The notes beneath the pieces were generated by a model. It did no database searches and was not told the origin of the DNA. It saw only the letters and a list, made by a program, of their open reading frames with translations. Below are positions 1-18,879 of a DNA stretch of 18,879 nt, one piece after another. Source of the stretch: a virus. The DNA lies in the UHGV virus genome UHGV-1689020; one strand, written 5' to 3'. Within the stretch, counting starts at the first letter, position 1. The number at the start of each line of letters is the position of its first letter. The translations under genes were made by a program, and so were the position numbers.

Positions 1-44
1 ATTCCCCATTATACGCGCGTATAATGGGGAATTATGTGCTGATT
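1..44. repeat. telRL: telRL/telO-like protelomerase target site (telomere resolution palindrome); left outer arm cut off by the window start
   Basis: nt 1-32 ATTCCCCATTATACGCGCGTATAATGGGGAAT is a perfect 32-bp palindrome centred on CGCG; the core CATTATACGCGCGTATAATG matches my recollection of the N15 telO core; nt 33-44 TATGTGCTGATT looks like the right outer repeat whose inverted partner would lie left of position 1; sits directly upstream of a protelomerase gene. Confidence 0.8.
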
Positions 45-207
45 TTTAGAACAAAGTCAAGGAACAAATTTTGACGTTCCGATATTGTGTTTTTGTTTAT
101 TATCCGTCATTATGTTCTGTTAGTTTGAAGCTAAGTTAACGCGTTATTAGTTATCTTATTCTCAAATTGTGTTACGATAATCAGAGCTGATAATCAGGAG
201 AGGAAAG

Positions 208-2121
208 ATGAGCAAAGTAAAAATCGGTGAATTAATAAACTCACTTGTTAGCGATGTTGAGTCAATAGATAACTCTGACCGTCCTCAAGGGGAAAAAACA
301 AAAAAAATAAAGGCTGTTGCATTAAAATTTAAAAATGCATTATTTAATGATAAGCGAAAGTTTAGGGGGAAAGGATTAGAAAAAAGAATTACAGCCAACA
401 CCTTCAATGCCTATATGAGCAGGGCCAGAAAACGGTTTGATGATAAACTTCATCATAGCTTTGAAAAAAATATACATCGCCTATCTGAAAAGTATCCTTT
501 ATATAATGAGGAGCTATTGTCATGGCTTTCTCTACCTGCTGCCGATATTCGCCAGAGAATGTCAGCTTTACAGGCAAAATTAAAATTAATTCTCCCTTTA
601 TCAGAAGATTTATCTAATATCAGAATTGGTGATAACAAAAGTCATAATAAGTTATTAAAATTATCAAATAAATATAAAGAGTGGCAATTCGCCATATCTG
701 ATTTAACTAGCGATAACTGGAAAGATAAGCGCGATTATTTATATAAATTACTACAGCAAGGATCTGCCTTACTTGAGGAGTTGAATCAGCTAAAAGTTAA
801 CCATGAGATTCTCTATCATCTTCAACTAAGCCCTGCCGAACGCGCATCTATCCAGCAACGATGGGCGGACGTTCTGCACAATAAGAAACGTAACGTGGTG
901 GTCATTGATTACCCTAAATATATGCAAGCTATTTACGATATTATAAATAGCCCTGCTACATTAAATAATCTAAACACTCGTTCAGGTATGGCTCCTTTGG
1001 CATTTGCACTTGCTGCATTGTCAGGAAGACGAATGATTGAGATTATGTATCAAGGTACATTTACTGTTTCTGGTAAGTATACCGTTGATTTTTTAGGCCA
1101 AGCAAAAAAAAGAACTTCTGATGATATAACCAGAAAAATATATACATTATGCGAAGCAAAAACATTTGTTTATTTAATAAATGTACTTCGCTCATGCCCA
1201 GCAGCATCTGATTTTGATGATGTCGTTAAAGGTTATGGAGATAACGACACACGCTCTGAAAACGGACGGATTAATGCCATATTAGCAAAGGCTTTTAACC
1301 CGTGGGTTAAATCATTTTTCAAAGATGACCGCCGTGTTTATAAAGATAGTCGTGCTATTTATGCCCGTATTGCGTATGAAATGTTTTTCCGCGTAGATCC
1401 TCGTTGGAAAAACGTAGATGAGGATGTTTTCTTTATGGAAATTTTAGGCCATGACGATGAAAACACTCAATTACACTATAAGCAATTCAAGCTGGCCAAC
1501 TTCTCAAAGACATGGAGGCCAAATACTGGAAACGAAAATACCAGGCTGGAAGCATTGCAGCAGCTTGATGACGAAATGCCAGGATTCGCCAGAGGAGATG
1601 CCGGGGTTCGTCTGCATAACACAGTTAAGCAGCTGGTAGAGCATGACCCCTCTATAAAAATCACGAACAGCACTCTAAGAGCATTCAAATTTAGCCCTAC
1701 AATGATTAGTCGATACCTGGAATTTGCTGCTGATGCTCTGGGGCAATTTGTTGGCGAAAATGGACAATGGCAGCTGAAAATAGATTCTCCAGAAATCGTT
1801 ATGCCTGACGAAGAAGAGCTGGAAGCAATACCTGAACAGACGGATGAATTATCAGAGGATGACGATCTGGATGACGACGAAATTGAGATAGAGGAAGAGG
1901 AAGAGGAAGAGGAAGAGGAAGAGGAAGAGAGCGTAGAAGAACAGCAACCGCCCGCGCCTTCTTCACCTGTATCTAAGCCGGTATTTAAGCCTGTGAGAAA
2001 TATTGGTGATGGCTCATACGTTGTTGAGTTTCATTATAATGGCCAGAATTATGCTTGGTCCGGCAGTGCAAACAGCCCTATATCAGCAATGCAGTTAGCA
2101 TGGCTGACATATTTCGGATAA
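208..2121 (+). CDS. telN: protelomerase (telomere resolvase), N15 TelN-like
   Basis: 637-aa ORF; N-terminus MSKVKIGELIN...FNDKRKFRGKGLEKRITANTFNAYMSRARKRFDDKLHHSF and long internal stretches match my recollection of N15 TelN nearly residue for residue; acidic C-terminal linker; AGGAGAGG Shine-Dalgarno before the ATG; adjacent to the telO-like palindrome. Confidence 0.93.
   Translation: MSKVKIGELINSLVSDVESIDNSDRPQGEKTKKIKAVALKFKNALFNDKRKFRGKGLEKRITANTFNAYMSRARKRFDDKLHHSFEKNIHRLSEKYPLYNEELLSWLSLPAADIRQRMSALQAKLKLILPLSEDLSNIRIGDNKSHNKLLKLSNKYKEWQFAISDLTSDNWKDKRDYLYKLLQQGSALLEELNQLKVNHEILYHLQLSPAERASIQQRWADVLHNKKRNVVVIDYPKYMQAIYDIINSPATLNNLNTRSGMAPLAFALAALSGRRMIEIMYQGTFTVSGKYTVDFLGQAKKRTSDDITRKIYTLCEAKTFVYLINVLRSCPAASDFDDVVKGYGDNDTRSENGRINAILAKAFNPWVKSFFKDDRRVYKDSRAIYARIAYEMFFRVDPRWKNVDEDVFFMEILGHDDENTQLHYKQFKLANFSKTWRPNTGNENTRLEALQQLDDEMPGFARGDAGVRLHNTVKQLVEHDPSIKITNSTLRAFKFSPTMISRYLEFAADALGQFVGENGQWQLKIDSPEIVMPDEEELEAIPEQTDELSEDDDLDDDEIEIEEEEEEEEEEEEESVEEQQPPAPSSPVSKPVFKPVRNIGDGSYVVEFHYNGQNYAWSGSANSPISAMQLAWLTYFG
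1891..1929 (+). repeat. (GAGGAA)n hexanucleotide tandem repeat encoding the poly-Glu tract of TelN
   Basis: six and a half perfect tandem GAGGAA units, translated as the E-run in ...EIEIEEEEEEEEEEEEEESVEE. Confidence 0.9.
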
Positions 2122-2132
2122 AGCATACGGTA

Positions 2133-2165
2133 AAGGCACCGAATTATCGGTGCCTTGTTGTGTGG
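2133..2165 (+). terminator. rho-independent terminator candidate after telN
   Basis: AAGGCACCGA-ATTA-TCGGTGCCTT, a 10-bp perfect stem with 4-nt loop, 12 nt after the telN stop, followed by GTTGTGTGG (T/G-rich, not a clean U-tract). Confidence 0.55.
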
Positions 2166-2166
2166 T

Positions 2167-2331
2167 CTACCTCGCCTGCCCCTTTTCGTCCTCATCCAAC
2201 TTTCTGATGGCCGTAGAATCAATACCCGCCGCCATACACACATCAGATGCAACAAACCACGGTTCGCCGTTAATCATCACTACACGAACCTGATGCTCTT
2301 CCTGAAAGGAAAAGACTGCTAACGCGCTCAT
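2167..2331 (-). pseudogene. truncated Bro-N/KilA-N domain antirepressor-like ORF (54 codons)
   Basis: hand translation of the minus strand gives MSALAVFSFQEEHQVRVVMINGEPWFVASDVCMAAGIDSTAIRKLDEDEKGQAR*; the F.F....VR....GEPWFVA.DV...G motif is the N-terminal signature of Bro-N antirepressor domains, but the ORF stops mid-domain; AAGGAGG upstream; its ATG overlaps the stop of the upstream ORF (ATGA); below the length cut-off of the supplied ORF track. Confidence 0.5.
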
Positions 2332-2561
2332 TCAGCCTCCTTATCGTGCAGCAATTGCGACGAGAGCGATGCTGAATAACCCTGTGCTTCGTGTGTTAGC
2401 TCACACGCAATTTGAAGGAGTTTCCCTGCTTCTGAGAGATAAATCGACGCCTCACAACTGGAGATTGTCCGATGGGCTGATGATACGAGCGCATAGACCT
2501 GAGCCAGACGTTCATCCAACGATTCCAGCAGGCCAACAGTGTTCATTTTTACCTGATTCAT
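2328..2561 (-). CDS. hypothetical small helical protein, middle gene of the anti-immunity-type operon
   Basis: 77-aa ORF; GAGGTGG upstream of the ATG; ATGA overlaps with both neighbouring ORFs indicate translational coupling. Confidence 0.55.
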   Translation of the reverse strand: MNQVKMNTVGLLESLDERLAQVYALVSSAHRTISSCEASIYLSEAGKLLQIACELTHEAQGYSASLSSQLLHDKEAE

Positions 2562-2722
2562 GCAGCCACCTCGCGCACCGGAATACGGGCAGACAATACC
2601 AGGACAAACCGGCTGGCGAACTGGCGACGAGCTTCCCGTTCAGATGACGCGATGGTGGAAAGATGATGGATGTGTGACTTTTTGTCTGTGCGAACGATTG
2701 CCGCAAATTTGAATTTGAACAT
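2558..2722 (-). CDS. small basic protein, possibly Icd-like (first gene of the anti-immunity-type operon)
   Basis: hand translation MFKFKFAAIVRTDKKSHIHHLSTIASSEREARRQFASRFVLVLSARIPVREVAA* (54 aa); GGAG 9 nt upstream of the ATG; stop overlaps the ATG of the next ORF; not in the ORF track (below cut-off); the Icd assignment is from position and faint similarity recalled from memory only. Confidence 0.45.
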   Translation of the reverse strand: MFKFKFAAIVRTDKKSHIHHLSTIASSEREARRQFASRFVLVLSARIPVREVAA

Positions 2723-2770
2723 GGTATGCACTCCGTTTAATTGGTCGTGCTACCACCAGAGTTCCTACGC

Positions 2771-2940
2771 TCTATATGGCGGTAGCCCAGACGGGGGTAG
2801 GAATACCGGTAAACGAAGAAACCGGCCAGCTAAAAGCTGCCCCATCTGAGCCACCATAAATTTGGTGTACGCAGATTTTACACACAAAAAAACACGCTGG
2901 CGCGTGTTGTGCGCTTCATTTACTCGGGTTCCTACGCCCG
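2771..2940 (-). ncRNA. candidate C4/CI/CA-like antisense regulatory RNA and leader region
   Basis: on the minus-strand transcript, GGGCGUAGGAACCC (from + 2926-2939) and GAGCGUAGGAAC (from + 2761-2772) are direct repeats flanking UUCCUACCCCC (from + 2793-2803), which is complementary to both (10/11 and about 9/11); an intrinsic terminator lies between the first repeat and the complementary element; exact RNA ends unknown. Confidence 0.3.
2881..2908 (-). terminator. rho-independent terminator inside the leader of the anti-immunity-type operon
   Basis: minus-strand reading AACACGC-GCCA-GCGTGTT followed by TTTTTTTGTGTG (7-bp GC-rich stem, 4-nt loop, U-tract). Confidence 0.55.
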
Positions 2941-2967
2941 GCTACGGGATTTACCGTAGCGGAGTAA

Positions 2968-2997
2968 ACTTTACCGTCAAAACGACGCGCACGTCAA
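2968..2997 (-). promoter_or_regulatory. candidate sigma70 promoter for the leftward anti-immunity-type operon
   Basis: minus-strand TTGACG (from + 2992-2997), 18-nt spacer, TAAAGT (from + 2968-2973); -10 is weak, so the call is tentative. Confidence 0.3.
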
Positions 2998-3016
2998 TAA
3001 TTTGCAAAGACATTTT

Positions 3017-3036
3017 ACCCCGTGACCAGTCACGGG
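3017..3036. promoter_or_regulatory. palindrome family B copy 1 (CCCCGTGAC-CA-GTCACGGGG), operator-like site upstream of the candidate promoter
   Basis: 20-bp 9-2-9 palindrome; its core CGTGAC-NN-GTCACG recurs at 7574-7587 and 14960-14973; lies between the stop of the 3099-3386 gene and the candidate -35. Confidence 0.6.
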
Positions 3037-3098
3037 GACAGGTGTTTTTATAGTTTGCTTGAACGAGTGATCAGAAGTTGATCGTTAATCAAAGGCCA

Positions 3099-3386
3099 TT
3101 ATTGATTAAGAGATTGGAAATACCTAACTAACTTACCGGCATCATCACATTTTTCTTTATCTTCGTCCTTAACATAGCCGCGACAAAAGGCTGAATAAAA
3201 TTTTGCATTTTCAGAAGCAAAAGCAGCCGTCGAAAGGAGCAGCTCTTTGCATGACTCTTTTGATGCAGCATCGGGATTATTTTTACATGCAAGGTCCGCT
3301 GATGAGTTAATAACAGAAATGCTATCTTCCTGGGCATAAACCGCAGCAGAAAAGGCAAAACATAAAACAAAAATAAAACTCTTCAC
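3099..3386 (-). CDS. small secreted or periplasmic cysteine-containing protein, function unknown
   Basis: ORF in track as 3099-3410; preferred start is the GTG at 3384-3386, preceded by AGGAGA at about 7 nt; predicted signal peptide MKSFIFVLCFAFSAAVYA then QEDS...; mature part of about 76 aa with 4 Cys. Confidence 0.6.
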   Translation of the reverse strand: MKSFIFVLCFAFSAAVYAQEDSISVINSSADLACKNNPDAASKESCKELLLSTAAFASENAKFYSAFCRGYVKDEDKEKCDDAGKLVRYFQSLNQ

Positions 3387-3413
3387 TTTATCTCCTGTAA
3401 CAGTCATCACAAT

Positions 3414-3809
3414 TCAATCAACTTTTTTAGCATCAGCCATACGATTCAACCAGAAATCAACAATCGGTTGCTCATCTACAGAATGTTTACCAGGTATAAC
3501 TCGCCAGCTATCTTGCGAAAATCTGCCGTACTTACGCGGGAATAGGCCTTTCTTTATCTCCCGCCATGTACTAGGAAAACCATCCACAAAAGTACCAATT
3601 AACAGGAGAGGGACAAAAATCAGAGCTACAAACCATCGTGCAATAAAGTGTTCAACAACAACATTTTCACCGTTGTAGTAATACGCATACGCATCCAATA
3701 TGCGAATTTTCCTTACCTTAAAAATAGCCTTATGCTGAGAACGACTTAACTTGATACGAATGTATCCCTTATCCAAAGGGGATTCGTATTTGTATGATTG
3801 AACAGCCAT
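3414..3809 (-). CDS. single-pass membrane protein, function unknown
   Basis: ORF in track as 3414-3821; preferred start is the ATG at 3807-3809, just after the upstream stop; one hydrophobic helix WFVALIFVPLLLIGTFV flanked by basic residues. Confidence 0.55.
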   Translation of the reverse strand: MAVQSYKYESPLDKGYIRIKLSRSQHKAIFKVRKIRILDAYAYYYNGENVVVEHFIARWFVALIFVPLLLIGTFVDGFPSTWREIKKGLFPRKYGRFSQDSWRVIPGKHSVDEQPIVDFWLNRMADAKKVD

Positions 3810-3811
3810 TT

Positions 3812-4141
3812 TTAACCCCACTCACCATCAGCAAACAAAGCGTTATACTCTGATAATGGTAAATGATGCCCCTCAATTGCCAGATTAAGCCCCAAACGGG
3901 TAGATGGGTGTTCCTTATCTGGCTCCTCCTCCCACAATTCAGAAGCTAAAGAAGCTAAACGCTCAGCCGCTTTCACGTAGTTTTCTGTCCTGAACCAACC
4001 CAAATTAATCCCACCATCAGTGATCGCCCAAGCTACTTTCTTCTCTTCTTCCTGAATAGCCTTAATGCGTCGATCGCATTCATCCCGGCAGAACTGCAGC
4101 TGACGGTAATCAAGTTTGTCTAAAAATGCAGTCGTCGACAT
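3812..4141 (-). CDS. hypothetical acidic cytoplasmic protein
   Basis: 109-aa ORF; GGGGAG 9 nt upstream of the ATG; first gene of a tight three-gene minus-strand cluster downstream of repA. Confidence 0.6.
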   Translation of the reverse strand: MSTTAFLDKLDYRQLQFCRDECDRRIKAIQEEEKKVAWAITDGGINLGWFRTENYVKAAERLASLASELWEEEPDKEHPSTRLGLNLAIEGHHLPLSEYNALFADGEWG

Positions 4142-4199
4142 ATTCTTACTCCCCGTTCACCGAAAAATCACGATTTCCACATACGATAATATCCACTGA

Positions 4200-7100
4200 T
4201 TACCCAAAGAAAGCGCCCTGCTCTTCGTAGCTGCATGAGCTATTCCCCGTAATGTATTCACGTAACCGCCGCAGCTCATTGCTGGAAAGGTGATCCATGA
4301 ACTCTGTGAGGTACAGAGATGCAAACGTCATAGCTATGCTGGCTGATGACCATGATGACATAGTGGCCAACTCCTCACTGGAAAGCGCACTCATCGCCCA
4401 GGACTCAGGTACAGCCACTGGCAACACGGCCAAAGCCTCAGAAATTACTGAATGAGGGGCGTTTTGAACCTGCTCGTTTGTGGATCGCGTTTTATCATCC
4501 ATATATATATTGAGATCCAAATCGCGATCCATTTCGATGGCTGTCTTCTCGGCTTTACGCGTTTTTAGGGTTAGGCCATCTTTCTGACGCTGAACAAGAA
4601 TATCCAGCATAAATGCCGCTGATTCAGGCTCAACAAAACGCAAGGTTGGACGCTTATCGCCGTCTCTGCCGCGACGTTTACCTGTTTTAAGGCCAAGAGA
4701 GTCGCAAATGTTTTTAAACAACGCTTCCGGCACTTTAGGCTTCCCTTTTGGCGTCATAAAACCACCAATGTGCAGAACGTTATTCAACAGGTCACGGCGT
4801 TCGGCTGTCATGAGGTTATCTCGAGCGAATTTGAGACGCTCCTGAGTCGCCTCGCCGGTCATAGTCTCAGGGTTGATACCGCAGTCGATAAAGTACTGCC
4901 GGAGAGTTGCTGATTTAAGCGCATAGAAACCGCGCGCCCCGACTTCAACAGTAGGAGTAGCTTTTACCTTGTGATCGATTATTCCAGGGAATTTAGTTTT
5001 AAAGACATCATCAGCCTGCTCGCGAGTCATCGCGGTCACTACAAAATATTGCCACTGTCCCGCCTGACGGTATGCGTAGGTAAAATTGATGGCTGCTTCT
5101 TCCCGGTCGTAACGACGAGCTGTTACCTCATCTAAAAGCATTGTTTCATAGCGGCGAACTTTGTCTCGAGCACCATCGAAATAGAATTTCAGCGTGCCTT
5201 CTTCAACCGGTAGTTTCAGTTCGTTTTCAATATCCCAGCGGACAAGTTTTGCCTGTTCTTCAAGCGTCAGCGCGCGTTTTTTTAGCAGTTTTTCACGCTC
5301 TGATTCTTGTGGAGTTTCTGTATTGAGGTGCAGATCCAGTGTCTGTTCCCACACAATATCCCGCGCTTCTTTACGCAGATCTTTACCGATATCATTCGCA
5401 GCATAATCGGTGGCCAGCGGTGATACCTTATAACCGTCGCTGTGCATGATGCAGATCATGTTGCTGGCGTAGTCGTTACGCGCAGTCGCTTCAATTGCGG
5501 CTGCTTTAATTTTCATCCTGGTAAAGTCGGTATTGGCCACCCCCATTGATATACGGTCGCCATCGAAAACGACATCCGTAAGTTCACCGTTCATACCTGC
5601 GGTAGCAAGCAATGCCTGGGCGAATGCTCGTTCTATTTTTTGCGGGTCAGTTTCACGTTTTGCACGAGCTTTATCAAAGCCGATAATAAATTCTTTTGCT
5701 GTACGGTCGCGGCGTAGCATTTGCACTGCGTCGCTGGGTACAACTTCACCACAGAACATGCCGAAATGACGGTCAAAATGTTTTTGCTCAATCGACACGC
5801 CGGATGAAATAGACGGGCTATAAATCAGGCCGTCGTATTTTTTGACCATCTTTTTCGGTTGATTGGTAAATGCTTCAACTTCTGGCTCTGGTTTGTTTTT
5901 CTGGTTTACACACAGAAATTTCTTACCAGGAAAATGCATTCTCAGGGTGGCTGTCACATCTTCTGCAAAGGTGGAGCTGTCGGTGGCCAACATGATTTTT
6001 TCGCCATCCGATACAGCTTTCACCACCTCGGTCATGATGCGATCTTTTTCTGTATAAAAAACCCGGATTGGCTCACCTGTTTCGCGGTTGCGAACATCAA
6101 CAGGTAATTCAATTACGTGGATCTGCAGCCATGCCGGTAAACCTAGTTCTTCACGGCGTTTCATAGCCAGTTCAGCCAGGTCAACCAGCAGATCGTTCGC
6201 ATCAGCATCCACCATTATTGGGTGTTGTTCCGTTCTGGCCAGCGCGTCAATTAGCGTATTGAATACAGCCACTGGGTTTTCCATAGCCCGACCGGAAAGA
6301 ACGGCACGTAGCCCTTGTGTGGCCTCGTCAAAGCCAAAATAGTCGTGCTGGCGCATCAACGGTTGCCAGCAGTTTTTAACAATCGAGTTTATGCAGATGG
6401 TCAGTTTACTGGCGTATGGAGCCATTTCCTGATAGCCAGGGTCCTGATAGTGCAGGATATCGGCTTTTACACCTTTTCCTTCTGTCATCATTTCCCACAG
6501 GCCACCAATAAGGGAGACACGGTGAGCAACAGAGATACCACGTTCTGAGCTATGCATTAACGGTCGTAACAATCCAGTAGATTTGCCGGAACCCATACCA
6601 GCACGGACGATGACTATCCCCTGTAGTGATTGCACGTACTTCAGGAGATCATCGGTCATTACCGAAGTTTCAAAACGCTTATAGGTGATATGTTGAGGGC
6701 GTTTATTGGGATCAGTTATGCGTTCGCTGAAAGAGCGCGGAGCCTGGGCAATACGGCACTTTTTATTCAGGCGACGGGCAATGTGGTCTTTTACCGTAGC
6801 GCGATAGATATTTTCCAGTCCCATTTCACGCAGAACGATGCAGAACATGTTAAATAAATCTGACGGACTGTTAGGAACCGGGCAGGTTAGCATGCCAATA
6901 TCCACCGCTCTCAGCAGCTCTTTGGCAAAAGTACGACGGTTATCCCGCTTAATTGTCTTCAGGCGGTTGAGCGTCAGAGATAGCAAATCAGTACCGGTTT
7001 TCAGGCGGTTTGCTGTTGCAAATAGTTGACGTGCTGTTTCACGAAGTCCACGTAGTTTGTGCAGGTCGTTGAAGTCACTGCACTCCATTTGCGGATCGTC

Positions 7101-8195
7101 TTCAAAAGTTGGATAGACGCAGCGGACATCGTTGAATTTCGATAAGATTTCATAGCCAGTCCGCAGGCCGGTATTCCCTTTTCCTTCTGTGGCAGATTTC
7201 CGGTCATTATCCAGTGCGCAGGTGATTTTTACCGCCGGGTACATGTTTACCAGTTGTTCCACAACATGAACCATGTTGTTAGCGGATACAGCGACAACCA
7301 CAGCGTCAAAGCGTTTATCTTTTTTCGTGGCAAGCCAGATGGATGCACCAGTAGCAAAACCTTCTGTAACAGCGATGTTTTGCGCCCCTTTCAGCTCACC
7401 GATAACAAAGCAGGCACCGACGAAATCGCCGCTGGTTACTGCGCTGGTCTGGTATTTCCCACCTTGTTTGTCGATTCGCTGCCAACCCACAATACGACCA
7501 TCGTAACGACCGTCCAGGTGAGCCAGAGGGATAGCCATATATGTGGTTGGTCCCCGACTCCATTTCGCACTGTCGTGACTGGTCACGCGACGCACATCAC
7601 ATGAACTAAAAACGTCACGAATACCTTTTTTAATCGCATATGGCCATGAGCCGTCTTCAGCCGGAGCATGTTCCCACGCGCTGTGGAATGCCAGCCATCC
7701 CAGCAAACGTTCATGGTCCATTTGGTTGTTTTTCAGGTCATTAATTCGTTTTTGTTCTTCACGGCGACGACGTGCTTCGGCCTGACGTTCTATTCTTTCC
7801 CGTTCTTCTTCCGGTTGTGCGACCACGGTCGCATTATTCCGTTGTTGCTCACGGCGATATTCAGAAAACAGGAAGGAGAAACCGCTCCATGAGCCAGCAT
7901 CGCTGCCTTTATGGACGAAGTTAATGAACGGGTAATCAATCCCTTTGCTGTGTTCCAGCCGGGAGTAAATTTCTACGCGTCCTTTCAGGCTCTTTTCGAG
8001 AGCTTCTGGAGATGTTTTATTGTATGAAGAGTAACGCTCAACCCCCCCGCGAGGGTTGAGTTGGATGTTGTCGGAACAGGCAGGCCAGTTGATACCAGCC
8101 ATCTGTGCCAGCTCGGTTAGTTCATCCCGTGCTGCTTCAATTAGCGAGAACGGATCGCTGCCAAAGCGATCCGCATAGAAATCGTTTAATGTCAT
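4200..8195 (-). CDS. repA: multifunctional replication protein RepA (primase-helicase), N15 RepA-like
   Basis: 1331-aa ORF; Walker A motif GMGSGKST in the central part; size, orientation and position between telN and cB match N15 repA as I recall it (about 1300 aa). Confidence 0.88.
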   Translation of the reverse strand: MTLNDFYADRFGSDPFSLIEAARDELTELAQMAGINWPACSDNIQLNPRGGVERYSSYNKTSPEALEKSLKGRVEIYSRLEHSKGIDYPFINFVHKGSDAGSWSGFSFLFSEYRREQQRNNATVVAQPEEERERIERQAEARRRREEQKRINDLKNNQMDHERLLGWLAFHSAWEHAPAEDGSWPYAIKKGIRDVFSSCDVRRVTSHDSAKWSRGPTTYMAIPLAHLDGRYDGRIVGWQRIDKQGGKYQTSAVTSGDFVGACFVIGELKGAQNIAVTEGFATGASIWLATKKDKRFDAVVVAVSANNMVHVVEQLVNMYPAVKITCALDNDRKSATEGKGNTGLRTGYEILSKFNDVRCVYPTFEDDPQMECSDFNDLHKLRGLRETARQLFATANRLKTGTDLLSLTLNRLKTIKRDNRRTFAKELLRAVDIGMLTCPVPNSPSDLFNMFCIVLREMGLENIYRATVKDHIARRLNKKCRIAQAPRSFSERITDPNKRPQHITYKRFETSVMTDDLLKYVQSLQGIVIVRAGMGSGKSTGLLRPLMHSSERGISVAHRVSLIGGLWEMMTEGKGVKADILHYQDPGYQEMAPYASKLTICINSIVKNCWQPLMRQHDYFGFDEATQGLRAVLSGRAMENPVAVFNTLIDALARTEQHPIMVDADANDLLVDLAELAMKRREELGLPAWLQIHVIELPVDVRNRETGEPIRVFYTEKDRIMTEVVKAVSDGEKIMLATDSSTFAEDVTATLRMHFPGKKFLCVNQKNKPEPEVEAFTNQPKKMVKKYDGLIYSPSISSGVSIEQKHFDRHFGMFCGEVVPSDAVQMLRRDRTAKEFIIGFDKARAKRETDPQKIERAFAQALLATAGMNGELTDVVFDGDRISMGVANTDFTRMKIKAAAIEATARNDYASNMICIMHSDGYKVSPLATDYAANDIGKDLRKEARDIVWEQTLDLHLNTETPQESEREKLLKKRALTLEEQAKLVRWDIENELKLPVEEGTLKFYFDGARDKVRRYETMLLDEVTARRYDREEAAINFTYAYRQAGQWQYFVVTAMTREQADDVFKTKFPGIIDHKVKATPTVEVGARGFYALKSATLRQYFIDCGINPETMTGEATQERLKFARDNLMTAERRDLLNNVLHIGGFMTPKGKPKVPEALFKNICDSLGLKTGKRRGRDGDKRPTLRFVEPESAAFMLDILVQRQKDGLTLKTRKAEKTAIEMDRDLDLNIYMDDKTRSTNEQVQNAPHSVISEALAVLPVAVPESWAMSALSSEELATMSSWSSASIAMTFASLYLTEFMDHLSSNELRRLREYITGNSSCSYEEQGAFFG
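4481..4531. other. candidate replication origin element inside the 3' part of repA
   Basis: 9-bp inverted repeat TGGATCGCG ... CGCGATCCA flanking a 33-bp AT-rich spacer containing (AT)5 and three GATC sites within about 50 bp; the N15 ori is reported to lie within the 3' end of repA (recalled from literature). Confidence 0.35.
7574..7587. repeat. palindrome family B copy 2 (CGTGAC-TG-GTCACG), inside repA coding sequence
   Basis: exact 14-bp core shared with 3019-3034 (inverted centre) and 14960-14973. Confidence 0.6.
7818..7833. repeat. palindrome family A copy 1 (TGCGACC-AC-GGTCGCA), sopC/centromere-like, inside repA coding sequence
   Basis: 16-bp 7-2-7 palindrome identical to copies at 10261-10276 (inverted) and 16787-16802; differs from the F sopC SopB site TGGGACCACGGTCCCA (recalled) at one position per arm. 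Confidence 0.65.
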
Positions 8196-8318
8196 TTTTT
8201 AGCCATTCCATGCGAATTATGTTTTTTCGGGTTGAAAAAATCCGCAGGAGCAGCCACAATAAACACATCTTGAATTGACGGAATCCGTCGCGTTGTTGTG
8301 GCTGCTTCCTGAAAAGGA

Positions 8319-8346
8319 CCCGAGTTTGCCGACTCGGGTTTTTTTT
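8319..8346. terminator. hairpin plus T-tract between cB and repA, possible bidirectional terminator
   Basis: CCCGAGT-TTGCCG-ACTCGGG followed by TTTTTTTT on the + strand; on the minus strand the same hairpin is followed by UCCUUUUCAGG; also a 10-bp inverted repeat GCAGCCACAA (8250-8259) / TTGTGGCTGC (8296-8305) just upstream. Confidence 0.45.
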
Positions 8347-8440
8347 CGTCTTTTTTCTGCTGCTGTAACCTGAGTCAACCCACAGAACATATGCCCTGCA
8401 TTAAACCAGATTTACAGCAAACAATAAACCCCGTATTAAG

Positions 8441-9037
8441 TCATCTACCCTCAACCATGAATGATTTGATCGTTCCGACTATTTGGTGAACAAATTCAAG
8501 ATCGCTTTTCCTGAAGATGGCGCGTTGTGAGTTTGTTCCATCCAGATAGTAATTTTCATCATCAAAACGGGCCAGGCGCTGGATAGTGATATTTCCTGCA
8601 GTATCACGAACCAGAACATCCTCGCCGGGGACCAGTTCCAGCGCAGAATCGACCAGGAGAAAATCGCCTGGCTGATAGTTTCCCTGCGTAAGATTGCTGA
8701 TAGTTAACGCATACACAGTATTGCGCTGGCTGATGAATGGCAGGAATCGCTCAGTATTTGGAACCTGTCCCGGCTTCCACTCTTCATCCGGCCCACTTTC
8801 AGTTGTGCCAATAACAGGAATGCGGTCAGGGTCATATTCTGTCCCATATAGCACCCAATGCACTGGCTTGCGTAAGCACTTAGCCAGGGCAATACCTATC
8901 TCCAGTGACGGCATTACGTCGCCACGTTCTAAGTTTTGGACGCCTGCTATAGAGATATCGACAGCCTCAGCAACTTCTCGCAACGTCAGCTTCATCTCTA
9001 AACGGCGTGCTTTCAGTCGTTCGCCTCGTGTTTTCAT
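8441..9037 (-). CDS. cB: prophage repressor CB (HTH-XRE N-domain, CI/LexA-like C-domain apparently lacking the catalytic Ser motif)
   Basis: 198-aa ORF; N-terminal HTH LTLREVAEAVDISIAGVQNLERG; C-terminal ...PGDFLLVD... fold signature but no GxSM motif; divergent from cro across an operator-containing intergenic region. Confidence 0.8.
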   Translation of the reverse strand: MKTRGERLKARRLEMKLTLREVAEAVDISIAGVQNLERGDVMPSLEIGIALAKCLRKPVHWVLYGTEYDPDRIPVIGTTESGPDEEWKPGQVPNTERFLPFISQRNTVYALTISNLTQGNYQPGDFLLVDSALELVPGEDVLVRDTAGNITIQRLARFDDENYYLDGTNSQRAIFRKSDLEFVHQIVGTIKSFMVEGR

Positions 9038-9059
9038 ACTGTAATCATAAATGATCTTC

Positions 9060-9075
9060 TTATAGCTGGCTATAA
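9060..9075. promoter_or_regulatory. immB operator O1 (TTATAGC-TG-GCTATAA)
   Basis: 7-2-7 palindrome with perfect arms, 23 bp upstream of the cB ATG in the cB-cro intergenic region. Confidence 0.6.
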
Positions 9076-9085
9076 AATTTATTTA

Positions 9086-9101
9086 TTATAGCTGGCTTTA
9101 A
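9086..9101. promoter_or_regulatory. immB operator O2 (TTATAGC-TG-GCTTTAA)
   Basis: second copy 26 bp from O1 with one arm mismatch; a TATAAT hexamer at 9117-9122 lies between it and the cro start. Confidence 0.55.
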
Positions 9102-9128
9102 TTGTTGTTTATTGTTTATAATAACAAC

Positions 9129-9350
9129 ATGAAACCAGAAGAACTTATTCGCCACTTTGGCAGTGTAGAAAAAGCAGCGGCAGGGGTAGGTGTAACACCC
9201 GGAGCTGTTTACCAATGGTTAACCGCTGGAGAGATTCCTTCATTGCGGCAAAGCGATATTGAAGTTCGTACTGCTTATAAGCTGAAGAGTGACTTTACAA
9301 CTCGGCGGGTAAAGCAGTCGATTAAGGAGAGTCGTAAGCGTGGAGCTTGA
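9129..9350 (+). CDS. cro: Cro-like HTH regulator
   Basis: track ORF 9102-9350 begins at a TTG; preferred start is the ATG at 9129 (MKPEELIRHFGSVEKAAAGVGVTPGAVYQW...); HTH motif; divergent from cB; no obvious Shine-Dalgarno, possibly short-leader transcript. Confidence 0.65.
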   Translation: MKPEELIRHFGSVEKAAAGVGVTPGAVYQWLTAGEIPSLRQSDIEVRTAYKLKSDFTTRRVKQSIKESRKRGA

Positions 9351-10050
9351 GTATATACGCAGCTGCGTCTCTACGGCATTGGCTGATGTTCATTATCGCC
9401 AGCGTGGCATTCTGGAGGTCCAGCTTGAGCAGATGCGTCTCGGTAGGTCAGGACGGTTTAACAATAAACCAGTCCGGTCAATCAGTGTGGGGGATGATAA
9501 CTCATACGAAGTGTCCGTTCCTGCTGAGCCGGTTAGATTCCACCAGGGGAAAACATTTAAACAATCATCAATGTTGCTCACTGATATTGATTTTCAGAGC
9601 GCCAGCTGGCGCAGGGCTATTGGTCAGTTGAATAACGAGGAATCAGCCTGGCTTTATTATTGCTACGGATGCAAGCCTGATTACAACAATGATGTGATTG
9701 TTTGTCAGTGGTTATGGCTTGATTTTCTGGTTGCTCATTCGGGGGGCGGCTTTAAAAAAATGAAGGCCTCCACGAAAAAAGCCATGCGGAAATTGATTTA
9801 TTACGCGGCACAGCAGGTTAAATCAGAACTTACGTGTGCTGAGGCAGTTGATGAGAGAGAACAGGACAGGCATCTGAGTTTTCTACTGAATATATCTATT
9901 GATAGCTGGAGACAAGATTATAAAGAACGCTGGCTTTTAATTAAGTCGCGATGTCTGAGCTTAAATCGAACTGCATTATTAAATGCGGCGGAGAAGCGCA
10001 GTGAAATCATCAAACGCCATCGGGCAGGAAGTGCCATTCTGCCTTTGTAA
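9340..10050 (+). CDS. putative late-gene antiterminator (Q-like), assigned by cB-cro-Q synteny
   Basis: 236-aa ORF starting at GTG 9340 with AAGGAGA 10 nt upstream; overlaps the cro stop by 11 nt; function is inferred from position only, I could not confirm Q motifs by eye. Confidence 0.45.
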   Translation: MELEYIRSCVSTALADVHYRQRGILEVQLEQMRLGRSGRFNNKPVRSISVGDDNSYEVSVPAEPVRFHQGKTFKQSSMLLTDIDFQSASWRRAIGQLNNEESAWLYYCYGCKPDYNNDVIVCQWLWLDFLVAHSGGGFKKMKASTKKAMRKLIYYAAQQVKSELTCAEAVDEREQDRHLSFLLNISIDSWRQDYKERWLLIKSRCLSLNRTALLNAAEKRSEIIKRHRAGSAILPL

Positions 10051-10303
10051 ACAAGTTATGTTCAGGAAACCGTCGAAGCCAGAATTAAGGTATTCGGGGG
10101 TAAGAAATGAATATGTTATCTGGTGTCCAACTTGTGGTTACAGGACACGACCAGATAGTAATAAGCAGTCTGTAATTGCCGATTGGTATTTATCAAATCA
10201 GCCAGGTAATAAGCATATAGAAAATCTTTGGATTAAGCGTTACTTGGAAATCAGAGAGGGTGCGACCGTGGTCGCACAAGAAAATGAAAATAACGCCATT
10301 TAA
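9983..10303 (+). CDS. small Cys-containing protein (CxC ... CxxC), function unknown; alternative start at ATG 10058
   Basis: 106-aa ORF overlapping the 3' end of the Q-like gene; contains FCLC and CPTCG; no clear Shine-Dalgarno for either start; its 3' end carries palindrome A copy 2. Confidence 0.35.
   Translation: MRRRSAVKSSNAIGQEVPFCLCKQVMFRKPSKPELRYSGVRNEYVIWCPTCGYRTRPDSNKQSVIADWYLSNQPGNKHIENLWIKRYLEIREGATVVAQENENNAI
10261..10276. repeat. palindrome family A copy 2 (TGCGACC-GT-GGTCGCA, inverted orientation), sopC/centromere-like
   Basis: exact reverse-complement of the 16-mer at 7818-7833 and 16787-16802; located in the overlap of two small ORFs after the Q-like gene. Confidence 0.65.
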
Positions 10304-10487
10304 GCAGGGGCCGATGACGCATGATGAAGCAGAGCGTCTTTCAGATACTTATCGGCGGCGTGGTAAGAAAGTTCTGGTTGTTCGTTCTGATTTTTTAGGT
10401 GATGGATATTGCGTTTATGTTCATTTACCTGAATCAGAAAGAACGCCAAAACCATCCAGAACATATCAACAGAAAATTTGGGTATAG
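10284..10487 (+). CDS. hypothetical small protein
   Basis: track ORF 10260-10487 starts at a GTG inside the palindrome; first in-frame ATG is 10284; no strong Shine-Dalgarno, start uncertain. Confidence 0.4.
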   Translation: MKITPFKQGPMTHDEAERLSDTYRRRGKKVLVVRSDFLGDGYCVYVHLPESERTPKPSRTYQQKIWV

Positions 10488-10510
10488 ATAAACGTTGAGG
10501 AGAATTATTC

Positions 10511-11110
10511 GTGACTAATCAGATTATTTACGACAGGAAACGGTCTGATGTAATGATTGATCTTGAAACAATGGGTACTAACACATGTGCTCCAATTGTT
10601 TCTATCGGGGCAGTGTTTTTTTCTCCAGAAAGTGAGGAATTAGGTCCTACTTTTTATGTGCCAGTGAATCTCAGAAGCTCGATGTTGAATGGAGGTATCG
10701 CCGATGGTGATACCATTTTATGGTGGTTGAAACAGAGCAAGGAAGCCAGAGCCGCTATTTGTACTAATGATGCCCTTGATATTAAGGATGCACTTTTTGA
10801 ATTATCACACTTTATTACTTGCCATGCATGTAATTTAAAAAAGTTGAAAGTATGGGGAAATGGAGCAACGTTCGATAATGTAATTTTACGCGGTGCTTAT
10901 GAGCGCGTTGGCTTAGCCTGTCCGTGGGAATATTTTAATGATCAGGATGTTCGAACAATCGTTAATCTTGGTCAGTTTATTGGTTTTAATCCTAAAAAAG
11001 ATATGCCATTTGATGGCGAACGACACAATGCCTTGGCTGATGCTATTCATCAGGCTAAATATGTATCCGCAATTTTCTCCCGTCTTGTAAAAGGGCAAGG
11101 AGAATCGTAA
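10511..11110 (+). CDS. DEDDh-type 3'-5' exonuclease (DnaQ-like fold)
   Basis: 199-aa ORF, GTG start with GAGGAG 8 nt upstream; motifs MIDLETMG (exo I), WGNGATFDNVIL (exo II), ERHNALADAIHQAKY (exo III with His). Confidence 0.75.
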   Translation: MTNQIIYDRKRSDVMIDLETMGTNTCAPIVSIGAVFFSPESEELGPTFYVPVNLRSSMLNGGIADGDTILWWLKQSKEARAAICTNDALDIKDALFELSHFITCHACNLKKLKVWGNGATFDNVILRGAYERVGLACPWEYFNDQDVRTIVNLGQFIGFNPKKDMPFDGERHNALADAIHQAKYVSAIFSRLVKGQGES

Positions 11111-11529
11111 TGGCAAAGGCTTTTACACCAGAACAGAGGGAAGAACTGAATAAACAAATTGTGGAACTCGTGCGCCTGAATGGACGAGGAACGGTTAGGC
11201 AACTTGCGGATGAAACTGGTATTAGCCGGTGTGCTGTTAGTCGTTTATCAAGAGAGCTTGCTGCCAGTGGTGATTTGTATATCTCTGGCTCCGGGATATT
11301 TCTGTCTGCACAAGCACGCAAGGACTGGCAAAACGCCCGTAAAAAACTATCAAGAGTAAAGCCGAAGAAATCGGTAGTGGTTGATCCAGACCTTATCTGG
11401 TCATTACCTGACGGAGAAATACGTCGTTACGACAGGCGCTTGAACATGATTTGTCACGATTGCCGGAAAAGTGAAGTTATGCAGCGTGTGCTGGCTTTTT
11501 ATCAGGGAAATTTACAGGAGGTGGCGTAG
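11110..11529 (+). CDS. HTH DNA-binding protein, function unknown
   Basis: 139-aa ORF; ATG overlaps the upstream stop (TAATG); AAGGAGA upstream; HTH-like segment GTVRQLADETGISRCAVSRLSREL. Confidence 0.6.
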   Translation: MAKAFTPEQREELNKQIVELVRLNGRGTVRQLADETGISRCAVSRLSRELAASGDLYISGSGIFLSAQARKDWQNARKKLSRVKPKKSVVVDPDLIWSLPDGEIRRYDRRLNMICHDCRKSEVMQRVLAFYQGNLQEVA

Positions 11530-11819
11530 TGAATATCGACACCACGATAACGATCGATACGGCCCTAAATATCGGTCTGGCACTTCTCGGTTGGTTTTAC
11601 ATCATGTTCAGTGCGGGGAAGTGGGCGGCCTCTGTTTTTCTAAAGCAGTGGGGAAAGCACCGCAAACAGGAAAGACGCCAGAAAGTGTTAGAGGCGTTCT
11701 ATGACGCATTTGAACTTAGCCGCATTGAGCCAGGCACAACAGCCAAGATAGCGACAAAAGGCGACCTGATGATAGTGATGTTCCGACAGGAGAGAGCAGA
11801 GAAAGGGGAATCAGCATGA
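11529..11819 (+). CDS. small membrane protein, function unknown
   Basis: GTG start overlapping the upstream stop (TAGTG) with AGGAGGTGG upstream; hydrophobic segment LNIGLALLGWFYIMFSAG. Confidence 0.5.
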   Translation: MNIDTTITIDTALNIGLALLGWFYIMFSAGKWAASVFLKQWGKHRKQERRQKVLEAFYDAFELSRIEPGTTAKIATKGDLMIVMFRQERAEKGESA

Positions 11820-12448
11820 AATTTTCCAAATTTTCTGAGTTGGTGAATCGTATTTTGTCCAACAACCACAGCCATCGTCGCGATATGGATGTAACAATCG
11901 TTATTCATTCGCCTGGCAGCATTGGTTCAACACCCTCAGTTGAGGTTCAGTCAATTCACGCTGGTTTTGATTGGGATTCCGGGAAAGTGCTGATTTTTCC
12001 ATCACAGCCACTGACCACGCTAACACCAGAGCAGGTTGCTGATATCACTGATAGTGTGCGCAAAGGTCAGTCTTGGCACGCATATCAGGAATATAAGAAG
12101 CATAAAGAGCAGTTGGAAAAATTGTCGATTGAACTGGATGCCGCAAAACAGCGCATTGCAGAGCTGGAGGGTAATCGCACGGCGCTGGCGGCGGAGAATG
12201 CGGGGCTTAAACAGTCGGAGAAGGAATTTAATAACTTCTGTCGTCAGGAGTACTACGGTTGGGAGGACAACTTCACGGAAACCCCAGCCACCGACGCTTT
12301 CCTGGCTGAAATTGAACGCAAAGCAATCCGCAAGTTCATTAACAGCATTGAACACATCCTGCGTGACAAGCTGTCTCCGTATGATACCGAAGAGATGCTT
12401 GAGGCTATGCGTATTTTTCTGGAAGAACAGGAAGGTGAGCAAAAATGA
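11816..12448 (+). CDS. hypothetical protein with coiled-coil region
   Basis: 210-aa ORF, ATGA overlap with the upstream gene; heptad-like region LEKLSIELDAAKQRIAELEGNRTALAAENAGLK. Confidence 0.55.
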   Translation: MKFSKFSELVNRILSNNHSHRRDMDVTIVIHSPGSIGSTPSVEVQSIHAGFDWDSGKVLIFPSQPLTTLTPEQVADITDSVRKGQSWHAYQEYKKHKEQLEKLSIELDAAKQRIAELEGNRTALAAENAGLKQSEKEFNNFCRQEYYGWEDNFTETPATDAFLAEIERKAIRKFINSIEHILRDKLSPYDTEEMLEAMRIFLEEQEGEQK

Positions 12449-12759
12449 CGATCACAAAACAACGTGTAGAAGAAATCATATCCCGTATTGAAATGTATGG
12501 GCATGGTGCCGGGTATACCGCTGATGAGGTTTATGACCTTGCTGTACTGGCGCTGAATTTATCAAATATCGCAAAACTCAAGCGATACGAGCTTGATATG
12601 GATGGTTGTGACTCGTTCGGTCAGGATTGTGGCGCTGACATGACTGAAGATTCTGATGGCGATTATGTCCTGTTTGATGACGTAGTTAAGTTGTTTGAGT
12701 TTGATACATTCGAAAGCCCAGTAAAGGAGGCAGCCAGTGAGCGGAAAAAGAATGACTAA
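12445..12759 (+). CDS. hypothetical acidic protein
   Basis: 104-aa ORF, ATGA overlap with the upstream gene, GGTGAG upstream. Confidence 0.5.
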   Translation: MTITKQRVEEIISRIEMYGHGAGYTADEVYDLAVLALNLSNIAKLKRYELDMDGCDSFGQDCGADMTEDSDGDYVLFDDVVKLFEFDTFESPVKEAASERKKND

Positions 12760-12961
12760 CAGAGAGCTTGTCGATGCCGCGATTAAGCTTGCTGGTGATT
12801 TTTATTCAATGATGGGGTACACGCATCGCCCAGGCTTCAAATATTGGGAGTCTCCTCACCCGCAAGAGCAACTGGTATTTCAAATGGCCTGCCGTGCTTT
12901 TGAGGTTATTCGCGGTTCTGATGTGATGGACGCCGTTGCCGACTTGGAGGATGAAGAGTGA
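12737..12961 (+). CDS. hypothetical protein
   Basis: 74-aa ORF from GTG 12737 with AAGGAGG 6 nt upstream; overlaps the previous ORF by 23 nt. Confidence 0.5.
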   Translation: MSGKRMTNRELVDAAIKLAGDFYSMMGYTHRPGFKYWESPHPQEQLVFQMACRAFEVIRGSDVMDAVADLEDEE

Positions 12962-13506
12962 GCGAAATTAATTATCAGGCACTGCGTGATGCGGCAGAAA
13001 AGGCAACGAAAGGGAGCTACATCGTAGGGCATACATCTGTTAACCAGCACGGCAATTTAACAGGAGTTTTTGTTTGCCAAAAATGGAAAGGAGAACCCGG
13101 TGGCGTGATTGCAGAATGTCATGTTAACTGCCTGGTTGAAACAGATGCTCAGGCTTACGCAAACGCTGAATTTATTGCTGCCTTTAATCCAAATGTTGCG
13201 CTGGCACTACTGGATGAACGGGAAAGAAACCAGCAATACATAAAATCCCGCGACAAGGAGAACGAGGATATTGCGCTAACGGTAGGGAAGCTGCGCGTTG
13301 AGCTTGAAGCAGAAAAACAGCGGGCAAAAGTTCTATTTATGGAAAATGCTCGGCTTAAGTCAGGCATAGCCGGTCTGATACACCTCGGTATTCGATATGC
13401 AGATGTTGAGGTCATGAAAATTGCTGGAGATGCCCAGCTTTCTACCCCATGCACTGACAGCATCATAAACAGCATTGCAACAGGCATTCGCATCAAAGGA
13501 GAGTGA
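12958..13506 (+). CDS. Ead/Ea22-like protein
   Basis: 182-aa ORF from GTG 12958 (GGAGGA upstream); internal segment AEFIAAFNPNVALALLDERERN resembles the Ea22-family signature I recall (...NPATVLALLDE...); C-terminal coiled-coil. Confidence 0.55.
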   Translation: MSEINYQALRDAAEKATKGSYIVGHTSVNQHGNLTGVFVCQKWKGEPGGVIAECHVNCLVETDAQAYANAEFIAAFNPNVALALLDERERNQQYIKSRDKENEDIALTVGKLRVELEAEKQRAKVLFMENARLKSGIAGLIHLGIRYADVEVMKIAGDAQLSTPCTDSIINSIATGIRIKGE

Positions 13507-13507
13507 T

Positions 13508-13771
13508 ATGGCAACTTTAACAAAAAAAGAACGGGCATGGTTGAACGAATTACAGGACGTTCTTGATCGCTGCCCATCACCGAAAAAAATTGGTTTTTAC
13601 ACCATTGGCGATAAAAGCATTTACCTGTATGACCTGCGCCGCATGGATGAAATCATGGAGGCTCTTGATAATCGTTCGTCGATGGATTGGTGTGTTGCTG
13701 TCCATGATATGAATGCCGGATTTGATGAAAGGATTTTGTTCCCCTCATCAGTTGAAAGCACTGCGGGTTAA
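13508..13771 (+). CDS. hypothetical protein
   Basis: track ORF 13475-13771; preferred start is the ATG at 13508, preceded by AAAGGAGAG and 2 nt after the upstream stop. Confidence 0.5.
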   Translation: MATLTKKERAWLNELQDVLDRCPSPKKIGFYTIGDKSIYLYDLRRMDEIMEALDNRSSMDWCVAVHDMNAGFDERILFPSSVESTAG

Positions 13772-13781
13772 GGAGTAACAC

Positions 13782-14168
13782 ATGACCACTATTACCAAAG
13801 AGCGACTACTGACAATCAAACAGTGGCGCGAAACATACGGACCTGGTAGCAACGTTGTACTGCCAGCAGAAGAAGCGGAAGAACTGGCACGAATTGCTCT
13901 GGCATCGCTGGAAGCAAAACCAATAGGTGCATTCCACATTGCAGAACAGCAAGTTGACGGCACAAGTGACTACCTCAAGGATGGAGAATGGCCTATTGAT
14001 AATGGAATTATTGAGGTCTACGCCGCTCCACCCGTTCCAGTAGTACCGGAAGAAAAACCAATGCCTAATCCTCTTAGCATGTACGCGGTTGATGCTGTTG
14101 CCGCTATTGCAGAGGTGAGAGGCTGGAATGCCTGCCGCGCTGCTATGCTTCAGGGAAAAGGAGAGTGA
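13782..14168 (+). CDS. hypothetical protein
   Basis: 128-aa ORF, AAGGAG 7 nt upstream; begins MTTIT like the next gene. Confidence 0.55.
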   Translation: MTTITKERLLTIKQWRETYGPGSNVVLPAEEAEELARIALASLEAKPIGAFHIAEQQVDGTSDYLKDGEWPIDNGIIEVYAAPPVPVVPEEKPMPNPLSMYAVDAVAAIAEVRGWNACRAAMLQGKGE

Positions 14169-14169
14169 T

Positions 14170-14622
14170 ATGACCACTATAACCGATAAGAAACAGTATC
14201 CAGGCGAGCAATATCTTAATGAGCTGATCACCAACATAGAGTTTGCTGCAAGGGCACCAGTTGAAGTCGTGAGAGCGATGGCAGCAGAGCTACAGAAGCG
14301 GCGCGAAGCTGATAGTGCAGAACCTGTAAGCCAAACTTACAAGTTAACTTTTGAGCAATGGCTGGAACGGCAGCACGGCAAAATTGATGTTGATTGCGGC
14401 TGTGTGAGCACTGAAACGCTTCTGCACTGGATGCGTGTGGCGTATGAGGCTGGCAACTCTCCGGTAACTCCGGATGGTCATGTTCAGTTTTCTGTTTCAC
14501 TTCCTGCAGCGTTTGGTGGAGATAAATATTTTATTGATGGTGTATTTCAACCTTTGAGATATGAGCGTGACTGTGAAAGGGCGGTTGTGGTCGCTGGCGG
14601 TGTAGTTAATTGGGTTAAGTAA
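14170..14622 (+). CDS. hypothetical protein
   Basis: track ORF 14128-14622; preferred start is the ATG at 14170, preceded by the same AAAGGAGAGTGATATG junction seen at 13495-13510. Confidence 0.55.
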   Translation: MTTITDKKQYPGEQYLNELITNIEFAARAPVEVVRAMAAELQKRREADSAEPVSQTYKLTFEQWLERQHGKIDVDCGCVSTETLLHWMRVAYEAGNSPVTPDGHVQFSVSLPAAFGGDKYFIDGVFQPLRYERDCERAVVVAGGVVNWVK

Positions 14623-14637
14623 TTTTCAGGAGGATTT

Positions 14638-14964
14638 ATGGCGCTGACACCGGCAGAACGGCAAAGGAGACGCAGGGAACGGTTGAAGAAGGAAGGCACA
14701 TCAAGACGGGAGTGGATTCTAGAACCTGACGAGTTACGTATGTTGGGGGAAATTTGTGTATTGCGTAGACCAGGGCGAGTTCCATATTCGGAGAACGAAG
14801 TCATTGGTTTGCTGATCAGGAAAAACTATAAGGAGCTGCAGAAGCAGCTATCTACTACTTGCCCGCGATGTGGTCAAAAAATGCCTGTTTCAGAATGCAT
14901 TTTTGATGGCGAAGGGTCATGCCACCTTACAACCACGAGGCTGAAACTTGCGCTCAAAGCGTGA
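14638..14964 (+). CDS. small basic protein with C-terminal Cys cluster (possible DNA-binding regulator)
   Basis: 108-aa ORF, AGGAGGA upstream; N-terminal LTPAERQRRRRERLKKEG, C-terminal CPRCG...C...C; stop codon lies inside palindrome B copy 3. Confidence 0.55.
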   Translation: MALTPAERQRRRRERLKKEGTSRREWILEPDELRMLGEICVLRRPGRVPYSENEVIGLLIRKNYKELQKQLSTTCPRCGQKMPVSECIFDGEGSCHLTTTRLKLALKA

Positions 14965-14973
14965 CTGGTCACG
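14960..14973. promoter_or_regulatory. palindrome family B copy 3 (CGTGAC-TG-GTCACG) overlapping a stop codon and the next gene's ribosome-binding site
   Basis: CGTGACTGGTCACG runs straight into GGAGGG (the Shine-Dalgarno of the ORF at 14983); same core as 3019-3034 and 7574-7587. Confidence 0.6.
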
Positions 14974-14982
14974 GAGGGATAA

Positions 14983-15225
14983 ATGGATAAAAAGGCATTG
15001 CTTTTTGAAATGATACGAAAACGGAGCGAAAAGAGCTTTTCTGATGGTGGTGATGGGTTTGTTTTCGCTTCGATGCTTGCTTTTGATGTTGGGTTAAATA
15101 GCAGAATTGTTAAAAGGATGCTTGATTCTGCTGTCCGTACTGGACTTCTTGAGAAAGTTGATCGTGGCATAGGGAGAGAGCATAAGTATCGGGCCACACA
15201 GCAGTTTACGCAGTTAATTCATTGA
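14983..15225 (+). CDS. hypothetical small protein (possible winged-helix)
   Basis: 80-aa ORF with GGAGGG 5 nt upstream. Confidence 0.5.
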   Translation: MDKKALLFEMIRKRSEKSFSDGGDGFVFASMLAFDVGLNSRIVKRMLDSAVRTGLLEKVDRGIGREHKYRATQQFTQLIH

Positions 15226-15307
15226 AAATTGACCGTCAAGTTTGAGTTTTAACCTGTAATTTTATACAGTATAAATAACCTTTTTTAGTTAAATGGTATG
15301 AGATCTA

Positions 15308-15511
15308 ATGTCTGAAGCAGCCGTATCAACTCTTGAACAACTCGATTCAAATTTAAGAGATATTGACGCCGTTCTGGATCTGGTTAGCGTCACCCTGGCT
15401 TCTCCAGAAGCCAGCCTACATATTGGTGAGGTTTCACGACTCATCAACATGTCGCGAGAGATTGCCCAGCATTGTCAGAAAACTATCGCTGTTGAGCGTT
15501 CACATCATTGA
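15308..15511 (+). CDS. hypothetical small acidic protein
   Basis: 67-aa ORF after an AT-rich intergenic region; weak Shine-Dalgarno; convergent with the toxin-antitoxin pair. Confidence 0.4.
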   Translation: MSEAAVSTLEQLDSNLRDIDAVLDLVSVTLASPEASLHIGEVSRLINMSREIAQHCQKTIAVERSHH

Positions 15512-15553
15512 TGCACACCCCGCCCTTCTGGACGGGGTAGTAAAAGAGTCTAA

Positions 15554-15841
15554 TTAATAAACAGCGCGAATATCGATGGTTGCGCCGCAGGCATGAGCAT
15601 ATTTAGCCAAAGTTTTCATACTTGCCCCTAAAGGATTGCTTTCCAGGCGGCTGATGGCTGACGGTCGCAACCCCATTCGTTCAGCCAGAGCTGATTTCGT
15701 TAAACCTGCTCTTTCCCTCATTTCGTATAGCATTTCGACCATCTCCAGCTCTTTGTCGGCCTCTTCATATCCTTTGACGGCTTCTGGAGTGTTGAGGAGT
15801 TTTTCTTTTACTTCGTTAAACGGGATGCCTTTCGCTTTCAT
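15554..15841 (-). CDS. HTH-XRE antitoxin (HigA-like)
   Basis: 95-aa ORF; HTH GLTKSALAERMGLRPSAISRLE; ATG overlaps the stop of the upstream toxin gene (ATGA). Confidence 0.75.
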   Translation of the reverse strand: MKAKGIPFNEVKEKLLNTPEAVKGYEEADKELEMVEMLYEMRERAGLTKSALAERMGLRPSAISRLESNPLGASMKTLAKYAHACGATIDIRAVY

Positions 15842-16152
15842 CAGTTCATCTCCTTCAGGCGAGTTCTGGCGATTTCGATAGCCTTCACCGGTGTTTTCTG
15901 TGTCTTTTTTACAAATGCATGCAATAGATAAATTTCGTTACCAGTCGCGTAGGCGTACAGCGTTCTTGCGATGTTTTTATCCCCTACTCGTAGTTCAAAA
16001 AGCCCTCCACCTATTACACGGCTATGGGGCATCTTCAGTTTGTTGCCTTCTTTCTCCAGTCGCTCAATTAATCTGGTCATGCGACCTCGCAAATCATCTG
16101 GTAGTTCAAGCAGTTCATCCAGTGCTGCAGGGTGGGTTATCACGTTAAACAT
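15841..16152 (-). CDS. RelE/ParE-superfamily toxin, Gp49-like (HigB-like)
   Basis: track ORF extends to 16197, but GGAGG sits 8 nt upstream of the ATG at 16150-16152 (MFNVITHPAALDELLELPDD...); C-terminal LFELRVGDKNIARTLYAYATGNEIYLLHAFVKKTQKTP is the Gp49-like toxin pattern as I recall it; toxin-upstream, antitoxin-downstream order as in higBA. Confidence 0.75.
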   Translation of the reverse strand: MFNVITHPAALDELLELPDDLRGRMTRLIERLEKEGNKLKMPHSRVIGGGLFELRVGDKNIARTLYAYATGNEIYLLHAFVKKTQKTPVKAIEIARTRLKEMN

Positions 16153-16317
16153 ATTATAGCCTCCATATCCATAAAATACACCAAAACAAGAAAACAACGC
16201 AAATTAAAAATTTCACTAAAAAGCGAAAAATAACACTGGATGTGTTCGTTTGGCAGAGTTACAGTTCGTGTCATTGAGAGGCAATAACCCACTAACTATA
16301 TGAATTTGGAGGATATT

Positions 16318-16539
16318 ATGAATTATCAAGGTAACGAAAAAATGCGCGACGATGTTGCGGAGATAGCTAACGAACTGTATGAGTTGTGGCAGAAGGTTGA
16401 ACGTTTCGAAAAGGAATATGGTTTCAACAGTACCAACCTAACAGACCGACTGGCTGGTCGCTTAGTTGGGACTATGGGGCCAAAACTGGCTGAGTTGAAC
16501 CGCTTTATGGCTGATGTTGATTTCCAGTTTCAAGATTGA
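16318..16539 (+). CDS. hypothetical small protein
   Basis: track ORF 16300-16539; GGAGG lies 5 nt upstream of the second ATG at 16318. Confidence 0.5.
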   Translation: MNYQGNEKMRDDVAEIANELYELWQKVERFEKEYGFNSTNLTDRLAGRLVGTMGPKLAELNRFMADVDFQFQD

Positions 16540-16552
16540 TTAGAGAGGCGTT

Positions 16553-16780
16553 ATGAATATTAATGAAATTCGTGGAAATATGACTGAAGCGGCCCTGAGT
16601 GTGGAATGTGTTATGCGTGGATACCCACGCATTTCCCTGAAAGAGTTAAGCGAAGCCTGTTTTTTGAGTCAAGCTGCCGTTGAATTTATCATCGAACAGA
16701 TGATCTGTTTTGGGGTTGCAAAGCGTAGCGGATCTGGTCGATATTCTTTGACCGATGAATATAAGCAGGCAACTTTCTAA
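16553..16780 (+). CDS. hypothetical small protein (possible DNA-binding)
   Basis: 75-aa ORF with GAGAGG upstream. Confidence 0.5.
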   Translation: MNINEIRGNMTEAALSVECVMRGYPRISLKELSEACFLSQAAVEFIIEQMICFGVAKRSGSGRYSLTDEYKQATF

Positions 16781-16782
16781 AA

Positions 16783-16806
16783 GCTGTGCGACCACGGTCG
16801 CACAGC
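16783..16806. promoter_or_regulatory. palindrome family A copy 3, extended (GCTGTGCGACC-AC-GGTCGCACAGC), sopC/centromere-like, at the head of the late region
   Basis: 24-bp 11-2-11 palindrome containing the 16-mer core (16787-16802); intergenic, 3 nt after the stop of the previous gene. Confidence 0.65.
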
Positions 16807-16887
16807 ACAAAAACGAAAAAGCTTGGCAAAATGACGGTTTTTAGTTATTGTTTTGTTAAGTTGGGTTTTTTGTACCCAACAGCCAAC

Positions 16888-16914
16888 AAGCCGCCTTTAT
16901 GGCGGTTTTTTTGT
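16888..16914 (+). terminator. rho-independent terminator candidate (possible tR'-like) in the late regulatory region
   Basis: CCGCC-TTTAT-GGCGG followed by TTTTTTT. Confidence 0.5.
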
Positions 16915-16928
16915 GCCTGAAAAGTGGG

Positions 16929-16956
16929 CGCAGGACAAGTTGCAGCTTGTCCTGCG
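16929..16956. other. perfect 11-bp stem hairpin without U-tract
   Basis: CGCAGGACAAG-TTGCAG-CTTGTCCTGCG; a further 14-bp palindrome GCGATGCGCATCGC sits at 17000-17013. Confidence 0.5.
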
Positions 16957-17047
16957 GTCAACCCATGCCAGAGCTATAGGCTGAACCTAAAGCCCACCCG
17001 CGATGCGCATCGCCGGGTTAGCTTACCCAGGCAAAAAAATAATAGCT

Positions 17048-18124
17048 ATGTTCAAAACCACTAATATTCATGGCGCACAACTCGTTTGCGCAGATTCTCT
17101 GCAATTTATCAAAACCATCCCTGATAACTCGGTCAATTTGATTGCAACAGACCCACCATACTTCGGCGTAAAGGCTAACGCATGGGATAACCAGTGGGAT
17201 AGCGATGCTGACTTTTTGGGGTGGATTGACGAATTTTTGGCAGAATTTTGGCGGATATTGGCCCCTAATGGCAGCCTGTATATGTTTACCGGCTCTCGCC
17301 TTGCGTCAAAAATTGAATTATTAACTCGCGACCGTTTCAATGTTCTGAACCATATCATTTGGGCTAAACCAAGTGGTATGTGGCGCGGTTGTCATAAAGA
17401 AAGTTTAAGGGCTTATTTTCCTGCTACTGAAAGAATATTATTTGCAGAGCATTACGGCGCGTCAGGTTATGCTAAAGGTCAGTCAGGTTATGCTTCAAAA
17501 TGTGCAGATTTAAGAAAAAATATTTTTTCTCCACTAATTGATGCTTTTTCGCTGGCTCGCCGTCAGTTAGATATATCAGCCGCAGACATTAATTCAGCGA
17601 CAGGAAAGCAGATGTGTTCACACTGGTTTTCTTATTCGCAGTGGCGGCTTCCATCATTAATTGATTTTAATAAACTATGCGAATTATTTCGCAGGAAGGC
17701 AGATTCACTCGGTGTCCCGTGTCCATATCCTTTTAATGTTGATTATTCAGAACATGAAAAGCGTTATAGCGATCTGAAATTGCATTATGAGGAAGTAAAG
17801 AAGCAGTATGATGATTTGAAGGCTCAGTATGAAAATTTACGCCGTCCATTTCATGTTACTGCTGATGTACCTTATACCGATGTATGGGAGTTTCCTCCTG
17901 TGCAATATTATCCTGGCAAGCACCCATGTGAAAAACCTGCAGCGATGATGGAACATATTATAAAGAGTAGTTCACGCCCCGGAGATATCGTTGCCGATTT
18001 CTTTATGGGATCAGGCTCAACTATTAAAGCTGCGCTGAAGTTAGGACGTCAGGCAATAGGTATTGAGATTGAGGGCGAACGTTATCTTCAGACAGTTGAT
18101 GAAGTGAAAAAGTTATTTGAGTAA
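17048..18124 (+). CDS. DNA methyltransferase (beta-class amino-MTase; DPPY motif, so likely N6-adenine or N4-cytosine)
   Basis: track ORF starts at 17003, but the typical MTase N-terminus begins at ATG 17048 (MFKTTNIHGAQLVCADSLQFIKTIPDNSVNLIATDPPYF); AdoMet motif FFMGSGST near the C-terminus; no adjacent restriction endonuclease candidate. Confidence 0.8.
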   Translation: MFKTTNIHGAQLVCADSLQFIKTIPDNSVNLIATDPPYFGVKANAWDNQWDSDADFLGWIDEFLAEFWRILAPNGSLYMFTGSRLASKIELLTRDRFNVLNHIIWAKPSGMWRGCHKESLRAYFPATERILFAEHYGASGYAKGQSGYASKCADLRKNIFSPLIDAFSLARRQLDISAADINSATGKQMCSHWFSYSQWRLPSLIDFNKLCELFRRKADSLGVPCPYPFNVDYSEHEKRYSDLKLHYEEVKKQYDDLKAQYENLRRPFHVTADVPYTDVWEFPPVQYYPGKHPCEKPAAMMEHIIKSSSRPGDIVADFFMGSGSTIKAALKLGRQAIGIEIEGERYLQTVDEVKKLFE

Positions 18125-18219
18125 CTGGAGAATATATTCCCCTGCCGTTTTTGGTAGGGGTTATTTTCGCCATATAGTTTCCAAGCCGAAACCTCAGCAA
18201 CTATTGCGAGGTAAGAGAT

Positions 18220-18492
18220 ATGAAGATGGATGAACTATACAGAAGTGCACCTTATGGTAGCGCTGGTCTTGCTGCGTTCTTTGCCAGCCTGTCATTGCAG
18301 GATTGGAGCTTCATTATCGGTGTCGCGTTCAGCATTATCCTCGGTGTGCTTACATACCGGCTCAATAAACGCGAGCAGATGAAGCGCACGAAGATATTGC
18401 AGGACATATTGGATAAAACTAATACCAATAATCTTTCTGCTACAGCGATGGTTATTGGAGAGCTGGGGAAGAGAGCACCGAAGGAAATATGA
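18220..18492 (+). CDS. holin, pinholin-like with MKM dual-start motif
   Basis: 90-aa ORF with GAGGT upstream; two hydrophobic segments ([14 protein letters not shown] and [18 protein letters not shown]) then a charged tail; stop overlaps the endolysin start; architecture resembles phage 21 S as I recall it. Confidence 0.65.
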
Positions 18493-18781
18493 TGCAGTCA
18501 TCATTACGCAAAGCTGTCACAGCTGCTATTGGTGGCGGGGCTATTGCCATAGCGTCTATGCTCATCACTGGCCCAAGTGGTAACGATGGTCTGGAAGGTG
18601 TCAGTTACATACCATACAAAGATATTGTTGGCGTATGGACTGTATGTTACGGACACACTGGAAAAGACATCATGCTAGGTAAAACGTATACCGAAGCAGA
18701 ATGCAAAGCTCTCCTGAATAAAGACCTTGCCACTGTCGCCAGACAAATTAACCCGTACATCAAAGTCGATATACCGGAAAC
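18489..18781 (+). pseudogene. SAR endolysin (phage 21 R-like lysozyme) truncated after codon 98 by an IS insertion
   Basis: residues 1-98 ([50 protein letters not shown]...KVDIPET) match my recollection of the phage 21 SAR endolysin; from 18782 the frame reads IS-derived sequence ([16 protein letters not shown]) and the expected C-terminal 65 or so residues are absent. Confidence 0.8.
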
Positions 18782-18879
18782 GGCACTGTTGCAAATAGTC
18801 GGTGGTGATAAACTTATCATCCCTTTTTGCTGATGGAGCTGCACATGAACCCATTCAAAGGCCGGCATTTTCAGCGTGA
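18782..18879 (+). mobile_element. IS26-family (IS6 family) insertion sequence, left end, continuing beyond the window
   Basis: GGCACTGTTGCAAA terminal inverted repeat at 18782-18795 followed by TAGTCGGTGGTGATAAACTTATCATCC...GCTGATGGAGCTGCAC and the transposase start; matches the IS26 end as I recall it, with one apparent substitution. Confidence 0.85.
18845..18879 (+). CDS. tnpA: IS26-family transposase, 5' fragment (first 11 codons, runs off window)
   Basis: ATG at 18845 translates MNPFKGRHFQR, the N-terminus of the IS26 transposase as I recall it. Confidence 0.8.
   Translation, partial: MNPFKGRHFQR

Follow-up and report, generated by a model that had tools for sequence, protein, structure and literature searches.

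The mechanism of protelomerases has been established for TelN of phage N15 and TelK of phage phiKO2, and linear phage-plasmids of the N15 type have already been described in E. coli, Shigella and Klebsiella. In the TelK target the scissile sites flank a CGCGCG sequence, and a 6-bp spacing of the two cuts is found in all protelomerases (PMC3558466). A telRL site of 56 bp is sufficient for processing by TelN (PMC3540006), and the resulting hairpins are protected from SbcCD by TelN (PMC12624138).

Here, a stretch of 18,879 nucleotides (the window) was compared with these systems. Taken as a whole, it very probably represents that arm of an N15-type temperate Escherichia telomere phage (or phage-plasmid) which carries telN, the 'left' arm of the prophage, and this prophage would be linear and hairpin-ended. 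The element is already known and near-identical copies are present in public databases: among the closest public matches one contig is 99.99% identical, and PhiR46_1, YDC107_1 and pAMSC3 match at 98-99.6%.

The tel site and the adjacent protelomerase gene

The features of the window are listed in Table 1. As stated in an initial annotation of this DNA, the sequence begins with a perfect 32-bp palindrome, ATTCCCCATTATACGC|GCGTATAATGGGGAAT, the dyad of which lies between bases 16 and 17. No other perfect palindrome in the window comes close to it in length, the second-longest having arms of 9 nt; in 200 shuffles arms never exceeded 11 nt, and chance predicts 5e-6 palindrome centres whose arms reach 16 nt or more. 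The flush start of the palindrome at base 1 is unremarkable, since a longer palindrome that is cut anywhere in its left arm yields the same picture.

The telO-like core quoted in that annotation (CATTATACGCGCGTATAATG) is present and is followed by TATGTGCTGATT at 33-44. In PhiR46_1 the same 22 bp are annotated as the telL site, at the start of the record. The outer repeat (ATTATGTGCTGATT, 31-44) matches the outer repeats of N15 and phiKO2, and in the window, N15 and phiKO2 the telO core with its central CGCGCG lies 175-190 nt from the ATG of the tel gene. When the sites of N15, phiKO2 and PY54 were aligned as had been proposed, the core was found to be identical in N15 and phiKO2 and its central part to be shared with PY54. 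The palindrome is the site targeted by protelomerases of the N15 family (telRL/telO) and not part of an unrelated inverted repeat, a doubt that had been raised earlier. The difference to N15 in the flanking bases, given as GGGGAAT versus GGACTAT, also held up (N15 ...TAATGGACTATTGTGTGCTGATA, window ...TAATGGGGAATTATGTGCTGATT).

The window contains the complete right arm of the site (17-44) and 16 nt of the left arm. In a circular relative (L005) the palindrome extends to ±27 and is perfect over 54 bp; the left partner and the sopBA genes predicted to lie beyond base 1 are found in this relative, with ATCAGCACATAATTTCCC... left of the dyad and sopA and sopB upstream. As reconstructed, the 56-bp site reads AATCAGCACATAATTCCCCATTATACGCGCGTATAATGGGGAATTATGTGCTGATT. 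Mirror images were seen in three further records (L004, L009 and L010).

Among close relatives a G/A polymorphism occurs at ±13 of the tel site, and one identical TelN protein is found alongside the G variant of the spacer as well as the A variant. An altered specificity of TelN, suggested by the spacer difference to N15, was therefore rejected as unsupported. A weak possibility, ranking below the IS26-related one discussed further on, is that the N15 pair of TelN and telRL and the one seen here, with its perfect 54-56-bp palindrome and its spacer variants, are orthogonal; it is undercut by the same co-occurrence. The variants paired with one TelN protein reveal a tolerated spacer position (±13), information that is of minor use for the engineering of TelN/telRL ('doggybone') DNA.

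The 637-aa TelN-like open reading frame, placed by the initial annotation about 175 bp downstream of the palindrome, spans 208-2121 and begins with an ATG 175 nt after the palindrome. Homology to protelomerases, the lack of which had been considered as a possible objection, is evident from all four TelK/ResT Pfam models, which were matched end to end (88.7-170.8 bits against gathering cut-offs of 27-28), from the TelK crystal chain 2v6e, which matches TelN residues 1-536 (E=9e-295), and from identities of 80.5% to N15 TelN, 78.9% to TelK and 43% to PY54 Tel. Together with the 75% identity of RepA, these values bear out the earlier view that the element is a relative of N15 and not N15 itself.

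Residues R275, K300, K379, R382, H415 and Y424 are invariant in the protelomerases of the window, PhiR46_1, N15, phiKO2 and PY54, and Y424 aligns with Tyr425 of TelK once the offset of the 20-residue tag of the chain is removed. We take these six residues to be the catalytic set, following the TelK literature and the set given for TelA in PMC3558466. Judged from its sequence, TelN is a full-length phage protelomerase of the TelN/TelK type. C-terminal to the stirrup it carries a poly-acidic linker followed by a small conserved domain; the poly-Glu tract differs in length between relatives, the telN coding sequences of which measure 1902-1920 nt.

A scan of positions 1-2400 for sigma-70 promoters returned 8 sites, with 6.6 expected by chance, and none was convincingly placed before telN. 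The GC-rich stem just past the telN stop was read from the sequence, a scan having flagged just a partial minus-strand version of it, and occupies the place of a putative bidirectional terminator annotated in phiKO2.

Table 1. Coordinates of the features discussed in the text (nucleotide positions in the window; TelN domains in residues).
Feature	Position	Strand	Remarks
Palindrome, inner part of telRL protelomerase target	1..32	.	16+16, 100% complementary, without spacer
22-bp telO core CCATTATACGCGCGTATAATGG	6..27	.	Identical to annotated sites of N15 and phiKO2
Central CGCGCG	14-19		The 6 bp that separate the two scissile positions (PMC3558466)
telN-proximal (telL) arm of telRL	17..44	+	Core half 17-27, variable spacer 28-30 (GGA), outer repeat 31-44
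telN leader/upstream region	45..207	+	Homologous block by block to the corresponding N15 and phiKO2 region
RGAACAHA motifs, telN upstream region	48-55, 61-68, 111-118(-)
Repeat TTCCGATATTGTGTT / TTCTCAAATTGTGTT, telN upstream region	77-91, 159-173
telN RBS AGGAGAGG	195-202		6 nt upstream of ATG
telN, protelomerase (telomere resolvase)	208..2121	+	637 aa, ATG start; Pfam, TelK structure match, identity to N15 TelN
TelN domains	residues 4-78, 81-198, 257-427, 443-533		TelK_N, muzzle, catalytic and stirrup, respectively
(AGAGGA)x6.7 hexamer tract	1890..1929	+	Perfect; encodes the TelN poly-Glu linker
GC-rich stem AAGGCACCGA/TCGGTGCCTT	2133..2156	.	10 bp, 4-nt loop, just past the telN stop
repA, multidomain replication protein	4200..8195	-	1331 aa, 75% identical to N15 gp37
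immB-like switch	8441..10050		cB repressor, cro, Q-like antiterminator
cB repressor	8441-9037	-	78% identical to N15
cro	9102-9350	+	87% identical to N15
Q-like antiterminator	9340-10050	+	67% identical to N15
IS26-family element, first 98 nt	18782..18879	+	Inserted in the endolysin gene; GGCACTGTTGCAAA..., transposase start MNPFKGRHFQR

Gene content of the window and the IS26 insertion

Homologues of the N15 right arm account for 19 of the 33 open reading frames of the window, with order and orientation preserved (telN, immA, repA, cB, cro, Q, a TA pair, a MTase and the lysis genes), and about 14 accessory open reading frames are without an N15 homologue. The presence of repA, relatives of which carry the annotation 'CyRepA1 family', provides the context that marks the element as a plasmid prophage. 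The sopAB genes are absent because the sequence stops at the tel site; circularised relatives have them, at 96-99% identity. Tail genes are carried by relatives, the structural arm lying outside the window.

The lysis genes include a holin and an endolysin gene, and the interruption of the latter by IS26 is the sole unusual detail of the element. A 113-114-aa open reading frame continues from the interrupted gene into IS26. A look-up of the 113-aa fusion (second ATG) returned a 16,083-bp k127 contig and four more, and the 114-aa fusion (first ATG) gave no match; a 100% identical k127 metagenome contig breaks off in this IS26 as well, after 126 nt (k-1). A contig of 100% identity comes from sample ERR209706 (PRJEB1220). 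As an exact pattern, the lysozyme::IS26 junction was absent from genome_contigs, metagenome_contigs and viral_contigs, and that of the tel flank had no match in viral_contigs. The IS26-in-endolysin junction occurred in 0/5,426 complete E. coli genomes. Since IS26 disrupts the endolysin, the element may be unable to complete the lytic cycle. We consider it quite improbable that the insertion marks a hairpin-ended linear plasmid locked into the plasmid lifestyle in human-gut Escherichia, possibly with IS26-borne cargo such as resistance genes past the contig end. According to a survey from 2025, none of the N15-like phage-plasmids carries AMR genes.

A probable hairpin telomere at base 1

The identity of about 80%, the identical 22-bp core and the conserved active-site positions suggest that the mechanism of N15 and phiKO2 applies here. 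Upon infection the genome would circularise at cos. A TelN dimer would bind telRL and cut each strand once within CGCGCG, the two cuts flanking the dyad at a distance of 6 bp from each other, and the cut strands would be held by 3'-phosphotyrosine links via tyrosine 424. Each strand would then be rejoined to its own complement, so that the plasmid prophage would become linear, with covalently closed hairpins, telL and telR, at its two ends. This prophage would be replicated by RepA, the replicated telomere junctions being resolved by TelN. By analogy with N15, TelN would also shield the hairpins from SbcCD, and the plasmid would be partitioned by SopAB, encoded on the other arm. With hairpin formation at the dyad, base 17 onward would represent the physical end of the prophage.

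Bases 1-16, which mirror bases 17-32, are either hairpin read-through or else the inner left arm of telRL. By itself the 16-nt overshoot cannot decide between a hairpin and a cut, because it is shorter than the 27-nt arm of the palindrome and fits an intact telRL of circular or virion DNA equally. An identical TelN protein is encoded on at least 23 draft contigs, and all eight of those listed end near the dyad, at most 23 nt short of it (inside) or 77 nt past it. Two of the overshoots (77 nt and 38 nt) are perfect mirrors that run beyond the 54-bp palindrome into unique flank, which argues for a hairpin template, as nothing else gives such sequence. In 'complete' long-read records of relatives the sequence is duplicated head to head in snap-back form, with the dyad at the centre, and circularised relatives show the order sopB-sopA, 54-bp telRL, telN.

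At both of its ends the window looks as if the assembler had stopped there, and the end in IS26 resembles a repeat-induced contig break. Since the far end lies 98 nt into IS26, we infer that an assembly of a human-gut metagenome or isolate probably yielded the window as a complete contig and that base 1 is probably the true replicon end at a hairpin telomere; bases 1-16 would then most likely reflect the assembler reading a short distance round the hairpin. In the choice left by the initial annotation between a hairpin end and an arbitrary cut, the IS26 break and the sister contigs indirectly favour the hairpin, and the 16 bases of the window itself point neither way. K-mer arithmetic was dropped as proof of a hairpin because its two estimates disagree: the 98-nt IS26 overlap gives a k of about 99, and the 16-nt overshoot gives k=33 by (k-1)/2.

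If the window instead came from intact, unprocessed telRL, base 1 would be an arbitrary cut and the sequence would continue into ...AATCAGCACATA and sopA. Circular-topology records of close relatives do have telRL between sopA and telN, an intact perfect telRL would show the same bases 1-16, and the observed overshoot is shorter than the approximately 49 nt that a k of about 99 predicts at a well-covered hairpin. We regard this origin as unlikely, however, because the odd length of the window and its k-1-like end inside IS26 point to a whole contig, a palindrome of 54-56 bp should not break a large-k assembly although the window and 8/8 sister contigs stop at the dyad, and the sister contigs hold true snap-back sequence. 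Even then the N15-like identification would stand and the assignment of base 1 as a replicon end alone would fall. Far less credible still is an assembly or chimera artefact without biological meaning, whether confined to the first 16 bases or comprising the whole palindrome. Several public 'complete' relatives are clearly mis-assembled, with inverted duplications, but these mis-assemblies themselves result from hairpin ends. Moreover, bases 17-44 alone already provide the right arm of telRL. N15, phiKO2 and dozens of independently assembled sequences have this arm equally far from telN, and among these assemblies are circular ones that differ in the left flank.

A decayed remnant, in which the tel site and telN are kept in a defective, lysis-incompetent linear or circularised plasmid, is possible though doubtful. 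It would agree with the truncation of the endolysin by IS26 after 98 of about 165 codons, with the reduction of the antB/BRO gene beside telN to 54 codons versus 264 in N15, and with a structural arm that lies outside the window. On the other hand, telN, repA, cB, cro and Q are full length, and the shortened antB/BRO gene is common to many relatives, including PhiR46_1, which was deposited as a phage genome. The telomere interpretation is unaffected by decay.

The discovery value is small; the analysis labels the contig correctly as belonging to an N15-like linear phage-plasmid, of which it is the telL-telN-repA arm. Contigs that start or end with CCATTATACGCGCGTATAATGG, or head-to-head duplications centred there, should be read as hairpin telomeres, and such records are neither circular plasmids nor assembly failures. 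Several 'complete, circular' public records of this element are visibly wrong because hairpin telomeres were misread.

Comparison with known systems

ResT of Borrelia and TelA of Agrobacterium share the catalytic family (PF16684), the cut-and-rejoin chemistry and the 6-bp stagger, but lack the muzzle and stirrup domains, act on unrelated targets and are not phage-borne (PMC3558466). Yersinia phage PY54 has an enzyme of the same family, the same layout (partition genes, palindrome, tel) and the central TACGCGCGTA (PMC3540006), whereas its Tel is 43% identical and its 42-bp palindrome has different arms. Klebsiella phage phiKO2 shares the identical core, and its right-arm spacer and outer repeat are the closest (GGGCTATTATGTGCTGATT); it differs in host genus, in the left arm of telRL (ACAACAGCCC) and in the longer acidic linker of TelK (2V6E).

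N15 (Ravinvirus N15, NC_001901) shares the 22-bp telO core, the outer repeat (T)GTGCTGAT, the similar distance of telN (approximately 165-190 nt) and the gene order of the right arm. In contrast, the spacer between core and outer repeat is ACT.. in N15 and GGA.. in the window, and position +18 is G versus A. N15 telRL has two mismatched positions, whereas the palindrome of the close circular relative is perfect over 54 bp. The window further differs by its truncated antB and its accessory open reading frames, and megablast gave no nucleotide-level match between the two. PhiR46_1 (PV340565), YDC107_1 (CP025712), pAMSC3 (NZ_CP031108) and ABXWFM010000016 (GCA_047858445.1) represent the same type of element as the window; the segments 3861-4200 and 12168-14435 are variable, and nucleotide identity amounts to 97.6-99.99% over the tel site, telN and beyond.

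The protelomerase target palindrome

The window starts with a perfect palindrome (16-nt arms ATTCCCCATTATACGC and GCGTATAATGGGGAAT, 100% complementary, spacer 0) whose dyad lies between bases 16 and 17; positions are counted outward from this dyad. The palindrome described in the initial annotation was confirmed and is far longer than those of shuffled sequence: arms never exceeded 11 nt in 200 shuffles, base composition predicts about 5e-6 centres whose arms reach 16 nt or more, and the second-longest perfect palindrome in the whole 18,879-bp window has 9-nt arms. The 22-bp telO core (positions ±1-11, window 6-27) and the outer repeat (positions 15-17 and 19-27) are identical in the window, N15 and phiKO2, and only positions 12-14 and 18 vary among the three. 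Outward from the dyad the right arm reads GCGTATAATGG GGA ATTATGTGCTGATT in the window, GCGTATAATGG ACT ATTGTGTGCTGATA in N15 and GCGTATAATGG GCT ATTATGTGCTGATT in phiKO2; the difference from N15 given in the initial annotation (GGACTAT versus GGGGAAT in the window) was correct. In contrast, the PY54 target has only the central TACGCGCGTA in common with the window. The 56-bp site of N15, annotated as 'inverted repeat containing cut site for prophage formation', and telRL of phiKO2 are located at the same distance upstream of the tel gene as in the window, and the region between site and ATG aligns block-wise with both phages. [quoted passage not shown] The cut stagger is 6 bp in all known protelomerases, and in the TelK target CGCGCG separates the scissile positions (PMC3558466).

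Among elements with identical TelN protein a G/A polymorphism was found at ±13 (window position 29, mirror position 4): the spacer is GGGGAAT in the window and in the sister draft contigs L009 and L011, and GGGAAAT in the sister contig L010. Because L010 carries A yet encodes the identical TelN, both bases are evidently tolerated by the enzyme, a small new point drawn from sequence comparison.

RGAACAHA motifs are clustered on both sides of telRL. In the circular 19KM1803 plasmid (L005, positions 3849-4068), six of eight matches lie inside 220 bp around the site. The window harbors 10 matches versus 4.5 expected, three of them in the first 118 nt, for a motif picked after inspection of the sequence. 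In N15 the motif directly abuts both telRL ends. The cluster may be part of an extended TelN occupancy region.

The TelN protelomerase

As proposed initially, a TelN-like gene of 637 aa follows the palindrome; its ATG start, preceded by AGGAGAGG, is located 175 nt after it. All four protelomerase Pfam models were matched end to end by the protein, and the crystallised TelK chain (2v6e) aligned over residues 1-536 (E=9e-295). In tblastn searches the identity was 80.5% to N15 TelN, 78.9% to phiKO2 TelK, 43% to PY54 Tel and ~30% to enzymes of marine Vibrio and Halomonas. R275, K300, K379, R382, H415 and Y424 are invariant in an alignment of the window, PhiR46_1, N15, phiKO2 and PY54 proteins, and Y424 corresponds to TelK Tyr425 after subtraction of the 20-residue tag offset of 2v6e; from TelK work we take these residues to be the catalytic set. 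The equivalent residue list of TelA (PMC3558466) was used for this reading.

Past residue 536 a poly-acidic linker is followed by a small C-terminal domain (KPVFKP...YAWSG...AM..AW), which is conserved in all aligned phage enzymes. [quoted passage not shown] Part of the poly-Glu linker between stirrup and C-terminal domain is encoded by a perfect hexamer tract. Its length varies in near-identical relatives (telN CDS of 1902, 1908, 1914 or 1920 nt), suggestive of slippage during replication in a linker that tolerates it.

Features of the window and their similarity to N15
Feature	Position	Strand	Observation
tel palindrome	1-32		perfect
RGAACAHA motifs	48-55, 61-68		
RGAACAHA motif	111-118	-	
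telN	208-2121		82% to N15 over residues 1-543
TelK_N	TelN residues 4-78		Pfam
Muzzle	TelN residues 81-198		Pfam
ResT/TelK catalytic	TelN residues 257-427		Pfam
Stirrup	TelN residues 443-533		Pfam
Hexamer tract	1890-1929		(AGAGGA)x6.7
antB/BRO-N remnant	2161-2325 region	-	~54 codons
immA-like small genes	2328-2706		51-66% to N15
Variable segments	3861-4200, 12168-14435		
repA	4200-8195		75% to N15
cB	8441-9037		78% to N15
cro	9102-9350		87% to N15
Q	9340-10050		67% to N15
Ead/Ea22-like gene	12958-13506		
Gp49/RelE-like toxin and HTH antitoxin	15554-16197	-	85-86% to N15 gp49/gp48
N6/N4 methyltransferase	17003-18124		84% to N15
Holin	18220-18492		no N15 match by tblastn
Lysozyme	from 18489		44% to N15, partial
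IS26-family left end	18782-18879		GGCACTGTTGCAAA..., then transposase start MNPFKGRHFQR

Gene order and the IS26 insertion

Homologues of the N15 right arm were found for 19 of the 33 window ORFs, with order and orientation kept, and Pfam matches back the gene assignments. The holin gene lies between methyltransferase and lysozyme, as in N15. The Gp49/HigB-like toxin and the HigA-like HTH antitoxin likely constitute a plasmid-addiction module conserved with N15. Of the antB/BRO-N gene in the immA operon, beside the telN terminator, a remnant is left, as in many relatives; N15 gp30, by comparison, has 264 codons, and YDC107_1 retains a BRO gene of 258 codons. The complete relatives nearest to the window, e.g. 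PEC011, lack the two variable segments or differ in them, whereas the 100% identical contig L018, from a metagenome, has them unchanged; the segments hold the Ead/Ea22-like gene and several ORFs without Pfam match. Accessory mosaicism of this kind is typical of lambdoid phages.

The RrrD-like endolysin gene is interrupted by an IS26-family element (junction 18781/18782), of which the window includes 98 nt, and its remnant matches positions 3-66 of 125 of the Phage_lysozyme profile. The human-gut metagenome contig L018 (ERR209706, MEGAHIT k127), 100% identical to window 8492-18879, stops 126 nt (k-1) inside the same IS26. Five contigs, each 10-20 kb long, encode the resulting 113-aa fusion ORF, and the one listed comes from this metagenome; the junction was found in none of the 5,426 complete E. 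coli genomes. The insertion is a minor curiosity.

Base 17 as a probable replicon end

That the palindrome is flush with base 1 is in itself uninformative, because any sequence that begins within the left half of a larger palindrome looks the same. At least 23 NCBI draft contigs encode the exact 637-aa TelN, and in all eight among the matches listed telN is at the contig end; measured from the dyad, these contigs stop at +77, +38, -1, -12, -13, -13, -15 and about -22 nt. Those at +77 and +38 overshoot as perfect mirrors, running beyond the palindrome arm of 27 nt into unique flank on the telN side, a result that cannot arise from an intact circular telRL. In PEC011, a complete-level record, the sequence terminates precisely at base 17. 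A large-k assembler would read through a palindrome of 54-56 bp unless the DNA truly ended at the dyad. The 16-nt overshoot of the window is uninformative alone, and its length is at odds with the k to which the IS26 end points. We consider it likely that the telL end lies physically at base 17, bases 1-16 being read-through. The window is probably a complete assembly contig, with a repeat (IS26) at one end and the tel dyad at the other.

Among phages, megablast found PhiR46_1 (98.0%), whose record begins at the 22-bp core, annotated there as 'telL site', and YDC107_1 (97.6%). At least 80% of window 1-4000 was covered by 17 E. coli and 25 plasmid records, the best of which was pAMSC3 (99.6%). 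In pAMSC3 (27,197 bp, 2 x 13.6 kb) and YDC107_1, telN and its neighbours are doubled in mirror image around the dyad, as is classic for long reads that snap back at a hairpin end. Several public records (CP025712 of YDC107_1, NZ_CP031108 of pAMSC3, NZ_CP019258, CP088810 and others) are such head-to-head inverted duplications with the tel dyad at their centre. They are labelled complete, some as circular plasmids of 27-91 kb; they are snap-back mis-assemblies of a ~46-kb hairpin-ended linear replicon.

The order tail-fibre genes, sopB-sopA, telRL, telN is present in two records deposited as circular, the MARGA_3 plasmid (L003) and L005, matching the earlier prediction of sopBA to the left of the site. 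The L005 site is a perfect 54-bp palindrome (arms ATCAGCACATAATTTCCCATTATACGC and GCGTATAATGGGAAATTATGTGCTGAT), and its left and right flanks are unrelated. In L003 the left arm of telRL (4001-4020, AACGAAACATAATTCCCCATTTTACGC) is degenerate versus the right arm, with T for A inside the core that is invariant elsewhere; either a genuine variant or an error in polishing at a hairpin junction could account for this.

Comparison with known systems

The element holds nothing substantively new. The literature already describes N15-like phage-plasmids from E. coli and Shigella (e.g. PMC7969092), and window 30-12121 has a 99.99% identical counterpart in an NCBI contig of 47.6 kb. For the window element we infer the mechanism that has been established for N15 and phiKO2. 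The genome would circularise at cos, and telRL would be bound by a TelN dimer. Staggered cuts 6 bp apart within CGCGCG would proceed via 3'-phosphotyrosyl intermediates, and the strands would refold and rejoin into two hairpins, yielding a linear plasmid prophage with telL beside telN and telR beside sopAB. RepA-driven replication would regenerate palindromic junctions to be resolved by TelN, and end-bound TelN would block SbcCD (PMC12624138).

What the first reader, a model, noticed from the sequence alone, without database searches (positions are those of the whole stretch)
2167..2331. Bro-N antirepressor-like gene ends mid-domain after 54 codons
The ORF begins with a textbook Bro-N signature (FSF...VRVVMINGEPWFVASDV) but stops at TAG just after DEDEKGQAR, immediately before the telN terminator hairpin. 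Either the antirepressor has been truncated by deletion or a nonsense change, which would alter how this prophage escapes CB repression, or this family has a genuinely short N-domain-only form. It is translationally coupled to two upstream small ORFs (ATGA overlaps at 2558-2561 and 2328-2331).
Basis: partly seen in the sequence, partly recalled or inferred. Interest (0 to 1): 0.5.

Follow-up and report, generated by a model that had tools for sequence, protein, structure and literature searches.

The report
Deletion stump of phage antirepressor gene antB
The 54-codon gene is the leftover front end of a roughly 260-codon phage regulatory gene (antB) that lost 738 bases in one deletion; this stump is the commonest form of the gene in E. 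coli and Shigella linear phage-plasmids, so it is an ordinary gene remnant with a mildly interesting population history.

Summary
ORF 2331..2167 (minus strand) encodes 54 residues that match only positions 1-41 of the 96-position Bro-N profile. It overlaps antA by ATGA and stops 10 nt before the shared telN/immA terminator hairpin.

It is the 5' stump of antB (N15 gene 30; 257-264 aa when intact). A 738-bp deletion at a 3-nt GGG microhomology removed codons 52-258 and about 115 nt of 3' untranslated sequence. The last three codons and the TAG come from former non-coding DNA. There is no nonsense mutation, and no C-terminal piece lies elsewhere in the window.

The same junction occurs in phage PhiR46_1, in 13 of 17 complete RefSeq E. 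coli N15-like plasmids and on at least 1000 contigs. So the "same-length homologues" are one allele, identical by descent.

Three lines of evidence argue for dispensability:
- Other E. coli lineages carry independent antB deletions (588 and 645 bp) and frameshifts.
- A common sublineage has a further frameshift inside the stump.
- Variants of the stump hit otherwise invariant residues at the neutral rate.

In Klebsiella the gene is almost always intact. The CA-RNA region, icd, antA and a LexA-boxed antC-like gene are all intact here, so a large effect on escape from CB repression is unlikely. The finding is ordinary, with a modest population-genetic twist.

The parts
2167..2331 (-). antB stump: 54 codons plus TAG. 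Codons 1-51 are the original 5' end of antB (N15 gene 30 homologue). Codons 52-54 (QAR) and the stop are read from former 3' non-coding DNA.
2180..2182 (-). Deletion junction: the 3-nt GGG microhomology (ORF nt 150-152) where 738 bp were lost. The lost segment is antB codons 52-258 plus about 115 nt downstream.
   Evidence: alignment to YDC107_1 locus L002 and to L032
2133..2156 (.). Bidirectional intrinsic terminator hairpin (10-bp stem, UAAU loop) shared by telN (plus strand) and the immA operon (minus strand).
   Evidence: dG -17.8 and -24.9 kcal/mol, z -4.7 and -5.0; phiKO2 annotation 'putative bidirectional'
2328..2561 (-). antA homologue, 77 aa, intact. Its stop overlaps the antB start (ATGA).
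   Evidence: 66% identity to N15 gp31; phrog_6301 E 1.7e-36; phrog_10889 'anti-repressor'
2558..2731 (-). icd-like cell-division inhibitor gene, intact. PGAP uses the ATG at 2722, giving 54 aa.
   Evidence: NF033153 E 1.5e-18; 91% identity to the C-terminus of N15 gp32
2775..2861 (-). C4-type antisense RNA, the counterpart of N15 CA RNA.
   Evidence: RF01695, 73.6 bits, full length
2887..2960 (-). isrK-like leader RNA element ending in an intrinsic terminator (2908..2891).
   Evidence: RF01394, 62.5 bits
2968..2997 (-). Sigma-70-like promoter candidate for the operon (TTGACG-18-TAAAGT). This is a consensus match only.
208..2121 (+). Protelomerase telN, convergent with the operon.
   Evidence: (synteny in N15, YDC107_1, phiKO2 and PhiR46_1)
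15254..15511 (+). LexA box CTGTAATTTTATACAG (15254..15269) followed by a 67-aa antC-like ORF (15308..15511). This would be an independent, SOS-controlled antirepressor route.
   Evidence: AntC role taken from PMC4488713 and PMC3121763

Best explanation
The ORF is the 5' remnant of antB, the last gene of the N15-type secondary-immunity (immA) operon (promoter, isrK-like leader/terminator, C4-type CA RNA, icd, antA, antB). One 738-bp deletion between two GGG triplets fused codon 51 to non-coding DNA just upstream of the shared telN/immA terminator. Translation now runs three more codons to a fortuitous TAG. This much is shown. The product keeps only the first three strands and two helices of the Bro-N fold and lacks the remainder of that domain and the whole conserved helical C-terminal domain, so it cannot do what AntB does (inferred from the model and from conservation). 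Because the Shine-Dalgarno sequence and the ATGA coupling to antA are untouched, the peptide is probably still made whenever the operon is derepressed, but as a by-product (inferred). The remainder of the regulatory circuit is intact: CA RNA, Icd, the documented antirepressor AntA, and a LexA-controlled AntC-like gene. The element should therefore still control CB repression and SOS induction (inferred). The deletion allele is inherited by descent, has recombined onto at least two diverged immA haplotypes, and is now the commonest antB state in Escherichia/Shigella N15-like phage-plasmids. There antB is repeatedly lost, whereas Klebsiella relatives keep it.
For: Intact orthologues are 264 aa (N15 gp30), 260 aa (phiKO2 gp27) and 258 aa (YDC107_1), in the same position between antA and telN. 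The breakpoints are mapped with a 3-nt microhomology and a 738-bp loss. No C-terminal fragment lies elsewhere in the window. Bro-N profile coverage is 1-41/96 here against 1-96 in intact proteins. The AF2 model of an intact protein has 10 Bro-N secondary-structure elements followed by a helical domain, and the stump ends after element 5. The top PDB fold hit, 4ye7 (a baculovirus protein N-terminal domain), aligns over 105 columns. The intact C-terminal 189 codons are under strong constraint: 90 synonymous against 30 non-synonymous codon differences between YDC107_1 and N15, and 13:1, 17:1 and 11:0 among E. coli alleles. The same junction occurs in PhiR46_1 and in all nine other 54-aa-allele ("D1") loci examined. 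Short alleles outnumber long ones 13 to 4 in complete RefSeq E. coli and 17 to 9 in PLSDB. The exact protein is on at least 1000 contigs and in 6394 index blocks, against 774 and 508 blocks for the commonest intact alleles. Dispensability is supported by four results. A sublineage (P0138, 203 contigs) has a 4-bp deletion at codons 15-16 that frameshifts the stump. Independent deletions of 588 bp (61-aa allele, 166 blocks) and 645 bp (87-aa allele, 41 blocks), plus frameshifted long alleles, exist in the same context. Of 18 distinct substitutions in stump variants, 7 hit columns that are invariant in intact AntB, which equals the neutral expectation of 38%. One haplotype carries 0 synonymous and 3 non-synonymous changes. 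PY54 lacks antB, and pJAZZ-OCmin lacks genes 30-32 yet is maintained. In PLSDB, 174 Klebsiella plasmids have the AntB C-terminal domain against 175 with antA.
Against: The stump ORF is intact, well conserved and still coupled to antA in the great majority of copies. Between the two main haplotypes it differs by 2 synonymous and 0 non-synonymous changes, while antA differs at 17 codons. That pattern could reflect constraint rather than youth. No expression or phenotype data exist for either the stump or intact AntB, whose function is described as 'not elucidated'. The statement that loss has little effect therefore rests on indirect evidence. Database counts are biased towards clinical E. coli and Shigella. 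I could not establish whether PhiR46_1 was recovered as virions.
Confidence: 0.82

Rival explanations
1. The 54-residue protein is a functional N-domain-only micro-protein kept by selection, for example as a decoy or partner for other Bro-N antirepressors or as a modulator of AntA.
For: It is extremely common and the ORF is almost always intact. It keeps a strong Shine-Dalgarno sequence and the ATGA coupling. Only synonymous differences separate the two major haplotypes. All three independent deletions retain at least 28 N-terminal codons, and the two that fuse to the antB C-terminal tail, D2 (588 bp, 61-aa allele) and D3 (645 bp, 87-aa allele), are in-frame.
Against: A 203-contig sublineage frameshifts it at codon 15-16 and persists. 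Substitutions fall on residues invariant in intact AntB at the neutral rate. Its last residues come from non-coding DNA. It holds only half of the Bro-N fold. The other deletion alleles share only residues 1-28 with it and have unrelated tails. Klebsiella relatives show no short form.
Confidence: 0.1
2. Loss of AntB is adaptive in Escherichia/Shigella, and the stump is simply what selected deletions leave behind. Candidate pressures are a more stable plasmid-prophage state, escape from a host system that senses AntB, or room for cargo.
For: There are at least three independent large deletions plus frameshifts in one genus. The deletion allele outnumbers intact ones. Where the gene is intact it is under strong purifying selection, and it is nearly always kept in Klebsiella. 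The 54-aa ("D1") allele is found on at least two diverged immA haplotypes, which is consistent with spread by recombination.
Against: The same pattern arises from relaxed selection plus hitch-hiking with successful plasmid or host clones and database sampling bias. No phenotype is known for AntB. Intact alleles are still common in E. coli, at 774 and 508 blocks.
Confidence: 0.25
3. The short ORF results from a point nonsense mutation, a sequencing error or a mis-assembly in this window.
Against: The identical junction is present in complete genomes from many hosts and countries and in at least 1000 contigs. About 738 bp are physically absent, and the flanks align on both sides.
Confidence: 0.01

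Closest known systems
N15 gene 30 product (AntB) and its orthologues phiKO2 gp27 and YDC107_1 AUO37525
   Same: It holds the same operon position, after antA with an ATGA overlap and convergent with telN. Residues 1-52 are 62% identical to N15 gp30 and 94% identical to YDC107_1, with the same Bro-N N-terminus.
   Different: It has 54 aa instead of 257-264. It lacks Bro-N profile positions 42-96 and the whole conserved C-terminal helical domain.
N15 immA anti-immunity operon (Pa, CA RNA, icd, antA, antB), which resembles P1 immI (c4-icd-ant) and the P4 immunity RNA
   Same: The isrK-like leader with terminator, the C4-family RNA, icd and antA are all present and intact in the same order. The DNA also matches the P4 cI region.
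   Different: The last gene is reduced to a stump, and the 3' UTR is shortened to 10 nt before the terminator.
Yersinia telomere phage PY54 (and vB_YenS_P840)
   Same: These are functional telomere phages that naturally lack antB while keeping an antA that blocks lysogeny (PMC4488713 and PMC10612081).
   Different: In PY54 the operon is dispersed and no antB remnant is reported. Here the operon is intact and a 5' stump remains.
Bro-N / KilA-N type phage antirepressors (PHROG 'anti-repressor Ant' families; PDB 4ye7 Bro-N fold)
   Same: The N-terminal sequence signature matches (phrog_2977 E 2.6e-18; phrog_130 E 4.9e-17). An intact relative models as the 4ye7 fold.
   Different: Only about half of the fold is encoded, so it is not a complete domain.

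Membership tests
Pfam Bro-N domain (PF02498) | Sequence score above the curated gathering threshold | tested here: met
   30.7 bits against a cutoff of 25.6, E 4.8e-7
Pfam Bro-N domain (PF02498) | A complete domain of about 96 profile positions (about 105 structured residues) | tested here: not met
   Only profile positions 1-41 are present, whereas intact relatives cover 1-96. The model shows that 5 of 10 secondary-structure elements are retained. The 4ye7 alignment needs 105 columns.
AntB (N15 gene 30) orthologue group | Synteny: last gene of the immA operon, start overlapping the antA stop, convergent with telN | tested here: met
AntB (N15 gene 30) orthologue group | N-terminal sequence homology | tested here: met
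   tblastn against N15 gp30 residues 1-52 gives 61.5% identity, E 1.5e-16. YDC107_1 residues 1-63 give 81% identity.
AntB (N15 gene 30) orthologue group | Full length of 257-264 aa with the conserved C-terminal domain (residues about 69-258) | tested here: not met
   738 bp are absent, and there is no C-terminal match anywhere in the window. It is therefore a remnant of the gene and not a functional member.
AntB (N15 gene 30) orthologue group | Auxiliary antirepressor activity | not testable with these tools
   Only the annotation wording in the phiKO2 record is available. The literature says the function is not elucidated.
N15-type immA operon | C4/CA-type antisense RNA preceded by a leader with an intrinsic terminator | tested here: met
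   RF01695 at 73.6 bits, RF01394 at 62.5 bits, and a terminator at 2908..2891
N15-type immA operon | icd and antA present and intact | tested here: met
   NF033153 E 1.5e-18; antA 66% identical to N15 gp31; PHROG hits
Gene remnant / pseudogene | Derived state relative to intact orthologues, with a mapped lesion | tested here: met
   The junction is mapped against two intact alleles, and the outgroups N15 and phiKO2 are intact.
Gene remnant / pseudogene | Relaxed constraint on the remaining sequence | tested here: inconclusive
   For relaxed constraint: the frameshifted sublineage, the neutral placement of substitutions and the 0 synonymous / 3 non-synonymous haplotype. Against: 2 synonymous / 0 non-synonymous between the major haplotypes. 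The numbers are small.

The most novel reading that the evidence does not exclude
antB is being actively purged from Escherichia/Shigella N15-like phage-plasmids. At least three independent, near-complete, in-frame deletions plus frameshifts were favoured, either because AntB destabilises plasmid-state lysogeny or because it is sensed by a host defence in these hosts but not in Klebsiella. Alternatively, the translationally coupled N-terminal stub that every deletion spares has acquired a role of its own. Either reading would give the uncharacterised AntB a testable, host-dependent function.
Probability: 0.25. Interest if true: 0.5.

Novelty: new member of a known kind. Interest (0 to 1): 0.28.

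Why it matters
For annotation, the widespread 54-aa 'BRO family protein' of E. coli and Shigella linear phage-plasmids should be read as a deletion remnant of antB and not as a short antirepressor. For biology, the contrast between repeated loss in Escherichia/Shigella and near-universal retention under strong purifying selection in Klebsiella offers a natural experiment. It gives a handle on the still-unknown function of AntB in telomere-phage immunity. By itself the locus changes nothing about how the immA system is understood.

Tried and rejected
- The first protein search with the 54-aa query returned only 16 mostly short proteins, because the word index biases retrieval. It could not be used for long-versus-short frequencies, so I re-queried with an intact AntB and used index-block and contig counts instead.
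- A PDB sequence search with intact AntB found nothing. The fold was assigned through an AF2 model and Foldseek. The model has only moderate confidence (mean pLDDT 64.5; Bro-N part 65-88; C-terminal domain low).
- The BLASTP tool found no AntA/AntC similarity. A Smith-Waterman test with shuffles did find one.
- Mardanov & Ravin 2007 (PMC1951935), Ravin 1999 and a 2026 preprint on phage-plasmid heteroresistance are not held. AntB and AntC roles therefore rest on secondary citations and on the phiKO2 record.
- No paper was found on PhiR46_1 or ECOR13, so I cannot say whether a phage carrying this allele forms virions.
- My first un-aligned flank comparison ('downstream' and 'upstream' columns) was invalid because of indels. 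It was replaced by a MAFFT-based comparison.
- I considered that in-frame deletions imply selection. Only two of the three are informative, giving p of about 1/9, which is not significant.
- The 66-aa allele (P0005), a larger deletion that removes the terminator, comes from a single metagenome contig at 2.2x coverage. I gave it no weight.
- Nonsense mutation and assembly artefact were rejected.

Full report
**1. What is in the sequence**

The window is an N15-like (Ravinvirus-type) linear phage-plasmid of Escherichia/Shigella. It is 99.9-100% identical over the tested 900 bp to plasmids from E. coli and Shigella sonnei.

telN lies at 208..2121 on the plus strand and repA at 8195..4200 on the minus strand. 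Between them, on the minus strand, lies a complete N15-type secondary-immunity (immA) operon:
- a promoter-like site at 2997..2968;
- an isrK-like leader at 2960..2887 ending in an intrinsic terminator;
- a C4-family antisense RNA at 2861..2775;
- an icd-like gene at 2731..2558;
- an antA homologue at 2561..2328;
- the ORF in question at 2331..2167.

The ORF has 54 codons, the ATGA overlaps are at 2561..2558 and 2331..2328, and an AGGAGG sits 5 nt before the start. The Bro-N match passes Pfam's threshold but covers only profile positions 1-41 of 96. A strong hairpin at 2156..2133 begins 10 nt after the TAG. In phiKO2 the equivalent hairpin is annotated as a putative bidirectional terminator. 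Since telN ends at 2121, it serves both convergent transcription units.

**2. What it is**

The orthologous position holds a 264-aa protein in N15 (gene 30), 260 aa in phiKO2 (gp27, annotated as similar to the 'auxiliary anti-repressor AntB') and 258 aa in E. coli phage YDC107_1. All three span the full Bro-N profile and then continue with about 150 more residues that match no Pfam family.

Aligning the window to YDC107_1, and to the closest intact allele found (L032, whose first 51 residues are identical to the stump), shows the lesion. The left flank matches through ORF nt 152. The right flank resumes 738 bp (737 bp in L032) further on. The two overlap in a 3-nt GGG, at window 2182..2180. 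The deletion removed codons 52-258 and about 115 nt of 3' untranslated DNA.

Codons 52-54 (QAR) and the TAG are read from that former non-coding DNA. The same AGGTAG is present, untranslated or as read-through, in loci that keep this segment. So this is a deletion and not a nonsense mutation. tblastn with five intact AntB proteins finds no displaced C-terminal piece in the window, and the three frames between the stop and telN are empty.

**3. What was lost**

An alignment of 16 intact AntB proteins from Escherichia, Citrobacter, Salmonella, Enterobacter, Klebsiella and Pseudocitrobacter has three parts: a conserved N-terminus (residues 1-27), a hypervariable mosaic segment (about 28-68) and a nearly invariant remainder (69-258).

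In that remainder, synonymous codon differences far outnumber non-synonymous ones. The counts are 90:30 for YDC107_1 against N15, and 13:1, 17:1 and 11:0 among E. coli alleles. Intact antB is therefore a real gene under purifying selection.

An AlphaFold2 model has mean pLDDT 64.5, with 65-88 in the Bro-N part and low values in the C-terminal part. It gives b1-b3, a1, a2, b4, b5 and a3-a5 for the Bro-N domain, followed by a helical C-terminal domain. Its best PDB match is 4ye7, the N-terminal domain of a baculovirus protein, aligned over 105 columns. The stump ends after a2, so it holds half a domain and none of the conserved part.

**4. Is it a 'natural short form'?**

The identical junction is found in phage PhiR46_1 from ECOR13 and in every other 54-aa locus fetched. 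Counts of short against long alleles:

| Sample | Short allele | Long allele |
|---|---|---|
| Complete RefSeq E. coli N15-like plasmids | 13 | 4 |
| PLSDB Escherichia/Shigella plasmids | 17 | 9 |

The exact protein sequence is on at least 1000 contigs and in 6394 index blocks. The two commonest intact alleles occupy 774 and 508 blocks.

Four observations argue that the stump is not maintained for a function:
- **A further frameshift is tolerated.** A sublineage seen on 203 contigs (244 blocks) carries an extra 4-bp deletion at codons 15-16. It frameshifts the stump to an immediate stop, yet the lineage persists.
- **antB was destroyed independently in other lineages in the same genomic context.** One is a 588-bp in-frame deletion at a TTA microhomology, giving a 61-aa allele (89 contigs, 166 blocks). 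Another is a 645-bp deletion at AA, giving an 87-aa allele (41 blocks). Frameshifted long alleles also exist. These alleles share only residues 1-28 with the stump.
- **Substitutions do not avoid conserved positions.** Among 18 distinct amino-acid substitutions in stump variants, 7 fall on columns invariant in intact AntB. That is 39%, against 38% expected if constraint were absent.
- **One haplotype has drifted.** The ETEC plasmid (L022), whose variant is seen on 148 contigs, has 0 synonymous and 3 non-synonymous changes.

Against this, the two major haplotypes differ by 2 synonymous and 0 non-synonymous changes in the stump. They differ at 17 of 77 antA codons and at 41 of 192 nt in the RNA region. 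I read this as a young allele that has recombined onto diverged immunity cassettes. The numbers are too small to exclude constraint.

**5. Consequences for the phage**

The literature available here says the following:
- AntA is the antirepressor. Its expression raises N15 plasmid copy number, and the PY54/P840 antA blocks lysogeny.
- AntB's function 'has not been elucidated', and PY54 lacks antB altogether.
- An N15-derived vector lacking genes 30-32 is maintained.
- N15 prophage induction depends on a separate LexA-controlled antirepressor, AntC.

In this window antA, icd and the RNA elements are intact. A consensus LexA box (CTGTAATTTTATACAG, 15254..15269) precedes a 67-aa ORF (15308..15511). 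That ORF is homologous to the LexA-boxed sequence between N15 genes 47 and 48.

The suggestion that the truncation changes how the prophage escapes CB repression is therefore not supported. At most an auxiliary input is lost. This step is inference, because no experiment on AntB was accessible.

**6. The wider pattern**

In PLSDB, tblastn with AntA finds 175 Klebsiella and 27 Escherichia/Shigella plasmids. The AntB C-terminal domain is found in 174 Klebsiella plasmids but in at most 16 Escherichia plasmids, some of them spurious partial hits.

antB is thus almost always kept in Klebsiella and repeatedly lost in Escherichia/Shigella. Relaxed selection combined with hitch-hiking and sampling bias is the simplest explanation. 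Host-specific counter-selection of AntB is an open possibility, to which I give about 0.25. I found no paper that describes this.

**7. Verdict**

The 'nonsense' and 'genuinely short form' branches are not, and the proposed functional consequence is doubtful.

The feature is a gene remnant within a well-known operon: ordinary, but currently annotated misleadingly as a 'BRO family protein'. It carries a modestly interesting signal of recurrent, host-specific loss. Interest is 0.28, and the novelty class is new member of a known kind.

Noticed in passing
window 15254..15511 (+): A consensus LexA box (CTGTAATTTTATACAG) lies 38 nt upstream of a 67-aa ORF. The ORF is homologous to an unannotated, LexA-boxed ORF between N15 genes 47 and 48, so it is probably antC. 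It is also a paralogue of AntA (ungapped Smith-Waterman score 77 over 52 residues, z 10.3, 0 of 2000 shuffles), although the BLASTP tool reported nothing.
   Followed up: partly
Intact AntB alignment A2 (e.g. L002 3174..3950; L020, L021): Residues about 28-68, inside the Bro-N domain, form a hypervariable mosaic cassette, with at least four unrelated versions within E. coli alone. They are flanked by a conserved N-terminus and a nearly invariant C-terminal 190 residues. This may be a specificity determinant. The 54-aa allele in this window (deletion D1, 738 bp) derives from the 'SDVCMAAGIDSTAIRKLDEDEKG' version, and the 61-aa allele (deletion D2, 588 bp) from the 'NDICNAL' version.
   Followed up: partly
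L005-L008 (61-aa allele) and L009-L012 (87-aa allele), gene at 3001..3186 / 3001..3264: These are independent antB deletion alleles in other E. coli N15-like elements: 588 bp at a TTA microhomology and 645 bp at AA. Both fuse the N-terminus in-frame to the last 17-26 residues. In the 87-aa allele the antB stop is also mutated (TAG to TAT), so translation reads on to the same ...GQAR end.
   Followed up: yes
L029 1501..1611 (P0138): This sublineage of the 54-aa allele (deletion D1), found in E. coli and S. sonnei on 203 contigs, has a further 4-bp deletion at codons 15-16 that frameshifts the stump. Gene callers then report a 36-aa ORF starting at Met19.
   Followed up: yes
window 2328..2960 compared with L004, L015, L016 and L023: The 54-aa allele (deletion D1) sits on at least two diverged immA haplotypes. 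antA differs at 17 of 234 nt and the isrK/C4 RNA region at 41 of 192 nt, while the stump differs at only 2 of 165 nt. This implies recombination that swaps the immunity RNA/antA cassette next to a conserved stump.
   Followed up: partly
P0006 and P0007 (ENA contigs of 610 and 537 bp): Proteins with unrelated N-termini are joined at the conserved NGEPWFVA motif to the same stump tail ...EKGQAR. They are either recombinants between different Bro-N genes or chimeric assemblies.
   Followed up: no
window 1870..1960 (+), inside telN: A run of GAA/GAG codons encodes a poly-glutamate tract (EIEEEEEEEEEEEEEES) near the TelN C-terminus. The antisense strand gives spurious repetitive ORFs.
   Followed up: no
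window 3099..3410 (-): A 103-aa ORF with a hydrophobic, signal-like N-terminus lies between the immA operon and repA. A gene at a similar position in PhiR46_1 is annotated as a 'Spackle exclusion protein'. Homology between the two was not tested.
   Followed up: no
L002 3951..4122 (YDC107_1) and equivalents in L005-L012: E. coli-lineage elements carry about 170 nt between the antB stop and the terminator, against about 20 nt in phiKO2. YDC107_1 annotates a 60-aa ORF there with no family match. About 115 nt of this segment was removed by the deletion in this window. Its function, if any, is unknown.
   Followed up: no

What the first reader, a model, noticed from the sequence alone, without database searches (positions are those of the whole stretch)
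2558..3036. Anti-immunity-type locus with an antisense-RNA-style leader (seqA/seqB/seqC-like complementary elements flanking a terminator)
On the minus strand a candidate promoter is followed by a hairpin, a GGGCGUAGGAACCC element, an intrinsic terminator, a complementary UUCCUACCCCC element, a second GAGCGUAGGAAC copy about 40 nt before the ribosome-binding site, and then three translationally coupled ORFs. This layout parallels the P4 CI RNA, P1 c4 and N15 CA RNA systems, where a small processed RNA pairs with repeated targets to control an icd/ant operon. Here the sequences and spacing are specific to this element, and the final gene is a truncated Bro-N fragment.
Basis: partly seen in the sequence, partly recalled or inferred. 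Interest (0 to 1): 0.7.

Follow-up and report, generated by a model that had tools for sequence, protein, structure and literature searches.

The report
N15-type antisense-RNA anti-immunity locus
This is the secondary-immunity ("anti-immunity") locus of an N15-like linear phage-plasmid of E. coli, in which a small C4/CA-type RNA carried in the operon's own leader most likely pairs with two matching loops to keep a cell-division inhibitor and an antirepressor switched off. It is a real but already well-described kind of switch.

Summary
The window is an N15-like telomere phage-plasmid (protelomerase, repA, telRL half-site). The flagged region is the ortholog of the N15 immA/cA locus: 77% nucleotide identity, Icd 93% and AntA 66% identical.

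Rfam places two families above their gathering scores on the minus strand. They are an IsrK/seqA-type leader RNA ending in the intrinsic terminator (2960-2887) and a C4 antisense RNA (2861-2775). N15, phiKO2 and P4 give the same pair in the same order.

GTAGGAA occurs only three times in 18.9 kb. These are seqA (2939-2926), its complement seqB (2803-2793) and seqC (2772-2761). Across 32 distinct N15-like leaders the three elements co-vary in five discrete specificity classes (0/500 shuffles), which is strong evidence for RNA-RNA pairing.

Three corrections apply. The recognition sequence is not unique to this element, because phiKO2 has the same class, and the spacing is the family's. The truncated Bro-N gene is the auxiliary antB, cut by a ~735-bp deletion shared by a sublineage, while icd and the antirepressor gene antA are intact. 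SeqC lies 26 nt upstream of the SD, so the layout is P4/N15-like rather than P1-type RBS occlusion.

Verdict: new member of a known kind, low novelty.

The parts
2968..2997 (-). Promoter Pa-like: -35 TTGACG, 18-nt spacer, -10 TAAAGT
   Evidence: It is the only promoter-like site in 2100-3150. The -35 hexamer is invariant and the -10 is conserved in the N15-like leaders. Function is inferred.
2887..2960 (-). IsrK/seqA-type leader RNA: hairpin 1, a seqA-presenting hairpin and an intrinsic terminator
   Evidence: Rfam isrK RF01394 scores 62.5 bits against a gathering score of 50. Hairpin 1 carries compensatory changes. The same hit occurs in N15, phiKO2 and P4.
2926..2939 (-). seqA (GGGCGUAGGAACCC); the core CGUAGGAA sits in an 8-nt loop
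   Evidence: Loop unpaired probability is about 0.9. It co-varies with seqB.
2886..2908 (-). Intrinsic terminator (AACACGC-GCCA-GCGUGUU plus U7)
   Evidence: Found by the terminator scan. It is invariant across relatives. The same position is annotated as a putative rho-independent terminator in N15 and phiKO2.
2775..2861 (-). C4-family antisense RNA (CA RNA ortholog): a closing stem and two hairpins
   Evidence: Rfam C4 RF01695 scores 73.6 bits against 45, full length. Internal hairpin 1 has 13-14 double-sided compensatory changes per pair.
2793..2803 (-). seqB (UUCCUACCCCC); UAUUCCUA is single-stranded in the junction of the C4 fold
   Evidence: Unpaired probability is at least 0.9. It co-varies with seqA and seqC.
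2758..2773 (-). seqC hairpin AGAG[CGUAGGAA]CUCU (contains GAGCGUAGGAAC, 2772..2761)
   Evidence: It co-varies with seqB.
2721..2756 (-). Conserved hairpin pairing GUGGU.GCAC with part of the SD (GGAG 2734..2731) and the AU of the start codon
   Evidence: RNAalifold consensus with a few compensatory changes. Its regulatory role is inferred.
2558..2722 (-). icd-like gene (54 aa)
   Evidence: NCBIfam NF033153 phage_ICD_like, E 1.3e-18. It is 93% identical to N15 Icd.
2328..2561 (-). antA-like gene (77 aa), ATGA overlap with icd
   Evidence: It is 66% identical to N15 gp31. It hits PHROG 10889 'anti-repressor'. The phiKO2 homolog is annotated 'similar to antirepressor N15 AntA'.
2167..2331 (-). 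antB' : truncated Bro-N gene (54 aa), ATGA overlap with antA; deletion junction at about 2180-2182
   Evidence: Pfam Bro-N, E 4.8e-7. Full-length homologs are 256-266 aa. About 735 bp are missing relative to YDC107_1.
2133..2156 (.). Hairpin AAGGCACCG-AUAAUU-CGGUGCCUU between the convergent antB' and telN genes; a likely shared terminator
   Evidence: Read directly from the sequence. Partly picked up by the terminator scan. Function is inferred.

Best explanation
The region is the immA (secondary immunity, or anti-immunity) operon of an N15-like linear phage-plasmid. It is controlled by a C4/CA-type antisense RNA encoded in its own leader.

Proposed working:
1. A constitutive sigma-70 promoter (2997..2968) starts a leader.
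2. Most transcripts stop at the intrinsic terminator (2908..2886). This gives a ~75-nt IsrK/seqA-type RNA that displays seqA in an 8-nt loop.
3. Read-through transcripts carry the 87-nt C4-type RNA (2861..2775), which is excised as a stable small RNA.
4. Its single-stranded seqB (UAUUCCUAC) forms kissing duplexes with the identical 8-nt loops seqA (upstream) and seqC (26 nt before the SD of icd) on transcripts from the same promoter.
5. This prevents expression of the translationally coupled icd-antA-antB' genes. The likely route is premature termination or polarity, helped by a conserved hairpin that already sequesters the SD and AUG.
6. The prophage repressor is therefore not antagonised, and an incoming phage of the same seqB class is held in check. 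Elements of another class escape.

Shown here: the element anatomy, family membership, orthology, and pairing supported by covariation. Inferred from P1, P4, N15 and Gifsy-1 work: RNA processing, the direction of regulation (repression), and the step at which expression is blocked.
For: - Rfam: C4 scores 73.6 bits against 45 and isrK 62.5 against 50, adjacent on the minus strand. The same pair in the same order occurs in N15, phiKO2 and P4.
- Orthology and synteny: 76.8% nucleotide identity to the N15 region carrying cA. The locus lies between repA-side genes and telN, as in N15. Icd is 93% and AntA 66% identical. There is an Icd-like NCBIfam hit.
- Pairing: all three GTAGGAA sites of the window lie here.
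- Covariation: in 32 distinct leaders, seqA/B/C fall into five classes that change together. Columns 41-43, 181-183 and 219-221 each show three pair types with at most one unpaired cell. The covariation score is 0.39-0.45 against 0.10 in shuffles (0/500), and it drops when partners are slid by 1-3 columns. Further classes in Serratia, Buttiauxella and Ewingella obey the same rule.
- Duplex energies: cognate seqB-target pairs are the most stable in every row of a 5x5 matrix.
- Accessibility: the seqA loop and the seqB junction are predicted unpaired, with p of about 0.9.
- Leader stability: the whole leader folds far better than shuffles, z = -6.1.
- Literature: the N15 antirepressor is negatively regulated by the small processed CA RNA. 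IsrK and C4 are the seqA RNA and CI RNA of P4, and similar systems exist in P1, P7 and N15. In Gifsy-1 an ~80-nt RNA is processed from the read-through of the isrK promoter.
Against: - No expression data exist for this element. Promoter activity, terminator read-through, processing and repression are all inferred.
- SeqC does not overlap the SD, so the step that blocks expression is not evident from the sequence.
- Nearest-neighbour cofolding cannot model the kissing complex and gives only -3 to -4 kcal/mol net.
- In Gifsy-1 the homologous short leader RNA activates downstream translation rather than repressing it. The sign of the seqA contribution is therefore uncertain.
- I could not obtain the primary N15 paper, so the N15 mechanism is known to me only through secondary citations and memory.
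- antB is truncated, so part of the output is lost.
Confidence: 0.85

Rival explanations
1. IsrK-type positive control is the dominant logic. The abundant short leader RNA (2960..2887) acts in trans through seqA on the seqB region of read-through transcripts. It opens an inactive long-range seqA:seqB structure, or titrates the C4-type RNA, and so activates translation of icd-antA. This is not exclusive of the main model.
For: - The short leader matches Rfam isrK above its gathering score.
- In Gifsy-1, short IsrK binds the read-through isoform and switches on its translation. The middle part of IsrK pairs in cis with the downstream region that overlaps the C4-like STnc1160.
- The minimum-free-energy fold of this whole leader contains exactly such a cis seqA:seqB helix.
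Against: - In N15 the small RNA from this locus is reported as a negative regulator of the antirepressor.
- The equal conservation and covariation of seqC is not needed for a pure seqA-sponge model.
- The Gifsy-1 target ORF (orf45) overlaps the C4-like RNA, whereas here that frame is closed.
Confidence: 0.25
2. It is a purely cis-acting leader. SeqA, seqB and seqC are alternative intramolecular pairing partners of an attenuator, and no trans-acting small RNA is made.
For: The single-molecule fold predicts seqA:seqB pairing in cis, and the leader is unusually stable with z = -6.1. Covariation alone cannot tell cis pairing from trans pairing.
Against: - The 87-nt segment has the complete, independently folding C4 architecture with compensated hairpins.
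- Homologous RNAs in N15 and P4, P1/P7 and Gifsy-1 (an ~80-nt species) are described as small or processed trans-acting RNAs.
- The intrinsic terminator separates seqA from seqB in most transcripts.
Confidence: 0.05
3. The immunity factor is a protein: the 'cA secondary immunity repressor' / gp32 / 'ash family protein' ORF annotated across this region in N15 and some E. coli plasmids.
For: GenBank U63086 and AF064539 annotate a ~100-aa CDS running from inside the C4 region into icd. PGAP calls an 'ash family protein' in related plasmids.
Against: - In this window the same frame has two stop codons between the C4 region and the icd ATG, whereas N15 has none.
- Conservation follows RNA helices with compensatory changes, not codons.
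Confidence: 0.02
4. The complementary elements are a chance coincidence next to an ordinary terminator.
For: A 7-mer is expected about 1.4 times by chance in the window, and 38 of 200 shuffles gave at least 3 matches.
Against: - All three copies lie within 174 nt in the required orientations.
- Five or more co-varying classes are seen in relatives, with 0/500 shuffles reaching the observed score.
- Two Rfam families score above their gathering thresholds.
Confidence: 0.01

Closest known systems
Phage-plasmid N15 immA locus (cA/CA RNA, icd, antA, antB)
   Same: - Same genomic position, between the repA-side genes and telN.
- Same promoter, leader hairpin, seqA loop, terminator, C4-type RNA, seqC hairpin and SD hairpin, with the same spacing.
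- Icd is 93% and AntA 66% identical.
- The same Rfam C4 and isrK hits.
   Different: - The recognition sequence belongs to another class. N15 has CUCUCAAC / GUUGAGAA / UUCUCAAC, and this element has GUAGGAA / UUCCUAC / GUAGGAA. Heteroimmunity at this locus is therefore predicted.
- antB is 264 aa in N15 and a 54-aa stump here.
Klebsiella phage phiKO2 icd-antA-antB leader
   Same: Same architecture and the same specificity class: seqA CGUAGGAAC, seqB UUCCUAC, seqC UGUAGGAAC. It gives Rfam C4, isrK and c4-a1b1 hits.
   Different: Only 74% nucleotide identity. The host genus differs. antB is not truncated as it is here: its annotated CDS runs beyond the fetched stretch, spanning 783 nt in record coordinates.
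Satellite phage P4 immunity: CI RNA (seqB) with seqA and seqC
   Same: - Same three-element logic.
- The same Rfam isrK and C4 pair, in the same order.
- According to the literature, CI RNA is processed from the leader and pairs with seqA and seqC to cause premature termination.
- SeqC lies upstream of the first gene's RBS rather than on it.
   Different: - The downstream genes differ, with no icd/antA.
- A longer spacer separates the terminator and the C4 RNA.
- P4 has specificity class GUGAGAA/UUCUCAC. That is class 4 of the N15-like set, not this element's class.
Phages P1/P7 c4 antisense RNA controlling icd-ant
   Same: The C4 Rfam family was founded on these RNAs. Targets lie upstream (a1b1) and downstream (a2b2), the regulated operon is icd followed by ant, and heteroimmunity arises from changed recognition bases (and my own knowledge of Citron and Schuster 1990).
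   Different: - In P1 the downstream target covers the icd ribosome-binding site. Here seqC ends 26 nt upstream of the SD.
- The Rfam c4-a1b1 model scores only 34.3 bits here, below its gathering score of 46.7.
Salmonella Gifsy-1 IsrK / STnc1160 / orf45-anrP locus
   Same: A short terminated leader sRNA (IsrK) is followed, in read-through transcripts, by a processed ~80-nt C4-like RNA and an antirepressor-type gene. The authors call IsrK a structural homolog of P4 seqA RNA. The isrK Rfam model hits here.
   Different: It is a lambdoid chromosomal prophage. The demonstrated effect of short IsrK is activation of translation, through orf45, of AnrP and indirectly AntQ. Here no orf45-like frame is open across the C4 RNA, and the downstream genes are icd and antA.

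Membership tests
Rfam C4 antisense RNA (RF01695; P1 c4 / P4 CI / N15 CA) | Covariance-model score at or above the curated gathering score, over the full model length | tested here: met
   73.6 bits against 45, model positions 1-87 of 87, at 2861..2775(-).
Rfam C4 antisense RNA (RF01695; P1 c4 / P4 CI / N15 CA) | A long closing stem enclosing two hairpins, with a single-stranded antisense segment between hairpin 2 and the closing stem | tested here: met
   The minimum-free-energy fold reproduces it, with UAUUCCUA unpaired at p of at least 0.9. Helices are supported by compensatory changes.
Rfam C4 antisense RNA (RF01695; P1 c4 / P4 CI / N15 CA) | Complementary target sites both upstream and downstream of the RNA on the same transcript | tested here: met
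   SeqA is at 2939..2926 and seqC at 2772..2761. Three-way covariation is seen in 32 leaders.
Rfam C4 antisense RNA (RF01695; P1 c4 / P4 CI / N15 CA) | The mature RNA is produced by processing of the operon's leader transcript and represses the downstream operon | not testable with these tools
   This needs Northern blots, end mapping and reporter assays. It is reported for the N15, P4 and Gifsy-1 homologs.
IsrK / P4 seqA RNA (Rfam RF01394) | Covariance-model score at or above gathering; three hairpins, the last being an intrinsic terminator with a U-tail | tested here: met
   62.5 bits against 50 at 2960..2887. The terminator is confirmed by an independent scan.
Rfam c4-a1b1 (RF03163, upstream targets of C4) | Covariance-model score at or above gathering | tested here: not met
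   34.3 bits against 46.7 at 2973..2921, E 4e-7 in a 411-nt search. Relatives L026, L051, L011 and L048 pass. The match is a recognisable homolog that falls below the curated cut-off.
N15-type immA operon | Gene order icd - antA - antB downstream of the leader, translationally coupled, between the replication-side genes and telN | tested here: met
   Synteny is shown. ATGA overlaps are visible in the sequence. The 54/76-77/256-266-aa pattern is typical of the related loci; 33 of the 48 have a third ORF of 256-266 aa.
N15-type immA operon | Intact auxiliary antirepressor AntB (Bro-N protein of about 260 aa) | tested here: not met
   Only 54 aa remain. There is a ~735-bp deletion with its junction at about 2180-2182.
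P1-type c4 mechanism (direct occlusion of the icd RBS) | The downstream target overlaps the Shine-Dalgarno or start codon of the first gene | tested here: not met
   SeqC ends at 2761, and the SD GGAG is at 2734..2731, leaving a 26-nt gap. A separate conserved hairpin covers the SD and AUG.

The most novel reading that the evidence does not exclude
The 7-8-nt seqA/seqB/seqC 'address' defines a small set of RNA immunity classes that are shared across unrelated mobile elements. This element and phiKO2 share one class, and satellite P4 shares another with several N15-like phage-plasmids. C4-type RNAs could therefore mediate cross-immunity or cross-derepression networks between phage-plasmids, satellites and prophages in one cell. 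Class switching would occur by exchange of the whole ~200-nt leader cassette. The widespread antB-deleted sublineage would show that AntB is dispensable for the switch.
Probability: 0.3. Interest if true: 0.45.

Novelty: new member of a known kind. Interest (0 to 1): 0.2.

Why it matters
The finding matters mainly for annotation. It shows that unannotated 'intergenic' DNA in N15-like E. coli plasmids is a two-RNA regulatory leader, and that the 'cA/ash/gp32' protein annotations over it are probably artefacts.

The class table gives a simple sequence-based prediction of which telomere phage-plasmids, and which P4-like satellites, should be homo- or hetero-immune at the secondary immunity locus. 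It holds five classes among N15-like elements, with more in other Enterobacterales. That prediction could be tested directly and is relevant to co-residence and competition of phage-plasmids. It does not open a new mechanism.

Tried and rejected
- Primary papers: I tried to read Ravin et al. 1999, Mardanov and Ravin 2007, and the phiKO2 genome paper. None is held, so mechanistic details for N15 come only from secondary citations.
- Cofolding: RNAcofold of the C4-type RNA with the short leader and with the mRNA 5' end gave uninformative dimers with ddG of -3 to -4 kcal/mol. Loop-junction kissing cannot be represented without opening helices. I used local duplex energies instead.
- Genome scan: a scan of species-representative genomes with AGAG-N8-CTCTGGTGGTAG returned mostly chance hits in unrelated phyla. 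About 280 are expected for 16 specified bases in 596 Gb. Only about 9 Enterobacterales loci were real.
- Antiterminator: I looked for one competing with the intrinsic terminator. Only a 4-bp GCGC/GCGC alternative exists, and it is not compensated in L022 or L027. I rejected it.
- Extended pairing: I considered that GGUGGUAGC after seqC extends the seqB-seqC duplex. The order of the complementary blocks is not colinear, so I rejected this. That segment instead forms the SD/AUG hairpin.
- Weak hits ignored: a Pfam LtuB hit to Icd (18.8 bits, below its cut-off of 25) and an Rfam Chloroflexus-1 hit (16.8 bits against 181.5).
Full report
**What the window is.**
- The 637-aa ORF at 208..2121(+) carries all four protelomerase (TelK/TelN) Pfam domains. 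The 1331-aa ORF at 4200..8195(-) is a primase/origin-binding RepA-type protein.
- The first 32 nt of the window are a perfect palindrome. Its core, CCCATTATACGCGCGTATAATGG, equals the centre of the N15 telRL site.
- The 1-kb stretch around the finding is >=99.7% identical to six 27-51-kb E. coli plasmids. It is 92.8% identical to phage PhiR46_1, 76.8% to N15 and 74% to phiKO2.
- The element is therefore an N15-like linear phage-plasmid (Ravinvirus-like).
- The finding lies where N15 has its secondary immunity locus immA/cA, between the repA-side genes and telN.

**Check of the observation.** Reading the minus strand, every listed element is there:

| Element | Coordinates (minus strand) | Source |
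|---|---|---|
| Promoter TTGACG-18-TAAAGT | 2997..2968 | |
| Hairpin 1 | 2960..2941 | |
| GGGCGUAGGAACCC (seqA) | 2939..2926 | |
| Terminator AACACGC-GCCA-GCGUGUU plus U7 | 2908..2886 | |
| UUCCUACCCCC (seqB) | 2803..2793 | |
| GAGCGUAGGAAC (seqC) | 2772..2761 | |
| SD GGAG | 2734..2731 | |
| ATG | 2722 | |
| ORF 1 | 2722..2558 | |
| ORF 2 | 2561..2328 | |
| ORF 3 | 2331..2167 | |

- The three ORFs are linked by ATGA overlaps.
- GTAGGAA or its complement occurs only three times in the 18,879-nt window. All three lie within 174 nt here, in the orientations described.
- The whole leader folds much better than shuffled versions, with z = -6.1.

**What it is.**
- Rfam places two families above their curated thresholds, side by side on the minus strand. 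C4 antisense RNA scores 73.6 bits against 45 at 2861..2775. IsrK scores 62.5 bits against 50 at 2960..2887.
- The corresponding regions of N15, phiKO2 and satellite phage P4 give the same two hits in the same order.
- The literature equates these families with the P4 elements. IsrK-like RNAs are 'seqA' and C4-like RNAs are 'CI RNA', with structurally similar systems in P1, P7 and N15.
- ORF 1 is an Icd-like protein (NCBIfam NF033153, E 1e-18; 93% identical to N15 Icd).
- ORF 2 is the AntA homolog (66% identical to N15 gp31; PHROG 'anti-repressor'). The phiKO2 record labels its homologs as icd, antirepressor AntA and auxiliary antirepressor AntB.
- ORF 3 is the N-terminal 50 residues of the Bro-N protein AntB plus a short tail.

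**Evidence that the three elements pair.** I collected 48 loci encoding a close Icd relative from IMG/VR and aligned 32 distinct leaders. SeqA, seqB and seqC fall into five discrete classes, and all three elements change together.

| Class | seqA | seqB | seqC | Where found |
|---|---|---|---|---|
| 1 | CGUAGGAAC | UUCCUAC | CGUAGGAAC | this window and others |
| 2 | CUCUCAAC | GUUGAGAA | UUCUCAAC | N15 |
| 3 | UCGCAAU | AUUGCGAA | UUCGCAAC | IMG/VR loci |
| 4 | CGUGAGAAC | UUCUCAC | CGUGAGAAC | IMG/VR loci |
| 5 | UUGGAACC | GUUCCAA | UUGGAACC | IMG/VR loci |

- For both seqA:seqB and seqB:seqC, the three central pairs each show three different Watson-Crick types, with at most one unpaired cell.
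- The covariation scores are 0.39 and 0.45, against about 0.10 in column shuffles. None of 500 shuffles reaches them, and they collapse when partners are slid by 1-3 columns.
- More distant chromosomal loci in Serratia, Buttiauxella/Dryocola, Ewingella and Symbiopectobacterium carry yet other sequences that obey the same rule.
- Local duplex energies are best for the cognate combination in every row of a 5x5 matrix. One near-tie exists, between the class-5 RNA and class-1 targets.
- SeqA and seqC are each presented as an identical 8-nt loop on a 4-bp stem. SeqB lies in the single-stranded junction of the C4 fold. All are predicted unpaired with p of about 0.9, which is the geometry expected for kissing interactions.

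1. The sequences are not specific to this element. phiKO2 has the same class (seqA CGUAGGAAC, seqB UUCCUAC, seqC UGUAGGAAC). P4 has class 4. The spacing is invariant across the family.
2. The truncated last gene is antB, annotated in phiKO2 as the auxiliary antirepressor. Icd and AntA are intact.
3. The truncation is a ~735-bp deletion relative to phage YDC107_1, with its junction at about 2180-2182 and 3 nt of overlap.
4. The 54/55-aa form recurs in 10 IMG/VR loci carrying four different specificity classes. It is also the form annotated (BRO-N domain-containing protein, single-piece match) in the E. coli plasmids that align over the full query; 17 records cover at least 80% of the query, though two of those listed match in two pieces. 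Other relatives have 256-266 aa. It is therefore a lineage trait, not an assembly accident.
5. SeqC ends 26 nt upstream of the SD, so the P1 arrangement, in which the target lies on the RBS, does not apply. Instead, a conserved hairpin (2756..2721) pairs part of the SD and the AU of the start codon, immediately 3' of the seqC hairpin.
6. The reading frame annotated in N15 as 'cA secondary immunity repressor'/gp32 contains two stops here. This argues that the conserved product is RNA.

**How it most likely works.**

Shown here:
- the anatomy of the elements;
- family membership and orthology;
- pairing supported by covariation.

Inferred from homologs:
- Transcription starts at the conserved promoter.
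- A large fraction stops at the intrinsic terminator and yields the IsrK/seqA-type RNA.
- Read-through transcripts contain the C4-type RNA, which is processed to a stable small RNA. This is reported for N15 CA RNA and P4 CI RNA and seen as an ~80-nt species in Gifsy-1.
- Its seqB pairs with seqA and seqC of transcripts from the same promoter and prevents expression of icd-antA-antB'. The antirepressor therefore stays off in the lysogen, and incoming genomes of the same class are held in check.
- The exact blocked step is not determinable from sequence. It could be premature termination as described for P4, or a translational block with polarity through the SD hairpin.
- From memory only, P1 c4 and P4 CI are matured by RNase P. 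I could not verify this here.

**Rival explanations.**
- *IsrK-type activation.* In Gifsy-1 the short leader RNA activates translation of the read-through isoform by competing with a cis helix between the IsrK middle part and the downstream C4-like region. The minimum-free-energy fold of this leader contains exactly such a cis seqA:seqB helix. A sponge or activator role for the short RNA is therefore a serious, non-exclusive alternative. I give it about 0.25 as the dominant logic.
- *Cis-only attenuator.* It is disfavoured by the self-contained C4 fold and by the homologs.
- *Protein 'CA'.* It is disfavoured by the closed frame.
- *Chance.* It is excluded by the covariation.

**Comparison and novelty.**
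- The locus passes the membership tests for Rfam C4 and isrK and for the N15-type immA operon, except that antB is not intact.
- It fails the curated cut-off of Rfam c4-a1b1 (34.3 bits against 46.7).
- It fails the P1-type RBS-overlap criterion.
- It is best described as a new member of a known kind: an N15 immA/CA-RNA locus of the phiKO2 specificity class, in an antB-deleted E. coli lineage.
- The modest added value is a five-class table for N15-like elements, plus further classes elsewhere, and the observation that classes are shared with P4. This predicts homo- and hetero-immunity relationships that can be tested.
- Interest is low (0.2). A specialist would recognise the system at once.

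Noticed in passing
window 1-43: The window begins with a perfect 32-nt palindrome, ATTCCCCATTATACGC|GCGTATAATGGGGAAT. Its core, CCCATTATACGCGCGTATAATGG, matches the centre of the N15 telRL telomere-resolution site, whose cut falls at the dyad. Only 16 nt lie to the left of the dyad, so the source contig may start at, or read through, a hairpin telomere of the linear prophage.
   Followed up: partly
window 3018-3037 (both strands): A 9+9-nt palindrome, CCCCGTGAC-TG-GTCACGGGG, lies about 20 nt upstream of the -35 of the leader promoter. It is conserved in N15-like relatives, with one compensated variant (L035: CCTGTGAC/GTCACAGG) and several one-sided changes. It could be the terminator of the upstream operon or a protein operator for the promoter. 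I did not resolve this.
   Followed up: partly
window 3099-3410 (-): The ORF just upstream of the leader promoter has an N-terminal signal-peptide-like segment (KSFIFVLCFAFSAAVYAQ) and no Pfam or NCBIfam hit. Its homolog in phage PhiR46_1 is annotated 'Spackle exclusion protein'. It may be a superinfection-exclusion gene sitting next to the RNA immunity locus.
   Followed up: no
L052 (phage P4, NC_001609 7696-9203) versus L011, L023, L025, L033-L035 and L043: Satellite phage P4 carries exactly the same seqA/seqB/seqC recognition sequence (CGUGAGAAC / UUCUCAC / CGUGAGAAC) as one class of N15-like phage-plasmids. This suggests possible RNA-level cross-immunity between unrelated elements.
   Followed up: partly
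L001 2745-3035 and L053 413-715 (N15 GenBank records); related E. coli plasmids H7-H14: The annotated proteins 'gp32', 'cA secondary immunity repressor' and 'ash family protein' overlap the C4-type RNA. The corresponding frame is interrupted by two stops in this window. These CDS calls are probably annotation artefacts over an RNA gene plus the short icd.
   Followed up: yes
L131 (NZ_BSEJ01000047.1, 686-nt contig labelled Microbacterium barkeri): A 686-nt contig in an actinobacterial assembly carries a typical N15-like class-3 leader and the start of icd. It is most likely enterobacterial phage-plasmid contamination of that assembly.
   Followed up: no
window 2133-2156: A 9-bp hairpin, AAGGCACCG-AUAAUU-CGGUGCCUU, sits between the convergent antB' and telN genes, just downstream of the deletion junction. 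It probably serves as a shared or bidirectional terminator.
   Followed up: no
L007/L009, L018/L020, L028/L029, L031/L032, L039/L041 (pairs of loci from single IMG/VR contigs): Several IMG/VR contigs contain the immA locus twice in opposite orientation, for example at both ends of a 92-kb contig. This pattern is what one would expect if assemblies of linear hairpin-ended prophages are read through the telomere into an inverted duplicate.
   Followed up: no

Follow-up and report, generated by a model that had tools for sequence, protein, structure and literature searches.

A palindrome that accompanies gp46-family genes in N15-like and other temperate phages, and its candidate binding protein

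Which protein reads the palindrome that recurs in the early region of N15-like linear plasmid-prophages, and what would it do there? The DNA analysed here (the window, 18,879 nt) is the 18.9-kb telN-repA-immunity-early region of such a prophage (Ravinvirus). Its identity is 97% with Escherichia phages PhiR46_1 and YDC107_1 and, over the parts in common, about 76% with N15 and phiKO2. A first-pass annotation of this sequence had listed three copies of a palindrome, here called family B, with no protein assigned to it. One copy is within the replication gene, one shortly before the anti-immunity promoter, and one a gene ahead of a presumably SOS-controlled antirepressor unit (Table 1). N15 serves as the model for linear plasmid-prophages, and the pJAZZ cloning vectors derive from it. 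Family B would be the third, strictly conserved protein-DNA specificity of N15, with a binder that we infer below.

Table 1. Coordinates of the B sites and of neighbouring features in the window
Feature	Position	Strand	Remark
telN	208-2121	+	
C4 antisense RNA	2775-2861	-	Rfam gathering-level match
isrK-like sRNA	2887-2960	-	Rfam gathering-level match
Anti-immunity promoter	2968-2997	-	Promoter scan; -35 TTGACG (2997-2992), 18-nt spacer, -10 TAAAGT
B site 1, CGTGACCAGTCACG	3021-3034	.	Exact match; extended palindrome 3018-3037 in this sub-lineage only
repA, replication gene, 1331 aa	4200-8195	-	Hosts B site 2 and the family A site 7818-7833
B site 2	7574-7587	.	Inside repA (minus strand), codons 203-207 CGC GTG ACC AGT CAC
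Family A sites	7818-7833, 10261-10276, 16787-16802		
cB	8441-9037	-	
cro	9102-9350		
Q-like gene	9340-10050		
DUF977 winged-helix protein gene	11110-11529		
gp46 homologue gene, 108 aa, phrog_536	14638-14964	+	Putative binder, from co-occurrence with the motif
B site 3	14960-14973	.	Holds the TGA stop of the gp46-family gene; abuts the gp47 Shine-Dalgarno
gp47 homologue, 80 aa, winged-helix-like	14983-15225	+	Directly downstream of B site 3
LexA box CTGTAATTTTATACAG and AntA-paralogue antirepressor gene	15254-15269; 15308-15511	+	Next unit after gp47

The palindrome and its three places in telomere phages

The three copies are real, being exact matches to CGTGACNNGTCACG where about 0.001 would be expected by chance for 12 specified bases (18879/4^12). 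The opposite strand of CGTGACCAGTCACG reads CGTGACTGGTCACG, so that the copies represent one 14-mer in two orientations. When up to two mismatches were allowed, six matches were found in the window, compared with a mean of 0.32 in shuffled sequences, and none of 200 shuffles reached six. A census of palindromes with 6-bp arms in the window returned two repeated families only, B and family A, the latter (TGCGACC-NN-GGTCGCA) being the same as the "putative plasmid partitioning site" annotated in phiKO2. The unit that the B copies share is 6-2-6 (14 bp) and not 7-2-7 as described at first pass, since the seventh positions are non-complementary at sites 2 and 3. Likewise, the 20-bp palindrome placed at 3017-3036 in fact sits one base further on (CCCCGTGACCAGTCACGGGG), and its extension is not kept in N15.

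Family B is not a LexA, CB or CRP operator. The CRP site is TGTGA-N6-TCACA, while B has the spacing GTGA-N4-TCAC; the LexA pattern CTGT-N8-ACAG occurs as a single box in the window, outside the B sites; and the CB-type palindrome TATAGC-TG-GCTATA is found at 9061-9074. The earlier view that B is a recognition specificity apart from the sopC-type family A and the CB operators is supported. A symmetrised logo of 91 distinct sites from other phages showed information confined to Y-GTGAC-NN-GTCAC-R, with an A/T-rich centre. Most podoviruses have AT there, N15-types have CA/TG or GG/CC, and a distant telomere phage (L117) has AA/TT. Across more than 150 sites the centre varies freely and the arms show no compensatory changes, and the sites face either way with respect to transcription. 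Being symmetric, independent of orientation and strictly identical in their arms, they are compatible with a dimer of two-fold symmetry bound to duplex DNA.

The core GTGAC-NN-GTCAC was found at the same three places, namely before the anti-immunity promoter, at repA codons 203-207 and at the junction of genes 46 and 47, in N15 (28549, 33236 and 39268), phiKO2, the two 97%-identical relatives, 46 IMG/VR loci and L117. The 46 N15-like loci were recovered with RepA (75-99% identity) and scored where a locus reaches a given region, and each of them that reaches a region keeps the core there. L117, whose RepA, CB and Q are 61%, 55% and 41% identical, carries one B site ahead of icd, another at these repA codons and a third immediately preceding the gp47 homologue, with only the central dinucleotide altered. 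The plasmid prophage PY54, which has a Sop-type system, contains no B site.

Site 1 lies just upstream of an anti-immunity-type promoter, as noted at first pass, ending 20-23 bp before its -35 TTGACG and starting 65 nt past the stop of the last repA-operon gene (3099-3410, minus strand). No indel was found in the 20-nt spacing between site and -35 among 30 distinct N15-like sequences, and the gap-free conserved block in this set comprises a GATC inverted repeat, AAGCAAACTATAAAAAC, the B site, GGGG-TAAAAT, TTGACG, 18 nt and TAAAGT. This promoter is the only one called by the scan, is present in all N15-like sequences and is the nearest regulatory target of site 1. Its predicted start, base 2960, is the first position of the isrK match; isrK is followed by the C4 match and then by icd and antA, making the tandem RNAs the leader of the icd-antA operon, and the isrK and C4 hairpins show covariation in an alignment of N15-like phages. 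The centre of site 1 is thus near -67.5 from this start. Two other candidate -10 elements, TAAAAT after site 1 and TATAGT on the other strand, would place the site in the spacer or -35 region of a promoter; they are less likely, as neither has a usable -35 or was called by the scan.

Two further observations concern this end of the window. The conserved inverted repeat with two GATC (Dam) sites is located where the repA operon ends (3061-3090 in the window), some 25 nt away from site 1. In N15 (about 28590-28613) it reads AACTGATCAG-GTT-CTGATCAGTT; in the window it is degenerate, with GATC at 3069 and 3080. The antB-type gene at 2167-2331 (minus strand) has shrunk to a 54-aa Bro-N fragment in the window and in PhiR46_1, compared with about 260 aa for N15 gp30 and the BRO-family gene of YDC107_1.

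At site 2, repA codons 203-207 form the only nucleotide-invariant five-codon window among 496 in 28 distinct repA genes, implying that the DNA sequence itself is under selection. Between the window and N15, 194 of 399 repA codons for the same amino acid are identical in nucleotides. Even in L117, the only change at these codons is in the central, unread position of the B site.

Site 3 was said at first pass to overlap a stop codon and the Shine-Dalgarno of the next gene, and both overlaps were borne out: the TGA stop of ORF 14638-14964 (14962-14964) is within the left arm, and the GGAGGG of the gp47 homologue begins at 14973, the last base of the site. The stop-in-site arrangement is the same in N15, phiKO2 and every N15-like locus that reaches the region. 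gp47 is a likely regulated target and not the binder. In the following unit, the AntA paralogue (67 aa, phrog_6301/10889) is preceded by a perfect LexA box in a promoter-like region and is presumably an SOS-controlled antirepressor of the AntC type. An SOS-controlled antirepressor has reportedly been described for N15, and the LexA box and AntA paralogue found here fit.

Co-occurrence of the palindrome with gp46-family genes

Three small proteins encoded at 11110-11529, 14638-14964 and 14983-15225 had been named at first pass as candidate regulators. Comparison across phages singled out the second, the gp46 homologue, and the other two do not fit. The ORF 14638-14964 belongs to phrog_536 ("transcriptional regulator"; E=2.5e-32), is 79-81% identical to gp46 of N15 and phiKO2 and 33-36% identical to the epsilon15 and TL-2011b proteins, and carries all 24 invariant columns of the family. 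By tblastn, gp46 homologues were found in epsilon15 (gp49), phiV10, TL-2011b (gp20), SPN1S, ZF40 and many Vibrio phages. Epsilon15, a 39.7-kb integrating podovirus with an annotated integrase, has three GTGAC-AT-GTCAC sites, one of which contains the gp49 stop codon, TGA, at the register seen in N15, though the C-terminal residues differ. TL-2011b, also with an annotated integrase, has two such sites, one holding the stop of gp20. The Vibrio phage K303 has two B sites in 8.4 kb beside its gp46 homologue.

We then extended the comparison to 45 further IMG/VR loci selected solely by a gp46-family gene (37-49% identity); a gene scan of 2.9 million contigs had confirmed at least 337 gp46 relatives among the 600 pattern matches listed. 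The 45 loci (801 kb) contain 70 GTGAC-NN-GTCAC sites, compared with 0.6-0.8 expected, and 43 of them have at least one; the other two have no B site within 10 kb on either side of the gene. Only the 2-bp spacer is enriched, spacers of 0, 1 and 3-6 giving 0-2 sites each, and none of 59 other palindromes made by permuting the half-sites exceeds three sites in the same loci. In the reverse test, a gp46-family ORF was present in 25 of 120 IMG/VR chunks picked by CGTGACATGTCACG alone. No N15 ORF but gp46 has homologues in every one of the 47 non-N15 loci; the next best is found in six. Lambda, P22 and PY54 have neither B sites nor gp46 homologues, and no B site was found in 244 kb of control DNA made up of these three phages and 107 kb of E. 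coli K-12. The possibility raised earlier that B is a host repeat was thus not borne out in this limited 107-kb sample.

The motif therefore travels with the gp46-family gene through unrelated phages, which makes gp46 the most likely binding protein; from these sequence comparisons, we regard the protein encoded at 14638-14964 as very probably the binder. The window fits the definition of a gp46-family operator set, with Y-GTGAC-NN-GTCAC-R, a 2-bp spacer, three exact sites and a family gene. The full account, in which the B sites are gp46 recognition sites and gp46 is a boundary regulator, is the best explanation that we can offer and is, on balance, probable. The other two candidates were rejected. 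Homologues of gp47 were found in our search in telomere phages only, including the motif-free PY54, and are missing from the motif-bearing podoviruses; the DUF977 protein has no homologue in any motif-bearing non-N15 locus.

The gp46 family comprises more than 1000 clusters at 90% identity, all labelled "hypothetical" and from Enterobacterales prophages, and the comparison gives it a concrete candidate DNA target. Its invariant residues include A6, E7, R8 and R13 in an N-terminal basic helix (AER..R.R) and C75, C78, C87 and C95. The segment REWILEPDEL resembles the strand-helix start of ribbon-helix-helix proteins, to which the gp46 model gave weak matches only, and searches of Pfam, NCBIfam and the PDB (phmmer and profile) returned no meaningful match.

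Placement of the sites and a possible boundary role

Of 59 distinct sites outside the N15-types, 25 are on a stop codon or no more than 40 nt past the end of a gene, compared with 5% of random positions, and 24 (41%) fall within crudely called genes, compared with 86%. A terminator-like hairpin is present within about 45 nt of 23 of 62 sites (9% for random positions), and many sites are 1-15 nt ahead of the next ribosome-binding site, as at window site 3, in L117, in the group of L154 and before terS of K303. The stop codon of the gp46-family gene itself is overlapped by, or within about 30 nt of, a site in about 18 of 45 non-N15 genes. In epsilon15, each of the three sites closes a gene block at its 3' end (early-right genes, terS-terL and head-to-gp18), and after each block with a 3' B site the next block opens with an annotated repressor-binding site. 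In N15-types, B sites 1 and 3 part upstream operons from the two antirepressor units.

Some sites lie elsewhere. In L127 (3632-4177), L118, L121, L128, L130, L135, L136, L147 and L155, a B site is within a phrog_163 gene, which encodes a CII-like activator; the site is in the 3' end of the gene, about 55 nt before the stop, in a conserved coding context. In an epsilon15-like group of Proteus/Providencia type (L154, 17627-17638), a late gene (phrog_590) seems to start at the ATG in the centre of GTGACATGTCAC, and its ribosome-binding site would be AAGGTG.

Read from the placement of the sites, a regulator role for gp46 is the most economical reading, and bound gp46 would most likely regulate transcription at the boundaries of genes and operons. 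A symmetric gp46 dimer would read the two GTGAC half-sites on double-stranded DNA and ignore the central two base pairs, with DNA contacts probably made through the invariant N-terminal basic helix and a ribbon-helix-helix-like core, and with zinc probably held by the four-Cys cluster. We infer the binding as a ribbon-helix-helix dimer, as well as the direction and mechanism of regulation, from sequence. Protein and sites would form a portable module shared by many temperate phages of Enterobacterales and Vibrio. The N15-type module would be fixed where the repA operon ends, just ahead of the anti-immunity promoter, in the 5' part of repA and at the gene 46/47 junction, where, as a roadblock or operator, gp46 would limit transcription entering the two antirepressor units, repA and gp47. 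This boundary or roadblock mechanism is a tentative proposal, which we hold to be possible rather than probable.

A site on or next to the gp46 stop codon might also offer feedback on gp46's own transcript, by analogy with LacI at O3. In that case the operator likewise lies on the 3' end of the coding sequence of its own regulator, and LacI bound at O3, in the 3' end of lacI, is said (Abo et al., in 2000) to act as a roadblock that yields truncated, tmRNA-tagged LacI. The likeness is a mechanistic analogy only.

P22 Arc and Mnt (immI) offer a second likeness, as small phage proteins of ribbon-helix-helix type that act on short symmetric operators and control an antirepressor operon; correspondingly, B site 1 is upstream of icd-antA, and site 3 is upstream of gp47 and the SOS-controlled antirepressor. 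Different from the Arc/Mnt operators, which are within or beside the controlled promoter according to the P22 annotation, the B sites are at about -67, in the interior of a gene and where two genes adjoin. Neither Arc nor Mnt was found to resemble gp46 in sequence, and gp46 has additional N-terminal and Cys-cluster parts.

A roadblock does not account for every site. The 41% of sites within crudely called genes include the late-operon junction site in the group of L154, where a stable block would hurt lytic growth, and the fixed position of site 1 at about -67 could equally be that of an activator. Activation, antiterminator loading and bridging of sites were therefore considered as alternatives.

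In the first of these, gp46 would be a positive factor that activates the anti-immunity promoter from about -67, or that loads as an antiterminator onto RNA polymerase before terminators or gene starts, and so times the late or antirepressor genes as Q does. The gene order in epsilon15-types is in keeping with this idea: the gp46-family gene, as the last early gene, is followed by the site, an intrinsic terminator and terS, its spot is the one that belongs to Q in lambdoid phages, and the epsilon15-types have no annotated Q homologue. Several sites are 1-25 nt upstream of terminator hairpins, the K303 site is 19 nt before terS, and the spacing between site 1 and the promoter is invariant. However, N15-types already carry a Q-like gene (9340-10050), readthrough from the sites at convergent junctions (TL-2011b 32282 and epsilon15 2142) would run into antisense DNA, a site only 10 nt ahead of an ATG leaves no room for a promoter of that gene downstream of it, and ribbon-helix-helix proteins are mostly repressors. 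A positive factor is unlikely in our judgement.

Known late regulators resemble gp46 in part. Lambda Q acts at QBE, and P2 Ogr and P4 Delta are zinc-finger late regulators. gp46 shares with systems of this kind a small protein with a Cys cluster and, in epsilon15-types, a gene at the early/late boundary, but no homology was detected, the B sites are palindromic and they also occur at operon ends and within genes. Moreover, N15-type phages carry a Q homologue besides gp46. For the epsilon15-types, the comparison places the gp46 family at the early/late boundary, where no regulator is known.

To return to the boundary reading, its widest form would make the gp46 family a widespread and so far undescribed class of sequence-specific phage boundary proteins. 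In this form, the proteins would bind, as ribbon-helix-helix/zinc dimers, a palindrome like matS but one base pair shorter. Placed at the 3' ends of transcription units, and often over the stop codon of their own gene, they would halt or gate RNA polymerase, shield antirepressor, replication and late modules from read-through, and control their own synthesis through truncated non-stop transcripts. We consider this generalisation rather doubtful. If true, bacterial viruses would have in this class their own equivalent of DNA-bound terminator proteins, and the class might share an evolutionary origin with MatP.

Relation to matS and other readings of the palindrome

The half-sites of B are the same as those of matS, the 13-bp GTGAC-RNY-GTCAC at which MatP, the organiser of the E. 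coli Ter macrodomain, acts. The spacers differ, with 3 bp in matS and 2 bp in B (cores of 13 and 12 bp), and since all three window sites have the 2-bp spacer, they do not belong to matS. In the Ter region of E. coli K-12 (1,500,001-1,550,000), we found four matS sites (GTGAC-GCT/AAC/ACT/ACT-GTCAC) and no site with an N2 spacer; a 50-kb non-Ter sample of the same genome contained no matS. Homology of gp46 to MatP (PF06303 / PF17414) was rejected, as hhalign gave a probability of 0.1% and none of 38 members had a Pfam match; MatP was likewise not found by a PDB profile search with the gp46 family. Different from E. coli MatP, which lacks a C-terminal four-Cys cluster, gp46 has one, is phage-encoded and is associated with sites biased to gene ends. 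The likeness to matS may concern how the site is read, not membership.

By the same likeness, gp46 might be architectural, bridging dispersed sites as MatP does matS and looping 3021-7574-14960, with the effects on transcription being secondary; this we consider improbable. A host protein, MatP or another Enterobacterales factor, might instead bind the B sites, with gp46 a mere co-occurrence. The shared half-sites, and a core that is invariant in phages of Escherichia, Klebsiella, Salmonella, Proteus, Xenorhabdus and Vibrio, would be expected of such a factor. But the motif is tied to the gp46-family gene, the sole gene common to all motif-bearing loci, and is absent from lambda, P22, PY54 and the 107 kb of E. 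coli; furthermore, its spacer is one base pair off that of matS, and the 3-base spacer is unenriched in these phages (1 site vs 70). Binding by a host protein is thus quite improbable. Does the one-base change in the spacer set the phage system apart from the host Ter organiser, or does it let the two interfere?

As a kind of system, a palindromic operator read by a small DNA-binding protein of a phage is known. The gp46 family, its invariant matS-like site and the placement at stop codons and unit ends appear to be undescribed. The B sites are unannotated in the N15 and phiKO2 records, open-access papers on telomere phages, epsilon15-types and pJAZZ vectors do not mention the B motif or gene 46, and no relevant paper was found with GTGACCAGTCAC, GTGACTGGTCAC or GTGACATGTCAC in open-access full text.

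That the palindrome acts as an RNA hairpin, in termination, processing or translation coupling at gene junctions, is very improbable. Window site 1 does fold into a 9-bp hairpin (-15.7 kcal/mol, z = -3.2), and many sites are at stop codons, at ribosome-binding sites or beside terminators. However, the extended stem of window site 1 (CCCC/GGGG) is missing in N15 and other lineages; N15 site 1, sites 2 and 3 and the epsilon15 site show no folding beyond that of shuffles; in the terminator scan, window site 1 was not called as an intrinsic terminator; and neither the absence of compensatory changes in the arms nor the occurrence in both orientations relative to transcription is expected of an RNA element.

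The least probable reading of all, and the one that we set aside, is the first-pass suggestion of a second centromere family for plasmid partition: although the B copies are dispersed like those of the sopC-type family A and the repA copy is 245 bp from an A site, B is present with its gene in integrating podoviruses such as epsilon15 and TL-2011b, which are without par genes, and absent from the plasmid-prophage PY54, the relatives of the window encode a single ParA/ParB pair, family A coincides with the annotated phiKO2 partition sites, and family A changes sequence between lineages while the B arms never do. The likeness to N15 SopB/sopC, namely short palindromes dispersed in the same genome region with one inside repA, is accompanied by a different sequence and a cognate protein of ParB type there, B following gp46 and not the par genes.

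The core of family A is GCGACC in N15, phiKO2 and the window, GGGACC (8 copies) in PY54 and GGGGCC in L117. The L117 sites of family A are at 5091 and 12218, and its repA copy is 12 nt from the B site, compared with 245 bp in the window. Finally, the YDC107_1 record (CP025712.1) contains the telN-to-repA arm twice, in inverted orientation (28021-36551 and 36934-45458), with several frameshifted copies. This looks like a head-to-head dimer or an assembly artefact, and it doubles the apparent numbers of A and B sites in that record.

What the first reader, a model, noticed from the sequence alone, without database searches (positions are those of the whole stretch)
3099..4141. Three-gene accessory operon between repA and the anti-immunity locus: cytoplasmic, membrane-anchored and secreted small proteins
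Three tightly packed minus-strand genes encode an acidic 109-aa protein, a single-pass membrane protein and a signal-peptide protein with 4 Cys. None resembles a replication, regulatory or structural phage protein that I recognise. The compartment spread and position in a phage-plasmid resemble superinfection-exclusion or defence cargo, or an envelope-modifying moron.
Basis: inference. Interest (0 to 1): 0.55.

Follow-up and report, generated by a model that had tools for sequence, protein, structure and literature searches.

The report
Swappable cargo genes after N15 repA
Three real but uncharacterised small genes follow the replication gene of an N15-like linear phage-plasmid; one is a conserved backbone gene and the other two (a membrane protein and a secreted mini-protein) are separately swappable cargo in the slot where related Klebsiella phages carry bacteriocin genes, so this is an ordinary cargo locus of unknown function.

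Summary
Three tightly packed minus-strand genes lie at 3099-4141. A is 109 aa, acidic and cytoplasmic. B is 131 aa with one TM helix (true start ATG 3809). C is 95 aa (true start GTG 3386), with a Sec signal peptide and 4 Cys in the mature part. All three are under purifying selection.

They are not a self-contained operon or a single system. A belongs to the N15 gp35 family, conserved across Escherichia, Salmonella, Citrobacter and Klebsiella telomere phages. B and C are rare, E. coli-restricted cargo genes that also occur without each other. They fill the variable slot between the gp35-family gene and a conserved palindrome plus the Pa promoter of the c4/icd/ant locus. In Klebsiella phage NAR688 this same slot carries the lysogen-expressed telocin and immunity genes.

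Distant C relatives are stand-alone morons in lambda-like tail modules. A close GenBank relative labels C "Spackle", but the only similarity to T4 Spackle is in the signal peptide.

C models as a four-helix periplasmic protein with no known fold relative. No Pfam, NCBIfam, PADLOC or PDB match exists for any of the three.

My best guess, unproven, is that B and C are lysogen-expressed envelope proteins that protect or exclude. This is a new member of a known kind, of modest interest.

The parts
4200..8195 (-). repA (N15 gp37-type replication protein). It lies directly upstream and is the probable source of transcription for the three genes.
   Evidence: 1331-aa ORF. Annotated as primase or replication protein in PhiR46_1, YDC107_1 and N15. 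The consensus scan found no promoter or terminator between repA and A.
3812..4141 (-). Gene A: 109 aa, acidic and cytoplasmic. It belongs to the N15 gp35 family (phrog_10878), a conserved backbone gene of N15-like telomere phages. Function unknown.
   Evidence: 63% identical to N15 gp35. 32 clusters from E. coli, Salmonella, Citrobacter and Klebsiella on 45-59 kb contigs, with 35 invariant columns. dN/dS about 0.1. No Pfam, NCBIfam, PADLOC or PDB hit.
3414..3809 (-). Gene B: 131 aa, basic, single-pass membrane protein (phrog_15458). Cargo gene restricted to Escherichia N15-like elements. The C-terminal motif DSWRVIPGKHSVDEQPI is invariant.
   Evidence: Start at ATG 3809 follows homologues and the PHROG match. 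Alignment A4. dN/dS about 0.27. B occurs without C in YDC107_1 and E. albertii pEA8_3. No relation to N15 gp33 or to any PDB chain.
3576..3647 (-). Predicted transmembrane segment of B, roughly residues 55-78. Topology is undetermined.
   Evidence: Kyte-Doolittle 19-residue maximum of 2.27 at residues 60-78. Both tails are about equally basic, with 10 versus 11 K+R.
3099..3386 (-). Gene C: 95-aa precursor (phrog_26765). It is Sec-secreted, giving a 77-aa mature periplasmic protein predicted to be a four-helix bundle with four invariant Cys (mature C16, C28, C50, C62). It behaves as a stand-alone moron family.
   Evidence: Start and signal peptide. Remote relatives P0050, P0053 and P0054 keep the signal peptide and the 4 Cys. 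AlphaFold2 model with pLDDT 84.4 and pTM 0.63, four helices. Genomic contexts. dN/dS 0.1-0.26.
3333..3386 (-). Coding region for the signal peptide of C (MKSFIFVLCFAFSAAVYA, cleavage after VYA). This is the only part with any similarity to T4 Spackle.
   Evidence: hhalign of the C family against T4 Spackle aligns residues 1-16 only. BLASTP of the full proteins gives E = 42.
3018..3037 (.). Perfect palindrome CCCCGTGAC-TG-GTCACGGGG inside a conserved block. It marks the right border of the cargo slot. It may be a terminator hairpin for the repA-A-B-C transcript or a protein-binding site upstream of Pa.
   Evidence: The core is present in 17 fetched N15-like loci that carry five different cargo genes. 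Sequence conservation across cargo types resumes about 45 nt upstream of it. It forms the main hairpin in the RNA fold of this stretch, z = -2.1.
2968..2997 (-). Pa-like sigma-70 promoter of the anti-immunity (c4/icd/ant) operon. It marks the start of the neighbouring locus.
   Evidence: TTGACG-18-TAAAGT was the only promoter-like site found in 2000-4600. It is conserved across loci.
2775..2973 (-). c4-a1b1/isrK leader, Ta terminator (2891-2908) and C4 antisense RNA. This is the P1/N15-type secondary immunity region that bounds the finding.
   Evidence: Rfam hits RF03163, RF01394 (62.5 bits) and RF01695 (73.6 bits). Terminator scan.

Best explanation
The interval is the promoter-distal end of the repA transcription unit of an N15-like (Ravinvirus-type) linear phage-plasmid. 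It is a mosaic, not one system.

Gene A is a conserved backbone gene of the N15 gp35 family. It probably serves the element's own plasmid or phage biology; its role is unknown.

Genes B and C are two independently exchangeable cargo genes. B is a single-pass inner-membrane protein. C is a Sec-exported 77-aa four-helix protein, probably disulfide-stapled. They occupy the variable slot between the gp35-family gene and a conserved palindrome plus the Pa promoter. In Klebsiella telomere phages this slot carries telocin:immunity cassettes that are expressed in lysogens.

Shown here: gene structure, purifying selection, slot borders, modular distribution, and the lack of any Spackle homology.

Inferred: B and C are made in the lysogen by read-through from repA and act at the envelope. 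The most likely role is protecting the lysogen. They could do this by interfering in the periplasm or inner membrane with DNA entry of superinfecting lambda-like siphophages, or by neutralising a periplasm-acting lytic effector. B and C would each act on its own rather than as a complex with A.
For: Structure and reality of the genes.

A is a backbone gene:
- 63% identical to N15 gp35.
- 32 clusters across four genera, with dN/dS of about 0.1.
- Present in N15, NAR688, KpLi5 and an Enterobacter phage.

B and C are cargo:
- Only 7 and 9 protein clusters respectively, all E. coli.
- The cassette occurs in 17 of 72,556 PLSDB plasmids and in 12 of 5,426 complete E. coli genomes, always on plasmids, mostly about 46 kb.

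Modularity:
- A-B without C (E. albertii and E. fergusonii plasmids; the slot in E. albertii pEA8_3 holds a 270-aa gene).
- gp36-B with a 74-aa gene (YDC107_1).
- A with a 72-aa gene (pS142-3).
- C retained after a gp36'-'B deletion (L022).
- A C-like gene in the same slot of a distant N15-like element that has no A or B homologue (L007).
- Divergence is discordant: dS for A is about 1.4 against dS below 0.09 for B and C in the same pair of elements.

Slot identity: NAR688 has the order RepA, gp48, gp49 (the A homologue), ImmA, TelA, Icd, AntA, AntB, TelN. ImmA and TelA were among only nine phage proteins detected in the lysogen proteome (PMC12042878).

Slot right border: conserved across five cargo types.

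C as a moron: relatives lie between tail genes I and J of lambda-like phages, with a lipoprotein gene and terminators, and between antirepressor genes and the tape-measure gene of another siphophage.

C's compartment: the signal peptide and 4 Cys are invariant, and the model is a confident four-helix bundle.

No promoter or terminator was detected between repA and C.
Against: - There is no direct evidence of expression or of any phenotype.
- No defence-family, Sie-family or structural match exists.
- The promoter and terminator scan is a crude consensus search, so internal promoters cannot be excluded.
- In NAR688 the A homologue and RepA were not among the detected lysogen proteins. Expression of this region by read-through from repA is therefore not demonstrated.
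- B's topology is ambiguous.
- B and C are adjacent in most carriers, so a B-C functional link is not excluded.
- Several public copies of C are frameshifted. These could be sequencing errors, or they could indicate weak selection.
Confidence: 0.45

Rival explanations
1. C is a Spackle-type protein, as a close GenBank relative (PV340565, XSB42745.1) is labelled. On this reading it is a periplasmic inhibitor of the tail lysozyme of superinfecting T4-like phages and is homologous to T4 Sp.
For: The PhiR46_1 record calls the 95%-identical protein 'Spackle exclusion protein'. The gross properties are similar: both are Sec-exported, about 75-77 aa when mature, acidic (pI 4.8 versus 4.6) and helical.
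Against: - BLASTP of C against T4 Sp gives E = 42.
- phmmer against the PDB, which holds Spackle structures, finds nothing.
- T4 Sp matches phrog_1586, whereas C matches phrog_26765 and phrog_21025 and not 1586.
- hhalign of the C family against Sp aligns only signal-peptide residues 1-16.
- Sp has 2 Cys and C has 4.
- All 898 tblastn hits to Sp in the phage collection were listed under T4-type hosts or organisms, and none of the listed hits was N15-like.
Confidence: 0.05
2. B and/or C are orphan immunity proteins, or remnants of a bacteriocin cassette, that protect the lysogen against toxins acting in the periplasm or inner membrane. This would mirror the telocin:immunity cargo of the same slot in Klebsiella telomere phages.
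For: [quoted passage not shown] Small periplasmic or membrane-anchored immunity proteins are a known class (established knowledge: Cmi, Pim and Tai/Tsi proteins).
Against: - There is no toxin gene in the window's slot.
- No telocin homologues were found in Escherichia or Shigella N15-like elements (bioRxiv 10.1101/2025.09.12.675607).
- B has one TM helix, not the 3-4 typical of pore-former immunity proteins.
- There is no sequence or fold similarity to any immunity family.
- C relatives sit in tail modules of lambda-like phages, not next to toxins.
Confidence: 0.12
3. A, B and C form one cooperating three-component system, with a cytoplasmic sensor or regulator, a membrane effector and a periplasmic partner. 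This is a novel defence or abortive-infection operon.
For: The genes are tightly packed on the same strand, with spacers of 2 nt and 27 nt. The A-B-C arrangement recurs in 17 plasmids and at least 9 viral contigs.
Against: - Each gene occurs without the others.
- A is conserved in elements that carry quite different cargo, including N15 and NAR688.
- There is a sharp recombination break between A and B.
- There are no PADLOC hits.
Confidence: 0.07
4. B and C serve the element's own life cycle or the host's fitness rather than exclusion. Examples are lysis timing or envelope remodelling during virion release, plasmid maintenance, or a Bor/Lom-like lysogenic-conversion trait such as serum resistance, adhesion or stress tolerance.
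For: The location is downstream of repA. The proteins are envelope-localised like lambda Bor and Lom, whose genes also lie in or beside the late gene region (established knowledge). Purifying selection is seen. In lambda-like phages C pairs with a lipoprotein gene.
Against: A core life-cycle role is unlikely given the patchy distribution among otherwise near-identical elements, which replace these genes with unrelated ones. repA alone suffices for N15 replication (established knowledge; Mardanov & Ravin 2006, not re-checked here). There is no similarity to holins, spanins, Bor or Lom.
Confidence: 0.2

Closest known systems
Telocin:immunity locus of Klebsiella telomere phages (NAR688 TelA/ImmA; PMC12042878)
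   Same: The genomic slot is the same: after RepA and the gp35-family gene, and before the Icd/AntA/AntB anti-immunity operon and the protelomerase gene. The slot is variable between otherwise related phages. At least in NAR688 its products are expressed in the lysogen, and one of them is an inner-membrane protein.
   Different: There is no bacteriocin gene here. B and C share no similarity with TelA-E or ImmA. B has 1 TM helix against 4 in ImmA. No telocin has been detected in Escherichia or Shigella N15-like elements.
N15 genes 33-36 (gp35 in particular)
   Same: A is a gp35 homologue (63% identity) in the equivalent position downstream of repA. N15 gp33 is also a small protein with one hydrophobic segment at the promoter-distal end of the block.
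   Different: B and C have no N15 counterpart. hhalign of B against gp33 gives probability 0.3%. N15 carries gp36, gp34 and gp33 instead. All of these remain functionally uncharacterised.
T4 Spackle (Sp, gp61.3; phrog_1586)
   Same: Both are small, acidic, helical, Sec-exported periplasmic phage proteins. This is a plausible functional analogy: a periplasmic blocker of an incoming phage's cell-wall-penetration step.
   Different: There is no homology outside the signal peptide. The Cys pattern differs and there is no fold match. The carriers are temperate siphophages and phage-plasmids rather than T-even phages.
Envelope-targeted morons and superinfection-exclusion genes of lambdoid phages (HK97 gp15, Cor, lambda Bor/Lom)
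   Same: Distant C relatives sit as self-contained insertions inside lambda-like tail operons, between I and J, together with a lipoprotein gene and terminators. B is a single-pass membrane protein, like HK97 gp15 (established knowledge; the paper is cited).
   Different: There is no sequence similarity to any of these proteins, and the function is untested. In the window the genes lie in the plasmid-maintenance arm, not in the tail operon.

Membership tests
T4 Spackle family (phrog_1586) | Sequence or profile similarity of the mature domain to T4 Sp | tested here: not met
   BLASTP E = 42. C does not hit phrog_1586, while T4 Sp hits it at 1.8e-46. hhalign aligns only signal-peptide residues 1-16.
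T4 Spackle family (phrog_1586) | Fold similarity to solved Spackle structures | tested here: not met
T4 Spackle family (phrog_1586) | Binds and inhibits the gp5 tail lysozyme, and excludes T-even phages | not testable with these tools
   Needs biochemistry and plating assays.
N15 gp35 family (phrog_10878), for gene A | Full-length sequence similarity to N15 gp35 | tested here: met
   63% identity over 108 aa, E = 5e-49. phrog_10878 E = 2e-42 over the full length.
N15 gp35 family (phrog_10878), for gene A | Position downstream of repA in a telomere phage-plasmid | tested here: met
   Holds in N15, PhiR46_1, NAR688, pS142-3, E. albertii pEA8_3 and the window.
Telocin:immunity cassette | Located in the slot between RepA and the gp35-family gene on one side and the Icd/Ant operon on the other | tested here: met
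   Searches compared.
Telocin:immunity cassette | Presence of a bacteriocin-like toxin gene with a cognate multi-TM immunity gene | tested here: not met
   The slot holds only B (1 TM) and C (secreted, 77 aa). Neither has a Pfam or PDB colicin or immunity match.
Known anti-phage defence systems (PADLOC-DB) | HMM match to any component model | tested here: not met
   No hits for A, B or C at E <= 1, and none for the alternative cargo genes of the slot.
Moron (autonomous accessory gene inserted in a phage genome) | Present or absent between otherwise collinear relatives, with sharp borders at gene boundaries | tested here: met
   Homology in elements that lack C stops 13 nt upstream of C's start codon. 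The right border is conserved across five cargo types. C relatives are inserted between tail genes I and J.
Moron (autonomous accessory gene inserted in a phage genome) | Own promoter and terminator, with expression from the prophage | tested here: inconclusive
   The consensus scan found no promoter upstream of A, B or C. A hairpin/palindrome follows C, but it has a poor T-tract. Terminators do follow the lambda-like C+lipoprotein pair. No expression data are available.

The most novel reading that the evidence does not exclude
C, together with its relatives in phrog_26765 and phrog_21025, could be a previously unrecognised class of periplasmic, disulfide-stapled four-helix superinfection-exclusion factor. 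All carriers seen so far are siphophages with a lambda-type tail tip. C would block the periplasmic step of genome delivery by related phages, for example by binding the ejected tape-measure protein or the NlpC/P60-JAB tail-tip protein K. That would make it a functional analogue of Spackle that evolved independently. B might be a separate inner-membrane exclusion protein.
Probability: 0.2. Interest if true: 0.6.

Novelty: new member of a known kind. Interest (0 to 1): 0.3.

Why it matters
The work has four practical consequences.

1. It fixes the boundaries of a cargo slot in Escherichia N15-like telomere phages: the gp35-family gene on one side, and a conserved palindrome plus Pa on the other. 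In Klebsiella this slot carries bacteriocin weapons.

2. It shows that the slot holds at least five different uncharacterised cargo genes. That gives a compact set of candidates for lysogenic-conversion or exclusion screens.

3. It corrects a misleading public annotation ("Spackle") that could spread to other records.

4. It identifies a small family of secreted four-Cys helical proteins that hop between N15-like plasmid arms and lambda-like tail operons.

None of this changes current understanding. The functions remain unknown.

Tried and rejected
Family and structure searches that found nothing:
- Pfam, NCBIfam and PADLOC scans of A, B and C gave nothing significant. A Pfam scan of all C-family members found no family shared by members, and the weak DUF2385 hit (E = 0.12) appeared in only one member.
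- PDB sequence and profile searches for C, A and B gave nothing below E = 0.09.
- The single-sequence AlphaFold2 model of C was poor (pLDDT 62), and its Foldseek search was meaningless.

Tests of specific ideas, all negative:
- Spackle homology.
- B related to N15 gp33.
- The 'gp35' detected in the NAR688 lysogen proteome being the A homologue. NAR688's gp35 is a RelE/ParE toxin, and the A homologue is gp49, which was not detected.

Searches for more relatives or literature:
- A genome-contig scan for C relatives found none, and the metagenome scan added nothing new.
- Literature searches for PhiR46_1, for ECOR13 prophages and for exclusion in N15 found nothing on these genes.
- The alternative cargo genes of the slot (270, 74, 72, 115 and 63 aa) and the lambda-like lipoprotein had no Pfam or PADLOC hits.

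Not done: the two structure-prediction jobs were both spent on C, so no models of A or B were made.
Full report
**Context.** The window is the plasmid-maintenance and immunity arm of an N15-like (Ravinvirus-type) linear phage-plasmid.
- A protelomerase gene lies at 208-2121 (+), and a 1331-aa repA at 4200-8195 (-).
- The closest phage record is Escherichia phage PhiR46_1 (PV340565), 92% identical over 2100-4300. N15 itself matches only the secondary-immunity segment.
- Just below the finding, Rfam places the c4-a1b1/isrK leader at 2887-2973 and the C4 antisense RNA at 2775-2861.
- A Pa-like promoter sits at 2968-2997 and the leader terminator at 2891-2908.

**Observation.** The three ORFs exist and the outer coordinates are exact.

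| Gene | Coordinates (minus strand) | Size | Main features |
|---|---|---|---|
| A | 3812-4141 | 109 aa | pI 4.8, no hydrophobic segment |
| B | 3414-3809 | 131 aa | pI 9.8, one hydrophobic helix near residues 55-78 |
| C | 3099-3386 | 95 aa | signal peptide MKSFIFVLCFAFSAAVYA\|QED, 77-aa mature protein with four Cys |

- B should start at ATG 3809, not GTG 3821. All homologues and phrog_15458 begin there.
- C should start at GTG 3386, five bases after an AGGAG, not GTG 3410.
- These points rest.
- The spacers are 2 nt (A-B) and 27 nt (B-C).
- These are genuine genes. Nei-Gojobori dN/dS is about 0.1 for A, about 0.27 for B at the informative pair, and 0.10-0.26 for C.

**Gene A is a backbone gene.**
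- It is 63% identical to N15 gp35.
- It belongs to a family of 32 clusters from E. coli, Salmonella, Citrobacter and Klebsiella, found on 45-59 kb contigs, with 35 invariant columns.
- tblastn finds it in N15, PhiR46_1, KpLi5, Kpn_R1, NAR688 and an Enterobacter phage.
- It has no Pfam, NCBIfam, PADLOC or PDB relative.
The homology is clear, but gp35 has no established function.

**Genes B and C are rare cargo.**
- B has 7 clusters and C has 9 among 5.8 billion proteins, all from E. coli. Several of the C clusters are frameshifted versions of the same gene.
- The cassette is in 17 of 72,556 PLSDB plasmids and in 12 of 5,426 complete E. coli genomes. It is always on plasmids, mostly about 46 kb.
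- The genes assort independently, as shown below.

| Element | Gene content after repA |
|---|---|
| Window, PhiR46_1 and nine viral contigs | A-B-C |
| E. albertii pEA8_3 | A-B, then an unrelated 270-aa gene |
| YDC107_1 | gp36-like, B, then a 74-aa gene |
| pS142-3 | A (99% identical to the window's A), then a 72-aa gene |
| L022 | a 31-codon fusion of the gp36-like start to the B end, then intact C |
| L007 (a much more distant N15-like element) | a 115-aa ORF unrelated to A or B, then a 43%-identical C-like gene just upstream of Pa |

- Divergence is discordant. Between the window and PhiR46_1, A has dS of about 1.4, while B has 0.02 and C has 0.09. There is therefore a recombination junction at the A/B boundary.
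- The 'three-gene operon' is a mosaic and not a functional unit.

**The slot.**
- In elements that lack C, homology to the window stops 13 nt upstream of C's start codon.
- Downstream, conservation across five different cargo genes resumes 10-20 nt after each cargo stop codon. The conserved block contains a perfect palindrome, CCCCGTGAC-TG-GTCACGGGG (window 3018-3037), directly upstream of Pa. The palindrome core is present in 17 fetched loci.
- The palindrome forms the dominant hairpin in the RNA fold of this stretch. It may terminate the repA-A-B-C transcript or bind a protein. This is inference.
- The same slot is documented in Klebsiella telomere phage NAR688. My ORF map of CP072507 and the paper's Table S1 give the order RepA (gp47), gp48, gp49 (the A homologue), ImmA (gp50), TelA (gp51), Icd-like, AntA, AntB, protelomerase (PMC12042878).
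- In that study ImmA and TelA were among only nine phage proteins detected in the lysogen proteome. Related phages carried other telocin cassettes, or none, at the same place.
- A 2025 preprint on clinical Enterobacteriaceae found no telocin and no complete defence system in Escherichia, Shigella or Salmonella N15-like elements. In these hosts the slot is filled by uncharacterised genes like B and C.

**What C is.**
- An exhaustive HMMER search of 1.84 billion representatives found three true remote relatives (P0050, P0053 and P0054; 36-42% identity).
- All three keep a Sec signal peptide, the four Cys, and a D-K...C-x-D motif. They bridge phrog_26765 to phrog_21025.
- Their contexts are telling:
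  - P0050 and its variants lie between tail genes I and J of lambda-like phages. A 137-aa lipoprotein gene (phrog_6823) and two terminator-like hairpins follow them.
  - P0054 lies between Arc/Bro-N/ORF6N antirepressor genes and the tape-measure gene of another siphophage.
  - P0053 is the L007 case listed above.
- With this small but diverse alignment, AlphaFold2 gives a confident model (pLDDT 84.4, pTM 0.63) of four helices at residues 4-15, 22-40, 43-53 and 56-75. Mature C16 follows helix 1; C28, C50 and C62 lie in helices 2, 3 and 4. The disulfide pairing is not determined.

**The 'Spackle' label.** PhiR46_1 annotates its 95%-identical protein as 'Spackle exclusion protein'.
- I confirmed the T4 Sp sequence against the phage collection (100% identity to orf 61.3/sp).
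- Four tests were negative:
  - BLASTP gives E = 42.
  - There is no PDB sequence hit.
  - T4 Sp belongs to phrog_1586, which C does not hit.
  - hhalign of the C family against Sp aligns only residues 1-16, MKSFIFVLCFAFSAAV against MKKFIFATIFALASCA, which is the signal peptide.
- The label most likely arose from that signal-peptide similarity.
- Functional analogy remains possible, since both are small, acidic, helical periplasmic proteins. Family membership is rejected.

**What B is.** B is a basic single-pass membrane protein with an invariant C-terminal motif DSWRVIPGKHSVDEQPI.
- It is unrelated to N15 gp33 and to anything in the PDB.
- Both tails carry similar numbers of K+R (10 and 11), so the topology cannot be called from sequence.

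**Mechanism (inferred).**
- The consensus scan finds no promoter or terminator between repA and the end of C. The three genes are therefore most simply the distal part of the repA transcript. That transcript must be made at some level in the plasmid prophage, because RepA drives plasmid replication (established knowledge).
- The case for lysogen-expressed envelope factors rests on three points:
  - B and C are targeted to the envelope.
  - They sit in a slot known to hold lysogen-expressed competition genes.
  - C relatives behave as morons.
- I favour protection at the envelope, at about 45% for the whole statement and less for exclusion specifically. This would mean superinfection exclusion of related siphophages or neutralisation of a periplasm-acting effector.
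- Rivals are an orphan immunity function, a host-fitness conversion trait, a role in the element's own life cycle, and a true three-part system. The last is disfavoured by the distribution data.

**Verdict.**
- The locus is a new member of a known kind, namely accessory genes in a known variable locus of telomere phages.
- Functions are unknown and there is no sign of a new mechanism. Interest is about 0.3.

Noticed in passing
window 4142-4215 (minus strand), compared with L001 4130-4321: The window carries only a remnant of a small gene. In PhiR46_1 this gene encodes 63 aa with a hydrophobic N-terminus, and its ATG overlaps the repA stop; NAR688 has an 86-aa version (gp48). Relative to PhiR46_1, 122 nt plus 8 nt are deleted and the ATG has become TTG.
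   Followed up: yes
window 2167-2331 (minus strand): The AntB-type antirepressor (Bro-N) gene is truncated to a 54-aa N-terminal fragment. The full gene encodes 259-264 aa in N15, NAR688 and YDC107_1. PhiR46_1 has the same truncation, and L022 has the gene split into 55-aa and 176-aa pieces. The anti-immunity operon of this lineage may be partly decayed.
   Followed up: partly
window 3018-3037, with a conserved block extending to about 3080: A perfect 9+9 palindrome, CCCCGTGAC-TG-GTCACGGGG, lies just upstream of the Pa -35 element. It is conserved in 17 N15-like loci regardless of cargo, but it is not found in exact form in N15 or NAR688. A conserved GATCA-N6-CTGATCA motif with two Dam sites precedes it. 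It could be a terminator or an operator; this is unresolved.
   Followed up: partly
PV340565.1 protein XSB42745.1 (L001 3086-3373): The public annotation 'Spackle exclusion protein' for the C homologue appears to be spurious. The only similarity to T4 Spackle is in the first 16 residues, which form the signal peptide.
   Followed up: yes
L004 4937-5723; L024 5001-5786; L025 4944-5730: In lambda-like phages the C-like gene is paired with a 137-aa lipoprotein gene (lipobox LLSGC, phrog_6823, glycine-zipper-like C-terminus). The pair sits between tail genes I and J and is followed by two terminator-like hairpins. This is a two-gene envelope moron of unknown function.
   Followed up: partly
window 3128-3370 (minus strand, alternative frame); proteins P0003, P0005, P0007, P0008, P0009: Several public 'homologues' of C are frameshifted readings that run into the overlapping 80-aa alternative frame (…LPFLLRFMPRKIAFLLLTHQR…). 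Many come from one series of human-blood E. coli plasmid assemblies (CP088xxx). They may be sequencing errors or real pseudogenes; I did not resolve which.
   Followed up: partly
L022 4867-4975: One N15-like element has a 31-codon in-frame fusion of the start of a gp36-like gene to the last eight codons of B, directly upstream of an intact C. This is the footprint of a deletion that removed B but kept C.
   Followed up: yes
L013 1614-2426 (E. albertii pEA8_3): The same slot holds an unrelated 270-aa gene with no Pfam or PADLOC match. It is another uncharacterised cargo candidate.
   Followed up: partly
window 208-2121 (+), C-terminal part of the protelomerase: The protelomerase has a long acidic tract (…DDEIEIEEEEEEEEEEEEESVEE…) before its last ~50 residues. 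Related elements have a similar tract that varies in length.
   Followed up: no

Follow-up and report, generated by a model that had tools for sequence, protein, structure and literature searches.

Three exact copies of one 16-bp inverted repeat, found in a replication gene, behind an antiterminator gene and at the head of the late region of a phage genome, raise the question of which protein reads this sequence, and whether the repeats serve the inheritance of the replicon, the expression of phage genes, or both. The copies lie in an 18,879-nt stretch of the UHGV virus genome UHGV-1689020, which was analysed over its whole length and is referred to as the window throughout. An initial annotation had called the repeats 'sopC-like' and had pointed to the partition systems of the F plasmid and phage N15, and its claims are taken up below where the results bear on them.

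Identity and gene content of the window

Judged by its sequence, the window corresponds to the right arm of a linear E. coli plasmid-prophage of the N15 type, extending from a hairpin telomere to a copy of IS26. Linear phage-plasmids of E. coli, among them PhiR46_1 and pCAVP367-48, match it at 96-99% identity, and its DNA is ~76% identical to that of phage N15. Bases 1-32 form a perfect palindrome, the core of which matches the N15 telRL site, and all assembly contigs with the same protelomerase (208-2121 in the window) end 180-270 nt upstream of that gene; for these two reasons the window is taken to begin at the hairpin telomere. At the opposite end, the match of the relatives to the window stops at 18781 in every case, including a contig that is 100% identical over 8220-18781, and the window closes with 98 bases that constitute the left end of IS26, the insertion being in the endolysin gene.

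Between these ends, the window carries a C4/isrK anti-immunity RNA region (Rfam matches), the gene repA for a CyRepA1 family replication protein of 1331 aa (4200-8195, minus strand; NF042913, 260 bits; also annotated in RefSeq), which hosts the first of the three repeats, and the Q antiterminator gene (9340-10050, plus strand; PF06323, 282 bits). The 3' end of Q is overlapped by a small ORF of 100-106 aa on the same strand (9983-10303), which contains the second repeat and showed 3-nt periodic variation and a conserved translation. Its product has CxxC...CPxC motifs and a weak Lar-like match (PF14354, 21.1 bits, below the cutoff of 28.6), and it is called as a 100-aa gene in the loci L004, L005, and L010 and is left without annotation in the N15 RefSeq record. 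A DNA methyltransferase gene (17003-18124, plus strand; PF01555, N6_N4_Mtase; annotated as DNA-methyltransferase) is the first gene 3' of the late promoter and terminator described below. Further genes of the window encode a CB-like repressor, Cro, accessory functions, and a holin.

Three exact copies at the positions of N15 IR1, IR2, and IR3

Scanning the window confirmed that the 16-mer TGCGACCACGGTCGCA (TGCGACC-AC-GGTCGCA) occurs in three exact copies, at 7818-7833 and 16787-16802 on the plus strand and at 10261-10276 on the minus strand, just as the initial annotation had it, and no fourth copy was found in the window with up to three mismatches allowed. The claim that such a number is not due to chance was equally borne out, with 0.10 matches expected and the observed count reached in 0 of 200 dinucleotide-preserving shuffles. 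Describing the 16-mer as a 16-bp palindrome is correct for its two perfect 7-bp arms, but not for the 2-bp centre that they flank, which is non-palindromic. The inverted second copy can be recognised by this centre: on the plus strand it reads TGCGACCGTGGTCGCA, with GT in place of AC. Symmetry extends beyond the 16-mer at two of the sites, to 18 bp with 8-bp arms at site 2 (10260-10277) and to 22 bp with 10-bp arms at site 3 (16784-16805, CTGTGCGACC-AC-GGTCGCACAG). The three sites are 2.4 and 6.5 kb apart and are hence single, dispersed copies.

In N15, the centromere is made up of IR1-IR4, four sites that are dispersed and have the core GTGCGACC-NN-GGTCGCAC (PMC7205306, Table 4). Oligonucleotides of IR1-IR4 have served as an N15 centromere at which foci of N15 SopB form (PMC7205306). 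When the N15 genome was searched, TGCGACCACGGTCGCA was found as an exact match at 45562 (IR4) and as one-base variants at 33480 (IR1, in repA), 35931 (IR2, after Q), and 41125 (IR3), the last of which precedes the annotated late-promoter -35 by 22 bp. Set beside the N15 genome and the published IR1-IR4 oligonucleotides, all window sites fit the IR-family consensus (G)TGCGACC-NN-GGTCGCA(C).

The agreement extends to the surroundings of each site. Site 1 (7818-7833), the orthologue of IR1, has flanks that align with N15 33480-33495 and lies within repA, where it takes up the last base of codon 121 and codons 122-126, reading ..T GCG ACC GTG GTC GCA (x-A-T-V-V-A) on the repA strand. Site 2 (10261-10276), the orthologue of IR2, has flanks that align with N15 35931-35946; it is located 210 nt past the Q stop codon in the 3' part of the conserved small ORF at 9983-10303 and ends 8 nt ahead of the ATG (10284) of the next small ORF. 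Site 3 (16787-16802), the orthologue of IR3, aligns with N15 41125-41140 and falls between genes: it begins 7 nt beyond the stop codon of a 75-aa ORF, and 20 nt separate its end from the late-promoter -35 hexamer, its centre being ~28 bp upstream of this hexamer. These coordinates agree with the contexts given for the three copies at the outset (repA, small ORFs after Q, and an intergenic position at the head of the late region).

Conservation of the sites across relatives

A scan of IMG/VR with the 18-mer retrieved at least 120 stretches, and 94 among those listed share proteins with N15 or pCAVP367-48. Distances between the sites and neighbouring genes were measured in these IMG/VR stretches and in other fetched loci, giving 30-45 loci per site. 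Counted from the last Q codon, the centre of IR2 was 221.5 nt downstream in 44 of 45 loci and 227.5 nt downstream in the remaining one, over a Q identity range of 67-100%. Similarly, the centre of IR3 lies ~208 nt before the methylase start (marker protein identity 59-100%), and that of IR1 ~370 nt into repA (marker protein identity 75-100%). The distance from IR2 to IR3, on the other hand, varied, with 6526 bp in the window, 4379 bp in PhiR46_1, 5210 bp in pCAVP367-48, and 5194 bp in N15. The sites are not annotated in any of the relatives' records.

The arms were invariant across relatives, while the central dinucleotide drifted between AC, GT, AT, GC, and TC, and the arms of IR3 stayed unchanged in 28 distinct sequences with diverged flanks. 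Invariant arms around a free 2-bp centre are the pattern expected if a dimeric helix-turn-helix protein recognises nothing but the arms.

IR1 and IR2 are both in coding DNA and share one reading frame (xxT GCG ACC NNG GTC GCA), which made it possible to compare wobble positions inside and outside the arms. In IR2, 0 of 6 arm wobble positions were variable, as against 30 of 38 in the flanking codons (p=0.0004), and the corresponding values for IR1 were 1 of 6 and 51 of 60 (p=0.0012). The centre of IR2 is variable even where this alters the protein, the encoded amino acid changing among T, V, M, A, and S. Likewise, the amino acid encoded by the repA codon just before IR1 differs among the relatives (N, G, H, R, or C), and the final T of this codon, which is the first base of the site, is constant. 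With the wobble positions of the arms frozen and this repA codon always ending in T, selection acts on the DNA at these sites, and not on the protein.

A second palindrome family, CGTGAC-TG-GTCACG (CGTGACTGGTCACG), was observed in the window as well, in three exact copies that have orthologous places in N15, and its copy inside repA is also wobble-frozen. No description of the CGTGAC-TG-GTCACG family was found.

The late promoter region beside site 3

The late promoter downstream of site 3, the counterpart of N15 p52, was placed at 16823-16851 on the plus strand, with the -35 hexamer TTGGCA (16823-16828), a 17-nt spacer, and the -10 hexamer TATTGT (16846-16851). By scan and alignment, these hexamers correspond to the annotated -35 (41162-41167) and -10 (41185-41190) of N15 and are conserved across the family. 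The promoter is followed by a conserved TAAGTTGGG box and then by an intrinsic terminator made up of a stem-loop and a T run (16888-16908, plus strand; N15 stem_loop 41229-41250), which is presumed to be the target of Q antitermination, and a second conserved stem-loop lies 3' of this terminator. In the same alignment that was used for IR3, both stem-loops, located 90-150 nt downstream of the site, keep their pairing by way of compensatory changes.

These stem-loops are a useful yardstick for the idea that the palindromes themselves are RNA hairpins, acting as terminators or as elements of RNA stability or processing. All three sites do fold, at -11 to -20 kcal/mol and with z-scores of -1.7, -3.8, and -6.0, and the GenBank record of N15 annotates IR4 as a putative rho-independent terminator. 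However, the IR arms are frozen in sequence and without compensatory changes, unlike the two genuine stem-loops below IR3, which argues against a role of the IRs as RNA structures. Moreover, a T run is absent after all three sites and a terminator scan returned no matches there, the orientation flips between copies, site 1 is inside the essential repA ORF, and sites 1 and 2 both lie in ORFs. No Rfam family was found at the sites, the Rfam matches of the window being C4 and isrK elsewhere. That the palindromes act as RNA hairpins is thus very improbable.

N15-type SopA and SopB in near-identical replicons

If the 16-mers are centromere sites, a cognate partition operon would be expected on the same replicon. 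Both sopA and sopB were found at the far telomere of PhiR46_1 and pCAVP367-48, the complete replicons that are 96-99% identical to the window, and among the 15 E. coli records in which at least 80% of the window is present, 13 have sopAB on the same record. The operon cannot be in the window itself, because the contig runs from a telomere to IS26 and sopAB adjoins the other telomere. The initial annotation had named the lack of a ParB/SopB-family gene on the replicon as grounds for refutation, and on this count its reading is not refuted.

The proteins of the relatives pass the NCBIfam equivalog cutoffs, with 405.5 bits against a cutoff of 274 for SopB (plasmid ParB/SopB) and 734.2 against 725 for SopA. 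Their SopB, of which WP_044067943.1 is an example, is 72-74% identical to N15 SopB and has the ParB arginine patch GSRRR; its top PDB matches are F SopB structures, and Spo0J structures match only distantly (E ~3e-4). The recognition-helix region sets the specificity for position 4 of the site (PMC2910045), and here both alleles of the relatives, DRNIISRC and DRNIITRC, have the D-R-N residues of N15 SopB (DRNIVNRC), unlike the S-R-K residues of F SopB (SRKIITRC). Complete relatives contain exactly five copies of the motif and no others, the two copies beyond those of the window lying 1.1-1.3 kb past the IS26 break, behind the lysis genes and 220 bp from each other.

In principle, the 16-mers might be recognised not by SopB but by a different sequence-specific protein, encoded by the phage or its host, for example a regulator or the phage methyltransferase, and a second palindrome family that these genomes carry, unrelated to the first, does show that dispersed sites of other kinds exist. 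Against this, the sequence is identical to that of sites where N15 SopB acts (PMC7205306) and has a single base in each arm that distinguishes it from the F SopB site, for which the complex with SopB has been solved, and the cognate SopB keeps an N15-type recognition helix. An 18-bp target is also far longer than a methyltransferase site. The operators of the CB repressor were considered as the identity of the 16-mers and rejected, being different in sequence (TTATAGCTGGCTATAA) and located at 9060-9113. Binding by a protein other than SopB is therefore very improbable, and the window 16-mers are, with high confidence, predicted to be binding sites of a dimeric helix-turn-helix SopB (ParB, type Ia) and orthologues of N15 IR1-IR3.

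A proposed role in partition and a probable link to late transcription

The mechanism proposed here for the SopB sites is modelled on N15 and F. By orthology with these two systems, a SopB dimer would read the two GTGCGACC arms and ignore the two central base pairs, and bound SopB would nucleate a larger partition complex, to be moved and positioned on the nucleoid by SopA, a Walker-type ATPase. Each daughter cell would in this way inherit the low-copy linear plasmid, with the sites scattered along the right arm in place of a tandem sopC array. After induction, SopB at IR2 and IR3 probably also helps Q-dependent late transcription, presumably by joining both loci. I infer that SopB would bind these sites in the present phage, that they would be active in partition, and that expression of the late genes would be affected.

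The last of these points is where an alternative has the most to say. The sites may be centromeres and nothing else, in which case their places by Q and the late promoter would go back to the ancestor shared with N15 and be of no consequence for expression. Partition alone would account for the conservation of the sequence, the spread of 4.4-6.5 kb in the distance from IR2 to IR3 among relatives is compatible with such a reading, and a regulatory effect is demonstrated by nothing in the sequence. Yet the positions of IR2, 221.5 nt after Q in 44 of 45 loci, and of IR3, ~28 bp before the -35, hold at 59-71% protein identity, and for a centromere that can be placed freely such constancy would be unexpected, the cargo between the sites being variable. 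The suggestion of the initial annotation that a bound partition protein could also modulate phage gene expression is not new, being the topic of a 2008 study of N15 by Ravin, Rech and Lane (J Bacteriol 190:3538). In N15, these authors reportedly observed that mutants of IR2 and of IR3 were delayed in lysis, and that SopAB, IR2, and Q together raised expression from the IR3-linked late promoter. A purely centromeric function is thus possible but somewhat unlikely, and a role of SopB at IR2 and IR3 in late transcription is likely for the present phage as well. The strict anchoring of IR2 and IR3 in spite of the variable 4.4-6.5 kb between them fits this dual role of the SopB sites, without amounting to proof of it.

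A stronger version of the dual role can be put forward only tentatively, and I consider it rather doubtful. Because IR2 is fixed to the end of Q and IR3 to approximately -64 of the late promoter, with 4-6.5 kb of changing cargo separating the two, a SopB-bridged loop between IR2 and IR3 might be an obligatory part of Q-dependent late transcription in the whole family, and the copies in repA and in the Lar-like ORF might couple replication or early expression to the assembly of the partition complex. Since the distance between IR2 and IR3 is not conserved, any looping model must allow for a variable loop size.

Significance of the sites

Observation and interpretation of the initial annotation both hold, and what they describe is the N15 system as already known, here in an E. 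coli relative that lacks annotation. For N15, the partition role as well as the link to late expression have been published. Re-identifying the N15 IR sites consequently carries little weight as a discovery; it is useful for annotation, because the records of the relatives leave the sites unmarked. The frozen wobble positions, the fixed anchoring in spite of cargo turnover, and the presence of five sites are modest additions which speak for the published dual-role model throughout the family. Together with SopB, the sites would be expected to determine stable inheritance and incompatibility of this phage-plasmid lineage, which has here acquired IS26.

Comparison with known partition systems

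The SopB site of the F plasmid is TGGGACCACGGTCCCA (PMC3597684), and the structure of the complex of F SopB with this site has been solved (PMC3597684, PMC2910045). The centromere sites of N15 and F differ by one nucleotide per half-site (PMC2910045). The difference of one base per arm between the 16-mer and the F site that the initial annotation had stated is in agreement with both of these sources. What the window shares with F sopC is a 16-bp inverted repeat (TGGGACC-AC-GGTCCCA in F), one base per arm apart, together with homologous helix-turn-helix ParB and Sop proteins. The architecture is different, as F has 10-12 tandem 43-bp repeats beside sopB, whereas the window sites are single, kilobases apart, and far from sopAB. 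The F-type 16-mer was absent from the window and from PhiR46_1, a tandem array of this kind was not found, and the identity of the sites as an F-type sopC centromere was ruled out on these two grounds. The label 'sopC-like' of the initial annotation thus holds for the binding sequence and fails for the architecture, and its use is limited to the former because there is no tandem array.

Spo0J/ParB parS sites resemble the window sites in being 16-bp inverted repeats that are dispersed in several copies, often located in genes, and the starting points from which ParB spreads (PMC3597684). Chromosomal parS sites around oriC differ in their consensus, TGTTNCACGTGAAACA, and in a ParB that is only distantly related, and the element here is a phage-plasmid.

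The closest counterpart is N15, for which the use of dispersed centromere repeats, as proposed initially, is supported both by the IR1-IR4 sites of PMC7205306 and by the N15 genome. Shared with N15 are the core, the dispersed layout along the right arm, and the positions within repA, ~210 nt past Q, and just before the late promoter, as well as a SopB in the relatives that is 72-74% identical and has the D-R-N recognition residues. IR1-IR4 and the SopA/SopB proteins of N15 are said to be the subject of work by Ravin and Lane in 1999, Grigoriev and Lobocka in 2001, and Ravin, Rech and Lane in 2008. Several differences from N15 stand beside this: the backbone is only ~76% identical in its DNA; the first base of IR1 in the GenBank sequence of N15 is A and not T, whereas the window copies all have perfect arms; the central dinucleotides and the length of the cargo between IR2 and IR3 differ; and N15 has four sites, compared with five in the complete relatives of the E. 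coli lineage.

Dispersed palindromes and the anti-immunity region

Besides the SopB sites, a distinct palindrome, CGTGAC-TG-GTCACG, was found in three exact dispersed copies in the window, at 3021-3034 (minus strand), 7574-7587 (plus strand, inside repA) and 14960-14973 (plus strand), a count that none of 200 shuffles matched. The same three copies occupy orthologous places in phage N15 and in pCAVP367-48, a complete linear phage-plasmid relative, and in the repA copy the wobble positions were frozen (0/4 vs 50/60, p=0.0016). The string had no match in the searchable literature. Copy 1 lies ~60 nt upstream of two anti-immunity RNA genes on the minus strand, which Rfam identified as the Hfq-binding RNA isrK (2887-2960, 62.5 bits) and the C4 antisense RNA (2775-2861, 73.6 bits). 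Both RNAs are placed upstream of Icd-like and Bro-N antirepressor genes, and this is an anti-immunity region of the N15/P1 type.

Between the repressor gene and cro there is a 26-bp tandem pair (9060-9113) that includes TTATAGCTGGCTATAA. It is the positional counterpart of the annotated CB repressor operators of N15 and bears no relation to the SopB sites.

Contig ends

The first 32 nt of the window form a perfect 16+16 palindrome (ATTCCCCATTATACGC/GCGTATAATGGGGAAT) with a core that matches N15 telRL, and all contigs with the same protelomerase terminate at it; it is the hairpin telomere of a linear plasmid, through which the assembler had read. At the opposite end, the last 98 nt (18782-18879) match annotated IS26 copies at 100% identity and represent the left end of this element, and the match to the window ends at 18781 in every relative. 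The insertion interrupts the endolysin gene, and the prophage is probably lysis-defective. The DNA linked to this IS26 is concealed by the contig break.

SopB sites and partition proteins

IR2, the SopB site after the Q gene, lies inside a small ORF of 100-106 aa (9983-10303, plus strand) with a CxxC...CPxC motif, which also overlaps the 3' end of Q. This ORF showed codon-periodic conservation throughout the family and a weak, under-cutoff match to the Lar-like Pfam family, and is without annotation in the N15 RefSeq entry. IR2 is followed, at a distance of 8 nt, by the start of another small ORF (10284).

For IR1, the site within repA (33480-33495 in N15), the left arm reads AGCGACC in the N15 GenBank entry but TGCGACC in the published IR1 oligo (PMC7205306, Table 4). 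This discrepancy reflects either an idealised oligo or a difference between strains; the synonymous GCT codon of the GenBank version is common to four IMG/VR relatives.

The SopB alleles of two E. coli-lineage loci, L001 (43667-44656) and L015 (45086-46051), are only 83% identical, and their sopAB DNA is ~90% identical while the rest of the backbone reaches 96-99%. Such divergence on otherwise near-identical backbones suggests that the partition module has been exchanged. The N15-type D-R-N residues of the recognition helix and the same centromere sequence were retained with both alleles.

The number of SopB sites differs among family members. At the IR3 position, a tandem pair with 47 bp spacing is present in some Klebsiella-like relatives (L023, 1785 and 1832; L093, 5555 and 5602). 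Five sites are present in the E. coli lineage, and two of them lie 220 bp from each other past the lysis genes (L001, 17794 and 18014; L015, 18535 and 18755), where N15 has a single IR4.

Follow-up and report, generated by a model that had tools for sequence, protein, structure and literature searches.

The described system closest to the locus studied here is the gp49/gp48 gene pair of phage N15, whose gp49 is the protein that lent the Pfam Gp49 family its name. Dziewit et al. 2007, J Bacteriol 189:1983, reportedly found the N15 pair to be functional, that is, toxic and neutralised. Later papers cite that work for N15 gp49/gp48 as a stabilising toxin-antitoxin (TA) system homologous to tad-ata of plasmid pAMI2 (PMC2701414, PMC5906591, PMC12977533). 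Tad-Ata of Paracoccus aminophilus pAMI2, the prototype of such pairs, is a toxin-first, plasmid-stabilising pair that consists of a PF05973 (DUF891/COG4679) toxin and an HTH antitoxin (PMC2701414), and the validated Tad toxins have about 20% identity to other Gp49-domain toxins (PMC5906591). A 2025 survey describes the PF_gp49 toxins as ribosome-dependent mRNases that are encoded in the order toxin-antitoxin (PMC11980606). For Mycobacterium tuberculosis HigB1, it was found that mRNA is cut only on the ribosome, in frame and at the A site, and a long C-terminal helix was recognised as a trait of Gp49-like toxins (PMC9098466). Classical HigBA systems (Rts1, E. coli K-12) are also toxin-first and plasmid-stabilising and also combine a RelE-superfamily mRNase with an XRE-type HTH antitoxin, but their toxins belong to other Pfam families (PF05015/PF09907).

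Here we compare with these systems a locus in UHGV virus genome UHGV-1689020, a viral stretch of 18,879 nucleotides that we call the window. We found a two-gene cassette that is very probably a functional type II TA operon of the Gp49 (Tad-Ata, 'HigBA-like') family, orthologous to N15 gp49/gp48.

Results

The cassette lies on an N15-type phage-plasmid

Escherichia phages PhiR46_1 and YDC107_1 share 97-99% identity with the window, and N15, phiKO2 and relatives from Klebsiella share about 75% with it over long tracts. These similarities and the genes listed below identify the window as a linear phage-plasmid of the N15 type from E. coli. The genes of the replicon and the surroundings of the cassette are as follows.

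208-2121: protelomerase with four TelK domains
4200-8195: RepA-type primase, 1331 aa
8441-9037: CB-like repressor
15308-15511, rightward: left neighbour of the cassette, an AntC-like gene of 67 aa, convergent with the antitoxin gene across a 42-nt gap
15516-15539, minus strand: GC-rich hairpin (from RNA folding) in the gap that separates the antitoxin stop codon from the 3' end of the AntC-like gene
15554..15841, minus strand: antitoxin gene, 95 aa plus stop, ortholog of N15 gp48
15841..16152, minus strand: toxin gene, 103 aa plus stop, predicted Gp49/Tad-type mRNA interferase of the RelE superfamily
16318, rightward: likely start of the right neighbour, a gp50-like gene, at its second ATG with its own GGAGG before it; divergent from the toxin gene, with a gap of about 165 nt
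17003-18124: DNA methylase

A preliminary description of the locus, made from the letters of the window, had seen a leftward two-gene cassette at 15554-16152 among rightward genes, flanked by a convergent and a divergent intergenic region and carried by a phage-plasmid. The open reading frames, the two gaps and the presence of a protelomerase and a RepA-like primase agree with this account.

The 67-aa left neighbour has its homolog in N15 too, in an ORF that lies between genes 47 and 48 and has no annotation there; N15 gp47 was considered as the homolog and ruled out, similarity being absent. The hairpin at 15516-15539 has an RNA fold of -22 kcal/mol (z -2.5), with the U-tract absent on both strands, and is the probable end of the transcript. 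The 3' flank of the antitoxin gene differs by context, and each phage-plasmid (N15, phiKO2 and the window) has its own stem-loop there.

The toxin is a Gp49-family protein with a HigB-like model

We found that the toxin aligns with all 90 positions (1-90) of the Pfam Gp49 profile (PF05973), with an E value of 2.5e-29 and a score of 101.6 bits, where the cut-off is 23.9; it also matches phrog_2523 with an E value of 2.6e-43. PF05973 was the sole Pfam family matched at E <= 0.01, with PF05015 and PF09907 both unmatched, and zero NCBIfam models were matched. Amino-acid identity is 92% to N15 gp49 and 91% to phiKO2 gp49. The Gp49-type toxin named in the preliminary description is therefore confirmed by its profile match; the label 'HigB/HigA-like' given there suits the pair in the loose sense of gene order but does not extend to the classical HigB families.

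Two features upstream of the toxin ATG at 16152 bear on where translation starts.

16160..16164, minus strand: Shine-Dalgarno sequence GGAGG, 7 nt upstream of the ATG
16197, minus strand: TTG start of a longer, 118-aa version of the toxin in the ORF list

The arrangement GGAGG-N7-ATG is kept in N15, phiKO2, an IncI plasmid and most relatives. The same ATG is annotated in N15, phiKO2, PhiR46_1 and RefSeq records, giving a gene of 312-315 nt, and toxin homologs are mostly 102-108 aa long. The extension to the TTG is not conserved and overlaps the conserved candidate promoter described below, so we rejected the 118-aa version. Because annotated starts, homolog lengths, the conserved ribosome-binding arrangement, the unconserved extension and the promoter overlap all point the same way, the 103-aa start is the right one, as had been proposed at the outset from the internal ATG and its GGAGG.

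An AF2 model of the toxin, built with an alignment of 48 homologs as input (pLDDT 87, pTM 0.81), has the topology beta-alpha-alpha-beta4-alpha and a long C-terminal helix (residues 89-102), which corresponds to a RelE/BECR fold. When we searched the PDB with this model by Foldseek, the best match was Streptococcus pneumoniae HigB (6af4, TM 0.81), followed by the M. tuberculosis HigB1/TAC toxin in its ribosome-bound (7nbu, TM 0.77) and free (7awk) forms, and then by RelE proteins; the HigB/RelE matches reach TM 0.81 with an E value of 1e-6. ParE structures appear at ranks 27-34 with TM 0.45-0.56 and E values of 0.03-0.14.

In HMMER alignments, toxin residues E53, R55, R63, F80 and K82 correspond to E66/R68/R73/F90/K92 of S. 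pneumoniae HigB and to E66/R68/R77/F93/K95 of M. tuberculosis HigB1, where the equivalence of R63 to R73/R77 requires a shift of 1-2 residues in the pairwise alignment. The equivalents of these residues matter by mutagenesis in characterised HigBs (PMC7984235, PMC9098466). Within the 48-sequence toxin alignment F52, E53, L54, R63 and K82 are invariant, and R55 and F80 are at least 90% conserved. As modelled, the toxin has the RelE/HigB fold and keeps the residues that serve catalysis in the characterised members of the family, and ribosome-dependent mRNA cleavage would be its best-supported activity by analogy with them. The S. pneumoniae HigBA (6AF3/6AF4) and M. tuberculosis HigB1 (7AWK/7NBU) systems thus share with the window toxin a fold (TM 0.77-0.81), a long C-terminal helix and the E/R/R/F/K set; in contrast, sequence identity is 24-30% and codon specificity is not transferable. 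The M. tuberculosis system further differs in that it requires a SecB-like chaperone, whereas a chaperone gene is absent here.

The antitoxin gene follows the toxin gene and is conserved with it

[quoted passage not shown] It is 85% identical to N15 gp48 and 80% identical to phiKO2 gp48 at the amino-acid level, gives weak sequence matches to the solved HigA2 (7ewc) and to S. pneumoniae HigA (6af3_B), and among NCBIfam models matches generic HTH models only, each below its cut-off. The toxin stop and the antitoxin ATG share 1 base (TGATG; AAC TGA TG AAA), which is the toxin-first, antitoxin-second coupling that had been noticed before.

To see how constant this arrangement is, we looked at 80 toxin loci, one genome per species and from many bacterial phyla, and scored an antitoxin as a downstream ORF with a phmmer E < 1e-3. 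An antitoxin-like ORF lies directly downstream of the toxin gene, nearly always overlapping it, in 77 of the 80 loci; in at least two of the three other loci, the contig runs out just past the toxin gene. Compared with the N15, phiKO2, IncI plasmid and Pseudocitrobacter copies, dN/dS lies at 0.03-0.04 in the toxin gene and at 0.05-0.07 in the antitoxin gene, with synonymous sites near or at saturation. Both genes are under strong purifying selection. The recurrence of the pair in 77 of 80 loci and these low dN/dS values argue that the pairing of the two genes is not due to chance.

By identity and arrangement, the pair is the ortholog of N15 gp49/gp48 and as such is already known. It resembles the N15 pair in gene order, 1-nt overlap, Shine-Dalgarno sequence, start, position between the AntC-like and gp50 genes and upstream dyad. 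It differs in that DNA identity is about 77-80%, with synonymous sites saturated; in that the dyad arm reads TTTCACT in N15 and TTTCGCT in the window, where the -35/-10 spacer is also 1 nt shorter; and in that N15 has a strong downstream terminator with a T-run, whereas the window has the GC hairpin without a T-run. Tad-Ata of pAMI2, which we compared by its description, is a distant homolog. The preliminary description missed the direct orthology to N15 gp49/gp48.

A conserved dyad lies upstream of a candidate promoter

A scan for consensus promoters and terminators returned no promoter for the TA operon and no terminator. By aligning the upstream regions of relatives, we located the following candidate elements.

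16173..16180, minus strand: candidate -10 (TGTATT or TATTTT; TATATT in N15 and phiKO2)
16197..16202, minus strand: candidate -35, TTGCGT
16211..16228, minus strand: dyad TTTCGCT-tttt-AGTGAAA, probable operator of the antitoxin or the toxin-antitoxin complex

The position of the -10 is kept among relatives with diverged spacers, and the -35/-10 spacing among relatives is 16-18 nt. The candidate -35 matches the consensus at 3 of 6 positions; its counterpart is TTGTGT in N15 and TTGACA, TTGACG or TTGACT further away. The consensus scan did propose a promoter-like sequence on the minus strand at 16322-16295, which we disfavour because it lies within the gp50 start and the IncI copy of the cassette lacks it.

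The dyad has one mismatch in the window and is perfect (TTTCACT-N4-AGTGAAA) in most relatives, and in nearly all close relatives it lies at -76 to -78 from the toxin ATG. Distant copies carry compensated variants (CTC/GAG, CTA/TAG, ATC/GAT and CAT/ATG). Across 17 distinct dyad sequences, 90.8% of the cells pair and double changes occur at three positions; for the pairing and covariation scores, 0 of 500 shuffles were as good, and slid controls paired at 20-50%. We also found that the variants go with the predicted recognition helix of the antitoxin (PSAISRLE with CAC/GTG, QSGINSLM with CTA/TAG and QSALNRLE with ATC/GAT), a correlation that is confounded by phylogeny. The helix PSAITRLE occurs with CTC/GAG in two lineages (L008, L015), and in a third (L130) CTC is present on the left arm only.

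The dyad is part of the cassette copy on an IncI plasmid, and in a hicAB-carrying relative it is missing along with the toxin gene (see below). Because it accompanies the cassette and vanishes with the toxin gene, we read the dyad at 16211-16228 as probably the operator of the cassette. The N15 record annotates the dyad as a 'putative rho-independent terminator'. We consider a Rho-independent terminator improbable, as the 7-bp stem is AT-rich and weak with 2 G-C pairs, while noting that a hairpin would covary likewise; the fold of 16195-16260 is -10.4 kcal/mol (z -1.5). There may be a second operator half-site over the -10 (TTTT[A/G]GTG...); the resemblance is present in N15 and the window and is inconsistent in distant relatives.

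With its position 8 nt upstream of the candidate -35, the dyad stays clear of the core promoter. This upstream position is a point against a simple repression model.

The cassette is mobile and its slot can hold another TA system

To define the borders of the cassette, we compared the window with copies in other contexts. The conjugative plasmid pRHB42-C01_2 (IncI-gamma/K1) is homologous to the window, at 84% identity, only over positions 15556-16229, a segment that runs from the antitoxin stop to just past the upstream dyad. From these homology limits we define the mobile unit.

15556..16229, minus strand: mobile cassette of about 674 bp, with dyad, candidate promoter, toxin and antitoxin

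Next to the IncI copy are a gene of the Abi family and one for a HEPN nuclease. Among complete E. coli genomes, 16 of 5426 have the cassette, each time on a plasmid; RefSeq labels the toxin in each of the 16 as 'type II toxin-antitoxin system RelE/ParE family toxin' and its partner as an HTH regulator. In PLSDB, 605 plasmids match the cassette, of which 356 are typed as conjugative, and the RelE/ParE-family toxin and HTH labels are found in PLSDB records too, among the matches listed. As judged from these shared segments, the cassette is mobile between phage-plasmids and conjugative plasmids.

In Enterobacter phage MStein-2023a (Ravinvirus), the gp49 homolog is absent and hicAB lies between the same flanks. 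Its hicA encodes 60 aa (Pfam HicA_toxin, E 6.8e-10) and its hicB 143 aa (HicB-like, E 2e-12). The left breakpoint of this swap is exactly the upstream edge of the dyad, and the left cassette border and the point where the hicAB-carrying phage diverges coincide. The comparison shows that the position of the cassette is an exchangeable TA slot. Together with the confined IncI homology, it bears out the earlier impression that the module had been inserted. A gp48-like antitoxin gene follows hicAB in MStein-2023a and is frameshifted near codon 57. Since this phage, which has no Gp49 toxin, carries a broken gp48-like gene, the observation fits an antitoxin that is maintained only while the toxin is present.

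Discussion

Taken together, these data suggest how the cassette may work. From what is known of characterised relatives, the toxin would enter the ribosomal A site and cleave the mRNA being translated, and the antitoxin would bind the toxin by its N-terminal part. An antitoxin dimer would bind the dyad through its HTH and repress the operon, giving autoregulation, and translational coupling through the overlapping stop and start would keep the toxin/antitoxin ratio fixed. On loss of the prophage-plasmid, the labile antitoxin would no longer be made and the remaining toxin would arrest or kill the cell; such post-segregational killing would stabilise the low-copy linear plasmid, beside its partition system. 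As expected of an addiction module, the cassette of the window lies on an extrachromosomal replicon with a protelomerase and a RepA primase, and the E. coli copies, 16 of 16, are on plasmids. The toxicity and stability experiments that the preliminary description called for have reportedly, in essence, been done on the N15 pair, whose toxin and antitoxin are 92% and 85% identical to those of the window. Stabilisation of a test plasmid leaves a native maintenance role unproven, since SXT, in its native setting, gains no measurable stability from its homologous pair s044/s045 (PMC2654960).

The plasmid-only distribution also bears on whether anti-phage defence, by abortive infection or superinfection exclusion, is instead the main selected role, with infection perturbing the supply or stability of the antitoxin and so releasing the mRNase. 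This role is compatible with addiction, and a PF_gp49 HigB from a toxin-antitoxin-chaperone module of E. coli does cause abortive infection on sensing a lambda tail protein (PMC11980606); the Abi-family and HEPN neighbours of the IncI copy and the exchange of the slot for hicAB in N15-like phages would also suit it. However, the module of the window is without a chaperone or sensor component, a full-length PADLOC model match is absent (toxin residues 43-95 partially match the C-terminus of NsnC, and the antitoxin gives generic HTH matches only), and confinement to plasmids in complete E. coli genomes fits maintenance, so that we regard defence as the main role as unlikely, if worth keeping in mind. 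The biochemical activity of the toxin leaves less latitude. ParE-like gyrase poisons have the same fold as these mRNases, ParE structures are among the Foldseek matches, and the RefSeq label 'RelE/ParE family' leaves both classes possible; but the ParE TM scores fall far below those of HigB/RelE, the RNase residues of characterised Gp49-family toxins are conserved, and PF_gp49 toxins are classed as ribosome-dependent mRNases (PMC11980606). We give hardly any credence to a gyrase poison here.

Could the pair be an inert or domesticated remnant, a non-toxic 'toxin' with an HTH protein that now regulates phage genes only? Expression of M. tuberculosis HigB2 and HigB3, which belong to the same family, is non-toxic (PMC9098466), the SXT pair is without a measurable maintenance phenotype in its native element, and the dyad of the window has its mismatch. 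Yet dN/dS is low for both genes, the catalytic positions are all intact, the antitoxin gene of the toxin-less relative is frameshifted, which would follow if the antitoxin serves only to neutralise an active toxin, and the N15 pair is reported to be functional, which makes a remnant most improbable. A further idea concerns the site more than the genes: the slot between the AntC-like gene and gp50 might serve N15-type phage-plasmids as a dedicated 'TA socket' with exchangeable contents, possibly coupled to the SOS-controlled antirepressor. Coupling is conceivable because the two transcription units converge head-on across a 42-nt gap with a hairpin that lacks a U-tract. SOS-induced read-through of the LexA-controlled antirepressor gene might then silence the antitoxin and free the mRNase at induction, or, in the reverse direction, TA transcription might dampen leaky expression of the antirepressor and so stabilise lysogeny. 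We consider such a dedicated socket, with its coupling, very unlikely, and a functional TA operon of the N15 gp49/gp48 type remains our preferred reading of the cassette.

The cassette adds no new kind of system, and annotation pipelines already name its toxin. The additions are small: the dyad is now read as an operator, the 674-bp cassette has its borders, and a relative is seen to have swapped in hicAB. We can confidently call the cassette an addiction module of the N15 gp49/gp48 type (Tad-Ata, PF_gp49) with the 103-aa toxin start; the 135-nt CDS annotated over the cassette promoter in PhiR46_1 should go, and the 'terminator' feature of the N15 record is better read as an operator. For the biology of the group, it means that N15-type phage-plasmids of E. 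coli, Klebsiella and related genera have one common TA cassette, which is also found on IncI and other conjugative plasmids.

Sequence features flanking the toxin-antitoxin operon

In the N15 record, we found that a feature annotated as a 'putative rho-independent transcription terminator' (2424-2444) is the conserved dyad that adjoins the candidate promoter of the toxin-antitoxin operon (window 16211-16228); comparative evidence favours reading this dyad as an operator. A second annotation over the same region comes from PhiR46_1, where a short CDS spans both the promoter and the dyad and overlaps the toxin start, and this CDS is probably a spurious call. The annotated CDS and the features to the right of the operon are as follows:

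16140-16274 (approximate window equivalent of PhiR46_1 3341-3475), minus strand: 135-nt 'hypothetical protein' CDS, from the PhiR46_1 record annotation
16300-16539, plus strand: gp50-like ORF
16786-16803: sopC-like palindrome GTGCGACCACGGTCGCAC, identical to the phiKO2 site
About 16889-16914: strong terminator-like hairpin with a T-run

For the gp50-like ORF, the probable start is the second ATG (16318), which is preceded by GGAGG; the PHROG profile match to this ORF starts at residue 7, and the gene is annotated as 222 nt in relatives. Further to the right, the palindrome exactly matches a site that the phiKO2 annotation gives as a 'putative plasmid partitioning site'; a late-promoter-like region and the hairpin come after it.

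To the left of the operon, there is a perfect LexA box, CTGTAATTTTATACAG, at 15254-15269, the sole perfect one in the window, and a 67-aa ORF (15308-15511, plus strand) begins 39 nt downstream of it. This ORF shows no homology to N15 gp47 and is 56% identical to an N15 ORF that lies without annotation between genes 47 and 48, and the N15 counterpart also has a LexA box (3416-3431). The 67-aa ORF looks like an SOS-controlled AntC-type antirepressor gene, and it is in head-on convergent orientation with the toxin-antitoxin operon.

Mosaicism and exchange of the cassette

When we compared the window with N15, we found that a part of the early rightward region (about 11798-14330), which carries Ea22, exonuclease VIII-like and LygF-like genes, is one that N15 does not share; it has 94-98% identity to lambdoid and Stx-converting phages, which indicates mosaic exchange between lambdoid prophages and N15-like phage-plasmids. 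In the conjugative IncI-gamma/K1 plasmid pRHB42-C01_2 (1851-5597), the same toxin-antitoxin cassette adjoins an Abi-family gene, a HEPN nuclease gene and IS66/IS256 elements, in what looks like a small defence/accessory island. In Enterobacter phage MStein-2023a (7490-8560), hicA/hicB occupy the same slot in place of the gp49 toxin gene and the dyad, with a frameshift in the gp48-like antitoxin gene. This arrangement is an exchange of toxin-antitoxin cassettes at a fixed position within N15-like phage-plasmids.

Follow-up and report, generated by a model that had tools for sequence, protein, structure and literature searches.

An IS26 end joined to the SAR endolysin gene of a predicted N15-like linear phage-plasmid

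The window, that is, the whole stretch of 18,879 nucleotides analysed here, starts with a perfect palindrome and carries genes of plasmid maintenance and of phage development. The following features lie upstream of the lysis genes.

1-32: telomere palindrome, perfect over 32 nt (computed), ATTCCCCATTATACGC/GCGTATAATGGGGAAT
208-2121: telN protelomerase gene, a 637-aa ORF matched by all four TelK/ResT Pfam domains
4200-8195, minus strand: repA, a 1331-aa ORF
15554-16197, minus strand: toxin-antitoxin pair, Gp49/RelE-like toxin (PF05973) and HTH antitoxin

The palindrome is placed 176 nt upstream of the protelomerase gene and presumably resembles the telO core of N15. This pairing, a protelomerase gene beside a palindromic telomere site, is characteristic of N15-like elements. 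The database records of linear relatives start at window positions 22-113. The tip of the hairpin is probably at position 17, with positions 1-16 being a read-through around it.

Downstream of repA there are a repressor/cro pair, a gene for the Q antiterminator (PF06323) and a block of small mosaic genes. Then follow the Gp49/HTH toxin-antitoxin pair, an N6/N4 DNA methyltransferase gene, a holin-like gene, and the endolysin gene that ends the arm. The toxin-antitoxin pair sits on the opposite strand inside the rightward gene block and is conserved across all relatives examined.

When compared with linear E. coli plasmids of 46-48 kb, annotated with a protelomerase and the CyRepA1 replication protein, 18,781 nt of the window align at 98.4-98.5% identity and 84-89% coverage. 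Downstream of the endolysin gene, and on its strand, these relatives have Rz, a DUF4406 gene, terminase, and lambda-like head and tail genes, with sopAB at the far end; the endolysin is the only one that they possess. Thus repA, Q and the lysis genes are seen in the window itself, and the structural and sop genes are known from the relatives of 98% identity. Taken together, the sequence features identify the window as the arm of an N15-like linear E. coli phage-plasmid that carries the protelomerase gene. The initial annotation had spoken of a phage-plasmid, and the four protelomerase domains, the telomere palindrome and the 98% identity to linear E. coli plasmids agree with this and point to the linear type of N15.

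One region of the arm, 12169-14320, differs from that of pCAVP367-48, the closest linear relative. Encoded there are an Ead/Ea22-like protein (12958-13506) and several products without Pfam matches; one of the latter, a 128-aa protein (13782-14168), has identical copies in lambdoid prophages and in plasmid-like contigs of roughly 108 kb. Given these copies, the region is best described as a mosaic module swapped between phages and phage-plasmids. The 128-aa protein was considered as a marker of the lineage and rejected, being a widely shared mosaic gene (2,372 blocks).

The right end of the window is occupied by the lysis cassette.

18139-18170, plus strand: terminator-like hairpin with a T-tract, a 9-pair stem with 6 G-C pairs, CCCCTGCCGTTTTTGGTAGGGG and then TTATTTT
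18220-18492, plus strand: holin-like gene, 90 aa, annotated as 'phage holin family protein' in relatives
18492-18781, plus strand: native 5' part of a SAR endolysin gene of the R21/RrrD type, codons 1-96 and two bases of codon 97
18492-18833, plus strand: fusion ORF of 113 aa, composed of 97 endolysin residues and 16 residues from the left end of IS26, with the TGA stop codon at 18831-18833

The hairpin separates the methyltransferase gene from the lysis cassette, and its position between the methyltransferase and holin genes suggests that transcription of the lysis genes depends on antitermination by Q. The stop codon of the holin-like gene and the first ATG of the endolysin ORF share the sequence ATGA. 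The holin-like protein has a hydrophobic stretch at approximately residues 17-50 and matches PF16080, the HP1-type holin family (3e-5), and PF04971, the P21 holin S family (2.4e-4). Both are class II families, and both matches are below the Pfam threshold. The phage 21 pinholin, at 71 aa, is shorter than the 90-aa protein found here, whose assignment to a holin class is tentative.

The endolysin ORF has two candidate starts. The upstream ATG at 18489 yields 98 native codons, the number given in the initial annotation, and the start used for R21 and in RefSeq, at 18492, yields 97. The native 97 residues are identical at 91 positions both to R21 of phage 21 (3HDE, E=2e-57) and to RrrD (4ZPU). 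The initial annotation had named phage 21 R and P1 Lyz as comparators. The likeness to R is evident; Lyz is distant, matching the full-length protein at E=1.5e-9 and giving no match to the native fragment at E<=0.01. The catalytic triad E-X8-D-X5-T is kept (E35, D44, T50), and the SAR domain occupies residues 8-27, where the basic residues R6-K7 are followed by a 20-residue segment with 6 Ala, 4 Gly, 2 Thr and 1 Ser. With a lysozyme domain carrying the triad and a Gly/Ala-rich N-terminal segment after basic residues, as the true-lysozyme triad and the SAR motif are defined in PMC9239132, the gene belongs to the SAR endolysins, as had been proposed. Enzymes of this class are exported in a Sec-dependent manner, and either depolarisation or a pinholin releases them from the membrane (PMC9239132, PMC6116005).

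This gene is cut. The Pfam match to PF00959 (E=4.7e-18) covers profile positions 3-66 of 125, whereas in an intact relative it covers positions 3-125. The third base of codon 97 is supplied by the inserted sequence, and the codon still encodes Thr. Residues 98-165, that is, the C-terminal 68 residues comprising about half of the lysozyme fold, are missing from the 113-aa product. In annotation, such a 113-aa 'lysozyme' should be named a pseudogene fragment.

The native endolysin sequence extends up to 18781, and from 18782 the window reads GGCACTGTTGCAAATAGTCGG... with the following features.

18782-18795, plus strand: left terminal inverted repeat of IS26, 14 bp, the same as both ends of the 820-bp IS26 in pEco118UIb
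18782-18879, plus strand: first 98 nt of IS26, the left 12% of the element, cut by the end of the window
18845-18879, plus strand: start of tnp26, ATG at 18845-18847, encoding MNPFKGRHFQR and two further bases

The window has a single copy of the repeat GGCACTGTTGCAAA (18782-18795, plus strand). For a 14-mer with up to 2 mismatches, 0.2 matches are expected by chance, so the terminal repeat alone is weak evidence. However, all 98 nt at 18782-18879 are identical to E. coli copies of IS26, among them a complete 820-bp copy in pEco118UIb, which has both 14-bp repeats and encodes the 234-aa Tnp26 (WP_001067855.1), annotated as 'IS6-like element IS26 family transposase'. In a second contig, described below, the identity extends to 126 of 126 nt. 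By this nucleotide identity, the inserted element is assigned to IS26 itself. The initial annotation had set the beginning of an IS26-type terminal repeat at 18782, and both the match of 98/98 nt and the break of homology, exact to the base, confirm this placement; the transposase start MNPFKGRHFQR was also read correctly.

The ATG of tnp26 is nucleotide 64 of the IS, after a leader of 63 nt, and the first 11 codons (21 in the second contig) match Tnp26. The copy in the window is a minority variant of IS26, with T replacing C at nucleotide 43 of the IS (window position 18824), in the leader upstream of tnp26. Among 5838 matching E. coli records, the T form is matched at >=99% identity in 417 and the C form at >=99% identity in 5675. 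This variant could help to trace the donor replicon, were the other IS26 copies of the sample typed. The tnp26 gene is oriented like the lysis and late genes, and 11 nt separate the tnp26 ATG from the preceding stop codon of the fusion ORF, with a GGAG box between them. Since translation of the endolysin fragment ends at the initiation region of the transposase gene, translational coupling of the two is possible during late expression.

The junction was compared with the corresponding site in related elements. The match of all relatives, whether plasmids, E. coli genomes or members of phage collections, stops at 18781. Where the window reads CCGGAAAC/GGCACTG, the relatives read CCGGAAAC/AACGCG; in longer form, the intact gene reads CCGGAAAC/AACGCGCGGC and the window CCGGAAAC/GGCACTGTTG. 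All 13 fetched relatives have the empty site and an intact gene (165 aa in 12 and 164 aa in one). In eight of them, the 290 nt of the 5' part match the window at 100% identity. No IS26 was found at the loci of these 13 relatives. The lysis region is covered by about 27 plasmid and 16 E. coli records, nearly all with a single match, and thus with no separate left end of IS26. The record with two matches that was examined, CP088810.1, is an inverted duplicate.

This 81-kb 'circular' record (33000-81175, with sopA/sopB at 28820-33999) has sopA/sopB and tail genes mirrored around one point and contains no IS26. It is a hairpin-ended linear phage-plasmid that the assembler has read around its telomere. 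IS26 cargo as the cause of the larger size of the 62-91 kb 'circular' relatives was thus rejected for the one examined. The others may share this inverted-duplicate artefact, and their sizes should not be taken as cargo.

The insertion point lies between the second and third bases of codon 97 as R21 is numbered; this is codon 98 when counting starts at the upstream ATG. IS6-family elements generally make 8-bp target repeats (PMC7986276), and in the case of a simple insertion the following duplication is predicted at the other end of the IS.

18774-18781, plus strand: predicted target duplication, CCGGAAAC, 8 bp

The left junction is absent from PLSDB plasmids, 5,426 complete E. coli genomes, INPHARED phages, GTDB genome contigs, IMG/VR and JGI metagenomes. 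The reciprocal junction, that is, the right end of IS26 followed by CCGGAAAC and AACGCG, is absent from genome, metagenome and viral contigs.

The junction does recur in other metagenome assemblies. The exact 113-aa fusion product is encoded on five ENA metagenome-assembly contigs, none of them from an isolate genome; the 114-aa version starting at the first ATG gave no match in the exact-product lookup. One of the five is a MEGAHIT k127 contig from run ERR209706, a human gut metagenome of PRJEB1220, a project that later papers reuse as a faecal cohort for IBD. The contig matches window positions 8492-18879 at 100.000% identity (0 mismatches in 10,388 nt), has the same junction and continues into the IS for 126 nt. 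The 28 nt past the end of the window read ...QRDIILWAVRWY as in Tnp26. The expectation of the initial annotation that the sequence would continue as an IS6-family transposase is thereby borne out for 28 nt of the anticipated remainder of the IS; the DNA-searchable collections of genome, metagenome and viral contigs yielded no right end of this IS copy, no 8-bp duplication, no displaced 3' portion of the gene and no cargo.

The two contigs stop 126 nt (equal to k-1 for k127) and 98 nt into the IS, and both ends look like repeat collapse at a multicopy IS. Contig ends of this kind should be recognised as such in annotation. With the telomere palindrome at one end and the repeat collapse at the other, the window probably represents an entire short-read contig, bounded on one side by a physical end of the DNA and on the other by a repeat.

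A 97-aa 'lysozyme, partial' of Shigella sonnei, present on 35 contigs, ends with ...KVDIPET, at the same residue as the break made by IS26. It differs from the protein of the window at 8 of 97 residues, and tblastn assigns it to a different allele, of the chromosomal essD-rrrD type. The octamer CCGGAAAC could be an insertion hotspot. On the other hand, the shared end residue could be a coincidence, since the same protein cluster includes many contig-end partials of 62-104 aa.

What is seen directly is an IS26 end that adjoins the endolysin gene midway along its length, in a type of element that has a single such gene. The most plausible explanation, to which we give a probability of about 0.85, is a transposition of IS26 into this gene in an N15-like linear E. 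coli phage-plasmid, with a truncated product that is probably inactive and with lysis probably lost. An insertion into the endolysin gene had been proposed in the initial annotation, and the data support it through one junction. IS26 would have arrived by replicative formation of a cointegrate with an IS26-bearing replicon. The cointegrate may then have been resolved by homologous recombination between the two IS copies, which would leave a single IS and the 8-bp duplication.

Loss of endolysin activity, and with it of lysis as the initial annotation had proposed, is likely from the loss of half of the lysozyme domain: an enzyme with half a lysozyme fold would be inactive. In SAR endolysin systems the holin need only collapse the membrane potential, and the pinholes of phage 21 are too small for a cytoplasmic endolysin (PMC6116005). 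An induced cell would thus die without lysing: the holin would still kill it, and the wall would stay undegraded with the virions trapped inside. Rescue would need another expressed endolysin, for instance from another prophage. As chromosomal endolysins of the rrrD type are common in E. coli, with up to 96.5% nucleotide identity to the 5' part of the gene among complete genomes, complementation in trans during co-induction is possible.

Persistence as a linear plasmid should be unaffected, as the window has an intact telomere, telN and repA. IS26 lies upstream of about 25 kb of late genes on the same strand, and production of virions would also need the Q-modified RNA polymerase to read through the IS. 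Such read-through is expected of a polymerase modified by a lambda-type Q. Speculatively, late transcription may also raise transposase expression on induction, because tnp26 is co-directional with the late operon and starts just past the fusion stop codon.

Other structures may lie behind the same junction. We rank a single IS26 first, a unit bounded by IS26 or a cointegrate second, and an IS26-mediated deletion or inversion third, all three being possible. In the second of these, the visible IS26 would be the first copy of a larger IS26-bounded structure, either a translocatable unit with resistance genes or an unresolved cointegrate plasmid. The endolysin gene would be disrupted all the same, and the main consequence would be the acquired cargo, which the initial annotation had suggested may lie just beyond the window. 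IS6-family elements mainly form cointegrates with two direct copies of the IS (PMC7986276), and in other groups of phage-plasmids no IS neighbours resistance genes more often than IS26 (PMC9600943). Moreover, a contig end at k-1 implies, from the logic of de Bruijn assembly, at least one further copy of this left end elsewhere in the sample. However, a second IS26 elsewhere in the cell or the community would explain the contig break equally well, the IS being present at a median of 5 places in IS26-positive E. coli genomes. No cargo sequence is seen, and the relatives are cos-packaged, lambda-like and 46-48 kb long, so that a few extra kb would fit the capsid, although this limit matters less once lysis is lost. 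The capsid-size argument against a large cargo is based on the packaging limits of lambda. Finally, two surveys found no resistance genes in elements of the N15 group (PMC9600943; bioRxiv 10.1101/2025.09.12.675607). On balance we consider this structure rather unlikely. The more specific claim that IS26 forms the left boundary of a resistance unit or captured plasmid, which would make this the first N15-group phage-plasmid with resistance cargo, is unlikely; if true, one event would both turn a phage-plasmid into a pure linear resistance plasmid and destroy its lysis gene.

The third possibility, which we regard as quite improbable, is an earlier insertion of IS26 elsewhere in the element, followed by an attack in cis at this site with deletion or inversion of the intervening DNA. 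In that case the 3' remainder of R, possibly together with Rz and the late genes, would lie away from the IS, and there would be no flanking duplication. Adjacent deletions and inversions by intramolecular replicative transposition are a known behaviour of the IS26 family. The absence of the reciprocal junction from genome, metagenome and viral contigs agrees with such a rearrangement, but the left junction is absent from them too and is known only from ENA assemblies, so this null search says little. No positive evidence for a rearrangement was found. In addition, a hairpin-ended linear replicon needs a second telomere, and sopAB is at the far end in the relatives; the far arm must therefore remain attached in some form.

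That the join is an assembly chimera of a phage-plasmid contig and an unrelated IS26 copy is extremely improbable: although the contigs with this junction, the window and the five encoding the fusion product, all appear to be short-read metagenome assemblies that end in a repeat, a de Bruijn chimera requires a k-mer common to IS26 and the intact gene and there is none at this point, the join falls exactly at nucleotide 1 of the terminal repeat, which is a signature of transposition, the same junction is seen in two assemblies ending 98 and 126 nt into the IS, and neither contig branches at 18781, as would be expected were the intact allele abundant in the sample.

Under the preferred explanation, transposition of IS26 into the endolysin gene, the element is a natural example of a phage-plasmid grounded by an IS: the plasmid machinery is kept, and bursting of the cell and viral spread are very probably lost. 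This would be one step on the known route from a phage-plasmid to a plain plasmid. It also indicates that elements of the N15 type are indeed reached by IS26, which in Enterobacteria is the main assembler of resistance regions. Elements of this type are common in clinical E. coli, Shigella and Klebsiella, and no resistance genes have been reported in them to date. This gap in the N15 group would be filled if there is cargo past the IS. The importance of the case is limited, and the DNA beyond the IS is worth a look.

The gene order of the window is that of pS159-3 (NZ_OY757103.1) and pCAVP367-48 (NZ_CP145143.1), namely the telomere, telN, repA, a cB-like repressor gene, cro and Q, and further on the methyltransferase, holin and R genes. 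These two plasmids are 98.4-98.5% identical to the window over 84-88% of its length, and differ from it in lacking IS26 and in having an uninterrupted R, with Rz and the late genes behind it. The prototype of the interrupted enzyme is the experimentally defined R21 (PDB 3HDE/3HDF), with which the fragment shares, as it does with RrrD of DLP12 (PDB 4ZPU), the Gly/Ala-rich SAR segment and the E35-D44-T50 triad. Compared with R21, the SAR segment differs at two positions (T10/A and M23/V). The endolysin of the intact relative is 165 aa long, as is R21, whereas the one described here is cut after residue 97 and extended by 16 residues encoded by the IS. The upstream holin-like protein weakly resembles the pinholin family of phage 21. 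The inserted element agrees with IS26 of the IS6/IS26 family (820 bp, 14-bp repeats, the DDE transposase Tnp26 of 234 aa) in its left repeat, leader and early tnp26 codons, and departs from most IS26 copies by the T at nucleotide 43.

As IS26, its disruption of genes, the endolysin and the type of phage-plasmid are all already known, the event is of a known kind. Its mildly unusual aspect is the target, the N15 group, which had no resistance genes in the two surveys and no IS26 in the relatives examined. IS26-associated resistance regions have been described in P1-like, SSU5-like and pKpn-like phage-plasmids (Pfeifer et al. 2022, PMC9600943). The present case is similar to these in that IS26 lies inside a phage-plasmid. 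It differs from them in that no cargo is visible and in that the gene hit by the IS belongs to the phage core and not to a plastic locus.
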